Assembly (NCBI GenBank): GCA_973895155.1
Contig: OZ316895.1
Coordinates: 248,001 to 312,000 of the forward strand
Origin: Marsupella aquatica
Lineage: Eukaryota > Plantae > Marchantiophyta
DNA: 64,000 nucleotides
Direction: 5' to 3'
The notes beneath the pieces are model-generated. The model was not told the origin of the DNA. It saw only the letters and a program-made list of their open reading frames with translations, and searched no databases. A program made the position numbers and the translations under genes. Below, one piece after another: positions 1 through 64,000 of this stretch. The stretch's first letter is position 1; each line of letters starts with the position of its first letter.

Positions 1-1641
1 GGTGTCTGGTCCTCAATGGACGCCCCCAACGCTTCCTCCGCAGCCACTACCGTAGGTCCATTCTCTGACAGATTACCTGCTCCGGACCGAGTCAACTCTC
101 CATCGGCCTGACTGGGTCCACCCTCGGCTTCGGCCTCAGCATCGGCCACGGCCTCTGATACGGCTACGGTCTCCCCGACATGCTCTAGTGGTGGATCCGG
201 TACCCTGGCTTCATCACCGAGTATCCTGGCCTCGGCTTTGCCATCCCCGCCTTCTAGGGCAGTTGGATCCTCTACCGTGATCCTGCCTGAGGTTGGTGTT
301 GGGTTTACCTCCTTGGTCACGACGGCTTGAGGAGCCGTATTACTCCCTGACCCAGAAGGTTTCCGCTTCTTCTTCTTCCTTGGTTCGGCAGCTGGCCCCT
401 TCCCCTTGCCACTTACCTCCGGCACCGGTGCGAGTATCTCGGCTTGTCCTTCAGCCAGTACTACTCCTGGAAACTTGGTTGCCCCTATTGGAGTTGGACC
501 TGAGGAAGCCAAGCACTTAAATACTGCGGCCTGTTTCTTCAACCACTCCATTTGGTTGTCGGCTTGCCGCTGTAAGTTCTCCATCTTCCGCGTGCTTTCC
601 TCCAACTCCTCCTTAAATTCATCCAGGTCCTTGCGCGCCTCCTTCTGCTCCTTCTGGGCTTCCTCCAATTCCTTCTTTAAGGTAGCCCTCTCCTCCTGGG
701 TTGCTCTCAGCTCCTTGTCGAGCTCCGTAACGACCTCAGACTCCATTTTATTCATCTTGGCATAAGTTTGATCAAGCTGGTCGTCTTTCTCACGCAGGTC
801 GGCCTTGAAGCTGGCCGTCAGGGATGCAAGCTTCTGCCGCAGCACGATAATTGCCTGATAGGATTTCCCTAACTCGGCCTCCTTCTGCTCAAGGGCACCG
901 CGGATATCCTTGAGTTCCCCCTTCAGCGCCCTTTCCCTTCTCTGAGTTTCCGCCATGGCCCGATTGTTGGCTGCTATGTGGGCCTCCTCTGCGTCTCTCA
1001 GCTCTCGCTTCCACTTCTCCTTCTCCTTGATCAAATCGGCCAACTCTCCTTGGGTCCGAGTCAGTTTATCCTTGATAATCTGATTATTAGACTGCGCGGT
1101 ATCCAATTGCCCCTGCATGATGTTGAGCTCATGCCGCTTAATCCGCAACTCATCTTGGGCTTTCTTGGTCGCCTTCAGGTCTTCTACCTTGGCTTCCCTT
1201 GCCCTAAGCCGACGGATGACCTCATTCTTCTTGCTTCTCTCCAAAGCCACCGCTTCTTCTAATCGGCGCTTCTCCAACATTTTCCTCTGGAAAAAGGGTC
1301 CCTGCTCCAACTCCTCCCCAAAGATGCCGAGCGCAAGTTCCCCACACATCTCCCCGTACTCCATGGCTCGTTCTTTAGCATAGGCGGAGTGAGTAGAAGT
1401 CATCGGCATCATCCATCATGGCCTTTGTTCCCAAGCCGCCTTGCAGATTTCTTCTATTGTGGCTGGAGGGTTGCTTCATTTTTCTGCGAGCCGCATGATG
1501 TGCTCCGACCATTCTCCCCCATGGTAAATCTTTCTCCCTAGCCAGGGCTGCCTTCTCTTCCTCCCTGAGTCGCTCCTGAAACTCTTGTGCTATCTGTTTT
1601 ATGCCGTCAAAGCTCGGGGGAGCGACATCTGGTGGGGGAGA
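1..1641 (-). mobile_element. 3' part of an older, decayed copy of the ORF-bearing TG..CA unit; continues past the left window edge
   Basis: Colinear, diverged homology to ~2570-4205 (PPPDVAPPSFDGIKQ..., coiled coil, TPIGATKFPGVVLAE). Ends at GGAGA (1637-1641), the reverse complement of TSD TCTCC. Confidence 0.9.
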
Positions 1642-4600
1642 TGTGGTGCGTCCCATGGCTCCCTAAACCCAAGAAACCCCCCAGCTCAAGCCGATTCCCG
1701 CAGGTTTCGTGCTTGGCGAGGCTGTTTCCGCGGCTTAGCGACATGGGACGCTGCTAACCTTCTACTACTACTATTAACATTTTACACACATATACTGGAC
1801 AGATCCTTCATCGGGTCATGAGATACGTAGCCGGCCTAAGCTAGGCCTTCCCCTGTCTTCCCCTCCATCTTGATAGGTATGTTTGGATTCCGCCGCCGGA
1901 ATGATCCCCAATAGGCTTGGTTAAGCCGCTAAGACCTCTCTCAGCTCGACACATCCAACTCTCACTCCCCTGCTTACTTTCCTTCCTTCTGTTGATGTGG
2001 GCACTCTTCACACAAGTTAATGCGACACACAAATAGCAAAATGACTCATTCTGACTGAGTCATACCATGCACTTGCCATACAAACAGTACATCTCATACA
2101 CAAGTTCTGCGAACTAAGCCGTGAGGCCAACTCTATTCAGCTCTTAGGCATGAGGAAACATGAATATACACAAGGGTCACTGTATGACTAACCGAGAGCT
2201 TCTCGTACTACTTGATCCCAGCCCGGCTGGTGCAAACTAAAAACTTGCTAAAGAAGAGGCCCTGAGCTCCCCGCTGCCCAGGTACTTATCCTGGTAGTGG
2301 ATCCGCCATTCTTTGCATCGTAAGCCTAATCTACTTAACAGTAAGCTACTTGCCCGAATCTACCTATGTACAGCAAGGCAGGAGCACAAGTGTTGCTCCT
2401 ACCAGTTGGACCGCAATCCCACTAAGCTAAGTGTCAGGGCCGCTCCTGGTCCTGATCCTAATCCTAAACTTGGAGATCAGCGCCCGCCCTGCCCACTCAC
2501 GCCTCCTCCCTCCACGTCCGCCCTCCCCAAAAGGAATGGCGCCCTTGCACCGTCACGACATCGGTGGTGGATCCTTAATGGACGCCCCCAACGCTTCCTC
2601 CTCAGCCACTGCCGTAGGTTCATTCCCTGACAGATTACCTGCCCTTGACTGAGTCAACTCTCCATCGGCCTGACTGGGTCCACCATCGGCGTCGGCATCG
2701 GCTCGGGAATCGGTTACGGCCTCAGCCACGGCTTGGGTCTCCCCGGCCTGCTCAAGAGGCGGATCTGGGATACCGGCCTCATTACTGAGTAGTTCGGCTT
2801 GGGCCGCACCACACCCACCTGTGATGATAGCGGGATCTATTGCCGTATTCATGCCGGAGGATGGTGCTGGTTCTACCTCCTTGGTCACCACGGCTTGTGG
2901 AGCCGGATTACTCTTTGACCCTGAAGGTTTCCGCTTCTTCTTCTTTTCTGGTTCGGCAGCTGGTCCCTTCCCCTTCCCACTTACTTCCGGCACTGGTGCA
3001 GGTGGCGCGGCTTTTTCGGCCAGTACCACTCCTGGTAACTTGGTTGCCCCAATTGGAGTTGGGCCTGATGAAGACAAGCACTTAAATACTGCAGCTTGTT
3101 TCTTCAGCCGCTCCGTTTGGTTGTCGGCCCGCCGCTGGAGGTTCTCCATCTTCCTCGTGATTTCCTCCAACTCCTCCTGGGTCTCATCCAGGTCCTTGCG
3201 TGCCTCCTCTAGTTCCTTCTGGGCTTCCTCCCGTTCTTGTTTCAAGGTAGTCCTCTCCTCCTGGGTTGCTCTTAGCTCCTTGTCGAGCTCTGCAATGATG
3301 ACAGACTCCATCTGGTTCATCTTGGCGTAAGTCTGTTCGAGCATCTCGTCCTTCTCCCTCAGGTCGGCCTTGAAGCTGGCCGTCAGGGACGCAAGCTCCT
3401 GCTGCAGCGCCATAATCCCTTGATAGGATTTCCCTAACTCGGTCTCCTTCTGCTCAAGGGCTCTGCGGATTTTCTCGAGCTCCCCTTTCAACGCCCATTC
3501 CTTTCTTTGGGTCTCCGCCATGGCCCGGCTGTTGGCTGTTATGTGGGCCTCCTCTGTATTCTTCAGCTCTTGCTTCCACTTCTCCCTCTCTTTGATCGTG
3601 TCGGCCAACTCTCCCTGCGTCTGAGTCAGTTTATCCTTGATATTCTGATTATCAGCCTGCGCGGTGTCCAACTGCCCCTGCATGATGTTCAGCTCATGTC
3701 GTTTAATCCGCAGTTCATCTTGGGCTTTCTTGGCCGCCCTTAGATCTTCAATCTCGGCTTCCATCCTCCTAAGCCGCCGAATGACCTCATCCTTCTTGCT
3801 TCTCTCTAAAGCCACCGCTTCTTCTAATTGGTGCTTCTCCAACTGCTCCCTATGGAAAAAGGGTCCTACCTCCAACTCCTCTCCAAAGATGCCGAGCGCA
3901 AGTTCCCCACACATCTCACCATACTCCATGGCTCTATTCTTAGCATAGGTGGAGTAAGTAGAAGTGATCGGCATCGCCCATCGCGGCCTCTGCTCCCAAG
4001 CCGTCCTGCGGATCTCTTCAATCGTGGCTAGAGGTTTGCTTCCTTTTTTGGCTAGCCGCCTGATGTCCTCTGGCCAATCTCCTCCTGGTAAATCCTTTTC
4101 CTTAGCCAGGGCTGCCTCCTCCTCCTGCTTGATTCGCTCCTGAAATTCCTGCACCGTCTGTTTTATGCCGTCGAAGCTCGGGGGAGCAACATCTGGTGGG
4201 GGAGACTCAGGGCTACTCTGCTGGTTGGGGTCCCCTCGCACTACCCTTGGAAGTGTGGGGACCAACCGGCCACAGGTCCTTACTCCTGGAACGTGATGGT
4301 CCGACCCATAGCCGGAATTATCATGGCTGCAGTCCTCCACTGCCTCCTCTACCTCTTGGACGTCCGGCTTCTCCCTCTCCTCTTCGTCGGTAGGAGCTTC
4401 AGGCAATTCTGCCTCAGATTCGGAGCTTGAGGTTCCCACGTACATTCGAACACCTGGCTTGGATTCCGGCCTGATTCTCTCCTTGTCTCCAGCAAAGGGG
4501 TTTTCTCTTGTGAGCCGGTGTAGGCCTACCTCTGTAGTAGTGTCCTGCATTGTTGCCGTTGCCATTGTTGTTGCCGATGCCGATTTCTTTTCTTTCTCCA

Positions 4601-6298
4601 GTAGTTTCAGCAGACTCTGCATGCCTGGTTGCTGCATCGGCAAGTCCTCCTTCCTGGGCCTAAACACCTGCTCGATCGTAGGACTAACAGGTGGTTGAGG
4701 CTTCTCAGCCAACGGCCTCGGCGTTGGAGCTTCCTCGGGTGCCCTTACCTGCAGGGGAAGTACCGGGGCAAAAGTCTGACCTCTGGCATACCGGCACAAC
4801 AGCGGCATGTGATAGCCAAGCCGCGACACGCTCCCCATGCCGATTACCTGCTGCTCCTCCTTTAAGATCTTCTTCAATTGGTTGAGGAGGTACCCGTTGT
4901 AGTCCTGGCTTGGGTCTGGCCTTTCTGCCAGATAGACCTGTGCCTTGCCGATCTCTGCCCTCGGCAAGTTACAATGCATGGTCACCCGCAAGAAGTCGAT
5001 CATCTCTCCTGTGTGCGGGTTGGTGCAGGTGTTCCGGAAGAAGCCATTCTTCGTTGATGGCCCGGGGAACGACCGGAACTCCTTGTCAGGCAAGGTCTTC
5101 CTGGTATCAACTTTGGTCTTATTGCCTATCGGCAAGCCAAACACTTCGGCAATTACCTTGGGAGTAAGATAGAAATCCTTCCCATATATCCTCGTGCAAT
5201 TGGTCTCGGGTTCCCATGACCCCACGAATTCTAATAGGTCTGACTCCGGTACCTCCGGCTTCAGCCATGGTAATCTTACAAAGGCCTCCAAGCCGGATCC
5301 GGCCATGAAGCCTTGGTACTTCTTGGTCTGCATGGCCGTAAAGCATGCATCCTCCTCCCGTGCAAATTGTAGTTGCACCTCCACCGGTAGGGTTGCCGCC
5401 CAGCCCTTCCAGGTGTCATCCCTGGTTGGAATGGCCTTGATGGGATCGACCTCCTCCTCTTCGGCTTCTCCCTGCCTCCTGCTCTGCTGCTCGGCTGGCT
5501 TCTTTGGTGCCGCCGACCTCGTTCTTTTTATCGGGGTGGCTTCATCGTTGACGGCTCCCTTCCTCTTCATCTCTGCTGCCGTGGAGGTTTCTCCTAGCAC
5601 CGTTGCCTGGGTCCACCTTTCCGTGCTACCCTTTAATTCCCAGTGTATGTCGTTGCAGTTCTTGATGGCCTCTCGGATGCCGACGACGCTGTCTTTGCAA
5701 AACAGAAGATCGTCGAGTTGATTGGAAGTAGGCGTCCACAGGAACTCGTCCTTGATGAGTTCGCCTCCTAAGAAAGCCGTCTTCTGCAGCTCCCACAATC
5801 GAGCGAGCTCCTGCCGTTCTTGAGCTGCCCTTTCTGATTCCTCGTCCTCGTAAGTCTTGATGTACTCAGTTGCCCGTTGGAACAGGCATCCCCAGAAATG
5901 TGCCGCTTGATTGACGTTGCTCATACCCTCCTTAGGTCGATCGTCGGTATCTACTCTCTCCCCGAGTGCTTGCCTAAGCAGCTGACAGTAGTTGGCCTCG
6001 TAGTCGTCTGCCTAGTTCGTGCTCGCAAATGAGCCACCATCTCCTGCAAGCGCTCCTTACCCCTCTCCTCCGCCGGTCCTTCTTCCTGTTGATCCTTCCT
6101 AGCCGCCGACGCTTAACGCGCCCTAACCCTAATCGAGTTTTCACCTTCAGCGTCCTTACCTCCGGTCTCGGCCCGGGTTCCATGGTTGCCCCTAATGGTT
6201 TATATTTTCCTTGTTTTGTCCCTATACTAAGGTGTTCCTAGGGTGCCTTCCTGCTTTACCCACTTAACCGGCCGAGTGATTCCTGTCTAGGCATCACA
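1642..6298 (-). mobile_element. Copy A of the 4.66-kb ORF-bearing LTR-like/TG..CA unit
   Basis: On the minus strand it begins TGTGATGCCTAG (6298) and ends GGGACGCACCACA (1642). Near-identical reverse complement of 8663-13328. Confidence 0.93.
2553..5924 (-). CDS. 1123-aa element-encoded protein: transposon-accessory-like N-terminal domain (LLEFVGSW...FYLTPKVIAEVFGLP), acidic/Pro linker, ~250-aa coiled coil, KKKKRK NLS-like motif, low-complexity tail
   Basis: Uninterrupted ORF, homologous in three other copies, with many third-position differences versus the old copy. The domain assignment is by motif resemblance only. Confidence 0.85.
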   Translation of the reverse strand: MSNVNQAAHFWGCLFQRATEYIKTYEDEESERAAQERQELARLWELQKTAFLGGELIKDEFLWTPTSNQLDDLLFCKDSVVGIREAIKNCNDIHWELKGSTERWTQATVLGETSTAAEMKRKGAVNDEATPIKRTRSAAPKKPAEQQSRRQGEAEEEEVDPIKAIPTRDDTWKGWAATLPVEVQLQFAREEDACFTAMQTKKYQGFMAGSGLEAFVRLPWLKPEVPESDLLEFVGSWEPETNCTRIYGKDFYLTPKVIAEVFGLPIGNKTKVDTRKTLPDKEFRSFPGPSTKNGFFRNTCTNPHTGEMIDFLRVTMHCNLPRAEIGKAQVYLAERPDPSQDYNGYLLNQLKKILKEEQQVIGMGSVSRLGYHMPLLCRYARGQTFAPVLPLQVRAPEEAPTPRPLAEKPQPPVSPTIEQVFRPRKEDLPMQQPGMQSLLKLLEKEKKSASATTMATATMQDTTTEVGLHRLTRENPFAGDKERIRPESKPGVRMYVGTSSSESEAELPEAPTDEEEREKPDVQEVEEAVEDCSHDNSGYGSDHHVPGVRTCGRLVPTLPRVVRGDPNQQSSPESPPPDVAPPSFDGIKQTVQEFQERIKQEEEAALAKEKDLPGGDWPEDIRRLAKKGSKPLATIEEIRRTAWEQRPRWAMPITSTYSTYAKNRAMEYGEMCGELALGIFGEELEVGPFFHREQLEKHQLEEAVALERSKKDEVIRRLRRMEAEIEDLRAAKKAQDELRIKRHELNIMQGQLDTAQADNQNIKDKLTQTQGELADTIKEREKWKQELKNTEEAHITANSRAMAETQRKEWALKGELEKIRRALEQKETELGKSYQGIMALQQELASLTASFKADLREKDEMLEQTYAKMNQMESVIIAELDKELRATQEERTTLKQEREEAQKELEEARKDLDETQEELEEITRKMENLQRRADNQTERLKKQAAVFKCLSSSGPTPIGATKLPGVVLAEKAAPPAPVPEVSGKGKGPAAEPEKKKKRKPSGSKSNPAPQAVVTKEVEPAPSSGMNTAIDPAIITGGCGAAQAELLSNEAGIPDPPLEQAGETQAVAEAVTDSRADADADGGPSQADGELTQSRAGNLSGNEPTAVAEEEALGASIKDPPPMS

Positions 6299-6498
6299 AG
6301 TATCGCCATGGGCCTTTTGTAGCCCCGTACATCTCTTCTATATCCTACAATAAAGGTGCAACCACCTGATGATGAGGAGAACTGGTCATTGAGTCCTTGT
6401 CAAAATCAGTCTGAAGTTGCACTATTGACTGCACCCCACTCTAAGTAAAACTGGTCCGTCGTCCATTGGGTAGCCCCGCAGCACTAGAAGAATCCATG

Positions 6499-8662
6499 TG
6501 TGATGCCTAGCCAGGAATCATTAGGCCAGTTTAAATAGTAAAATCAGGAGTGTACCCTAGGAAACACCTTAGTATAGTAAAAAAACAGGGAAAATATAAA
6601 CAATTAAGGGTGATTATGGAACCTGAGCCGAGGCCGAAAATAAGGACGCCGGGGGAGGGAACACGATTAGGGTTAGGGCGCGCTAAGTACTGGCGGCTAT
6701 GGGTAACCAACGGGAAGGAAGACCAGCCAGGGGGTAAGGACTGATTGCAAGGAATGGCGGCTCATTTGCAAGCACAAGCCAACGTGACAACTACGGGAGG
6801 CCAACTACTGTCCGTTGCTCAGGCAAGCACTCAGGGTGGAAGCAGATGCCGATAATCAACTCAAGAAGGGTATGAGCAACGTCAATCAAGCTGCTCATTT
6901 TTGGGGATGCCTGTTAGAACGGGCAACTGAGTACATTGGGACCTACGAGGACAAAGAATTGGAGAGAGCAGCTCGAGAACGGCAGGAGCTCGCTCGGCTG
7001 TGGGAGGTGCAGAAGTCTGCCTTCTTAGGAGGAGAACTCATTACGGCTGAATTCTTGTGGACGCCTATTGCCGATGAACTCGACGATCTTCTGTTTTGTG
7101 AGAATAGAATAGTCGGCATCCGGTAGGCCATCAACTGCTGCAATGACATACACTGGGAGTTGAAGGGTAGCACGGAGGGGTGGACGAAGGCAACCATGCT
7201 AGGAGAAACATCCACGGTAGCCGCTATGAAGAGGAAAGGGAACAACAATGAAGAAGCCACCCCTGCGAAAAGAACGAGGTCGGCGGCACCCAGGAAACCA
7301 GCAAAGCAGGGAAGCAGGAGGTAGGCGGAAGCCGAAGAGGAGGAGGTCGACCCCATCAATGTCGTTCCAACAAGAGAAGACACTTGGAAAGGCTAGGCGG
7401 CGACCCTCCCCGAGGAGGTGCAATTACACTTTGCACGGGAAGAGGATGCATGCTTTACAGCTATACAGACGCGGAAATACCAGGGCTTCATAGCCGGATC
7501 GGGCTTGGAAGCCTTCGTAAAGTTACCATGGCTGAAGCCAGAGGTGCCGGATTCAGACTTACTAGAATTCGTGGGATCATGGGAGCCCAAGACCAATTCC
7601 ACAAGGGTGTATGGGAAGGATTTCTATCTCACTCCCCGGGTGATTGCCGAAGTGTTTGGCTTGCCGATGGGCAATAAGACCAAAGTAGATACCAGGAAGA
7701 CCTTGCCAGACAAGGAGTTCCGGTCATTTCTAGGGCCATCAACAAAGAATGGCTTCTTCCGAAACACCTGCACAAACCCGCACATAGGAGAAATGATCGA
7801 TTTCTTGCGGGTAACCATGCATTGCAACTCCGAGGGCAGAGATCGGCAAGGCACAGGTCTATCTGGCGGAGACGCCAAACCCAAGCCGGGACTACAACGG
7901 GTACCTCCTCACCCAACTAAAGAAGATCTTGAAGGAGGAACAACTGGTGATCGGCATGGGAAGTGTGTCCCGGCTTGGCTATCATATGCCGCTGTTGTGC
8001 CGATATGCCCAAAGTCAGATATTTGCCCCGGTACTTCCCCTGCAGGCAAGAGCACCAGAGGAGGTTCCAGAACCAAGGCCGGCAATAGAGAAACCAACCC
8101 AGCCCGACAGTCTTACAATCGAGCAGGTGTTTAGGCCGAGGAAGGAGGACTTGCCAATGCAGCAACCAGGCATGCAGAATCTGCTGAAATTGCTGGAGAA
8201 GAAAAGGAGAACGGCAACGGCAACAGGACCGGTATAGAATACTACTCCCAAAGTCGGCCTTAGCCAACTTACCAAGGAAAACCCTTTTACCGGGGTCAAG
8301 GAGAGAAGGAGGTTGGAACACGAGCCGGGAGTCCGAATGTATGTAGGAGCTTCAAGTCCCGAAGCCGAGGAAAAGCAGCCCAAAGCTCCTGGTCGCGACA
8401 AGGAGAAGATGAGATCAACGTGGAAGCCGGAGGAACCAGGACCCGTGATCTGTGAGGCCGTGTTCACGGCAAGACCAGGACAGCAGTGGGGGGAGCCGGT
8501 AGTCCAAGCCGAGGAGGAGGCGGTAGAAGGCTACGACAATGATGACTCCGGCTACGGGTCGGACCATCATGTTCCAGGAATAAGGACCTGTGGCAGGTTC
8601 ATCCCCATGCTTCCAAGAGTAGTTTGAGGGGACCCGACCCAGCAGAGCAGCCCCGAGTCTCC
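6499..8662 (+). mobile_element. 5' part of the older decayed copy of the unit (ORF pseudogenised)
   Basis: Starts TGTGATGCCTAG at 6499; ATGAGCAACGTCAATCAA at ~6872; in-frame stops (~7124, 7322, 7394, 8235, 8625) and a frameshift near 7830; ends in TCTCC immediately before copy B. Confidence 0.92.
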
Positions 8663-11600
8663 TGTGATGCCTAGACAGGAATCACTCGGCCAGTTAAGTG
8701 GGTAAAGCAGGAAGGCACCCTAGGAACACCTTAGTATAGGGACAAAACAAGGAAAATATAAACCATTAGGGGCAACCATGGAACCCGGGCCGAGGCCGGA
8801 GGTAAGGACGCTGAAGGTGAAAACTCGATTAGGGTTAGGGCGCGTTAAGCGTCGGCGGCTAGGAAGGATCAACGGGAAGAAGGACCGGCAGAGGAGAGGG
8901 GTAAGGAGCGCTTGCAGGAGATGGTGGCTCATTTGCGAGCACGAACTAGGCAGACGACTACGAGGCCAACTACTGTCAGCTGCTTAGGCAAGCACTCGGG
9001 GAGAGAGTAGATACCGACGATCGACCTAAGGAGGGTATGAGCAACGTCAATCAAGCGGCACATTTCTGGGGATGCCTGTTCGAACGGGCAACTGAGTACA
9101 TCAAGACTTATGAGGATGAGGAATCAGAAAGGGCAGCTCAAGAACGGCAGGAGCTCGCTCGATTGTGGGAGCTGCAGAAGACGGCTTTCTTAGGAGGCGA
9201 ACTCATCAAGGACGAGTTCCTGTGGACGCCTACTTCCAATCAACTCGACGATCTTCTGTTTTGCAAAGACAGCGTCGTCGGCATCCGAGAGGCCATCAAG
9301 AACTACAACGACATACACTGGGAATTAAAGGGTAGCACGGAAAGGTGGACCCAGGCAACGGTGCTAGGAGAAACCTCCACGGCAGCAGAGATGAAGAGGA
9401 AGGGAGCCGTCAACGATGAAGCCACCCCGACAAAAAGAACGAGGTCGGCGGCACCAAAGAAGCCAGCCGAGCAGCAGAGCAGGAGGCAGGGAGAAGCCGA
9501 AGAGGAGGAGGTCGATCCCATCAAGGCCATTCCAACCAGGGATGACACCTGGAAGGGCTGGGCGGCAACCCTACCGGTGGAGGTGCAACTACATTTTGCA
9601 CGGGAGGAGGATGCATGCTTTACGGCCATGCAAACCAAGAAGTACCAAGGCTTCATGGCCGGATCCGGCTTAGAGGCCTTTGTAAGATTACCATGGCTGA
9701 AGCCGGAGGTACCGGAGTCAGACCTATTAGAATTCATGGGGTCATGGGAACCCGAGACCAATTGCACGAGGATATATGGGAAGGATTTCTATCTTACTCC
9801 CAAGGTAATTGCCGAAGTGTTTGGCTTGCCGATAGGCAATAAGACCAAAGTTGATACCAGGAAGACCTTGCCTGACAAGGAGTTCCGGTCGTTCCCCGGG
9901 CCATCAACGAAGAATGGCTTCTTCCGGAACACCTGCACCAACCCGCACACAGGAGAGATGATCGACTTCTTGCGGGTGACCATGCATTGTAACTTGCCGA
10001 GGGCAGAGATCGGCAAGGCACAGGTCTATCTGGCAGAAAGGCCAGACCCAAGCCGGGACTACAACGGGTACCTCCTCAACCAATTGAAGAAGATCTTAAA
10101 GGAGGAGCAGCAGGTAATCGGCATGGGGAGCGTGTCGCGGCTTGGCTATCACATGCCGCTGTTGTGCCGGTATGCCAGAGGTCAGACTTTTGCCCCGGTA
10201 CTTCCCCTGCAGGTAAGGGCACCCGAGGAAGCTCCAACGCCGAGGCCGTTGGCTGAGAAGCCTCAACCACCTGTTAGTCCTACGATCGAGCAGGTGTTTA
10301 GGCCCAGGAAGGAGGACTTGCCGATGCAGCAACCAGGCATGCAGAGTCTGCTGAAACTACTGGAGAAAGAAAAGAAATCGGCATCGGCAACAACAACGGC
10401 AACGGCAACAATGCAGGACACTACTACAGAGGTAGGCCTACACCGGCTCACAAGAGAAAACCCCTTTGCTGGAGACAAGGAGAGAATCAGGCCGGAATCC
10501 AAGCCAGGTGTTCGAATGTACGTGGGAACCTCAAGCTCCGAATCTGAGGCAGAGTTGCCTGAAGCTCCTACCGACGAAGAGGAGAGGGAGAAGCCGGACG
10601 TCCAAGAGGTAGAGGAGGCAGTGGAGGACTGCAGCCATGATAATTCCGGCTATGGGTCGGACCATCACGTTCCAGGAGTAAGGACCTGTGGCCGGTTGGT
10701 CCCCACACTTCCAAGGGTAGTGCGAGGGGACCCCAACCAGCAGAGTAGCCCTGAGTCTCCCCCACCAGATGTTGCTCCCCCGAGCTTCGACGGCATAAAA
10801 CAGACGGTGCAGGAATTTCAGGAGCGAATCAAGCAGAGGAGGAGGCAGCCCTGGCTAAGGAAAAGGATTTACCAGGAGGAGATTGGCCAGAGGACATCAG
10901 GCGGCTAGCCAAAAAAGGAAGCAAACCTCTAGCCACGATTGAAGAGATCCGCAGGACGGCTTGGGAGCAGAGGCCGCGATGGGCGATGCCGATCACTTCT
11001 ACTTACTCCACCTACGCTAAGAATAGAGCCATGGAGTATGGTGAGATGTGTGGGGAACTTGCGCTCGGCATCTTTGGAGAGGAGTTGGAGGTAGGACCCT
11101 TTTTCCATAGGGAGCAGTTGGAGAAGCACCAATTAGAAGAAGCGGTGGCTTTAGAGAGAAGCAAGAAGGATGAGGTCATTCGGCGGCTTAGGAGGATGGA
11201 AGCCGAGATTGAAGATCTAAGGGCGGCCAAGAAAGCCCAAGATGAACTGCGGATTAAACGACATGAGCTGAACATCATGCAGGGGCAGTTGGACACCGCG
11301 CAGGCTGATAATCAGAATATCAAGGATAAACTGACTCAGACGCAGGGAGAGTTGGCCGACACGATCAAAGAGAGGGAGAAGTGGAAGCAAGAGCTGAAGA
11401 ATACAGAGGAGGCCCACATAACAGCCAACAGCCGGGCCATGGCGGAGACCCAAAGAAAGGAATGGGCGTTGAAAGGGGAGCTCGAGAAAATCCGCGGAGC
11501 CCTTGAGCAGAAGGAGGCCGAGTTAGGGAAATCCTATCAAGGGATTATGGCGCTGCAGCAGGAGCTTGCGTCCCTGACGGCCAGCTTCAAGGCCGACCTA

Positions 11601-13328
11601 AGGGAGAAGGACGAGATGCTCGAACAGAATTACGCCAAGATGAATCAGATGGAGTCTGTCATCATTACAGAGCTCGACAAGGAGCTAAGAGCAACCCAGG
11701 AGGAGAGGACTACCTTGAAACAAGAACGGGAGGAAGCCCAGAAGGAACTAGAGGAGGCACGCAAGGACCTGGATGAGACCCAGGAGGAGTTGGAGGAAAT
11801 CACGAGGAAGATGGAGAACCTCCAGCGGCGGGCCGACAACCAAACGGAGCGGCTGAAGAAACAAGCCGCAGTATTTAAGTGCTTGTCTTCATCAGGCCCA
11901 ACTCCAATTGGGGCAACCAAGTTACCAGGAGTGGTACTGGCCAAAAAAGCCGCGCCACCTGCACCAGTGCCGGAGGTAAGTGGGAAGGGGAAGGGACCAG
12001 CTGCCGAACCAGAAAAGAAGAAAAAGCGGAAACCTTCAGGGTCAAGGAGTAATCCGACTCCACAAGCCGTGGTGACCAAAGAGGTAGAACCAGCACCATC
12101 CTCCGACATGAATACGACAATAGATCCTGCTATGATCACAGGTGGGGGTGGTGCGGCCCAAGCCGAACTACTCAGTAAGGAGGCCGGTATTCCAGATCCG
12201 CCTCTTGAGCAGGCCGGGGAGACCGTAGCCGAGGCTGAGGCCGTAACCGATTCTCGAGCCGATGCCGACGCCGATGGTGGACCCAGTCAGGCCGATGGAG
12301 AGTTGACTCAGTCAAGGGCAGGTAATCTGTCAGGGAATGAGCCTACGGCAGTGGCTGAGGAGGAAGCGTTGGGGGCGTCCATTAAGGATCCACCACCGGT
12401 GTCGTGACGGTGCAAGGGCGCCGTTCCTTTTAGGGAGGGCGGACGTGGAGGGAGGAGGCGTGAGTGGGCAGGGCGGGCGCGGATCTCCACGTTTAGGATT
12501 AGGATCAGAACCAGGAGCGGCCCTGACACTTAGCTTAGTGGGATTGCGGTCCCACTGGTAGGAGCAACACTTGTGCTCCTGCCTTGCTGTACATAGGTAG
12601 ATTCGGGCAAGTAGATTACTGTTAAGTAGATTAGGCTTACGATGCAAAGAATGGCGGATCCACTACCAGGATAAGTACCTGGGCAGCGGGGAGCTCAGGG
12701 CCTCTTCTTTAGCAAGTTTTTAGTTTGCACCAGCCGGGCTGGGATCAAGTAGTACGAGAAGCTCTCGGTTAGTCATACAGTGACCCTTGTGTATATTCAT
12801 GTTTCCTCATGCCTAAGAGCTGAATAGAGTTGGCCTCACGGCTTAGTTCGCAGAACTTGTGTATGAGATGTACTGTTTGTATGGCAAGTGCATGGTATGA
12901 CTCAGTCAGAATGAGTCATTTTGCTATTTGTGTGTCGCATTAACTTGTGTGAAGAGTGCCCACATCAACAGAAGGAAGGAAAGTAAGCAGGGGAGTGAGA
13001 GTTGGATGTGTCGAGCTGAGAGAGGTCTTAGCGGCTTAACCAAGCCTATTGGGGATCATTCCGGCGGCGGAATCCAAACATACCTAACAAGACGGAGGGG
13101 AAGACAGGGGAAGACAGGGGAAGGCCTATATTAGGCCGGCTACGTATCTCATGACCCGATGAAGGATCTGTCCAGTATATGTGTGTAAAATGTTAATAGT
13201 AGTAGTAGAAGGTTAGTAGCGTCCCATGCCGCTAAGCCGCGGAAACGGCCTCGCCAAGCACGAAACCTGCGGGAATCGGCTTGAGCTGGGGTGTTTCTTG
13301 GGTTTAGGGAGCCATGGGACGCACCACA
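8663..13328 (+). mobile_element. Copy B of the 4.66-kb ORF-bearing LTR-like/TG..CA unit
   Basis: TGTGATGCCTAG at 8663 to GGGACGCACCACA at 13328; ~99% identical to copy A by eye. Confidence 0.93.
9037..12407 (+). pseudogene. Copy B ORF, split by a 1-bp deletion near 10836
   Basis: ORFs 9037-10908 and 10986-12407 together match the 1123-aa protein. AAGCAG-AGGAGG here versus AAGCAGGAGGAGG in copy A. Confidence 0.85.
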
Positions 13329-14150
13329 AAGCTCTGATTGATTATTGTACTACTTCTCGTGATCATCCTGGGGCAAATGGATTGGCTGAGAGAGTAGTGC
13401 AAACTATGAAGAGAGGGTTGCGCAAGTATGGCTTGCAGGTTGGTCACCTAGGAGATTGGGATCTTTAGTTGCCTTGGTTAGCTATGGGCTACCGCTTTAG
13501 TTGACAAGCATCACTTGCATCCTTCTCACCTTATTTCTTGCTCTATGGTAGAGAACTAGATTTATCAATAGCTATTCATTGTGATACTGCATCAATTGTG
13601 AACTTGGATAATCCTGATGTTTGGGTCAAGGTTTGTTCCGAGAGGGGCAAGGTTTTTGATAGAATATATGATGCCCATGGCCTTTGACAACCTTGCCATT
13701 GCCCAACATCGTGATACTCTATGGTATGCCACTATTCGTGGAGGAGGTTATCGTGCCAAGATTTGGTGATTGGACCATCATGGTGATTATGTGTATTTGC
13801 AGCAGATAGCACCCACTACACTTGGTGTGACCGCAAGTCGGACCATTTTACGTGTGCGTGAAGTGCTGTCTTTTGGTGTCCTAATGTTGGAGGGACGTGA
13901 TGGTATGGTTTGGAAGCATCATGTGCGCAACTGTGCACCATGTCATCTTCCAAATATTGATGACCGTGTAGTGGATCCAAGCTTAGCACATGTTCGTGCT
14001 GGTTTGAAGTATATGTTGTGCGGATCTGCTCAAGGAGTAGCTACTATGTTGATTTGGGATAAGCGTTATAGAGGATGGCACATGTCGTGTTTGACACCAC
14101 CTTTGCAGGTGATTCTTTGTAGATCATGGTTGTGTCCTCAATGTCGGTGA
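13329..14150 (+). mobile_element. Decayed Ty3/gypsy integrase C-terminal half followed by a PHD finger
   Basis: ALIDYCTTSRDHPGANGLAERVVQTMKRGLRKY (integrase catalytic Glu region), SPYFLLYGR, then CGS..MLIWDK..RGWHMSCLTPPL...WLCPQC. Stops and frameshifts present; truncated on the left by copy B. Confidence 0.8.
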
Positions 14151-14690
14151 AACTGACTAGTTATCATTTGTGTTCTCTTGGAAGAATGATATGGATTGCA
14201 GGTAGGTGATTGATGGGGCTCACTTGCACCCGGCCTCTTGATCTTCACACCAGAAAAGGTGTATATCAACCTTGTAGAAATTATGGCTAGCTAGGGTTAG
14301 GGGACTTTACTCCCAGCTAGGGAGACGATTGGGTTTTGGGCATGTGTGGACACGAGTTCCACTTGTATTCTATTCTCTTGTGTTTGTGACATGGTAGTGT
14401 GACTATGTTTGGATGTATGTGACAAACAATGTATGTTGTGTAGCGATGTGTATGCGCACGACAACTATAAGATGACCCAAAAACACCCACCAACCATTAA
14501 TATGGGACTCCAAGCCTACATAGACAACATGATTTTGCCTAATGTGCTAACATGCCAACCAACATCGATCCACTCTCACACCATAGCCATACTCACACTG
14601 ACGACAAGACCCTACTAGTGTAAGAAAGCTCAACTTGGAAGAATGAGGTCTTTGTCAATCCTCATTCTCCAAGGTATGTTCCTTGATTTT

Positions 14691-15036
14691 TGTTGAGCAT
14701 AGATGACATTCACAACGGTAAGCACATCACACATCCAACACGCAAATTGTAGTCGACACAAGAAATACATGGTTCATCTCCTTGAGGCTACGTCCATGGA
14801 AACACACAAGAGAGCTTTATTGAACTCTAAGCCCGTAGACCATATCAAGTCTCCATAGTGTAAACTCTCTTCATCTCTCAAGTGGCTCTCTAACAATGAG
14901 CCTTAGTTCCATCTATCCAAGCATACACCTCTAAGGATATAATGTGCAACTTAGTTAACCTAATCACATCTTTGACTACGGTTAGCCTAACTATGGTTAC
15001 AATTGTAACCCTAGACCTAAAAGTAAATACCTAACA
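14691..15036 (-). mobile_element. Solo LTR related to the Copia LTR at 35253/41313
   Basis: TGTTGAGCATAGA...AGTAAATACCTAACA; shared core CCTTGAGGCTACGTCCA; TSD ATTTT at 14686-14690 and 15037-15041. Confidence 0.9.
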
Positions 15037-15955
15037 ATTTTGAGGTCTTCACCAAGGCAGAAATTGACCGAGGGAGTACAAAGAGGCTTTGGTATAGCAT
15101 CCAAATCTAAAGGCATCTTTTGTAGGGATGACTAGATTATCAGTCGGGTTTATGCAAGCACTTAATAAAATTTATACAATTCCCAAAGACATTGTTCTCA
15201 ATTGGTTTTGTTGGGAATGGAAGCACTTTCAGTCTGACAATTATCTGGTTGATTTGTTATCAATTATTCTATAAGGTGCTACAGTTTCAGATTGTTTAAA
15301 GGCGGTTTTGCACAGGCACACAAAGTGCGTTAGTTGGAAGTGGATAAGGGGGAAAAAGGCATCAAAAGAGGGGGACTTTGATGATGAGTTTTCACTCCCA
15401 GGAGCTCAAGGTGATCCAACACAAGATCTACTTACGAGCACCTCGGGTGGACACAATGAAATTGACCTGGAGTAAGGTGCTTATCCTCTTGATTATACCA
15501 AGTCATATTATGGTTTTCAAATTTTATTGCTACATTTTCCTCTGTCTATAACTGATTGTGTTGGTTGCATCAGTCATAGGTAGAAGGAATGGTTTTCTGA
15601 GGACAGGTGTAGTCTTCAGAAGGAGACCAAAGGATCCTTTTTACTGACCCTAGAGTAGCCTTTTACTATGCCTTGCTATGTCGAGAAGTCCGCAAAGGAG
15701 GCTGATGAAGAGCGTTCTGACATCGGAAGGTCGAAGGCCGGATCAGGGCGCTTGGAGTAATTTAGATCTCCCATATTTTGTAGACGATGAGACGGGTAGT
15801 GTTAAGGAGCATTTAGATGAGTCAACCAAATCTACCAGTAGTGATCTCAGTAGCAGAAGTAGTTTGAATGATTCTGATTCGAACACATCGTATCAATTAG
15901 GATAAGCAGGTGGTTATTTCAATGGGGAAAGGGTAAAACAGGGTTCCAGAGAGAG

Positions 15956-18900
15956 ATGGGGGACGAGAAGGCGGCCCCCTCGAGTGCAGGCAACGATGAA
16001 GAGGATGTGTACTGGGTGCGCGCAGGATCCGATTCGTTGGGAATTGTGGTGGCTACAGCCTGGATGCTGTCTAAGCCACGGCAAGTCCAGAAGCACGCTC
16101 ATCTCTATGCTTCATGTGGTTGGGATAGTCTCGTGAGCCATCCATACGTCTTAAACATGTTAGTCCTCGTCTCTTCCCTACGTTTCCTACAGATGTTGTC
16201 CTTTACTTTCCACAGCGATCATAGAAGATTCTGTTCGAGGTAATGGTTCAGCAGGCTATTTCGATGCAACATGCGATGGAATATGTCGAGTATATTACTA
16301 AAAAATAGAGAATGCACTTGTGACCCAGGGATAGAAAGTATATATTGTCGGAATGGAGTTTAGTGGCATATGAACTGACTTTTCATGTGGAAAAATACTC
16401 TACGGACACAAGAGTTTAGGCTTTAAACGTTTTTGGGCCAAAGGCTTTTCATATACAAAGATACTTTATGACACAAGATTTTAAGCTTTTAAAGGTTTTT
16501 GGGCCAAAAAAGCTTTGCGGACAAAATTATTGACCAGCGTGCACTCGAGGTCATACATTGAATGCCATGAACTGCTTGATATTCAATGAAGCCCTATACA
16601 TCCTCCTCACAGAGATGATCAGAGTTACTTCCTTGCAAAATAAAACAAGCAAATTTGATCTCAACGTATGACAAACTAATCACAACATCAGGCCACAAGC
16701 GTATTGTGCTGTAATACTTAGAAAAAGGGCTGCCATGTGTTCTTCACCGTTATGATGTCATGAAGGAAGACTATAAGGGACAATTGTCAACATTTTGGAA
16801 ACGCTGCTTTCATCATCGAAGGTCAGACTTGCTCTTGGTTGTATCGGTTTAGTGAGTCAGTGGAATCTTGCGTGATAGAGCAGAATCTGATTGTGCATAA
16901 TATGGTCGGTTTGATGCAGCTGGGCTCCACGCTGGGCAAGAGCATTGGCAATTCGCGTGTTGGACAAGTTGGTTCAGGTGGGAAAACACGAGTTACTAGC
17001 TTGAATGTTCAGCTTTTCTGGCAGTGAGTATTACTGAATTTGACTCATACTGATGATGTGGACAGGAAGTAACCGAGAGACCGAGACCCATTGTGTTTGC
17101 AACATTCTCAGGTGGAATGAAGTCTTGCCTGTACCAGATCCTTCGGGTATGATTGTGTCGTTCATGCTGGGTACAGTGATGAGAAGCCCTGTTGTAAAGC
17201 AGTTACATTTCTCACGATCTTTTATAGCACAAGGAGATTTATTTTGTGAGAGCCTATCACTAGTGAAGAGAGTGAGATCGTTGAAGCTTAGTCTAATCGA
17301 ATTGTTTTCCCTTCAGATCCTTGATGAATGCTATGAAGGCGTCCACTCTAATTTGGTATGTTCACATAAATTGTTTTAATGACTAGAAAGAAGTGATGTA
17401 AATGAAGATTTGAATCAATGTGGAGTAAGAACTGAAGGAATCCTTTTACAGCATCGCCAGTCCTTGGCTAAATCGGTCGATGTATTGTGACGTGCTGTTT
17501 TCGTTTCTAATTGAAAGTTCTACATCATGGTATCCATCCTCGCAGTGGTTGCAAGTTGGTTGCTTTTTGAATTTTAAGTTTCTTTCAGACTTAGTTGTGA
17601 AACGTGTGGCTGTTATTGCAACTGAGTGCAGACAAAGTACAGGATTCTAAGGGACTGCTATGCTGGCCAAATTCACGACTCTAGCCCAATAGACCATGTC
17701 AGTTCCGCAGGAGCTGATTTTGTCTCCCACCCAAGCGTTCTTGGATTGAAGAGAAAGATCGCAGCTATAAGCTGGTCGGCCCGTGCTTTGGCAAAGACGC
17801 TGGACTTCTTTATTCTTCCCAGAGCTGAAAGGGAGCGAGCTGACATGTGGGACATTATCTACAAAACAGCGGTATAATGAGTTTACTTGTATATCCATTT
17901 TGTTCTCATACGGGGACCTACATGCACTCACGTTAGAAATTTTCAATCTGGTGAGGTGGGGGTGGAGAAGGCGTCTGAAGCGATTCTGAAATTGAATACT
18001 GAAAGGTTAACTGCAGTTGTACTTGGTGTTGAACTGTAGAGCTAACGTTACGGCCAAGGAATCAAGACGGTAGAATTCACTGTCTGTCCTTGGGTTGCCA
18101 TTCCAGTCCTAGGGCTACTATATTTCTGCTCCTAAGATCCTCTTGTATATTCCTCGTTAGGGACCCTCTTCTACAGTGGATAGAAAATTCCATTGACGTT
18201 CATCATTTCCTGTGTTGAATTAGTATGCATGGCAAATAATTTGTTCCTCTTGGCAGGCATGGGGCCCTGTTCTTGTTCTCTGTTCGAAAGACGATGAGTT
18301 GGCGCCCTTTGAAATGATCGAAAAGTACACCTCCAGATTGTCAAGCCTTGGGTGCAAAGTTACAATGACTGTGTGGGAGAATTCTCCTCACGTTGGTGAG
18401 AAAAGCCGTCTTCCTGTGGCTCGTTTATTGTCCTTTGTGTCTTTCATGTCGTGAGCACGCTCATGGACAGCAGCTCATGAATTCAGCTTGTGTGACATTG
18501 GCTAGCGCGGAGAAGGATAACAGTGGCATTGTCTTTCCATGAATTTGCAAGGCCAAGTCACAGCTGTTTAGACATGTGAAAGATCTGTCTTAGGCTTGGT
18601 TTATCAATTGAGAATACTTGAAAATTTCCTCTGGCTTCGCCTGGAAAGGGAATCTTACTTACAGGCGTTGTCATCATGTCTCCAGGTCATTTGAAAAAAC
18701 ATCCCGACAAGTACAAAAATGATGTTGCAGCCTTCCTCTCTGATGCAGTAGGATTATTTAAACTGACAATGGCCGGTACATTACTCGATGGTTTTCATAG
18801 TCCTGGCATTAATGGGTCCGTATTGGGATCTAGGACATCTAGCTCTAAATTTTGTGGGCAAAAAATAGTCCTTCAAAACCTGAATCCGCTAACTAAAAGA

Positions 18901-18960
18901 CTTGAGTCACAACCGTCCACTAATGCTAGAATCAGGGTTTTGATTCCTTCACGGATGTGA
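15956..18960 (+). CDS. TMEM53/DUF829-family alpha/beta-hydrolase-like protein, 7 exons (15956-16158, 16920-16977, 17066-17146, 17317-17355, 17632-17871, 18257-18395, 18686-18960)
   Basis: GT-AG exons join in frame: GIVVATAWMLSK..., PIVFATFSGG, GQIHDSSP, LCSKDDELAP, WENSPHVGHLKKHP, which are motifs of plant DUF829 proteins. Confidence 0.85.
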
Positions 18961-19149
18961 AACGCTGAAACTGATGGTCAAGCATTGTACATGAGACTAC
19001 GGATGTTCAGCTGTAGAATGGAATTAAGATATTCTTTGCCCGAAACTCATGTGGCCGTGATCTAGCTTGAAATGTTTTTTGATCGAGGACACGGTCCCAC
19101 CGATTAACATCATCCGTTATTGGGATGTGTTAATTACTAGCTTCGGTCC

Positions 19150-19272
19150 GATCATCACAGAAAAATGGATATAAACTACCCAGCTCTGTATCCTTAACAA
19201 GCACAAGGACGACACGATCATCACAGAAAAGTGAATATAAACTACCCAGCTCTTATCCGTACCAAGCACAAA
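19150..19272 (+). repeat. Imperfect ~67-bp tandem duplication between two convergent genes
   Basis: GATCATCACAGAAAA...TATAAACTACCCAGCTCT...AAGCACAA x2. Confidence 0.85.
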
Positions 19273-19547
19273 ATAAGAAGACAGTTTTATTCTGTAGACA
19301 GCAAATCGTAAAATCCTTACTATCTTTTAGACACAACTGTCTCCACATGCTAATGCAATATAACAAGGACCATAAGTGCCTTTGTGTTGCACATTGGTTC
19401 ACCAGCCTCACCAAGTTCGAGTAGGCTATCTTAAAGGTAAAGATTTTGCGGTATCTACTGTGTATTGTAAAGATGTGTTGCATGAGATAACGTCCTCCGG
19501 AATTTGAAGGATTCCAACACTAACCTCAATCGCAAATTGGACAATTC

Positions 19548-20405
19548 CTACTTTCCAGGATGCCACTTGATGCTGCATCCAATACTAGGCTTTTGGTTGC
19601 TTGGTATTGGCTGGCCCGATAGAAGAGCGTCAGCTGCTGCCTTTAATTCTCGACCAGTGGGAGTTGCATTGGTCCTTGGTCGAGTTTCATCGTACCTCCC
19701 ATGATATGCAAGCTCAAATGGCTTTCGCCCATCCTTCTTGAAGAGGAAAAAGTCAGGGGTGCAGACAGCCCCATACGCCTTGGCAACCTCCTGGGTCTCA
19801 TCATAAAGATAAGGAAACGAGTACCCATAAGTTTCTGCATCCTCTGCCATGTAAGCGGGTCCATCCTGAGGATGCGTTTCGACAGAATTAGAAGATATGG
19901 CAACTACTCCCAGCCCTTTCTGCTGATACTCCCGCGCAAAATTCGCCAGAGACTCTTTGAGATGCACCACGAATGGACAATGGTTGCAGATGAACATCAC
20001 CAGAAGGCCCTGCTGATCTTCGAAATCGTCCAGCTTCCAGGTTTTCCGGGTCAGAGGCTCCGGCAGCTCGAACGCCGGAGCTCTCAATGCAAGCGGCACT
20101 TCCTTTGATTCCATCCTCGCTGCCCGAACGGAGACTGGTCCAGTTCGTTTTCCTGCAGACGGTAGCTGATGATGCTGAAAGCGACACAGATTGGTGAGCG
20201 CAGCAACAGAGAGGGACGAAATTCCGGAGCTTCGAGAAAATATGTGTTTCTGTCTGGGGCAAAGATGCGCACGCGGAGCGGGGAGGAGCGGGAAGTGGAG
20301 ACGTGTTGTAGTTGTTGTTGCGGAAGTAGTAGCACTACGGAGGGGCCAGGCGCAAGCAGTGGTACAGAGGTCGTTGCGGGACGAGGAGAGGAGTCTTGTC
20401 GCCAT
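19548..20405 (-). CDS. Plastid-targeted thioredoxin-fold AhpC/TSA (redoxin-like) protein, intronless
   Basis: Ser/Thr/Arg-rich transit-like N-terminus, then APAFELPEP, LVMFICNHCPFV, YGAVCTPDFFLF, PSIGCSIKW. The first ATG (MATRLL) is taken as the start. Confidence 0.9.
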   Translation of the reverse strand: MATRLLSSSRNDLCTTACAWPLRSATTSATTTTTRLHFPLLPAPRAHLCPRQKHIFSRSSGISSLSVAALTNLCRFQHHQLPSAGKRTGPVSVRAARMESKEVPLALRAPAFELPEPLTRKTWKLDDFEDQQGLLVMFICNHCPFVVHLKESLANFAREYQQKGLGVVAISSNSVETHPQDGPAYMAEDAETYGYSFPYLYDETQEVAKAYGAVCTPDFFLFKKDGRKPFELAYHGRYDETRPRTNATPTGRELKAAADALLSGQPIPSNQKPSIGCSIKWHPGK

Positions 20406-20513
20406 GGCAATTGCTGCTGTGGAGATCTTTGTGTGGGACACCGAAAAGTAGGTCACTTACACTCCCGTTCACGGGTCCGGAGTTCCTATGGGACGAGCTG
20501 GGAGCGGAGTCAC

Positions 20514-20690
20514 GGGATTAGCATTTAATGTTATAGTTCAATAAACATTGACAGGAAACTCCTACCCAAATTGAATATTGACAGGAAACTCCTACCTCAG
20601 TAACTAGGGATTATTCTTCTAGGAGTCAAGGGATTAGCATTTAATGTTATAGCTCAATAAACATTGACTGGAAACTGCTACCTCAGTAAG
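20514..20690 (+). repeat. Imperfect duplications upstream of the thioredoxin-fold gene
   Basis: GGGATTAGCATTTAATGTTATAG.TCAATAAACATTGAC x2; ATTGAC.GGAAACT.CTACC x3. Confidence 0.85.
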
Positions 20691-21325
20691 AAACCCTACC
20701 CTCAGTAATTCGCTTGGTTAATTAGTTCACTTGGTTATGTAAGCTTGATGTTATTCAACAAGTTGGAAATGAAGAGTTTGGTTTGACTATTGACATGAGA
20801 AAGAATAAATGGAGGATGGTGAATGAAGTGGGTGTTACTATAGTTAGAACACTTTCAGTTTCATTGCATACACAGAGGAGATTCATTCACTTGTACTAAT
20901 ATGTTCATGCAATTCATGTAGCATTCTATACAATCCATGTAAAAACATTATAGAAATCCAAAGGTTTTTTACTTTCCTTTGGTATTCTTTTCTCCATAGT
21001 AACCAAAGGGTTTCTCATGTGCCCTTGGTATTCCTCTGTCCACAGTAACCAAAGAGTTTCTTACATTATCATGGTAATAAATGTTACAGAAGCCGAAGAG
21101 TTTCTTTCAAAAATTTGTCAATCCAAGAATTTGCTTGAAAACACTGATAAATCAATCAAATCCATAGATTATTCTCTTTAACCCCATTTCTACCCATGTC
21201 TTTGTTTATTTGAAGTGTTACTTTCCAGTTTACATTGTTTCTACAATTACAGGTCTAGTTGTTTTTCTTTGTTTTGTCTCAAACACAAATAGTTATGTTT
21301 GGTTCTTCTTCAATAATTAATTTTT

Positions 21326-21511
21326 GTTGTTTATGACCTATAGTGTTCATGTGCAGTGCTTCCAGGGATTTTGAAAGGAGCTTCCCATGCTTCTAGGGAT
21401 TTTGGAAGGATAGTTCTTGTTTATGACCTATAATGTTCATGTGCATGTGCTTTCAGGGATTTTGAAAGGAGCTTCCCATGCTTCTAGGGAGTTTGGAAGG
21501 AGCTTCCCATG
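21326..21511 (+). repeat. Imperfect ~91-bp tandem duplication with GGAGCTTCCCATG subrepeats
   Basis: TTGTTTATGACCTATA.TGTTCATGTGCA...GAAAGGAGCTTCCCATGCTTCTAGGGA x2. Confidence 0.85.
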
Positions 21512-22306
21512 GAGGTCTGTAAACACGTTACAGCCGGTTCCCTCTCCTGGAATGAAAGAAAGCTCTAAGTGTCGCTAGCTGCATGTGTTTAAGGTTTAGG
21601 GTAAGAATTTGGCAGGGATTATGTTGGGGAGATAAGTATGGACCAAGGCACTCAGGCTGACTTAACAAGATGTTGGGGCACTTGTGACTTATTTCCACCA
21701 AAAATCTTTTGAAATGAAATGCAAATCACTTGATCTGTTCAGCTCCAGTTTGGACCACATCTAGAGTGGTCAAAATTCTGGACCATAACATACAAGTCAT
21801 AAGCAATTCCTTCTCACTGCTGCCATGTAGGATTGGTAGACACCATGCTTGAATAGGCAGTGAGTTCTTGTAAAGCCAATTGCAATGTTTTCACTCATTC
21901 TATTAGAGAATTAAAACAAGAATATGGCCCCCAAAGTCTTGTAAGGCCACCTAGCTAAAATTTTGTGTAACAGACCTGGTCTAGTGAATGACTGTAACGT
22001 ACATTTAGTATCACAAGGCAATATGACCCACCATCTGCTCCTCAACCATAACTTGATCATATCAGAATTGATCAACTCTATTGTAGTCATGTCCAACTCA
22101 TAAAACTCGATGTGAAGCCTCGGGCCTCTGGACCGTGACTTTTTTAGGCGCAACCAGAGTTGAGGGTGAGGGTGTGAGATGAGTGGGCACAATGAATACT
22201 TTCCATACATGACTCTTACAGGAGGGCGTGCCTGAGTAATTGTGAAAGGGCCAAAGACTATGTTGACAAGTAAAAAATGACCAAAAAGAAGGTCGCAAGT
22301 TTGCCT

Positions 22307-25300
22307 CTAAACGATCAACGGAGATTCGGCTTCACTTTCAGGCGGTGCTTTCACTCGTTGTTGCGCATCTTCCGCCTGCCACATGGGATCTCAAGCAATA
22401 AGTGGTTGCTATGGGGAAAACTGCAGTATTATACTTCTGCATCGAACTAAGGTTTGATTCAATGATATACTGTGCAAGCAGATCGCTTTCTACTCAATGT
22501 GGTGACCATTACATGATTAGTGTCAACAAAATACTGCAGATTGTTTCATTACCTACAGTAGGTGTCTTACGGCGATTGCGCCCTACTGATTACTTTAGAT
22601 GTTTCATTCAGCACATGGCCAAGAGGGGAAATCACCGATATAGAAAGTGTATACACACCATTTTTTTCCAATCAATGGTGACCGTGAGAAAGATTAACGT
22701 GCCGGTTTGAACGACTAACCCGCAGTAAAATCCCAACCATAAACCCTGCAGACATGGTTCTTACAAACATCAAATAGCTCTCGATACGTATGAATACGAA
22801 CACTTCACAGCTTTGGATTGGCAAATATTTGGTGGCACTTCTCAGGCCTTGAAAATAAACAGAAAAGAGCCCCACAAATCAGTACTGTCGCATAGGTTTC
22901 CCATCACTCCAGACATTGCGAGAGGTCTATCGGGTGGACCTAAAAGGCGGTGGGTCATTCATGGATGCAATGTGAGAAGATTGAATTGGGCGAGACTTAC
23001 CAGGGCCCCGTACTGGAAATGAAAACCAAGCACAAAGGCTGCAGGCAACCCAACTACATAGTACGAGCCCAAGTTAACCCATGCGCCTGTCTCTTGCCAG
23101 CCGCATCCCCTCGCCACGCCTACAGAAATGTCAAAGGAAAGTATTCAGCACTCAAGATTGCTTGCTTACCGCTGAGCAAATTGTAGAATTTGTTATGTTT
23201 TGTGAGCCCTAAAAGATCGTTCATGTTTGGGTCACACCAGATAGATTCTACATCGCTGGCCTTGTCGCAGAGCTTAGCTTTCAGAATATAACAGTTCTCT
23301 TAGAAGGAATATCCGACTCTTAAGTTCAATGATTCTCGTCCATGGACGTTTGAAGGTAAATTTAGGTTCCCTTTGTTTCACGGACTCGGTCGAATTTACA
23401 AGGCGACTACACATGCAGTACAGCGAACCAATTAATCAAAATTAAGTCTGCCAGGGCCACTTCATTGGAACGTAAACAATGGAGAAATCAGAGGGGACAA
23501 AAACAGAGTAAGTAGCGGGGAAATTACAAAAACAGATGTACCCACCTGAGAGGACGCCCTGGATGCCATCCAAGAAGGCTGCAATAGCAATTAAGGGTAT
23601 GACTTTAGCTACAGCCTGTACCACCATTGTATCGTCAGTGAAAGCTTTTCCCCAGACATTGCGGACGAGGCATTCACTCGTGGCAATGAGGAAAGAGACA
23701 GCGACAGCGATATAGACAACAACTTTGACAGCGAACTTCGCTGCGGCCGGTCGGTCTGCTCCAAGTTCGTTGGACACTCGTGTGCTGCAGACGATAGTAA
23801 ATTTGCACAACTGAATTTATTTCTTAGAACGAAAGAACAATTGCGAATAAGAAATCGTCAAGGCTCTCACATAAAACTGCCCAAGGCTACCAATAAAATG
23901 TGATGGAAAACTTCTCCCCCAGACTATATGCCGTTGCCAATGACATCATAGGTCGCTTTGAACATTAGATCGTTTTGATTGTTAGATCAACGTGAGGAAC
24001 TTGTTCCTACAATTTCTAAAGAAAATGAGAGAGAGGTTTAGGGTTTAGGGTTTAGGGTTTAGGGTATGTGCACTGTTACCTTACAGCACCGCTTAAGCCC
24101 ATTGGGATCATGTATGTAAGTGCTCCAGTGGTCAGACTGGACAACCGTTGATTTATCACACTTATTGTGTCAGTATGAGAAGTTGCAACTTCAGTGCTCT
24201 GCAACTTGAACATGAGAGACAAGAAACTAGACCCACAGTTCGAGAGTATCCCATTTCAATGCACAGCCACAACTCAAAACTACAGAAAGTTACATAATTC
24301 AAAACTCAGTATAATACAGAAATCGTAAATAGAAAGTGAAGTGTTAGGATGGCTTGCATCGAATCGTTCATATACTTTCATATCCTTACCAGATCGAAAG
24401 TAGAGAAACCTGGAGTTGGGGGTTCGGCATATATCCAGCTAACAAGACCAAGACTTCAAACGCCCAATACTCTAAACTGCCACATCAAAAGCCGTGACTC
24501 CACACAAAGTACCCGGTCAGTAAACTAACTTCCAGCACGGTCGTGGTTGCAAATTTGATCTATGACATTCAATGCTCCAAACAAGTAATTGAATTCTAAG
24601 AGTTCTGATCTGCTAGACCCTATTTCAAAGTATCTCAGTTCTCTATTAGGTTTCCAACGAGTTATTAGGGAGAGAGTTCACTTAAGATGGACATCAAGTT
24701 AGCAGACGTTATGGTCAAATTCAACCAGCCATCTCGCTTCTGTCCACCGCATTCTCCGATTATATACCCTATAGAATTTAGATCTCGTCATTCATACTCC
24801 TCACTTCTACTCTCTGGCTTGAATTTAAACGTGTAACCCTAAACGCATTGATAAGCAGTGATCTGAAAGGACCCTTGGACAAATTGTACGAGCACTCACC
24901 AGACCATAGCAACGGAGGGTATTGCAAGCTTTAAAAAAATGGTGATTGCTCCGAAAGCCTCTTTGCTCAGCCCTTTCCATGTTTCCTCGAACTCATTGGA
25001 GAAGTAGAGGTAAAGGAGTAACAGGACAAGATTGACGTAGACGGCGATGGTACCGGCAAGCGCTCCTCCATGGAATCCCAGCCCCAGTTTAAACACGAGC
25101 AAGTAGCAAGTGGGAATGTGGGCAAGCACTGTCAGCACAGAGCATAACATAATTGGAAACACTGAGCTTTGTGCTTGCAGAAATTTCGAAATAGGCTGAC
25201 TTATGGCACTTGCGAAGAGACTGGGAGATAGCCAACCGAAGTACACTCCTGCCATTCTCGCAATGTCCGGATCCTGGCCTAGAGCTGAGAGGACTTTCTC

Positions 25301-26520
25301 CATGTTCAACCACACGAATGAAATCGGAACACAGACAGCAAGGAGCACGAGTATGGCAGCTTGAACGTAGACGCCAAGCAGGTGATAGTTTTTGGCGCCA
25401 TAGGCTTGTCCGCACAACGTCTCTAGGCCAGTCGATAAGCCAGTCTGCAATGCAATTCCAGGCACGACAGCAGTTGCCACTTCAGTGGTCACCCCATGCA
25501 GGAGCTCGGTGCCAGCTCTGTTCACCTCTTTTCTGTCTTTCGGCTTCTTGTCTCTCACGTGTACTCTGTCCCAATTCAATTATAGTCAATGTAATTTAAT
25601 TTTGTGGGTGTCGGAGTCGAATCTGTGTTCACAACACAAATTCTCCCTCGTTCACGAAATTCTCTCATGTCATTGCAATCGAAGAAACTAGGGTTCTGAT
25701 TTTCTTAGAGTCTCGAGAAATTTTCTGCTGCTGGATGACTTGGACCCTCAATTCTTTCTTTCAATGTCTCTCGTATTTTGAGTTACACATTAGAAGTTCC
25801 GATACGATCACATTCATGGAAAGAATTTGTGGTTAGTTCATCATCTTGTCACTGGAAGCGATTCACTATGCGATACTTAATCAAACTTTTTGCATTACCT
25901 GTCAAGCGATAAAATACATTCAAGAATTCGCAAACATGACTAGGCTCTATAAAAGCTCTACAATAGATCATCCAGTTCACGATTTGTGCCGTACACTCAG
26001 TCAAGCAAGAGCCAGGCGACCAAATTTATAATCAGAGACGACCATAAACTTATTGTCTCTGGATGAGGGGATAGACGTTACAAACTATTTCGACATTACA
26101 TTTACACTTAACATAAATTGTTTCCTTTTGCTGTTTTGAGCACCGGTAAATTTTGCAAAGTGGGAGTCGTTAAGTTTCTAAATCACCTATCAATCAAGAG
26201 ACTTCAGAGTGGACGCGTGCGGGCTCAGCAGCACCTACCAGAACAGTGAAGCCAGTCACACTGGCGAAGGAGGTCGCAAGAGTAGCACTCGACAGCTGGA
26301 GCACTCCAAGGTGACCAACGAACATACTCGATATAACCCAGATGGAATATTGCATAAGATTGGAAATCACCAGATATCCAGCCAGGTCAAATTGTTTTCT
26401 AACTTCTATCCACACTCCAGCATTCCCGGTTTGATTTACGACAACATCACTGGAGGTGGTCTCGTAGCCACCATTTTCATCATCGGAGTCAGGTAGAAGA
26501 GGCTTCGTAATGGAACCCAT
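22307..26520 (-). CDS. MATE/DTX efflux transporter, 8 exons (approx. 26520-26239, 25444-24900, 24476-24390, 24136-24080, 23784-23546, 23119-23001, 22745-22659, 22375-22307)
   Basis: [83 protein letters not shown], with GT-AG boundaries. Confidence 0.92.
24037..24064 (+). repeat. (TTTAGGG)4 interstitial telomeric repeat in a MATE intron
   Basis: Four perfect units read directly. Confidence 0.95.
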
Positions 26521-28384
26521 GTTTCCCAGCAAGCGCTACAGAGAGTCGCTGTACCACCGATTCCCCAGACCCAGCTCTAGTCCAGAGCTCAAGGAACGCA
26601 ACCCAGCTGCAAATATCAACCGCTTTACTGGTGAGTTTCGAACCCCATGCAAACTCACCAAGCTAGCGACTTTCCAATCCAACTTTGAAGACTAGGTCTA
26701 CTTCTCTGGGAAACATGTCGTGGAAACTCACAGCCGATACTCAATGACAGCTCTTGCTCTATCCAGAAAGACCTTGCTCAATTGTCAAGAAGCTTGTGTC
26801 GCAAATAAAATACTCTCTCTCGACCGACGTCATGAGTTGAAACCCGTGTCTCAATTCTACTCTCATATCATAAAATACAGTAGGAGGATAATTTGATATC
26901 TGTGCAATTATCTGTGAGTGCTTTCATCTTCCGGGATTCTTCCTTTGGCTGGAAGAATAATGGGAAGGAAGTTCGGTCATCCGGTGTGACACTGTGACCC
27001 CAACCAACCATTCAGCACCACTCAGCAACGCTGAAAAACACCAGTCATCCTTTGCACGACTCTGACACTCTGCATTAAAAGACTTGGACCTGCCACCGAC
27101 TCCAATGCTACCCCAATACAGTACCGTAGGTTGCCACTCACCCGAAACTTTGATAGAAAACAGGCGGTCAGATGATTTGGGTTTATTAAAGAAGTATTAA
27201 GGACATTTTCACTGGAGACAGGCTTCACTTCTGATTTCGATCCAGAGCAATCCGATGCACGATGATAAATCGAAAAATCTTAAACCACATTGGCCACGGA
27301 CGACAGACCGGTTACAAACTTGCCAAGAACCATTGAACTGTGGAATTGTACTGCTATCATTGAATGCTGATGGTATGGACACGTAAAGATAACTGGCCTG
27401 CCATCCAGGACACAGTCTATAGATATGCCCAGGCACGTAATAGCTCACTTAGACTGTCGGACTATGCTACTCTCGTCACGCCGTGCTCAAGCTCAACTTG
27501 GACCGATAGCATTACATCACTTGGCTACAAGACTATCATCTACAGTAGTTTGTCTAACACTATTACCATCCCAATCATGTGCTCCATAATTTACTATGAT
27601 AAAACCATGTATCGCTGCAAATGTCACTTGGATGGGTGGTAGTTTACTGCAAACGTAGATGTTACTGTCCTTACAGGACAATGTCACTCACCACGTAGGT
27701 GGCCCAAATCACACATAGGTTGCATCCCAGTGGCCAAGCATCTGATAGCTTCAGGACTTCACATAGGGCCGCGGAAAGACATCCACTGGATAGTGGCAAC
27801 ATAGGGCAGGGGCAACATCGACACATTTGACAATGACAAAAGAGGCAAAATGTGCCACACAAGTTTCATCATATAGCCTCCTCCCTTGCTTTTGAGATAT
27901 TTGAGAGACTTTATCATAAGTTTGATGGGCTTCTTTGACAAATAGTCTGACAAACAGCTTGAGATGTTCATGGATGGGTGGGTTCTATGGGACCACATAC
28001 CATTATCTATTTTGATCACACACTTTTGTCAGTGAATTTCAGTGACATTACAAAGTGTCAGTGAATTTCAGTGACATTACAAAGTGCTCAAGCTCAGGCA
28101 ATCTATAGTCTATTTCTTGCCATGGGTGCTAATTTGCTTCTGCAGAGGCTTGCCTCCTTAGAGGACATCCATGTTCCACTTGCATATTTAGTTACAACAC
28201 TAGATGTGGCTGTTAGCTCATCACACTATTGCACTGGTAGCTATTTTCCCCTTTTTCCTCTTTCTTGAATTTTGGGTTTGTATTTGCCTATTCTATGTTG
28301 TTTAATTTTTTCATTTTTGGACATCGTTTGCTTAGTACCCTTCATCGTACTTTGTTTGGGCATTTTTATAAATATGAATTATAT

Positions 28385-28945
28385 AAATCCCGTTGGTGAT
28401 GGCCCAGGGAACGATCTAAATTCTTTGTCCAAATGGTTCTTCCGAGAGTCCACCTTGGTTTTATTGCCCATCGGCAATCCAAAGTACCTCAATCACTCTT
28501 GGGGTCAAATTGAACACCCTCTTGTAGATGTTGGTTGCTTCTGACTCGTAGTCCCACAAGCCTACAAATTCCAACAAGTCCAAATTCGTCACCTATTGTT
28601 TCATCCATGGTAACCGATAAAGGTTTCCAAGCTGGACCCGGCCATGAAACCCTGATATTTGCGGGATTGGATTACTGTGAAATAGGTATCCTTGTCCCCA
28701 CAAAATACAATTGGACCTCCTTTGGCAAGACACCCGCCCAACCTGTCCAATTGTTGTTCTAAGTGGGGATGGCCCTGGCCAAATTGACCTCCAGTTGTCT
28801 GGCTCCCTCCGGCTTCTTCCTTCCGGCCTCAACAGTCTTTTTTGGTGTCGCTGATCTGGTCCTTTTTTTCAGAGTGGCCTCATCATTTGAAGCTCCCTTC
28901 CTCTTCATGCTGGCCGCCTTCAATGATTCTCTTTTCATCTTTTAG
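28385..28945 (-). mobile_element. Highly decayed fragment of the ORF of the 4.66-kb unit
   Basis: GATGGCCCAGGGAACGA...TTATTGCCCATCGGCAA...GGCCATGAA...GCTCCCTTCCTCTTCAT aligns with ~5055-5580. Confidence 0.8.
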
Positions 28946-29144
28946 GATAGATTCCCTTCCCAATGCACTTTGCAGCTGACAATCAGAATGCACTTGTTCA
29001 CTCTCGTGCGCACTATAGCTTGTTCAAAGTCACTGTCTATTGTCTGCAAAAAAAATGTACAGGTATATTAGAAAATTACACAAGAGCAAAGTCTCTACAA
29101 AAACATGTTATACTTCAAGGAGACCCCATTCACACCAAAAAAAA

Positions 29145-29489
29145 TGTTAGATATTGCTCTAGTCTTGTAGCTCATGAGCTAACCACAGTTAGTCTAACTC
29201 GGGTTAAGATTTAGCTAATGTTAGCGGTAGTGCTGTTGTGCATATAGCCAGGGCTGATGCCAGACCCTGGGTGGAACTTAGGCTCATTGTTACGGAGCTA
29301 GTTGAGAGATAGGGAGAGCTTGTGCTGTGGATGCTTGGTATGACCGGTCGGTCTAGAGTGCAGTAAAGCTCTTGTGTGTTCCCGTGGACGTAGCCTCATG
29401 TGGAGGTGAACCACACATCTCTCTGTGTCGACTCTTGTACGTTGGATGGTTCATGGGCTTGCAGTTGTGAATGTTGTCTATGCTTAACA
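29145..29489 (+). mobile_element. Copia-type solo LTR, same LTR family as 35253
   Basis: TGTTAG...GCTTAACA; CTTGTGTGTTCCCGTGGACGTAGCCTCA core; flanked by AAAAA on both sides. Confidence 0.85.
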
Positions 29490-32400
29490 AAAAATACTTA
29501 CCTCATTCTGTGTGGCAATGGACCAGGCTATACATATGCAGAATTGAGTATGGATGGATATTGTGCATTCTCTTTCCCTTTAGCCTTTGAGGGTTGTTTA
29601 GCTATTCCTTTGTCTCAATCCCCGTCTCAATCTCAATCCACTCTCCATATCGAGAGTCAAATGCCAATCCAGTTAGTCTTCAAAACTGTGTGCAAATTGA
29701 TCTTCACTACTTTCTTGAGAATTTTGATCATTGCGTTCCACCGAGGACAAATCTATTCTTGAATTTTCCCCCAATCATGGATAGATTCTTTGCATTGCTA
29801 GATTTCTTTGAAACCAACTTGCTAAATAAGCACACTCGTGTTCAGAAATTGTGAAATGTTTTCAACTTGTATACCACACTATAACCATTCATGATAGCCC
29901 AAGAATCCAAATGCAGTGGTCAAATTTGTCAAAATTATTGAAACATTTGCCCTTGCAAATTCGAGCTGCCTTTGCTTCCACTGCCAACAATGGAAGACGC
30001 TTCCACTGTATTCTTCACGGTGAAGACAATTGTCAATCAAAGTGGATACACAAGGATTCACAAGAAATGGAGGTCTACGGGAACCGGGAGGTCTTGATTA
30101 ACTGCTTACACACCGTCGTGTGGGCCCTTAGAGTATCCTGACAACATTTTGAATCCATGAGCTACTGCGTCTCCTCCATCGGCCCGATCTATCCCATGGT
30201 GGTAAGCTCTCACATTTGGGAATGTCAACTTCACACCGATCGCTCTGTGCCAAAGATGCGCGCACAGTGGCATCATCCTCTCCAACAACTGACATCCCTA
30301 CTTGCACCTTGACCACTCTATAGTGCCCTAGAGAGAGCATGCAAATGTTGACAAAACCACACTATTCCTGGGACTATTCCTAAACCCTAGTACAATCTAT
30401 TCAACCCAAAGCTCATGACCAACAAAAATTGTCCTGACAGAATGTGAGACAATGAACATCTGGAGCATGTTCTATGAGGACGTGTTAGCAATAAACATAT
30501 GAAGACATTTCTGGTTTTGCATTTAAACATCCTTGGTCGTCGCAGTCTCAGCCGACCCTAAACCATACAATGAACATGACGGTCAAGTTGCTTGTGCTCA
30601 CAGTTTAGGTAGATTGTAGTCTGTCACAGTACACGGTGATGCGGTGAACTGTATTCACAGTTCCAGTAGTGCAAAATACAGGGGAATACATGTGCTTTCT
30701 GTATGAAAGTGTAGATGGGGTTGATTAGGTAAGAAATAGACTTTGGGAGTCAAGCGAGGCAGAAGGAGTCAGAAGGGGGTCGATTAATCATATACCTTGC
30801 AGAAATGAAAGCCTTAAGGCTTTATGATGACCCTCATCAAACCAGTCAGATGAACAAGATGGAAGGGAAAGAAGAAAAGAAGAAATTGAGCTGGATTGCG
30901 GCCGGGGTACCAAATTAAAAAAAACTGGGTGGGAGGTGGGGGATGGGCAAGGAGGGTAAAAGAAATTGCGATAATTTCAAAGTACGTTATGTTTCTCTGA
31001 GCTTTTGTTGAACTAATCAGTTCCCATTTGTTGACTAACGTTTGTGAGGGTTTAGGTTCTGAGGTACATATTTCCTAATTACTGAAATTTTGTATGTTTC
31101 GGGGGAATGGATCTTAGTCTAGTAGTGAGGCAATGTGGTATAGTTCTTTTTAGATGAATTGCATAATTAGAAAATCACGCAAGGAGGATAGGCAATAGAA
31201 ATACAGAGACACAAACCATGATTCATTTTGCCTTCATGTGTGACAACATTATAAGGTTTTGGAAGGGATATCTAGTATACTCCTTGAATTGGGCACCTTG
31301 TTGATATGGTAAACTGTGTATAAGTGCAACATGGATAAGTGCATTATGTGGCTTGGTGCAGGCCAACTATGTCTTCCCCTAAAATCACAAGAATTATCTT
31401 TGTCAATATGCCAAATGCACTTTGCATAAGTGCAGTTAAATTCTCACTGAACCTCGGGGCTCACTATATGGAGGCCTCCCCCATCACCTGCGACGTGTTC
31501 AGGCTTGGAACCCCTAAAGTGTAAGTAAATTTGGAATATTCTCCAAAATTGATTAAAAGACTCTAATGTTCTTATAAGTCCTCAAAATAGATTTAAAAGA
31601 CCATATTGTTATTGTGAGAAAATTCTTAAATGTTCCCTTAGAACTAATAAAACGTTAAGAATTTATAAAATAACCATATCCTTGGTTACACATGATGTGT
31701 CATTTTTGTGGAAGTGAAACACTCAAGCACTAAATGAGAAAATGTTTTCAACAAAATAACAATACATAAGTGCATTTCTGTCTATAAGTGTACATATGCA
31801 TTTATCAATTACTGGAATACATACATAAGAAGCATTTATCGACAAGTGCAACAAACAACCACATAAAGTACTTTCATGCACTTATCCAGATGACATGTGC
31901 AATATAGGGCTCGGGGTAGTAGAAGTCTGATGTGAGTGACCAGACAACATAACTGGGAAGTGCATAAGTGATTTTCCCATGCATTTCTTAGATAGTGCAG
32001 ATTGTGTACATCTGGATAAGTGCATAGTGCATTCCATGGATAAGTGCTGGCTGGTGGTGTGTGCCCCTGAGCCTGCACTTAGACATGATTCATTTGTACT
32101 GTCAAAGCATCATCCCACCTTCCCTACTGTCAAAATAAAAATGATTGGGCCTCCCCCAAATCCCAAGAGTCCCTGATTTATTTTCTGTATTTTACGAAAG
32201 AGTTAAATCATGAGTGCCTCAAGGGTCTACCAGGGAAAAAGTGTGGACCCACCTAATTTTTACTTATGAATAATATTAAAATTATGCAAAGCCTTGGATC
32301 TTTCCTGATCTTAAGGACAGCCATTAGATCTTCACAGATCAGGCAAACCCAACTGTAGCTAAAGTAGGTTTTGGCAAACTTTTTTTTTTTTTCAAAAGGG

Positions 32401-35400
32401 GAGCCACTTTATTCAGAGAGCCCAAAAGGCCAAAATACAGAACTGCTTGGGGAAGGAGGCAGAGAAGAGAAACCAGAAAAAAAGGGGGCTGGAAGAGGGA
32501 GCACACCCAAAGAGGAGAGAAAGGAGCCGCCATGGGCCCAATAGGCCAAAAACAGAACTGCCTGGGGGAAGGAGGCAGAGAAGAAAAACCAGAAAAAAAG
32601 GGGGGCTGAAAGAGGGAGCACACCCAGAGAGGAAGGAAGGGGGCCGCCAACCACCCTGCCTCACGGGAGGAGACAGGGGAAAGATGGAAGGAGGCACCCA
32701 AGCTGAGAACAAGAACAAACACCAAACATCCCCAGCAAGACCCAGAACCCACCAAGGCCAACCAACCCAGAAGCGCCCTAGGACTAGTCCGGGAGAAGCC
32801 ATCCCACTTCCACTGGCCCAGATAACCACCATCCACACTTGAACTTCATCCGCACTCGATCACCAAACTGGATCAACTGCAACCTTTGCATAACAGGAAC
32901 ATGCCGGAGAAAAAAGGCTCGATCCCAAGCAGCCTACCACCACACCTTCACCACAAATCCATCTCTCGGACCCATGCATCCGCGCTAGGATCCCCAAGGA
33001 AGGAGATGGCTGGCGAGAGATCCTGTCTCCCAAAACAAAAACTGTCATACCCTTAGGATACCCCCAGTAGCCAGCAGATTGATCACCCAAGATACGAGAG
33101 CGCCCAAACGCCGAGAGAATACTGTGAGACTCCAGCCACGGGCGCAACCCATAGAGCAGAGGGACCAAAGGAGGCAAAGTGGGTAACCAGCGGGATGGAT
33201 CCCTACTTCCCAAGAGACAGTCCGTCTACTGCTCCCAAACAAACTACTGCCGGGGCGCGCACCACCAACCCCGCAGATGAAGATCCATACTGACTAAACG
33301 AGAGCAGATTGGGGGGGGGGGGGGGAATCGGCCAACTCCCCCAAAATAGCACTGAAGACCACTGGATGAAGGCCCAAGGCGTGACGCACAATCACAGCAG
33401 CCAAGAAGAGCACAGCCCAGATTGCCTCCCTAGAGACCCGATCTGAGAACAAGAGCCGGCATCACAACCACCAGCATGATGCCATCTGCCCCAAAGATGA
33501 TTCCAACCCAACCAGACCCGATAACTCCACCAATTCTTGCCAGCCAGAGGCGAGCGGAGATAGCCAAAACCAGAGTAGACCCGGACGCCAACAAAGGATG
33601 AAACAGCCAAGATGAGAACCAAATCGGCCAGAGAAGATATCTATACAATGCTACTGCTTGGTCCTACACTAATAGAGATCCAACAAGCAGCCAACGTTGC
33701 TACACGGTTGAGACCCCAAAGGCATAGATACTCTGATTAATCACTAGACCGGGGGCAGAGCCATCAAAATTCCAATACAGAACATAGCCGAGACCGGCTA
33801 TACCAAAGGAAGAAATGCTAATATGGGCAGCACCGCAGCAGCAGCCCCCATCCCACCAGAAGAGGCCGAGTGTGCCGGGGAACAGGAAGAGCGGATGGCA
33901 GACCAAAGAGCGGCCAAAGGAGGCCAACCAAGAATACATGATATGAACGGATCCGACTGAATAGGACATACCCACCAGGTAACAAGAACCCCATTGGAGC
34001 AAGGTAGTGGACCCCACAAAGCACCGACCACAGAGAAGAGAAATATGTAGGAGAGCAACCACTGACAACATGGGGAGAAGAAACAGCCGCAACCCAAACA
34101 ACCACCCACAAGACATAAGTACGTGATACTATATGCAACAATAGGAAGGGGCATGAGCCATATGGTGGGGAACCAGAGAACGAAGAGGGACGAGACTTCC
34201 CCGATTGGCATGGGGAGGACAAGCTAATCTACCAGAGCTCTCCGGAGGTGGCGGCAACCTAATGGGCTTGAGATGAATTTCTCCGCGTAATACAATCTTT
34301 TTTTTTTATTCAGAGTCCGAGCCCAATGCAACTGCATGCATATGCAACACAACAGAGGAGGCGACTGCAAAAGGGGAGAACACAACAGATTGGCTTCGAA
34401 ACACGAGGGTGTTACGATTTTTCCAAAGAAGCCACACAGTCTCGTACACAACAAAAATTCGAGCAGAATGCCGTGGGGAGCGGCCCAGAGACCGATCCAA
34501 CATCTGTAGGAAGGAGTGTCCCCCGGGAATATGGGAAAGGGAGGGCACCCTCTCATAAAACCACGCTGTTCTATTCCATGCAGAAATAGCCTGTGGACAC
34601 GAGAAGAAGATATGAGGACAATCTTCCGGGCAATCCCGGCAAGAAGGGCACATCCCATCCCCGTGTCCAACCTGTAGGGCTCTCCGTTTGGTGAATAACC
34701 CTGCAGCCAATACTCGCCACAAAAATATCTTTCCCCTCTGAGACAGGTCTGAACGCCATAGCCGTTTCCATCTGCGCTGCCACACATCCACAGAATCCAA
34801 TGCTCCCCATCTTCTGTTAAAGTCACCAAATTGACCAGATGATTTATCTAATAATTTGTAGGCTACTATGCTACGGAGAAGCCGTGGGTGAATAAGTTCT
34901 TTAAGTCCCTTCCAATGCCATTGCAAATTAACAAAAGAGAGAGAGACGGATGGAGGGGGTCCACTCTGAAGGTGCCGAATTACATCTGCCAAGAGTGTGG
35001 TGAATTGTGGGCCAACTCCACGAACCCGAGCTAACCTGTCCGAGAAATCAATCCACTCTCCTGCATGCCAATCCCAGAGATCTGACACGGAAAAGATGTT
35101 AATTCGAGTACTAGCGATGATTAGACTAGCAAGAGCATTGGCAGGAACGTTCAGAGAGTTTAATGAGGAGCTAAGCAAATCCGCGAAAAACCAACGAGCG
35201 GGAATAGCTAGATCATGGGATTCCCAGTGCAAAAAGCCTCGAAGATGGATCCTGTTGAGCATAGACGACGATCGCAACGACAAGCCCATGAACCATCCAA
35301 CGCACAATAGTCGACACAAGAGATACGTGGTTCACCTCCTTGAGGCTACGTCCACGGGAACACACAAGAGAGCTTTACTGAACTCTAAGCTCGTCGGCTA

Positions 35401-35846
35401 TACCGAGTCTCCACAGTGTAAGCTCTCCCTATCTCTCAAGTGGCTCCATAACAATGAGCCTTGGTTCTACCTCTCCAAGCACACATGCCTCTTACGATAT
35501 AGTGTGCAACTTAGTTGTACCTAACCACATAGTTTTACCTAATCACGTAGTTGTACCTAACCACATAGTTGTACCTAATCACGTAATTGTACCTAACCAC
35601 GTAGTTGTACCTAACCACATCATACCTAACCTAGACGTAAGAGTAAATACCCAACAATCTTCCCCTTGACTTTGGTCTAGGGGAGAGTAATACTGCCAAT
35701 GTATATGATCCCTCAGTGGGAAGTTCTGGACAAAAACCAAACCGGTTTCCCTCTCTAACTAGAGCAAACCAGAACTAAGCCGTAGCCTAATACATAGGAA
35801 TGAGGAAGAGCATATATCAGTAATTACAATGAATGTTAAGAAAACT

Positions 35847-38800
35847 CTACTTGTGATGCAATTGCAAAACCTGCAATACGTCACGGTGTCTAGAGAAACT
35901 CTCCAAAGGAATCACTTTGGTAAATGCGTCAGCCGGGTTGAGTTTACCATCAATCTTGACTAACTCAAACAAATTATCAAACACAGCCAGCCTGATAAAA
36001 TGGTACCTAACGTCAATGTGCTTCACTCTGCTGTCCATCACCTAGTTCACAGCAAGGTGGAGCGCACTTTGACTATCACAATGGAGCTTCACATTCCCCT
36101 GTGGCAATCCCATTTCAATGATAAGTCTATCCAACCAAATCGCTTCCTTTGCTGCTTCCGCAGCTGCAACATACTCCGCTTCTGTAGTAGACTGAGCAAT
36201 ACACTTCTGCAAAGTAGACCTCCAACTTATGCATCCACCGCCAAGTGTGAACACGTATCCTGTTGTTGATCTCCTTCGGTCCAAATCTTGTCCATAGTCA
36301 GAATCAACATAGCCAATCAATGATTTAGCATTCTTTGCATTCGCATCAAATAAAAGACCATGATCCACGGTACCCTTCAAGTACCTGATAATCCACTTCA
36401 CTGCTTCCCAGTGTACCTTCCCTGGATTCGACATGTACCTGCTCACCTTGCCCATAGCCATGGCAAGATCAGGTCTAGTGCAAGTCATCAAATACATGAG
36501 ACTCCCCACTGCCTTGTCATACGGAACCTTTGACATCAACCCCTTCTCTGTGTCATCCGTAGGACAAAACGCTGATGATAACTTGAAGTGTGGAGCCAAC
36601 GGGGTACTTACTGGCTTGCTATTCCCCATGTTGAACCTTGCAATTACTTTCCTCGCATAACTGCTCTGCGTCAACCATAGCTTGCCAGCCTCCAAGTCCC
36701 TAGTGATCTCCATACCCAAAATCCTCTTAGCTGGCCCTAAGTCCTTCATCTTAAACTCTGCACTAAGTAGTGCCTTGAGCTTAACAATCTCAGACCTATC
36801 CTTGGCTGCAATTAGCATATCATCCACATAAAGTACTAAAACAATGAACCCAAAGACAACATTCTTTACCGGTTTCAAATACACACAAGGGTCAAATACA
36901 CTTCTGTGAAAACCTTGTGACCGAATCCAATCGTCAAACCGCTTGTTCCACTGTCTTGGTGACTGCTTCAACCCATACAAGGATTTCAGCAATCTGTAAA
37001 CCAATTCCTCCTGTCCTCTCTTCACAAAACCTAGCGGTTGTCTCATGAAGATCACCTCTTCCAATGTGCCATAGAGGAAAGCTGTGACAACATCCATCTG
37101 ATCTAGCAGCAGACCAAAGATTACAACAAGTACACACAATAGTCGTATTGTAGAGTACTTAGCAACTGGTGAGAAGACCTCATTGTAATCCACACCTTTC
37201 TCTTGTGTGAATCCCTTTGCTACCAACCTAGCCTTGTAGACCTTCGATCCACCTCCTATGAATTATCCTTCAGCTTGTAAATTCACTTGCTGTCCACCAC
37301 TTGCTGACCCTTAGGTAGCTTAACAAGCTCCCAAGTTTTGTTGTCCTTTAGTGACTGCATCTCCGTTTGCATTGCTGCAGTCCACTTCTGCTTCTCCTTT
37401 GAAGCACTTGCCTCATGAAATGAAGAAGGTTCCCCTTCTTCCAAAATTAACGCATCACCCTCATCATCAGCTGTAAAATCATCCTCTTGCAGTTGAGATG
37501 AATCAACCCACTGTCCATACCTTGGTGGAGCGCGTACAGTGCGACCAGATGTTCTTCTAGCCGATGACTCCGGTTGATCTGCGTGTGCTAGTACAATTTG
37601 AAGCTCAACAACATCCACTTGCTGCTCACCAGCATCAACAAACTCCTCTGGTTCCTCTGGCACAGGAACTAGCTCCATAATTGGAGCAACTCCTTCTCTT
37701 CGGTCATGCACCTCATAACCAATCTCCCCCTCAACGAGATCCGGGATAGGAGATTTTCCTTTGTCAGTACGGGAGACCTGAGTATTCTCCCCCTCCTTCA
37801 ATAATCTGGATTCATTGAAGGAAACATCCCTACTGACAACGAGCTTACAGGCAATAGGATCCCATAGCCTATAGGCTTTCACACCACTCTGGTATCCAAG
37901 AAAAATACATTTCTTGGAGGTAGGATCCAACTTGGTCCTATTCTACTTCGGTGTGAGAGCATATGCATCACTTCCAAAAACTACCAAGCCATGATAGTCT
38001 GCTTGTCGCTTATAGCGCATCTCAAACGACGTTTTGAAATTGATAGCACTAGAAGGAGAAAGATTTACCAAATAAGCTGCGGTATTGACAGCTTCTGCCC
38101 AAAATTCTTGTGGTAAACTTGATTGGCTCAACATACTCCGTGACCGCTCCAACAGTGTCCGATTGAGCCTCTCAGCGACACCATTCTGCTGCGGAGTATA
38201 AACTGTGGTGAGATGACGAGTTATCCCCTGTTCTGAACAGTACTCTTCAAATTCCATTGAAGTGTACTCCCCGCCGTTGTCTGACCTCAGACTCTTCACC
38301 CTTGTATCCAAACACTTGATGGTGTTTCCAGTCTGATTCTCCACCTGGGCCTTCCACTTCTTAAAAATGGACAAGACATCAGACTTATGCGTCATGAAAT
38401 AAATCCACACAAATCTTGAGTAATCATCAATAAATGATACATAGTACAACTTTCCAGAGTGTGAGGGAGTCGGGGATGGACCCCACACATCACTATGTAT
38501 GTACTCAAGAACCGCTTTGGAACGATGAGTTCCAACACCAAAAGCACGACGATGCTGCTTTCCAAGAATGCAATGCTCACAAAACTCTAATTTACAAGAT
38601 TGCAAATCAGAAATGAGTCCATTCTTCCGTAAGATAGCCAAACCCTTCTCACTCATGTGGCCTAGCCATGAATGCCACAGTTGAGTCATCTCCTTGTGAG
38701 ACTTGGTTACATTGGCCTCTCCACATATAGTATTGCCCTGTAACACATACAAATTCTTTTGTCTACTCCCCTTCAAAATCACTGTCTCTCCCGACCTGAC

Positions 38801-40160
38801 TTGAAGTTCACCATCAATAACGCTCCATTGATGACCATTTGAATCCAACACACCGAGTGAAATCAGATTCTTACGCATGCCAGGTACATACCTGACTCCG
38901 GACACTATGCGCACAGCGCCATCAAACATTTGAATCTTCACAGACCCAATTCCCCTCAATTTGACAGGAGTGATAATTTCCCATCAGAACTGAACCGTTT
39001 GAAACAGAGTAAGAACTGAAAAACTCACGAATGTAACAAATATGAAAAGAGCAAGCACAATCAAGAATCCACACATCATCTGCTCTCCTAGATGACGTGC
39101 ACAGGGCATACCCCCGGCTTCATAAAACATACTCATCATTGAGTAAATCAGTTTCTCCATCAGCCCTAGCCACATTTACCGATGAAGTTTCCGCTGCCTT
39201 TCCCTTACAGTCTCGCTTGAAGTGTCAAACTTGGTTGCACTTCCAACATGTCACCTGCCTCCTCTAAGGGGATTTACCCTTGGACTTAGATCTGGATTTA
39301 GATCTAAACTGGGTTCTACGGTCCCCAGTTGGTCGCTGCATACTCCTCCCACGGTTAACATTGAGGGCAGCACCAGATGATGAAGGCTGTGACGTGATGT
39401 GCATCTTCTGCTGAAGATCATCACTAAGCAGAGAACTTACCACGTCATTGTATGAAATGATATCTCTATCATGATGCAACAACACTCGTGATAGGGACTG
39501 GTAAGATGGAGGCAATGAACTAAGAAGCTGCAGAGCCTTCGTCTCATCATTCAAAGTCTCCCCAAGGTTTTCCAAGTCAACGACCATGTCGTTGAAAGCA
39601 TCCACATGGTCTTGCAACTTCGTACCGGATTCCTTCATCCTGAAACTCATCAGTTTGTAGGAAGTGTAGAGCCGGTTTGACAACTCCTTGCGGTGATACT
39701 TGCTCTATAATTCCGCAAACAAGGACATGCAATCCTTATGTGCACCCAACTGCTTGATGATGGGAGGCATGAGATAGAGTGTAACACACCACACTCCCTG
39801 CTCCTGCATGCGGTCCCATTGTTTCTCATCAACATCGTCTTCACGAGGGCTCAACAGTTGGCCCATCCCTGACGCATAGAGCACTCCCTTCACCTGCTTC
39901 TCCCATAGCAAGTAGTCAGAGCGCCCATCATACTTTGTCACTTCATACTTGGGTCCCCCAAGCTTGAAAGTCCCCATCTTCTTCTTTGGCACTACCGTGA
40001 GCTCCGGTAGTAGTACTGCTTCCTCCACCACACGTCGCACCGGTGATGGTATCGGTGTCACGTGCTCTTCCTCCTGCTCCTCTCTCTGCCCCTGAAACCT
40101 CCGCGGTGATCCTCGTGCTTCAAGTTCCACGTCTTCGAAAAACTCCTCCGAATCACTCAT
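35847..40160 (-). pseudogene. Copia gag-pol with multiple stops and frameshifts
   Basis: CWKCNQV*HFKRDC knuckle, WILDCACSFH protease, HSDVWGP/RSDNGGEY/PQQNGVAER integrase, YGLKQSPRQW/LYVDDML RT, KHIDVRYHFIR RNase H. Confidence 0.93.
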
Positions 40161-41298
40161 ATGAGAAAATCACAAAAAATGTTGTTTTTCACAACTTCTC
40201 AAAAAACTTGAAACTCAACACCGGCGCGTAGCCCACAAAGCTAGGAGTCCAATACTGAAAACCGAAATCAAAATCAAAATTTGACGGAAAAGTTATTCAA
40301 ATTTTGGTCGAGGTGGGTAAAACCTTGGGAAACTCCCCCGTTTTGACCACCTCAGGGAATAACCGAAATACCAAGTACAACCCGTTGTCGGAATTGCGAT
40401 GTGATTGGTGCGCCGCGTTGCCAACTTCAATGGCTACGACCTCGCCGAAAAATAACCAAAAAAGTTACCGTTGGGCGGATGAAATCTTTGTCGGACGGTC
40501 AAAAAATAGCTCTCTGGTTTTTTGGAATATTCTATGACCCTTGTACAGGCCCTGTGAGAATTTTGGAAGAACAATCGAGGGGCTGACACGTGTCCTCGAA
40601 CCCCCAAAACCCCCTACCACCCTTCGTCATCGAAATCTAGTCACGCGCGCAGAAAATACACACGGCAGAATGTACCCCTTGATACCAAATGCAAGATATC
40701 TCACTCGAGTTTTGACGAAATCAAGATCTGATTTCAGATTTGGAAACTAGACTCCGAGGCGGTGAAGATCGATATAAGAAGCACCCAAAACGAGGAAAGA
40801 ACGAGGGAGAAAAAAATTGGTAAAGGTGACAGATTTCTCTCAATTGCCATAGCTAATTTCGAATCAGTTTTTCAAAGAGAAAAAAATGGTACCTTGTCAA
40901 CAACGAATGTTGATCAATTGCACTTGGTGCTGTCACCAAGTCCAACAAGGTAATTGATTTTGCTTAGCCTTCCTCTTTGCATCAAAGAGCCAATCCCGGA
41001 CTCAAACAATCGTCTTGCCTCAATCTCTCCGTTGAGTCAAAACACTTGACGCTTCTCCCTCCGAGTCGATTGCCAACTTTCTTCACAAAATCCAGAACAA
41101 CAAAAACTTAGATCTCTCTGCACCACGAGCTCCGTTCAGCGATTTCTTCACACCGTTAGAAAACTCTTGCCTTGATCTATCCGTTGAGCCCATAAACTCC
41201 AAGTTCCATGCGATAGAACTCTGGGAAATCCACCGACACTCAACGCTGGAAAAACCGTCATGAAATCCCATCACGAACACACGTCACCTCCCAAGCAT

Positions 41299-41310
41299 GC
41301 TTTGATACCA
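41299..41310 (-). promoter_or_regulatory. Primer-binding site of the Copia element
   Basis: TGGTATCAAAGC, 2 nt inside the 5' LTR boundary. Confidence 0.9.
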
Positions 41311-44300
41311 ATTGTTGAGCATAGACGATGATCGCAACGGCAAGCCCATGAACCATCCAACACACAATAGTCGACACAAGAGATACGTGGTTCACCTCCT
41401 TGAGGCTACGTCCACGGGAACACACAAGAGAGCTTTAATTTACTGAACTCTAAGCCCGTCGGCTATACCGAGTCTCCACAGTGTAAGCTCTCCCTATCTC
41501 TCAAGTGGCTCCATAACAATGAGCCTTGGTTCTACCTCTCCAAGCACACATGCCTCTTATGATATAGTGTGCAACTTAGTTGTACCTAACCACATAGTTG
41601 TACCTAATCACGTAGTTGTATCTAACCACATAGTTGTACCTAATCACGTAATTGTACCTAACCATGTAGTTGTACCTAACCACATCATACCTAACCTAGA
41701 CGTAAGAGTAAATACCCAACAGATCCAAGCTTTCCAGATAGCCGACGTGTAGTCCATACCTCGAAAACTAGTAGGGGAGGAGAATAAGAATCTGTCCATA
41801 GTAGTGTAACCTGCATGACGGAGAGCAACTGATCTATTCCATGCTGCCAAACGGAGGTTAGCAGAAAAAAGGATAGCCCATTCCGATCTTGGCTCCGAAA
41901 TCATTCGGGACGCCCAACGAGCTAGAAGAGCCGATGCCTGTGTTTTGATATCCTTGAAGCCCAATCCACCATTGCGCTTCTGTCCACACATCCGGTTCCA
42001 GGATACCAACGGAGTTTTCCGCCCTCCCTCCTTGTTGAGTCCCCACAAGAAGTCTTTGCAGATTTTCTGGATCGTATCCGTAACACTCCCAGCAAGGTGT
42101 GTATACATCATATGATAAACAGTCATGGATAGCAACACCTGTTTTATTAGTATCGCTCGCCCTGTAAAAGAGAAACTCTTGGTAGACCATTTTGCTATCC
42201 TCCTATACAAGTTCTTCGTGAAGAATTCCTGGTATTGCTGCCTGGAAATATTCTGACCCAGGGGAGCGTCCAGATAAGATGATATAATCCTCGGAGTAAT
42301 GATAACACAGCTAGAGTCCACTAGCCATGTCGGAGGCACCTCCAAGCAAAAAGTAAGGACTTCAGTTTTTCTTAAGTTCAAACGAGCCCCGGCTGCGAGT
42401 TCATAAAGTGCCAGCTTCCCTTGAATTTCCAGAAAGCAAGATTCTTTTGCAGGAGTTAACACACCCAAATCATCAGCGAAAAACCTGTGGAATAAGGTAA
42501 GGTCACTGTTAATTTTGATGCCGTGTACCTCCCCGGCGACCAGGCTTGCCTCCAGGCAGTCCATTAATGGTTGCGTGGAAAGTACGTACATCATTGGGGC
42601 CAATGGGCAGCCTTGACAAACCCCTCGTAATAGAGAAAATGGATCTGTGAATCTTCCATTTACATGGACCTTAGCTGTTGCCTGATACATAAGGCCCATT
42701 CTATTACGAGTAAGCAAAGGACTGAGCCCCAGGGTGAGAAGGGTCTCACTGATATACCTGTGGTTCACTCGGTCGAAGGCTTTAGAGAAATCCATTTTCA
42801 GAAAAAGGGTCGGGACATGGTTAGTTGTCAGCCAGTCGCAAGCAAGCCATAACATGGAAATGTTGTCTAAGATTTGTCTCCCTGGGACAAATCCGGTTTG
42901 TTGAACGTTGATCAACTTTGGCAGGACCTTCCGGAGCCGCAATGCAATTAGCTTAGCTACTATCTTATATGATATGTTAAGAAGAGTAATCGGCCGCCAA
43001 TCAGTTAGGTTGGTTCTGTCAAACGATTTTGGGACTAACTTAATGACTCCATCCAAGAATCCCGGTAGCATTAATCCATTCGTCCAAAATGACACCAGCA
43101 TATCATGAAGCGTCGGGGCTACGAAGTTCCAACACTCCAGAAATACTTCTATTGTTAGTCCGTCCAAACCAGGAGCTTTGTTTTTCTGCACTTGTTGTGC
43201 TGCCAATAATAGTTCTGCCTGAGTTGGGATTGAATCTAACATGATTGTCTCATCGGGGGATATCTTAGAATGAGAGTGTTTTAATATTTCCCTTCTGGCA
43301 TCTACGTTCCGGAAGGACTCCCTGGTGTCCGGGGAGTACAGAGCTCTGTAATATCTTTCCACCTCCCTAAGAATACTATTTGTGTCAGTAGTCATAGATT
43401 CGTCTTCCAGCCTCAATATCGGAATAGACGCTCTCTGCTGTTGGGTCCTAATTATGTTGAAGAAGAAACGAGTTGAGGCATCTTCAATACCCAACCAACA
43501 AATCCGCGATCTCCTCCTCAGATCGATGGCGGCTGCAAACTCAAATTCCCGAAGTTCTGTTTCCGCCTGCCTTAGGTTAGACAAGGAGTTCCCTAAGGAG
43601 TGATGGTCTGCTTGCGTACGTAATGTTACCACTTTGGATCTGAGCTCTGCCTCCTTTATTTGTTTACCATTTTTTTGAGACTGTATTATCTTATATTCCC
43701 GCCGCAACCGCTTACAAGCTAGAGAGAATGCTAATCTAGGGTCCTCGACTCTGGTTGAGGTATCATACCAGGCACTTTCTAGAAGACGCTTGTTCACATC
43801 ACTCTTCAATACCCAGGGGTTTGCCTTGAAATATGTGGTCCTAGCAATCTCATGGGTATCGAGACCACTCACGTTTATGACACATGACAGAGAAACTGGG
43901 CAATGATCAGAGAGTGGGCGATCGTGGTGATGAGTGAGAGAAATGATTTTATTTATCCACTCTCCCCTATTACTAATATAAAACCTGTCTAATCTAGATT
44001 GGAGAACACCCGACACTGTGTTCCTCCGCCAAGTGAAACGAGACCCAGGAACAAATCCTACTATGTTGTATGCGTCATATAGGTCTAGTGCACTTTTCAG
44101 ATATCCCCAAGTAACAAATTCAGATCCCGAGAGCAGGGATGAGTGTTCGGCAACCGAGTCTAGAGTACTCTCTGTCATGTTAAAATCACCAGCCAGAATC
44201 CAGTTCCCACGAGGTAATTCTTCTGCGAGGTGCTTCCATAAGCTGGTCCGTATAGTAGAAACATTCGAGGCGTATATTCCAACTAGGCCAAATTTACCGA

Positions 44301-44649
44301 GTTCACTATCTAGCTGCGCCCATAGGACACTACCAATGGGTATGACTCCCGAAGCACTAATCCTTATGGAGGGGTGTATTAGCATGGCCGTTCCTCCCTT
44401 ACCTTCAACTGGATGTGATATTATTGTATTATATCCTGGAAGAATAATGGAAAGAGCATAAAGTAATCGGAATCCATTAGCTTTTATTTCGAGGAGCGTG
44501 AGAATATGCATGGGGAACTTTAAATCATAAATCCATTTTCGTATTATTAGCTTTCGGTTAGGGTCACAAAGTCCTGATACGTTCCATATCGCTACATTTA
44601 ATTGCTTGTCCATTGATAAGAGCTGGAAGGTTGAGAGAGAGAGAAGAAC

Positions 44650-46803
44650 TTACTGCACGCCCTGGCTAGCTGAGGAGGTTCCCGACATTGTTTCGTATCC
44701 TGAGCTCGACGAGTTACTATCCATTTCAGTTTCTTCCTCCATTGATGTCGACTCATCTTGCGATGTGAATCCACCCCCTGCATCTCCCAATATCTGGTTA
44801 TATAGGAGTGTGGTATAGTCCTTACCTGCGAGCCTTGGTGACAAACCTGTAAATAGTGAGCGGAGCTTCTGCTTCTTCTTGGTTGTCTTCTTCCCCGTTG
44901 ACCTCATTATTTGTTTGAGCCTCCGAATTGGCCTCGCATGTGTGAGATGTGGTGGTTCCTTATCAGCTCCTTCTGATTGAGTAACTTCTTCGTCTTTCAT
45001 GGATAATGCCTTATCCCACGTGATAGGATTCTGAGTATCTATGAGTCCTAAGTTCACCAAGTTCCCTGATCTGACGGCCCCAGTGGGGTTGCTAGATCCA
45101 GGATACCCAATCTCTTTTGCCTGGACCATGGGTGAGGGAATGGCCCATGCCCCTTCGCTGATAAAATGCCTGAGATCCCTCCATCAGGGAAATGGGAGAG
45201 GTCAACCGATGCGGCCATTGGAGGACCCCACTGTGGCGGAGATATATTTGTTGCCACTGGTGGCCCATTCTGGAATCTCGATATGCTGAGAGATTCCCTA
45301 TTCTCATAAACTATGCTGTAGGGTATTTTTACCGCATTGGAGGCAATACTTAGTGCTGGGGTTGGAAGTAGTCCGATTGACCGAACTGATTTGGTGTTGC
45401 CCACACCCACCCAGCCAGGAGATAAGTGTTAAGGATTGCTCTTAGTCTTGTGACTCATAGGTTACGGCACTTAGGCTAACCATAGTTAGAATCTTAGCTA
45501 AGGTTAGGTTAGTCGTGTGTGACCTTGTATATACCAGGGCTAGTGTAAGCCGCTGGTGTGTGGTGCTTACTGATTGTAACGGAGCAACTTGAGGAAGAGG
45601 GAGAGCATGTGTGTTCGTTTACTCTTGAAGTAAAGCTTGAGTGTTCGTGTGGACGTAGCCTTGGAGAAGAGGTGAACCACATAGAGATTGTGTCGACTAC
45701 GTGTGCATGGAATGAGCCATGGTTGTATGGTCGTTGCAAATGACGTCTTAGTTCAACAATAAGATGCCCACTTCAGATATGCGCTCACTGACTCTTCCGT
45801 TGCTTGAGAGTGTGCAACCGTCACTCCTTTCCAAAACACTAATTGGCTCATTGGTCTCCCCCAACTTGGGAGAGGATATGTCCTTCAGTCGCTGGCAATT
45901 CTTTCCAACATGACCAAGCTCCATACAACAGTAGCATGCATATGGTACGTGTGTGTACTCGATCCGTTGGTTAATTGTTATGGGATCTGACCCTTCCTCT
46001 CCGTTCATTCGTACCTCCATTATTTCAGGGAGCGGTTTGCTCATGTCCCAGAGGATGCATGCACGGTCATGGGGTGAGAGAGAAGCTTCGGAAGCTTGAC
46101 TGTAGTGTATTATTTCCCCCATTCTCTCAAACATTTTCTTCCCGCAACCCTCCAGCACTAATTCCCGGTACTTCAGTTCCGCCCAGACTGGCATATTCCC
46201 TAGGAATGGCGTGTGAATAGAGAATTTCGGGTCCCATGGCGCACAGTAAACATATTGGTTCCCTAGGTACCAGGGAGAGTCACCGAGGACCATTCGTCTG
46301 TGTTCCGCTGTATTGAAGATGATGAGGAAATAATTCTTCCCCAAGTATTTGACACTTTTGAACTGCCACTTCCTTTTGAAACAGAACTCAAATTCCGACC
46401 ACTTCAGGAAATGTTGATACGTGGGGACCCTACCAGCAAAGGAAAATAATACCGCTCTAGTTATGAGTTCTGTTACTGTTTTTGAAGCTTCCATGATACT
46501 TACCTCTAGCTGCAGCTTTACCTTTGAAGTGTCTTGTTCGTGGGTGTTGGTCGATAGGGATTGAAATGCTTCTTTGCATTCTGCTGATATCGTGCACCTG
46601 TTGATGGAGTTCATGACCTTGTCCACGCCCAACATGTTGTCGCCTTCGTTGTGGGTTATCCGTTCCTCTGTTGAGCTATCCTGTCGATGTGGTGATGTTG
46701 AAACCTCCTCCTGGCCTGGCAAATCATTGTTGAACTTAGTCGGGTTGTCTCTTCTCTCACATGCTAATCCTTCTGCCTTGAATATCTTGCTCAGTCTCAC
46801 CAT
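44650..46803 (-). pseudogene. LINE ORF1 (DUF4283-like region plus CCHC zinc knuckle), interrupted by a solo LTR
   Basis: YLGKNYFLIIF...SPWYLGNQYVYCAPWDPKF, CYCCMELGHVGKNC. Rejoins in frame across the solo LTR (EVGIL|SPGWVGVGNT). Exact start and end are uncertain. Confidence 0.75.
45427..45758 (+). mobile_element. Copia-type solo LTR inserted in LINE ORF1
   Basis: TGTTAAG...GTTCAACA; GTGGACGTAGCC...GGTGAACCAC core; TSD ATAAG at 45422-45426 and 45759-45763. Confidence 0.9.
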
Positions 46804-49800
46804 TGCGTTCCGTGTGTGTTTGATCCGGGGACTGAATCTGCTCTCTGGACTACTCAGTTCTTGCTCTTTGATTGTGCGTCTCTGTGAATGTTCACTATAA
46901 CACTGTTGTTAGTGACTCTACTCTTCCTGTTATTCTCTCTTCATATTCTAACGTGTCTAATTTTTCTGGGGCCCATCAGGGGAAGTGTATGATGCCTGTT
47001 TGTCGTCAGCTGAGTTGTTTCTTGTTCTTGATTTTTGTTTTCGCGTTATATTTTCCTCTGACGTTTTTCGTACCTTCTTGTTCAGAGATTTGTTCCCCAT
47101 CAGTATTCTTCCTGTTCCCATATCTGATTCTCTGTGTACCGTGTTATTCGGACTCTTTTTTTTAAGTCGATACTTCACGTCTGCTTCTGCCACTTAACTG
47201 ATCAGTGCAAGTCTGAGCTCCTGCTTCCTTGGCCTATCTGCTTACTATATTCCTTCTGACCTGCCTTCGTTCTTGATTGCCAGGTTTTTTAGTTAATTAA
47301 CTTCTTCTAATTTCCTCTTTCTTGTTTGTATATGTTACGTCTCTTTGTGTGATTGCACTTTTTCTTTAGTGTTTGGACCTTCTTGTTATATATTAATATC
47401 TTACTTAATTAATCCTTCGGTGAGCATCATAACTTGCTTCTTGTAGTGTTCTGTTTCTACTGTGTGTAGTCTGTCTCTTTCCCCTCCTTATTGGCTCCTC
47501 ACTTTTTGCTGGAGCTGATACCTCCTTGATCTTGTGCGAACTTGCTTACCTTCTTTTTGTTTACCTCTTGTGCCTAATTTGCTTCCCTTTTTTAAACCTT
47601 GCGCGTGCTTTTTTGTTGACTATCGTTTGATTAGACTTACTCTATACTTGTTATGTAACTTTTTTGGGATTGTTAGTTGTTAGCGCGAGTGTCTCCACTA
47701 TACAGTCTTTATATCTACCAATGTACTGTATAATGTGCATCACTTATTCCTATTGTACTGCTATTATGAACGCACATACATATATGCTTGGACATTGAAC
47801 GGAATCCAAACTTATCTTTTTGCGTGCCGGATTGTTCTCCCTTCTCTTGTTGATCTTTCTCTTATCTTGTCTACCGGCTTTCTTTTCACTTGGAGTCCGC
47901 GTCGCTCAGGGCCCCACTCCTCTCCCTTCCTAGCCCACCATCGCTCCTTCCGCACCTATCATCTTGCTCCCATTGGGGTCCGCCATCGCTCGTTCACGTT
48001 TCCCTCAATATAGCAAGTTTTTGTCTTCCATTAGGCAGTTTCCCACCGAGCCTCAGACCCAATTAGGCAGAATCCGGTGGTTGTCCTTAACACAGGAAAT
48101 CCTCAGCTCACAAATAACCTGGGAAAACTACACATGGAATATTCCTATGTAGCATCTTCTCCTTCACATAATTTGACAGTCGTGGCCTTCGCTAAAAAAA
48201 GAAAACACTGAAAACCATGCCTCCCATGTCTTGGAAAGCCACCGGTTTTGGCAAACTTTGCTATATATTTGTTCGCGTTATCATTTTGTAAGGAGCCGGA
48301 GAAGGGAAAATTTTGGCAGTAGCTAGCTAATAAAAAAAATCATTGCCAACAACACTTATTACCTTAGTACCATCTTGGCTTCTGCAAGAAATAAGTTGTT
48401 ATTAGAATTTTGTATTTGACTAAATATACACTTTGAAACCTCTAAGATAATTTTATGATGCAAATTTAGGAATATTCTGAGCATTTTGATATAAACACTA
48501 ATTTTACAATGTATATATGTTTTAATTTTATTTTTATCAAAATTTTAAGGGAAAATCTGTGAAATCCCACAGAAAGGAAAGAGTCCTGAACCCACAATAG
48601 TTGAACCCAATACCTATCAATCTTTACTCAAGTGAGTTATCACAAAGTCATGCCTCTCTGGACTATGGACTATGTATACATTATTTTCAGATTAATAATG
48701 AAAAAAATGTGCAATATTAACCCTAAACCCAAACATACATAGGAAGGGGTAGTATGTCCATTCTTAACAAGAAATGCCATGAAAATTGCAAAGCTAAAAG
48801 TTACAAAGGCCAATAAGTTTTATGTTACACAATTGAATTTTTTTGTAGCAGAAACAAAACTTCAAGTAAAGCGATGTCAAGGGGAGCAGCACCTGAGGCG
48901 GACTCAGTGACAAGCTGATAGAAATATGCAGGTTAGCTACGGCAGTGTTGTGAAATCGAGCCCAACCAATATCAAGCTCACAGTGTTGGACACTGAACTC
49001 CGAAACAAAGCCCGCGAGGAAGTCAAGGAAGTATAGTTTAGGGTAGATACCAATTGTCTGTGGACTATGGGAGGGCAACTCAACTCGCATGTGGGGTCCT
49101 CATGTTCCACGCCTTGGGATGTTCCACGCCCCTCCCAGGGACACAATGTGCTCAGTGAAGACTCCGCACGAATAGCTGAACAGCTGTTCGAGTAAAAGTC
49201 TCCAGCCGAAGCACCCTTTCCGAAACCAAATCAGTGGCTAGAACTTGTTGTACGGTCTTTTGGCAGGATAGCGCCTTACTAGTTACTCCGGATAGAAAAT
49301 TCGAGTAGCATTATTGGCCAGAAAGGGCAGCCTCCATAACTCACTGCCTTAAAATTATGTCCAGGAAGACCGCACGAGGCCGGGGAACGAGGACTTCAAA
49401 AGTCAGGCTACTCGACAGAGCTGGAACAGCCTGCGGTAGAGATGTGGAGTAGAAGTCTAGGTATAGCATCTCCACCGCTAGCCGGAGTCGCGGCGTGGAA
49501 GAATTGTAAGAGGCCAGCATACTGAGCGGAGGTGTTGTATCTATCATAATTTCGTGCAATGCAATGCTATACGCTTTGTCAGGTTTCGACCAGAGAGTGC
49601 TCTTGCTTTGTTGCACTACCCTTTACTCCCTAATGACGAGGACTGAAGGTTGATTTCATATTTTCAAGCGTGCAATGGTGTCATCCAGACAAGCAGTCAA
49701 GTCACCGATCCCCGGTCTCACGGTGTATCTCGGACCATGGGTGCGTCGGGCAGCCCACAACCCCACCTTTCTCGACGAGGACGGGCAGGAGTGCAGGCAA

Positions 49801-50255
49801 AGGGAACGGTCGACCGGGCAGGGAAGCAGATGAGCCTTTGTTGGTCCCTGCCCGATCAGTGTTCCCCTTCAGAAACATTGGACTGACCCTTCTCCCATCG
49901 CTAGATTGGTATGCATCCTGCTGCATCCCAGTGCCGTCGTTTCAACGTGGGGAAACGAAAGGGATAGAAGCGAAAGTTTCACTTTCATCCAAAGCTCCTC
50001 TCGTAATGATCTCTTCAAGGTGTGTTCGAAGACCCCAGATCTGCCTCATTTCTCAAGAGCAAATTCTCTGAGGCCTTCGAATTACTTCGCAGCCACCTGC
50101 AGCCCCCTCGGCAAGATTGCACGTCCTATCAAAATAGCTTGATTAGTTAAGAGGTCTTGTCTGGAGTCCTTCCGAATGGGGCGTTGAATAGATCGCCGAG
50201 CTCCATAGAAGGACAGCTGACAAGGAGCAGCAGGAAGGAAGGGAAGGCAAGTCAA

Positions 50256-50305
50256 GGAAAGGAAAGGAAAGGAAAGGAAAGGAAAGGCAAGGAAAGGAAA
50301 GGAAA
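50256..50305 (+). repeat. (GGAAA)n microsatellite abutting the GDSL start codon
   Basis: About 10 units with one GGCAA variant; the last A is the A of the ATG. Confidence 0.95.
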
Positions 50306-53300
50306 TGGACGGAATGACGAGGGTGTTGCGGGGATGGGCGGTCGGTTTGATAGGACTGATCTTGGCGCAGTATGTGTTCTTTAGCAGCCCCACTGTGGAA
50401 GCAGCGGAGTGTTTCCATTCCGTCTTTGCCTTCGGTGATGGTCTAGTTGAAACCGGAAGCATTACAAACGTTTTTCCTAGCCTTCTCAACTATGACTACG
50501 CTCCTTATGGGTCGACGCACTTTGGGAAGCCCTCCGGCCGATTCAGTGACGGACGCCTTGTCGTTGACTTCCTATGTGAGTACAATTCTCCAAAACACCG
50601 CTCCATCTGCACAGCTGTCCACCCAGATGTCAATTTTCTGGTTATGAATCCTCTCACTATATAGAAATTGAAGGAACAGAGCTGATGACAGAGTTGACCT
50701 CGTACATTTTCTGATTAGATGTGTGAAAGCTATGGTCAAAATACGTTTTCGTGGATTTGGTAATCAACGCCAGTGTGAATGGGAGTGCGTTATATTCCTA
50801 GGTTAGACTTCCAATATGTAGCTAGTATGGGTGAGGAGATAGGCGGCAGCATCTATGGAATTTGTACTTTTTGCGTACTGAGCTACCTCTGCTAGGTGGT
50901 CCAGATGATGGTCCAGATGATGAGAGACATCACGATTGGGAAGTTTCATGAGGCTTGTGGAGCATGAGAAGTATAGTCTATGTCATTACGAGATTATCAT
51001 TAGGACGATGGTGAGGGTCATCGGTAGACGCGTCCGGTTGTTACTCTGCTCAAGGTGTTGTATGGGGGGCGTAACTTTCATCCATGTTGTGCCTGGCACT
51101 GCAACTCGTTGGGGTCAGTGAAATGTGTAGTATTTGCAACCAATTAGTATTGGTTTAATGACGCTTTCCGTCACTTCGCTTCACGAGATTCGTGAGAAAC
51201 TCTGATAATTTCGGAGACTAGAACTCGTCAATTCCCAACATTCGTTTGCTGCACGAGATTCGTGAAGAACTCTGATGAAATTTTGGAGACTAGAACTCGT
51301 CAACTCCCAACATTCGGTCACATCATCAGCTTTGAGTCAATCACCTTTCTCTGTGGCCATGAGGATGTCCCTGTCCGGGTTCTGAAGTTCACATACCTGC
51401 CGTTGACCAATGTACAATCATAGTCCGCTTCCTTGACCGTAGTCTCTATTTTTGGTTGTTAAGATCTTCAGGTGGATTGCATTTTCAGATATTAGTTCTT
51501 TGTGGACTCTACTTGACATATATCTATCGATTTCTTTGCTGTGATCATGAGTCCAGTCTTGTTTCAGTAGTTAACCTTTCCACAGAAACTTCAATGTCTG
51601 TCAAACACACGCTGTTCAGGCCTCAGCTTCATTTCGCTTAGCGCGTTTTGGACGTCACACGCTGGTATCAGGTTCCATGTTAATTGGACGGTAGTGATCC
51701 TCATTGCCGCAATTCCTCTTTCAAGAAGTGCTACAACAGTGCTTATTTCTTGAAATGAATCACAATTGACGTGTTTCCGTTGAAATCTGTGTGGCCAAAT
51801 GTTTTGTTTCCAAGTCGGTCCGCCAAAGGTTGCATCACGAATTGCATGAACGTTGCCAATGTTGACAAGAGGGATCTCCTTGAATAGTAGACGATTGGGT
51901 TATTCTCGGTTAGACTTGCGTCGTGTGGCGAAAAATGCATTCATTGTTTGATTTTGTCGGGAATGGGTTCAACTGACTTCCATTTTTGTATGTCGTCTGT
52001 GCAGGTGAAGCGCTTGGGTTGCCTAAGCTTCCTGCCTATGCCCAGACAGTGTCATCAGATTTCTCGAAAGGAGTAAGCTTTGGTTCAGCATTCTCCACAA
52101 TAGGCACAGTGTCAACGGGACAAACAGCAGGACCCTTCATGTTTCTGAATCCCTTCTCCCTCCCAATGCAAGTGGCGCAATATTTGGAATTCAAGTCCAC
52201 TACAAGCTTAGTTCATGCCTCTAAAACCATTCCAAACACAAAGAGATTTCTGCAGGAAGACGAGGCAAGCAATCTGGAAGAAGGTGCCTTCAAATTCCTT
52301 TCAAAGATGGGCCAGGCGGGCCTTTTACAATGTCCAGGCCTTGTCATGTGATTTGTGATCTTGTGTGGATTCGTTGGATATTGTGATAGACTAGCAAATT
52401 GAGATCTTAGACGAGTATTCAGGGGGTTATGGATGAGGAGTCCCCATTCGCTATCTTCAACCAGCTTTAGTACAAGCTTATGAGGCGTAGACACACGTTT
52501 GTAGACTTTTTATTAATTTGGAACAGGTGTCTGGATAGTATATGTGTGGTTTTGTTTCAGTGGTTTTCAGTTTTGTGTACATTGTGGTGCAGGCGCCCAC
52601 GCCAAGGCACGTCTTCCTCTCAATGTGGACTTCAAGGGGGGCTTGTACATGGTGGCTACGGGGCGACACGACATCATTAACTTCTACAACATGAATTTTA
52701 GCTCTGAGTACATTGAGAGCAAATTTGAAGATCTGACGACTAAGTTAGGCCTTGCTGTCAGGGTGAGATTATTTGCGCCACCTCACAGTCCAGTTGTCAT
52801 GTCTCTTGTGATTGCGTCTGTTGACTATATTCATTATTTCCAATGCTGTATACGACCGCGGATTATCTTTTCCTTGCATTTCTTTTCCCAATTATCGCTA
52901 GGGCACAGAAGTACGCTCATTTAGCTTCTTTATATTCTGACGCAGATCCTGACACCTCTTCTGTCTGTTTTAAAGTTTTTTCAATTTTTGCTGGAGACCA
53001 TAGTTGTGGACACGATCTTCTGTTCAGTATAATTCAGAAATTTATGAACCTGTTTTCTCAACCAGTTGCACTCTTGCTCTGTCTTTTATATTTGCTTACT
53101 TTTCTGGGTAACATACAAACGGGGTGATAGGACTCTTCCACCAGACTAAAGTCTGCCCCACGTTACCAAGCGATGCTGGACTTTGAGCAGATCTTATAGC
53201 GGGATGAGAGGTTACTATCTGCGATGTACTGCATAATGTCTGTGTCTCACCCAGGTCAAAGAACATTGGCATTCTTAGGTCATCTAGTTGTGGTCTGAAA

Positions 53301-54563
53301 ACTTGATCAGATCGGAAAAGTACTGTTTCATTCCTCTCTCCAACTTCAATAGAACGCAGACTTCTCAGCAAACCGTACCTCGTCCGAGGGTTTAGCAGTT
53401 GAGCGAAGGAGTCACTTTTTCTTTTTCATGGATCCTTGGCTGGTTGTGTTCACGTTGACTCCACAGTCTTCTAGGTTGGCCTTGGTGGAGTCACAATTCT
53501 GCTTTGATATATCGAAATGCCCTCTTACAGTTGTCCAGGGCTTCATTTCATTTTGTTAGTGAAGTCTGCAGAGTATCATGTCCAGATGGATATGTGAGAG
53601 TAAACAGGACCTGACGACTCTGCTATTGTGACTGCAGACTTTTGCCAAGCTTCATGGAGTGAAGAACGTCATAGTCTTCGATGTCGAGCCCCTTGGATGC
53701 CAACCGTTCCTTCTCACCTTGCTGCCCCACACACGTGCGGATCTAGATCACAAGGGGTGTCTGATTGCTGTTAATGATCTTGTCCTGAAATTCAACAAGC
53801 AACTTAAGGGTTATGTGAAATCCTGGCGTGAACAACATAAAGCAAATATCGTCTATTTGTCCCTGTATGACATTACGATCAAGCTGATTAATGATGCTGA
53901 ATCTGGTATGAATCAATTTGTGGATCTTTCTCATTCGCTTTTTTCAATCATAATTCCGTCTGCGCTGGCATGGAAGCTTGATTCTTTCCTTGAGATTGTA
54001 GCTAACCTTTGATCGTTATTGGGCGTAGTCGGGGTGGTCGTCTGTGGGCCTTCCAACATCACACTTTATATAGTTTCCTAAGATAATTTTCTCATGGAAC
54101 AGCCCTGAATGTTCCTGTTAGTTAATTTGAGTCCATCATTTTTGCTATTATTTACACTTGAGCTTGCTGTTAGGTACGCTAAGTCGTGCGTGCACATTGT
54201 ATTCCCTTGATGTAAGCGCTTAGAAAGTTTGGAAGATGGTGTGCTTTCACTGAGACAAAATTGGATTGCCTTCGCGTGGCAGGATTCACGTCTACTAATG
54301 TCGCGTGCTGTGGAGTACCTTCATCGCCCTACAACGTCAACAAATTAGTACCATGCGGACCCCCTGGGTTTGACATTACGACCGATCCGCCCACTCCCAT
54401 GCAGGCTACTAGTTGTTCCAAGCCCAGCTCACATTTGTACTGGGATGGCTTTTACACAACTGAGGCAGCCAACAAATACATTACTGAGCAGATCTTGTCC
54501 GGTGACTACTTCGATATTCCCTTTGAATACTTCACCTCCTGTGCTAAGAATCCTCTCTCTTAA
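50305..54563 (+). CDS. Secreted GDSL/SGNH esterase-like protein, 5 exons (50305-50575, 52005-52282, 52593-52762, 53638-53905, 54283-54563); catalytic residues substituted
   Basis: Signal peptide, FAFGDGLVETG, PYGSTHFGKPSGRFSDGRLVVDFL, PLGCQP, ACCG, LYWDGFYTTEAAN; canonical 5-exon GDSL layout. Confidence 0.9.
51182..51315 (+). repeat. ~70-bp tandem duplication in GDSL intron 1
   Basis: CACGAGATTCGTGA...GGAGACTAGAACTCGTCAA.TCCCAACATTCG x2. Confidence 0.85.
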
Positions 54564-56974
54564 ACCAGTTCTCAGAACAAGTTGGACCCTTGTAAGATTT
54601 CAACCTGCCGGAGATAAATTTAGCTATAGACAGATTTCGTTTAGGGGGCACTTTTCCCTCAAGAGAAGGCGGTCTGTACACGACGCTAGCTCACTTGGGG
54701 GTTCCAAGGAACGAACGGACGAAGTGGGGATGAAGAAACGGTTGCATTCAAGTGGTCAACATAGTGTTCCAATCTGGCAGAATCATTTTATTCGAGTTAA
54801 ATCGATTCTCAGAATTCCAATTGTTACCTCCCCTCAATGCGTCGTCGAGTGGCTCGTCAAATTCTTTTAAGCTTGTACTTTAACGAGAAACCTGTAATTT
54901 ATGGAAAAGTTATTGATTGTCATCTCCTTGTAAATTCTGTGGGTTGGATCTCGACCATCTTGTGTCTGCACGAGGAAGATTGTCAACAATCGCTATTTTT
55001 GAGTCATTGTTTTAGAAGCAGCAAGTAATTTGCAGTTGTGGCAGTTCTGGTTAAGGTAAGTGGTTAAATCTGCAACTTTAGGAGTTCGATCGGTGCAGAT
55101 CTTCATTTTTCGGGGATAGAGTTTCTATACACGGCATCAGAATTGCCTCGTGAGTTCCTACGTACATTGTCTAGGTGTGGAGAGCTCCGGCTCCGGCTTC
55201 TAGCATGACAATAATTCTTCAAGATACACCCAGGTATAGGGAAACAACTCCATTCGCCCTAAAGCATGTTGCAAGCAAGGACAAGTCAGTGTGCATTTCC
55301 TGGAGGAGCTTGCGATCCTCTTCCGTTCCTCTGCCATTTGTTCACTCTCACACCAACGAGAGAGCTCACTGTAAACAACGATTCGACCTGCTGATACAAT
55401 ATTTTTAGGACGAAAAGTACAAGATGTGGTGTACAAAGAAGAGAGCTCCTTCTAAACTCCACCATTCTACAGGGGTTCTACCTGCTGATAGTATTTTAGG
55501 TCAAAAAGACTGGGATGTTAGTCCCGGTAGGATAAGAGATGTCACTCGTTTGTTGATGTAGATGAACTTAGACCAAATGACTCCCGAACATAGGATGGCC
55601 TGGCCTCAGTGGCAGCAGAAATCAACCTTGCGATTAGTATAATTTGCAAGATGGCTTCAAGTGGTTTTCATGACTTGGTTGTTGGTGCACATGGCCTAAA
55701 GATGGAGACATGGGGGGGCCATGTGCGAGTGAAGTGAGGGTTGGTCAGTCGTCTTCTGTAGTAACTTTACGAAGGTACTTGTGAAGCCACCTGCGTGGTT
55801 TATTTTAGTGTAGTAAACCACGAAAGTACTTCATCTGTGGTAGGCAGCTACAAAAGTTATACTTCAATGACTGAGATCGAGGCAAGTACTAGCAGTCCCT
55901 AAATTGGCTTCCAATCTTCCGTGGTACCTTCCACCTTGAAAGCCATTGTACAATCTTGGTCACGTCGACACGCAGGGACTTCACATTCATGCATTCCGTT
56001 ACCTTGATATGTTTGGGTATTTCAGTGATTTTGGCGACATAGATTAACAGAGCTACTCTTCATTCCCGCAACGTGGACCAAGCGAAGCAATCTAATTACT
56101 GACAAGATCGTTATCCCAACCTCAAATTACAAGATCAGGATCATGACTCGAGACGAGTGGTACTATTTCACCCTACGCATGGAATAACGGATAACCGATT
56201 CTGCTCACTTGAACCATATGAATTGTATTTGTAGTGTTCTAAAGCTGGATCTCGGCATGCAACCGAAAGCTGTTTTCAATGCTCGGAAGTTTCATTCACG
56301 TATGTAGCAACATGTCAGAACAACATTCAACAATAGCATACGTCACGAGATGCAATAAGAAAGTTTTCCTACTCATCTCAACACCACGTTCAATTGTTTA
56401 CTGCAGCGGCTGGTTGCCTTAGAACTTGTGGCGGTACCTATCACGATTAAGAATAATGTACAATTGAAACGCACTAAAGGGACATGAATGGTCCCAATTA
56501 ATTTTTCTACACTACGACCAACAATTCGACCATGAAGGGCCAGTTATCCTCCGTCCTCAACTGCCAAGTGCTTCCAAATAAGTAAAGATGTTTCTATTCC
56601 AAATCGATCTATAGATGAATCCTTCTAAATTGCTCACATCGTCCGGAAGGAACCTATCACCGTTCGTATGTCAGTCCCGCTTGGCAACCCAACTCACGAT
56701 TTGCTGGTCACAAGAAAGATCCTCCAAAAAGTTTGCTGAATGCTAAATAGAAACATTCCAAGTTGAAGGGAAGTCGTTCTTTGTAAAATACTTTTCGTGA
56801 GCGGGAGTGCTGCACACAAATAGCGGTTGCTGTTTTTTTCACGAGGATATTTATAGAGCGTCTCTGACGGGTGGCTAAAATGTAAAATACTATCTATTAC
56901 TGAAAAATATGTGCCCTAACATTAATTCCCTGTATACATTTTCCTTGGTTCTTCTAATATAGCATGACAACGCT

Positions 56975-58378
56975 TTAGACAAGCAATGCTTGCTTCGTAC
57001 CTCCAGGTGCCATGTCGTGGACAAGCTCCAGTGATTCGGACAACCTATGGAGCAAATTGACGAGGGCAATCACTTCATTCCGTTGCAAATCAAGTTGAGC
57101 CGCGGATTGAGGTTCGGTTGGCTCCACAGAAAACAAAATTTTGAGGGCGGTTCCGAGCCCCAAAGTCTGAAGTTTACCCCAAAGCCTGCACTTTTCACAT
57201 CCTACACAGTCCATTAAAGAACTGATGTTGCGAAAGTGGTGTTGAATTTGCTGTTTCAGCTGTCCGCTATCGTCACGATGCCACATCTGTGCCTCGTCGA
57301 AGGGAACTGGACAAGCAGAACGTAAGCGTTCGTTGTTCACGAGCTCCTCCATCAGCTGGAGCGTTTGCTGGTCCTCAACTGAATTGCCTGTGTCATACTC
57401 TGCTTGCGAGAGATAATCAGCAGCCTTGGTGACAGCTCTCAACACAAAGAGAAAGGTGAAGTAGAGATTCTGCACTCGCTCGGGGTACTTGAGCACACGC
57501 TCATAAAGAAGCGCAGGATTAGGTCCCCATGTGTCCGTGGTCTCATCGAGTAAATAATCTGCAGCAATGTGGGTAGTAATTGACGTGTGAAGACCTGATA
57601 TCAATCTGTACAGGAAGCGTGCCTCCATACACGAATCTCGTTCCTCGTCCTCAAAGCAATTCTCCTGATAGATAGCCTCCCAGATTCTACGGGCAGATGG
57701 TCCAACATATCCAGTGAATCTTTCGGGGTTGAGAAGCAAATTCACATAAGTGATATCTGAATTGTCTCTTTCATCATCCTGCGTCCACGGATTGTCACTC
57801 TCCGTCCAACCCCGGAAGGATCTAGTGTCCAAAGTTCGATCAACAGCAGCGACAGCCTTACCCTCCTGGCAAGATATATCCTCTAACCCTAATCCCTTCT
57901 TGAACGTCTCTGGGAATTCGCTATCGGGGCACTCACAAACACTGCAATCCCGTAGCCTGCACATCCCATCCTCCGGCCAAAATGGGCAGTCGCACCAAAG
58001 TTTCACCTTGAAGTAACGGAAGAAGGGTTGTTTCACTAAGTCGTGCAGTAGGGAGTGCAGAATCTCGTGATTCAAAGAATAGACGGTTCCATACTCACAG
58101 CAACAGTCCTCAACCAATCCTGTTAAATCTTTCAGATGTGGACAGGGGCATGGCGCCTCCAGACCCCAGATCAAACGCTTGCTCTCGTTCCACCATTCAT
58201 TCAGCCCCGACCGCTGATTACTAGAAGTAGAAAGTGAATTCGGGATAGAGACGAATGGCGCAACCCCGATTGCTAGAATTGCAAAGATCAGCCCGAACAA
58301 CACAGTGCTCATGTAACGAGATTTCCATCTCCTTTCCCTCTCTAGTGCATCTTGCTCTGCCCCCTCAGCTGCGCTCAT
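56975..58378 (-). CDS. ERO1: Endoplasmic reticulum oxidoreductin-1, intronless
   Basis: N-terminal TM segment, FFRYFKVKLWCDCPFWPEDGMC, YVNLLLNPERFTGY, LISGLHTSI, MDCVGCEKCRLWGKLQ. Confidence 0.95.
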   Translation of the reverse strand: MSAAEGAEQDALERERRWKSRYMSTVLFGLIFAILAIGVAPFVSIPNSLSTSSNQRSGLNEWWNESKRLIWGLEAPCPCPHLKDLTGLVEDCCCEYGTVYSLNHEILHSLLHDLVKQPFFRYFKVKLWCDCPFWPEDGMCRLRDCSVCECPDSEFPETFKKGLGLEDISCQEGKAVAAVDRTLDTRSFRGWTESDNPWTQDDERDNSDITYVNLLLNPERFTGYVGPSARRIWEAIYQENCFEDEERDSCMEARFLYRLISGLHTSITTHIAADYLLDETTDTWGPNPALLYERVLKYPERVQNLYFTFLFVLRAVTKAADYLSQAEYDTGNSVEDQQTLQLMEELVNNERLRSACPVPFDEAQMWHRDDSGQLKQQIQHHFRNISSLMDCVGCEKCRLWGKLQTLGLGTALKILFSVEPTEPQSAAQLDLQRNEVIALVNLLHRLSESLELVHDMAPGGTKQALLV

Positions 58379-60036
58379 CTTCGCAAGTTGATCAACCTCT
58401 TGCTCTTCCCTGTCCGTGGGTCCCGTTCAAATATGTCCTGCACTTTCCCAAGACTCTCCGTCTCCCTAATTTCTATGTCGAAGATCTCTATTTCGCAGCT
58501 CCGAAAGAAGAAGCCTGAGAGCCTGAGGAATGGCGATAGTCGAAGTCTGACCTCACTCAAATGACAGCAAACGGCAGTGTTACTCAACAGATCAAGCGGT
58601 CACGCGATCTAGAACCAGAAAGATCGTCCCTTCGAAGACATCCAATCATAACCAAACACGATCGAGAGCTGCAAATAGCATCCTGTGTGCATCGTCTGTC
58701 ATCAGTAGAAGGGACAGATAACAGCATAAAGGAGACCCAATTCGTATGCTGTATTCACAAATCAGTAACCCCCCCCCCCTCCCCCCTCCCCCGAACCTCG
58801 AGCCAAACTCAGTGAAATTCAGGCGGCTTTACATAGTCGATTCTTTCAGCTAAAACCCATCTTCATTTGTCCTACACCGGACGGGCTTTTCGTCCCGATC
58901 TGCTGTGGGCCTGTAATGCAAGCCCCCGCCTTGTCAACACTCCAACGAATTGCCCCCAGGACGCTTGTCCGTCCGCCAGACTTCGGTAGAGCTCTGCCGC
59001 CATGGGCCCCATTCTCCTTCTTCTCTAGAGAGGGATCTCCTCTTCCCTCTTGTCAGGTCCCGCTAGGTGGATCTCAAGGTTAGTCAAGGGAAGAAAGTGA
59101 CTTCAATTCTTGCCACAACCGGCACAGACTAGAAAGTTGGACTCACGATTGGGCTTTCGAGAAAAAATCTCCCCCTCACTCTTTCCTCCTCCCCTTCTTC
59201 CCTCCCGGCCGCCTTGGCTGCCACCATCACACACAATCTCACAATATCGCGGGGACTTCAAAAAGCATCTTACCAAATCTAACCGATCAGAAGAAGGTGA
59301 AGCTCGAAGGAAGATACGTTGGTTTTATAATTTTTCCGTGCCTCACTAATCCATCCAATAAACTACTTGCCCCAACACATATGAAAGCATGGCCGAATAC
59401 CGTGGTCCACCCCGAGCCTTGGGGAGCCCCTCTACTACTCCTCCAAGTTTTAGTATTTGGGGGACGGATCCGTGAAAGTGCATCGATGACACTGTGGGGT
59501 GGTCCATGCCTCTTGCCAACTGGTTGCCCCCCGAGCAGTGGGCACAAGATGTGGACTCTATAATAAACCAGGCCCGTGACCGAAGGGGCCGATCACAAAG
59601 GCTGAACCGTTACATAGCTTCTAGATGTGTTAAGTAAATGGTTGTATTATTTTGCATTTGATTTTGCCGATGAAAATATTTCAAATATGACTATGACATT
59701 TTTCAAGTATTCCTGAAAAACCAGGAGTTATCTTGAATTAAGTTCAAGTGAGTGATGCATCATGAAAAATAATTCCTCTATCTTTGAATACGGGTTCTTT
59801 ACATCAAAACATTTGTCAACTCATTTTCTAACAACGTCTTTTGTGGTTCACTAGACTTTGGAACCAAATTGACTAATTAGAGAGTGACACACAGTGAACT
59901 CACATCTGATAAAACTTGAAGTTTTCACTCCACTTTATTGTATTTTGTGATCTTTCAATTTTATATGAAATCTGACCACTTGGCATACAAGTACCATAAA
60001 ATTTGTTTCACAACCATGTAAACAATTAGCAGATAA

Positions 60037-60156
60037 GGATGTACCCATGGATTACATTCTTGAAGGTACTATGGGGGGTACTATGTACCCAAACTGGGAT
60101 GTACCCATGGATTACATTCTTGAAGGTACTATGGGGGGTACTATGTACCCAAACTG
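60037..60156 (+). repeat. Perfect 60-bp direct tandem duplication
   Basis: GGATGTACCCATGGATTACATTCTTGAAGGTACTATGGGGGGTACTATGTACCCAAACTG x2. Confidence 0.95.
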
Positions 60157-61566
60157 CCGTAACTTGCCTATGCATAAACTAATACATGGTTAAGTCATAT
60201 TATTTTGGCAACTCTACAACAATAGAATGAAGATGAACACAATTAATGCCCTCAATAGGTTATTAATTTTATTTTTATTTTATTGTACAATATCCAGAAG
60301 TTAGAAGCTCCATTTTGAGCCCCAGCCCTATTAGGTCCCACTTGGTAGTTTTGACCAGCATAATATAGTTGGGCACGATTCAAATGATGTAGAGATGGAC
60401 TTTTGGGTTTTCTCTCATGAACATTTTTGGATGGCTTTGCATCCTGTTGTTGAGTTTATTTGTGCAAAAACAGATAAACGTCAAAGAAGTGGAATTTGCT
60501 GTGGATGAGTCTTGCCAAGAAAAACAATACAGAGTACTTTGCAGAGACAGTACCTTGCGGAGAAAAACTTTTGAAGACATTTTTGGGCACCCATCACAAA
60601 AACTGAACATAGTTCTGCCCAATAATCTAATTAGGTCCTGATCAAAATCACACCTAACCTAAGTAAAAGTACACCCAACCCATTCTTCTATAATAACTCA
60701 AACAAAAATCTAGATTTGTGCATATAAATGCATGAGAAGTTTAGACAAAGAAAAAAAGAATATGTTTTTCCATTTTGATTTTCATTTCATATTTGTTACT
60801 TTATTAAAAACTCCCTCAAATAGTGTTCGCCCCCTCTCGCAAGAAAAAGGATAAAAACAAAGACCATTTTGAACAAAAGTTTTATAAAAATAAAAAAAAC
60901 TCTCCCTTTTTGTCTTTTTTATTTCTCCCCTTAAAATACCCTTAAACCTCCATCCCACCCACCCTAAAAGGTTGAAAATAACTGATGCAAAGAATATCAT
61001 ATCTCAACAATTAAAGAACATTTCCTTTACCCTTTTTTATCCCTCCCCTTAAGGTAACCTTCTCCATCCCCACCAAAGAATACAAATGTCTTTTTTTTTG
61101 TCTATCATTTCTCCTAAACAAACAGATGAAGAAGAAATAGAAACACAAAATTTAAGTCCCCTCATTTTTATTTCTCCCCTCTTACTTAGCCCCTTCAAAA
61201 GAGTCGTCCCTCTTCCTTATGACCCCATTCACCCAAAGGAAAGAAATAAAAAAGAATGGAATGCTTCCACACAAAAAGGTCCCTTAGAGTCGCCCCTCTT
61301 ATTCAGCCCCTTGGAAAGTGTGTCCCAGGTTACCCTTGAAGATGCTGTACATAAGTAGGTACCCCTTTTCCCAATGAAAAAACAAAAAGGATTCAATAGC
61401 AATAAACACTCTCTAGAAAGAAACAAAACATTAAATGTTCTCTCTCATCTCCTTTTGTCTCATGGTGTAGTATATGTACACATGTACAATACTGTGAGGA
61501 AAATACTTTATTCTCATCATGACAAGAAGTGAGGCCTAGTTACAAAAGGCAAAGTATAACTGACCA

Positions 61567-61684
61567 ATGTATTGGAACGAAAGTATTGGAACCAAAATAT
61601 GGGAACCAAAGTATTGAGAACAAAGTATTGGAACCAAAGTATTGAGAACAAAGTATTGGAACCAAACCAAAGTATTTTGGGACC
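61567..61684 (+). repeat. Minisatellite of ~14-15-bp units (AAAGTATTGGAACC / AAAGTATTGAGAAC)
   Basis: About 8 imperfect units read directly. Confidence 0.85.
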
Positions 61685-64000
61685 AATTTTGGGCCCCCAT
61701 CACATCTACTGAACTAAAGTTCAGCCAAAAAACAAATTACTTACCCTGATTACCCATGCCTACAATAGAGGCGAGGACCAAAAAAAGACCTTGCAAAGAA
61801 AGTGTTCCTTGCTGTTGTCCCTTACCCCCTCGGAGAACATAAATAGAGACAAGTACAACAAAAGAACTTGCAAACAAAAGTATTTCTTGCTATATCTTTG
61901 CCCCATCCATGTTTCTTTGCCTAATATACCCTCACTTTCATTTGTGTTCTGCATCAGTCATGGTTTAGAGGTTTCACTCTGGACAGTAGGCCTAGGGTGT
62001 AGCTTTGGATTATAATTATATACTTACTAGCTTATTACCCTTTCCTTGAACATACACAGAGAGAGAGGAGAAATCAAAACAAAGGTCGCAAAACAAAGGA
62101 TTCCATGCTATTGCCCCCATCCCTGATTTTTTGTTTGCACTAACCCTCACTTTCAGTTATGCCCTCACTTAGACTAACTATAGGCTTCACTCTAGACAGT
62201 ATGCCCAGGAAATAGATTTTGATTGCGCTTTAATAGATAGATAGATAGATAGATGAGATCATTATTTTGTCCCACACACTCTGGTCACTATGGTAGACCA
62301 CAGGTGGTGTTCAAACCCATGTGTAGGCACATTTCTTTTGACAAAACCCTATTCAAAAGTGGGCTTCAGACAAAGCTCTAGCAACATTGTCCTTTGTAAT
62401 AGGTTCTACTCTATTTTACTAAACACATCAGTAGTGTTGAGGGTTAATTACTTGGCAACCCTGCCCCAAGGAAGACAAGATAAGGTTACTGGTGACGTAC
62501 GTTGCTGTGCGCTTTTTGCCCTTGTGGATCCTATCACTATTGACAGGATTGCATGGTGGGACACTCTGCCTAGCTCCGGCATCTCTGACTTTCCATGTAA
62601 AATTTTGTTAGAACAATGGTGTTTTTTAGCCGTTCTACCAGTCCCACACAGTTCAGGTGATCGATGCTTCCATTCTTTTGGTACTAAATTTGGTGCAAAG
62701 CGAGGGGGAGAGTTGTCAACTACAAGAAAGCTAGAGGAGATAGTCTTGAATAGTTTCCACAAGGCAAAGCATCAAATGAAAGACCACCAGGTCTGTTTTC
62801 CTGATCCAACATTGCCTAATCAAGCAATGGTCAAAAGTTTGAAACCTCATAAGAGAGAGTATATTGTGCGCAATATATATTCAAACTTCCTTTTCATGCT
62901 GTTGTATATAAGTGGGCTGATGAGGGAAACATGTGCAAGCACCAGTTGATTGAAGACATTGCTAGTTCGAGGTTTTCAAGCAGGTGCTATCTTCCACCAG
63001 CTAGGCACCAGGTTTGGTAGCCTCATGGATGGCATCTCACATTTGGATGTGGATGAGATTATCCAGACACCACATGAACATATAGAAGTAGAAGGCCAAT
63101 AATTTTATCACAATGAAGTCACCATAGAGGAGCCTCCTCATAAGGTTGTTGAAATGGAATGTAACCTTCAAGTTTCTGTTCTACCGAGGGAAAACCCAAA
63201 GCTTGCCCTCAGATAATCTGTGCAATGGATGTTTGACAGGATTTTGCTTGTTGTGGAAGAAGACCTCCACCTAATGGAGCAAGTATTCTTGGCAGCACAA
63301 CTTACTCTGAACAAATTAAGTGAAAGGCCAAGAACAAACTATTTAAACGCCTAGAAAGGGGTCATTGTAGCGTGCGAGGAAACAGTAAAAAATTTCCTTG
63401 CATGAGAATTTTTTTTCCTCACATGACCCCTATTTTTCTATATGCAACTGCCTTGCTAACAGTAACCTGGTTGATAACATCCATTTTCAGGACTCCTCTT
63501 TTTGCTAGCAACCTGGCTAGCCATATGGAGTCATAAAAATGCACAAAAAATATAAAAGGCAGCAAAAAGCAAAAGAAATTTAAAACCACAAGTGTCTTGC
63601 TAATGACACTCCCCTAGCCAACAAAATTCCTGTTTGCTCGCATTATAGAATACCTCCATGGAAAGACAGTAGGTCTTGTGGATGCTTTTGTCAGGTCTGT
63701 GGGTCTTACATCACCCAACCCGGAGACATGACAACGTCGACAAATGAAGGACCCAATCAAGGGGCCGGAGGGAACCTTGGACCTAGGCTAAAGCCAACTA
63801 CCACAAAAGCCAGGAGCAATGTAAAAGACCCCCACTAAACACTGCCTATTGACAAACTGAAGAGCCTGTAGAGCTCAGTGGTGAACTGTAGGCAGGATTG
63901 TAGGAGGGTGATCAAGTCAAGCAAAGGAATTTGACTTGAGGCTTACTAGTTACATGTATTATAGTACCTCGCTTTCACTTTAACGGTACTGCACTTTCTT

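Follow-up and report, generated by a model that had tools for sequence, protein, structure and literature searches.

A probable solo LTR with a conserved 1123-aa open reading frame in the liverwort Marsupella aquatica

Results

A 4.66-kb unit with TG..CA ends, present in inverted copies in the 64,000-nt stretch of Marsupella aquatica DNA analysed here (the window), is probably the solo LTR of a Ty3/gypsy element, likely of the Tat/Athila type, and contains a selected 1123-aa ORF for a predicted nuclear accessory protein acting on the chromatin of its own family. Since the whole ORF lies inside the LTR, solo copies would leave a gene behind.

Copies, ends and target site of the unit

The copies, their target sites and the adjoining sequences were located in the window as follows.

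1642..6298, minus strand: copy A, TG..CA unit of 4657 bp, ORF intact, presumed solo LTR
8663..13328, plus strand: copy B, 4666 bp, 98.5% identity to A, with a 1-bp frameshift near 10836 that disrupts the ORF
6499..8662, plus strand: older copy C, 5′ half (unit positions 1–2098), 81% identity to A, with stops and frameshifts
1..1641, minus strand: older copy C, 3′ half (unit position 2094 onward, leaving the window), 83% identity to A
28397..28983, minus strand: copy D, decayed piece of a distant family member, no termini seen
1637..1641, minus strand: TCTCC, half of the TSD, adjoining the 3′ end of A
8658..8662, plus strand: TCTCC, half of the TSD, adjoining the 5′ end of B
6299..6498, no strand: spacer of 200 bp separating the 5′ ends of A and C
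13331..14147, plus strand: decayed integrase-like and PHD-like sequence, target of the 3′ end of B (rve_3, E 0.023; PHD, E 0.0033; both below the cut-off)

The alignment of A with B contained 58 substitutions and 11 gap columns, and the frameshift of B lay near unit position 2174, leaving an intact ORF only in A. Copy D showed 67% DNA identity and 39–48% protein identity. The unit termini, TGTGATGC and GCACCACA, were complementary at 7 of 8 positions and the inverted repeat was no longer than this, in agreement with the first-pass annotation, which had described a 4.66-kb TG..CA unit with imperfect 8-bp inverted ends; both A and B were delimited by them.

TCTCC had been proposed as a 5-bp TSD of the unit. 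The pair does duplicate a single TCTCC of copy C (unit positions 2094–2098), at which C is split, but it flanks no single copy, its halves sitting on A and B, and we infer that an inversion brought them onto different copies. The remaining A/B junctions, ATACT and AAGCT, were mutually unlike, so for two of the four A/B junctions the window contains no TSD partner. As noted at first pass, the five termini visible in the window adjoined neither a PBS nor a PPT, with no TGG within 10 nt and no purine tract. A and B were rejected as the two LTRs of one element, because they are inverted relative to each other and have neither PBS nor PPT. Direct terminal repeats inside the unit, as in TRIM, LARD or TR-GAG elements, were not detected, the head-versus-tail score of 24 being reached in 43 of 200 shuffles.

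Within the spacer, positions 6299–6394 belong to a different repeat that is interrupted by A, and loose ends before 6299 were seen in three of the four public runs described below. The decayed integrase-like sequence 3′ of B was rejected as the internal region of B and read as an insertion target, because it begins mid-domain and has no PBS. No tRNA genes were found in the window, and no Rfam families across positions 1–15000.

The ORF and the selection on it

The following features were assigned to the ORF and its leader in copy A.

2553..5924, minus strand: ORF at unit positions 375–3746, 1123 aa counted from the first ATG
4752..5429, minus strand: conserved globular domain, aa 166–391, common to most outside relatives
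3045..3824, minus strand: predicted coiled coil, aa 701–960, proline-free and E/K/R/Q/L-rich (from composition and weak sub-threshold coiled-coil family matches)
2928..2945, minus strand: basic cluster, aa 994–999, possible nuclear localisation signal
6199..6204, minus strand: TATAAA, unit position 95, candidate ORF promoter, kept at position 97 in copy C

The single 1123-aa ORF, first estimated to fill about 72% of the unit, was confirmed at 72.4% of its length. Its frame stays open for 29 codons upstream of the ATG, to 6011, and the stop-free frame of 1152 codons exceeded anything obtained in 100 shuffles (mean 176, maximum 365). An ORF was found at the same place in A, B and C, down to 81% identity, and a second basic cluster of the protein lies at aa 133.

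Between A and C, dN/dS was 0.10 in the conserved domain (224 codons), 0.19 in the 5′ half (561 codons) and 0.30 in the 3′ half (542 codons), with 69/62/161 differences at the three codon positions; between A and B it was 0.41, from only 39 changes. Judged from these comparisons between copies, the ORF is under purifying selection. Among the variants listed (40 of 268 rows), 26 positions lay in the ORF and were distributed 5/10/11 over codon positions 1/2/3 with no third-position bias, which is compatible with private changes in copy A and lends no support to selection.

No CCHC, HHCC, YxDD, protease or DDE motif was found in the ORF, and Pfam returned no family above the cut-off for its protein, gag families and the extra-ORF families PF03078, PF04195, PF10536 and PF20167 included, nor any match for the conserved domain and each of the 16 aligned members. 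The initial remark that the ORF shows no recognisable RT, DDE or tyrosine-recombinase motif was borne out.

Relatives and structure of the predicted protein

A phmmer search with the ORF gave 20 matches, 15 of which were taken into the domain alignment; P0006, P0008, P0010 and P0021 (N-terminal part only) were left out, as was P0011, a bacterial repeat protein judged to be a false match. The relatives in the liverwort Calypogeia fissa were 20–25% identical, with single-sequence E values of 1e-4 to 4e-4. The domain profile, in which Calypogeia proteins were themselves included, matched the C. fissa gene model CAM6097605.1, an automatic gene prediction comprising RT-RNase H-integrase and then, on the same strand, part of a distant relative, while a direct pairwise comparison of CAM6097605.1 with the conserved domain gave no match. 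A weak link between the family and gypsy pol is thereby suggested in Calypogeia.

A word-indexed protein search with the whole ORF found no relatives, and the word-indexed profile search found three proteins in the near length range and none among longer proteins (1303–3720 aa). No related loci were found in metagenome contigs or prokaryote genomes; for viral contigs, three relatives were reported but no loci, with no pattern match. DNA pattern scans picked up 55 loci in metagenomes and 9 in viral sequences, and neither blastn nor tblastn showed similarity between any of them and the unit; further scans gave no loci.

The Atlas leads for the protein were the Transposase_32 and ATHILA families, at a score of 0.84 against a lead line of 0.9. 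The structure model of the domain was weak (pLDDT 55.8, pTM 0.37) and the single-sequence model unusable (35.6). Foldseek with the weak domain model, a comparison suggested at first pass, gave no match under E 0.001, a wide structure search gave generic helical matches only (best Z 6.0 over 66 residues), and a sequence search against solved structures gave no match under E 0.2; these blanks indicate neither a new nor a different fold. The helix-hairpin-helix core of the domain presumably resembles the plant mobile domain and VANC families, an assumption to which the sub-threshold Atlas lead adds.

It is unlikely that the unit is an LTR whose protein is a particle or movement factor, either a gag-like scaffold or env-like, instead of a chromatin factor. 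The 260-residue coiled coil could serve as a scaffold, and sense ORFs behind pol are often labelled env-like (PMC7264820), but the protein has no membrane segment (top 19-residue hydropathy 0.98), no CCHC knuckle and no gag family match, and its basic clusters suit a nuclear protein.

Flanks of the unit in public sequencing contigs

The flanks of the unit were examined in four public runs, which contain relatives (0.52–0.71 of words) and may not represent the source genome. Among the loose ends listed, one 3′ flank was common to three of the four runs, from three studies, and reads CA-TTTT-TGGCGCTAGA... in unit sense, that is, CA, four T and then TGGCGC.... It was supported by 18 contigs in X2 (agreement 0.66), one in X3 and one in X6 (205 loose letters); the six rows listed for X1, where 24 of 884 loose ends were covered, did not include it. 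The background chance of TGGCGC so close to the terminus was 0.08%. The position of TGG agrees with the rule that it lies 0–5 bp downstream of the 5′ LTR in a PBS (PMC6317226), and the junction has the layout of ATHILA, in which the terminus is followed by an AT-rich 3–6 bp and TGGCGC... (bioRxiv 10.64898/2026.03.20.713144). TGGCGC is common to the PBS-like flank and the ATHILA PBS; the PBS letters had no match in the paper text and supplements searched, outside which large tables and figures may fall. PBS types of the Athila/Tat (OTA) clade correspond to Asp, Asn, Lys and Arg tRNAs, and tRNA-Asn would be a candidate primer here.

At the 5′ end, one X6 contig (376 nt, depth 7.3) carried AAGGGGGA-T before the TG, a PPT-like tract of eight purines and then T (background chance 1.8%), seen in this contig of one of the four runs among the 19 of 71 loose ends listed; the contig extends 273 nt into the unit leader. 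Other contigs exit the unit at identical ends with mixed flanks (agreement 0.52–0.58), as would be expected from independent insertions. No contig listed spanned the whole unit, the contigs being short, and none joined the leader to the tail without the ORF among the 15 of 83 joints listed. Neither a full-length element nor a direct link of the unit to gag-pol was seen in the window or the contigs listed.

The first-pass annotation had left two options, a giant gene-carrying LTR and a stand-alone unit moved in trans. The LTR reading is favoured by the common PBS-like 3′ flank, in three of four runs, together with the PPT-like 5′ tract of one contig, and the same flanks disfavour the stand-alone reading.

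A different history, which we regard as very unlikely, is that the LTRs of the autonomous family are of an ordinary, shorter kind and share the ends of the unit, and that the 4.66-kb unit represents a derived sub-lineage that gained an ORF-containing insert in its LTR and spreads non-autonomously, LARD-like, with an internal region without pol. It accords with the lack of gag-pol seen beside the unit, with PBS contigs that are not bridged to the ORF because they are short, and with the commonness of non-autonomous ATHILA derivatives (bioRxiv 10.64898/2026.03.20.713144). However, A, B and C (the last at 81% identity) all have the ORF equally far from their 5′ ends, selection acts on it, the PPT contig reads 273 nt into the same leader, and the joints listed contain none that skips the ORF. 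An LTR-borne gene would hold under this history too, the difference concerning autonomy only.

Ginger-like integrase DNA transposons have their own DDE integrase and long terminal inverted repeats, neither of which was found in the unit. It is highly improbable that the unit stands alone as an element with inverted ends of 8 bp, cut or copied whole by an integrase-type enzyme supplied in trans. In favour of this reading, all five window ends lack PBS and PPT, the ends are fixed with varying flanks and copies are nested in each other. Against it, the PBS-like flank common to three studies and the PPT-like flank are unexpected for a DNA-type unit, the inverted ends match at just 7 of 8 bases, and neither a DDE motif nor a Pfam match was found for the ORF.

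Discussion

Under the preferred LTR reading, full-length elements would have the order LTR-PBS-gag-pol-PPT-LTR with the ORF in both LTRs, and the copies in the window would be solo or recombinant LTRs generated by LTR-LTR recombination; an inversion would also have taken place between two opposed copies. A sense extra ORF behind pol may have been absorbed into the LTR when a purine tract lying upstream of that ORF became the site of plus-strand priming. Transcription of the ORF would begin at a promoter close to the LTR 5′ end (TATAAA at 95) and would still be possible in solo copies. In the most speculative step, which we consider possible at somewhat less than an even chance, the protein binds element DNA or chromatin via the conserved domain, oligomerises via the coiled coil, and serves either to counter silencing by the host or to direct integration. 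It is rather doubtful, as a fuller proposal, that an anti-silencing gene moved into the LTR, such that LTR-LTR recombination multiplies the gene rather than deleting it and solo LTRs are cassettes supplying a chromatin-opening or targeting factor in trans to full-length copies.

Plant LTRs are regarded as non-coding, and solo-LTR formation as the genome's way to disarm retrotransposons. Both views would be contradicted by an LTR that holds an entire 1123-aa gene under selection, as solo copies would retain coding capacity; gene annotators would call such copies host orphan genes, and LTR finders would have to accept ORF-filled repeats of 4.7 kb. Because the gene has its own candidate promoter within a short self-contained unit, it offers a clean test of a long-open question, the role of the extra ORFs of plant retrotransposons. 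The extra ORFs of Retand contain Transposase_28 as well as SMC-like parts, and GENE23 of Grande is nuclear. In the literature searched, no gene-containing plant LTR was found.

Among known systems, the unit resembles Athila and Tat (Ogre, Retand) elements in its TG..CA ends, 5-bp TSD and LTR length, up to about 5 kb in these elements (PMC6317226, PMC7264820, PMC11963269), a figure also given for non-chromovirus LTRs (PMC6317226), with 1.9–6.5 kb stated for Ogre (PMC6431247). It further shares with them a tRNA-type PBS starting with TGGCGC after an AT-rich spacer (PBS-like in the unit) and a large ORF distinct from gag/pol, in which a small conserved domain is combined with coiled-coil parts. 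In contrast, their extra ORFs, in the source portions available, are internal, placed either ahead of gag or in the interval from pol to the 3′ LTR, whereas the ORF here makes up 72% of the LTR and has no match to PF03078, PF04195, PF10536 or PF20167; the likeness drawn here is one of features. LTRs above 3 kb plus an extra ORF of unknown function are also described for rice Retrosat2, FRetro3 and RIRE3 (PMC3485330) and for Ogre (PMC6431247); however, as far as the accessible text of these sources goes, the rice ORF0 lies upstream of gag-pol, and the extra ORFs of Ogre are in the internal region, with its long LTRs regarded as non-coding. A functional analogy is offered by transposon-borne domains that act on chromatin, namely plant mobile domain proteins and the anti-silencing VANC factors (bioRxiv 10.1101/2024.09.27.615353), to which the protein of the unit showed no sequence or fold match.

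A gene within an LTR is known from MMTV, whose LTR is about 1.3 kb. Its sag is likewise a complete gene within the LTR; it lies in U3, occurs in both LTRs and could in principle be carried by solo LTRs too (PMC12548423). MMTV differs in being a retrovirus of vertebrates, whose far smaller LTR carries a gene for a superantigen, compared with an ORF of 1123 aa here, and the analogy implies no sequence relation.

Copies of the Unit and Their Setting

The first 13,328 nt of the window, with a GC content of 50–55% vs. 40–47% over most of the remainder, comprise three copies (A, B, and C) of one 4.66-kb unit.

Features of the window (coordinates, strand, description)
1642–6298, minus: copy A, young, 4657 bp
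8663–13328, plus: copy B, young, 4666 bp
6499–8662, plus, and 1641–1, minus: copy C, older, 81–83% identical, in two halves
28.4–29.0 kb: copy D, decayed fragment
13331–14147, plus: decayed integrase-like frame with PHD-finger-like end (rve_3 E 0.023, PHD E 0.0033, both below cut-off)
19548–20456, minus: AhpC/TSA peroxiredoxin-like, host-like gene
24896–25579, minus: MATE exon, host-like gene
34306–35331: zf-RVT frame, beyond the copia element
35252–41721, minus: copia element (gag-pre-integrase, rve, and RVT_2 in pieces) between direct repeats
41644–46908, minus: L1-type LINE (ORF with DUF4283 and a zinc knuckle, followed by a 1001-codon endonuclease–RT frame)
56975–58426, minus: ERO1, host-like, single uninterrupted 483-codon frame
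60037–60156: perfect 60-nt tandem duplication
61563–61666: 14-nt array, 7.4 copies

Copies A and B differ by 58 substitutions, one 1-bp indel, and one 10-bp indel (K2P 0.013). The unit termini, TGTGATGC and GCACCACA, are complementary at 7 of 8 positions, confirming the TG..CA ends with 8-bp imperfect inverted repeats of the first-pass annotation. The single 1123-aa ORF that it described is intact in copy A (unit positions 375–3746), but is frameshifted near unit position 2174 in copy B, and carries frameshifts and 7 stops in aligned codons in copy C. In copy A, an imperfect inverted match of 29 nt links the leader 5′ of the ORF (unit 300–328) with the 3′ tail; its score of 34 lies above all 200 direct-test shuffles (maximum 31).

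The AhpC/TSA, MATE, and ERO1 genes, the copia element, and the L1-type LINE identify the neighborhood as land-plant genome; the host is presumably a bryophyte, to judge by Calypogeia fissa, the source of the only relatives with a name. The ERO1 gene is possibly intronless, and the frame at 13331–14147 belongs to an old element whose integrase may bear a chromatin-reading tail. The direct repeats flanking the copia element are 98% identical over 283 nt, with further copies at 14690–14927 and, inverted, at 29270–29490.

Selection on the ORF and Its Product

The dN/dS values of A vs. C were 0.21 (aa 1–165), 0.10 (aa 166–391, the conserved domain), 0.24 (aa 392–590, C 5′ half), 0.28 (aa 591–700), 0.21 (aa 701–960), and 0.50 (tail); decay of C after its insertion could only have raised these figures. 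The A vs. B value was 0.41, from 39 changes. Among the 40 of 268 variant rows listed, 26 places in the ORF fell 5/10/11 on the codon positions, without third-position bias and giving no support for selection. Judged by the substitution pattern, the ORF is functional for the unit family.

In the protein, a helical N-terminal part is followed by the conserved domain, a linker rich in Pro and acidic residues, a coiled-coil-like stretch devoid of proline, and a tail of low complexity; there are two basic clusters. Neither a membrane segment nor a gag/pol motif was found in its 1123 aa, in agreement with the earlier view that it holds no recognizable RT, DDE, or tyrosine-recombinase motif. A TATAAA at unit position 95, kept in copy C, marks a candidate promoter. 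The frame is open for 29 codons upstream of the first ATG, where a 2-base length variant (window 5998) occurs commonly in each of the four runs examined and is also present in copy C, so the true protein start may differ between copies.

The exact protein was absent from the protein collection searched. With aa 1–400, a phmmer search of 1.84 billion representatives gave 20 hits at E ≤ 0.001 (best 41% identity), mostly short-contig products, and no relevant Pfam family was found in any of them. A 16-sequence profile matched three Calypogeia fissa proteins, one of them a gene model that encodes RT, RNase H, and integrase and, after these, the latter portion of a distantly related family member; this is a weak and indirect hint that the family ORF lies behind a gypsy pol. 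Another relative, P0030, repeats the domain–linker–coiled-coil layout (29% identity over 132 aa), and Atlas matches were to Transposase_32 and ATHILA clusters (0.84, below the Atlas lead line). Folding and fold searches on the protein and domain gave nothing informative. In viral contigs, three stretches were reported as coding for a domain relative, but zero loci were returned.

Flanks of the Unit in Public Runs

PBS and PPT were sought at all five unit ends in the window and none was found, as had been remarked of the visible termini. Among 15 public runs listed, none recorded as RNA, 13 held the window stretch or part of it and 6 at least half its words. When four runs were aligned to 1300–6700 (30, 30, 30, and 27 of 30 bins covered), one shared sequence, which in unit sense reads CA-TTTT-TGGCGCTAGA..., followed the 3′ terminus in runs X2, X3, and X6, among the 24 of 884 loose ends (contigs departing from the window sequence) listed. 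It occurred in 18 contigs of X2 (agreement 0.66) and one each of X3 and X6, the runs being relatives, and was absent among the six rows listed for run X1. This junction has TGG within 0–5 bp of the LTR end, as in the PBS rule in the available part of PMC6317226, and mirrors the LTR–PBS junction of ATHILA in the portion available of bioRxiv 10.64898/2026.03.20.713144. By background chance, TGG alone would fall this near the terminus with a probability of 9.7%, and TGGCGC with one of 0.08%. The PBS-like sequence may be the complement of tRNA-Asn.

In four runs aligned to 6180–6620 (19 of 71 loose ends listed), one X6 contig carried AAGGGGGA-T ahead of the 5′ TG and reached 273 nt into the leader (background 1.8%). 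Other listed loose ends departed at the same unit ends into mixed flanks (agreement 0.52–0.55). No leader-to-tail joint skipping the ORF occurred among the 15 of 83 joints (contigs linking two window places) listed, no listed contig spanned the whole unit, and gag-pol was not reached from the unit ends in the runs.

A PBS after CA and a PPT before TG argue that the unit is an LTR with the ORF in element sense; this is supported by runs from relatives, with the PPT from a single contig. The PBS-like flank in three runs and the PPT-like flank in one contig thus favored a giant gene-carrying LTR, as proposed at first pass, and did not support the other proposal, a stand-alone unit mobilized in trans.

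Insertion, Probable Inversion, and Nesting

TCTCC closes the 5′ half and opens the 3′ half of copy C, at a place where copy A has it once (unit 2094–2098); the pair is the 5-bp duplication left when a young copy inserted into C. The reported TSD is real, but its halves now adjoin the 5′ end of B and the 3′ end of A, and the remaining junctions mismatch (ATACT before A, AAGCT after B). Since reversal of 6299–8662 restores one TSD-flanked copy within C, we infer that two copies in opposite orientation gave rise to an inversion, or else that the assembly is flipped here. The 5′ end of A breaks into another repeat, which continues with different letters in three of four runs, and the 3′ end of B into the decayed integrase-like frame. 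Given these different interrupted sequences and the unmatched ATACT and AAGCT, the second young copy is likely a recombinant of two insertions.

The window holds one self-nested insertion of the family, within copy C. Joints in X2 tie a terminus to interior places (4234 and 4801 to 1642; 2506 to 6499). Self-nesting could reflect clustering or targeting. In X3, the part of the spacer at 6434–6494 runs into another sequence, which starts with TG and resembles the reversed unit 3′ end; it may represent an insertion of a related LTR family at almost the same place.

Proposed Mechanism and Comparison With Known Elements

The full-length element would be LTR–PBS–gag–pol–PPT–LTR. An extra ORF behind pol would have ended up 3′ of the working PPT, the LTR growing to 4.66 kb, so that reverse transcription would copy the ORF into both LTRs; recombination would then leave it in solo LTRs, together with the candidate promoter. 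According to the available parts of PMC7264820 and PMC11963269, Retand extra ORFs have Transposase_28 and SMC-like parts, and Grande GENE23 is nuclear; plant mobile domains counter silencing by Polycomb and are similar to VANC, an anti-silencer (bioRxiv 10.1101/2024.09.27.615353). By analogy, the product might be a nuclear anti-silencing or targeting factor, a tentative suggestion and the weakest step of the explanation. Further background was drawn from portions of PMC11358816 and PMC10886601.

The unit works like a non-chromovirus Ty3/gypsy LTR, with Tat or Athila as candidate lineages. Liverworts have Tat lineages without aRH, as stated in the available parts of PMC10508981, PMC13468544, and PMC12885004. 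Large LTRs and extra ORFs co-occur in known elements (PMC6317226, PMC6431247, in part), whose extra ORFs are placed in the internal region in the text available, whereas here the ORF is inside the LTR. In PMC6317226, extra ORFs are sorted solely by the side of pol on which they are found, upstream or downstream, which means that some could be inside LTRs without this having been noted. No plant LTR with a whole gene inside was found in the literature search, beyond whose reach lay subscription journals and Repbase. The one precedent found for a whole gene within an LTR, as in the unit, is MMTV sag, as described in the available portion of PMC12548423.
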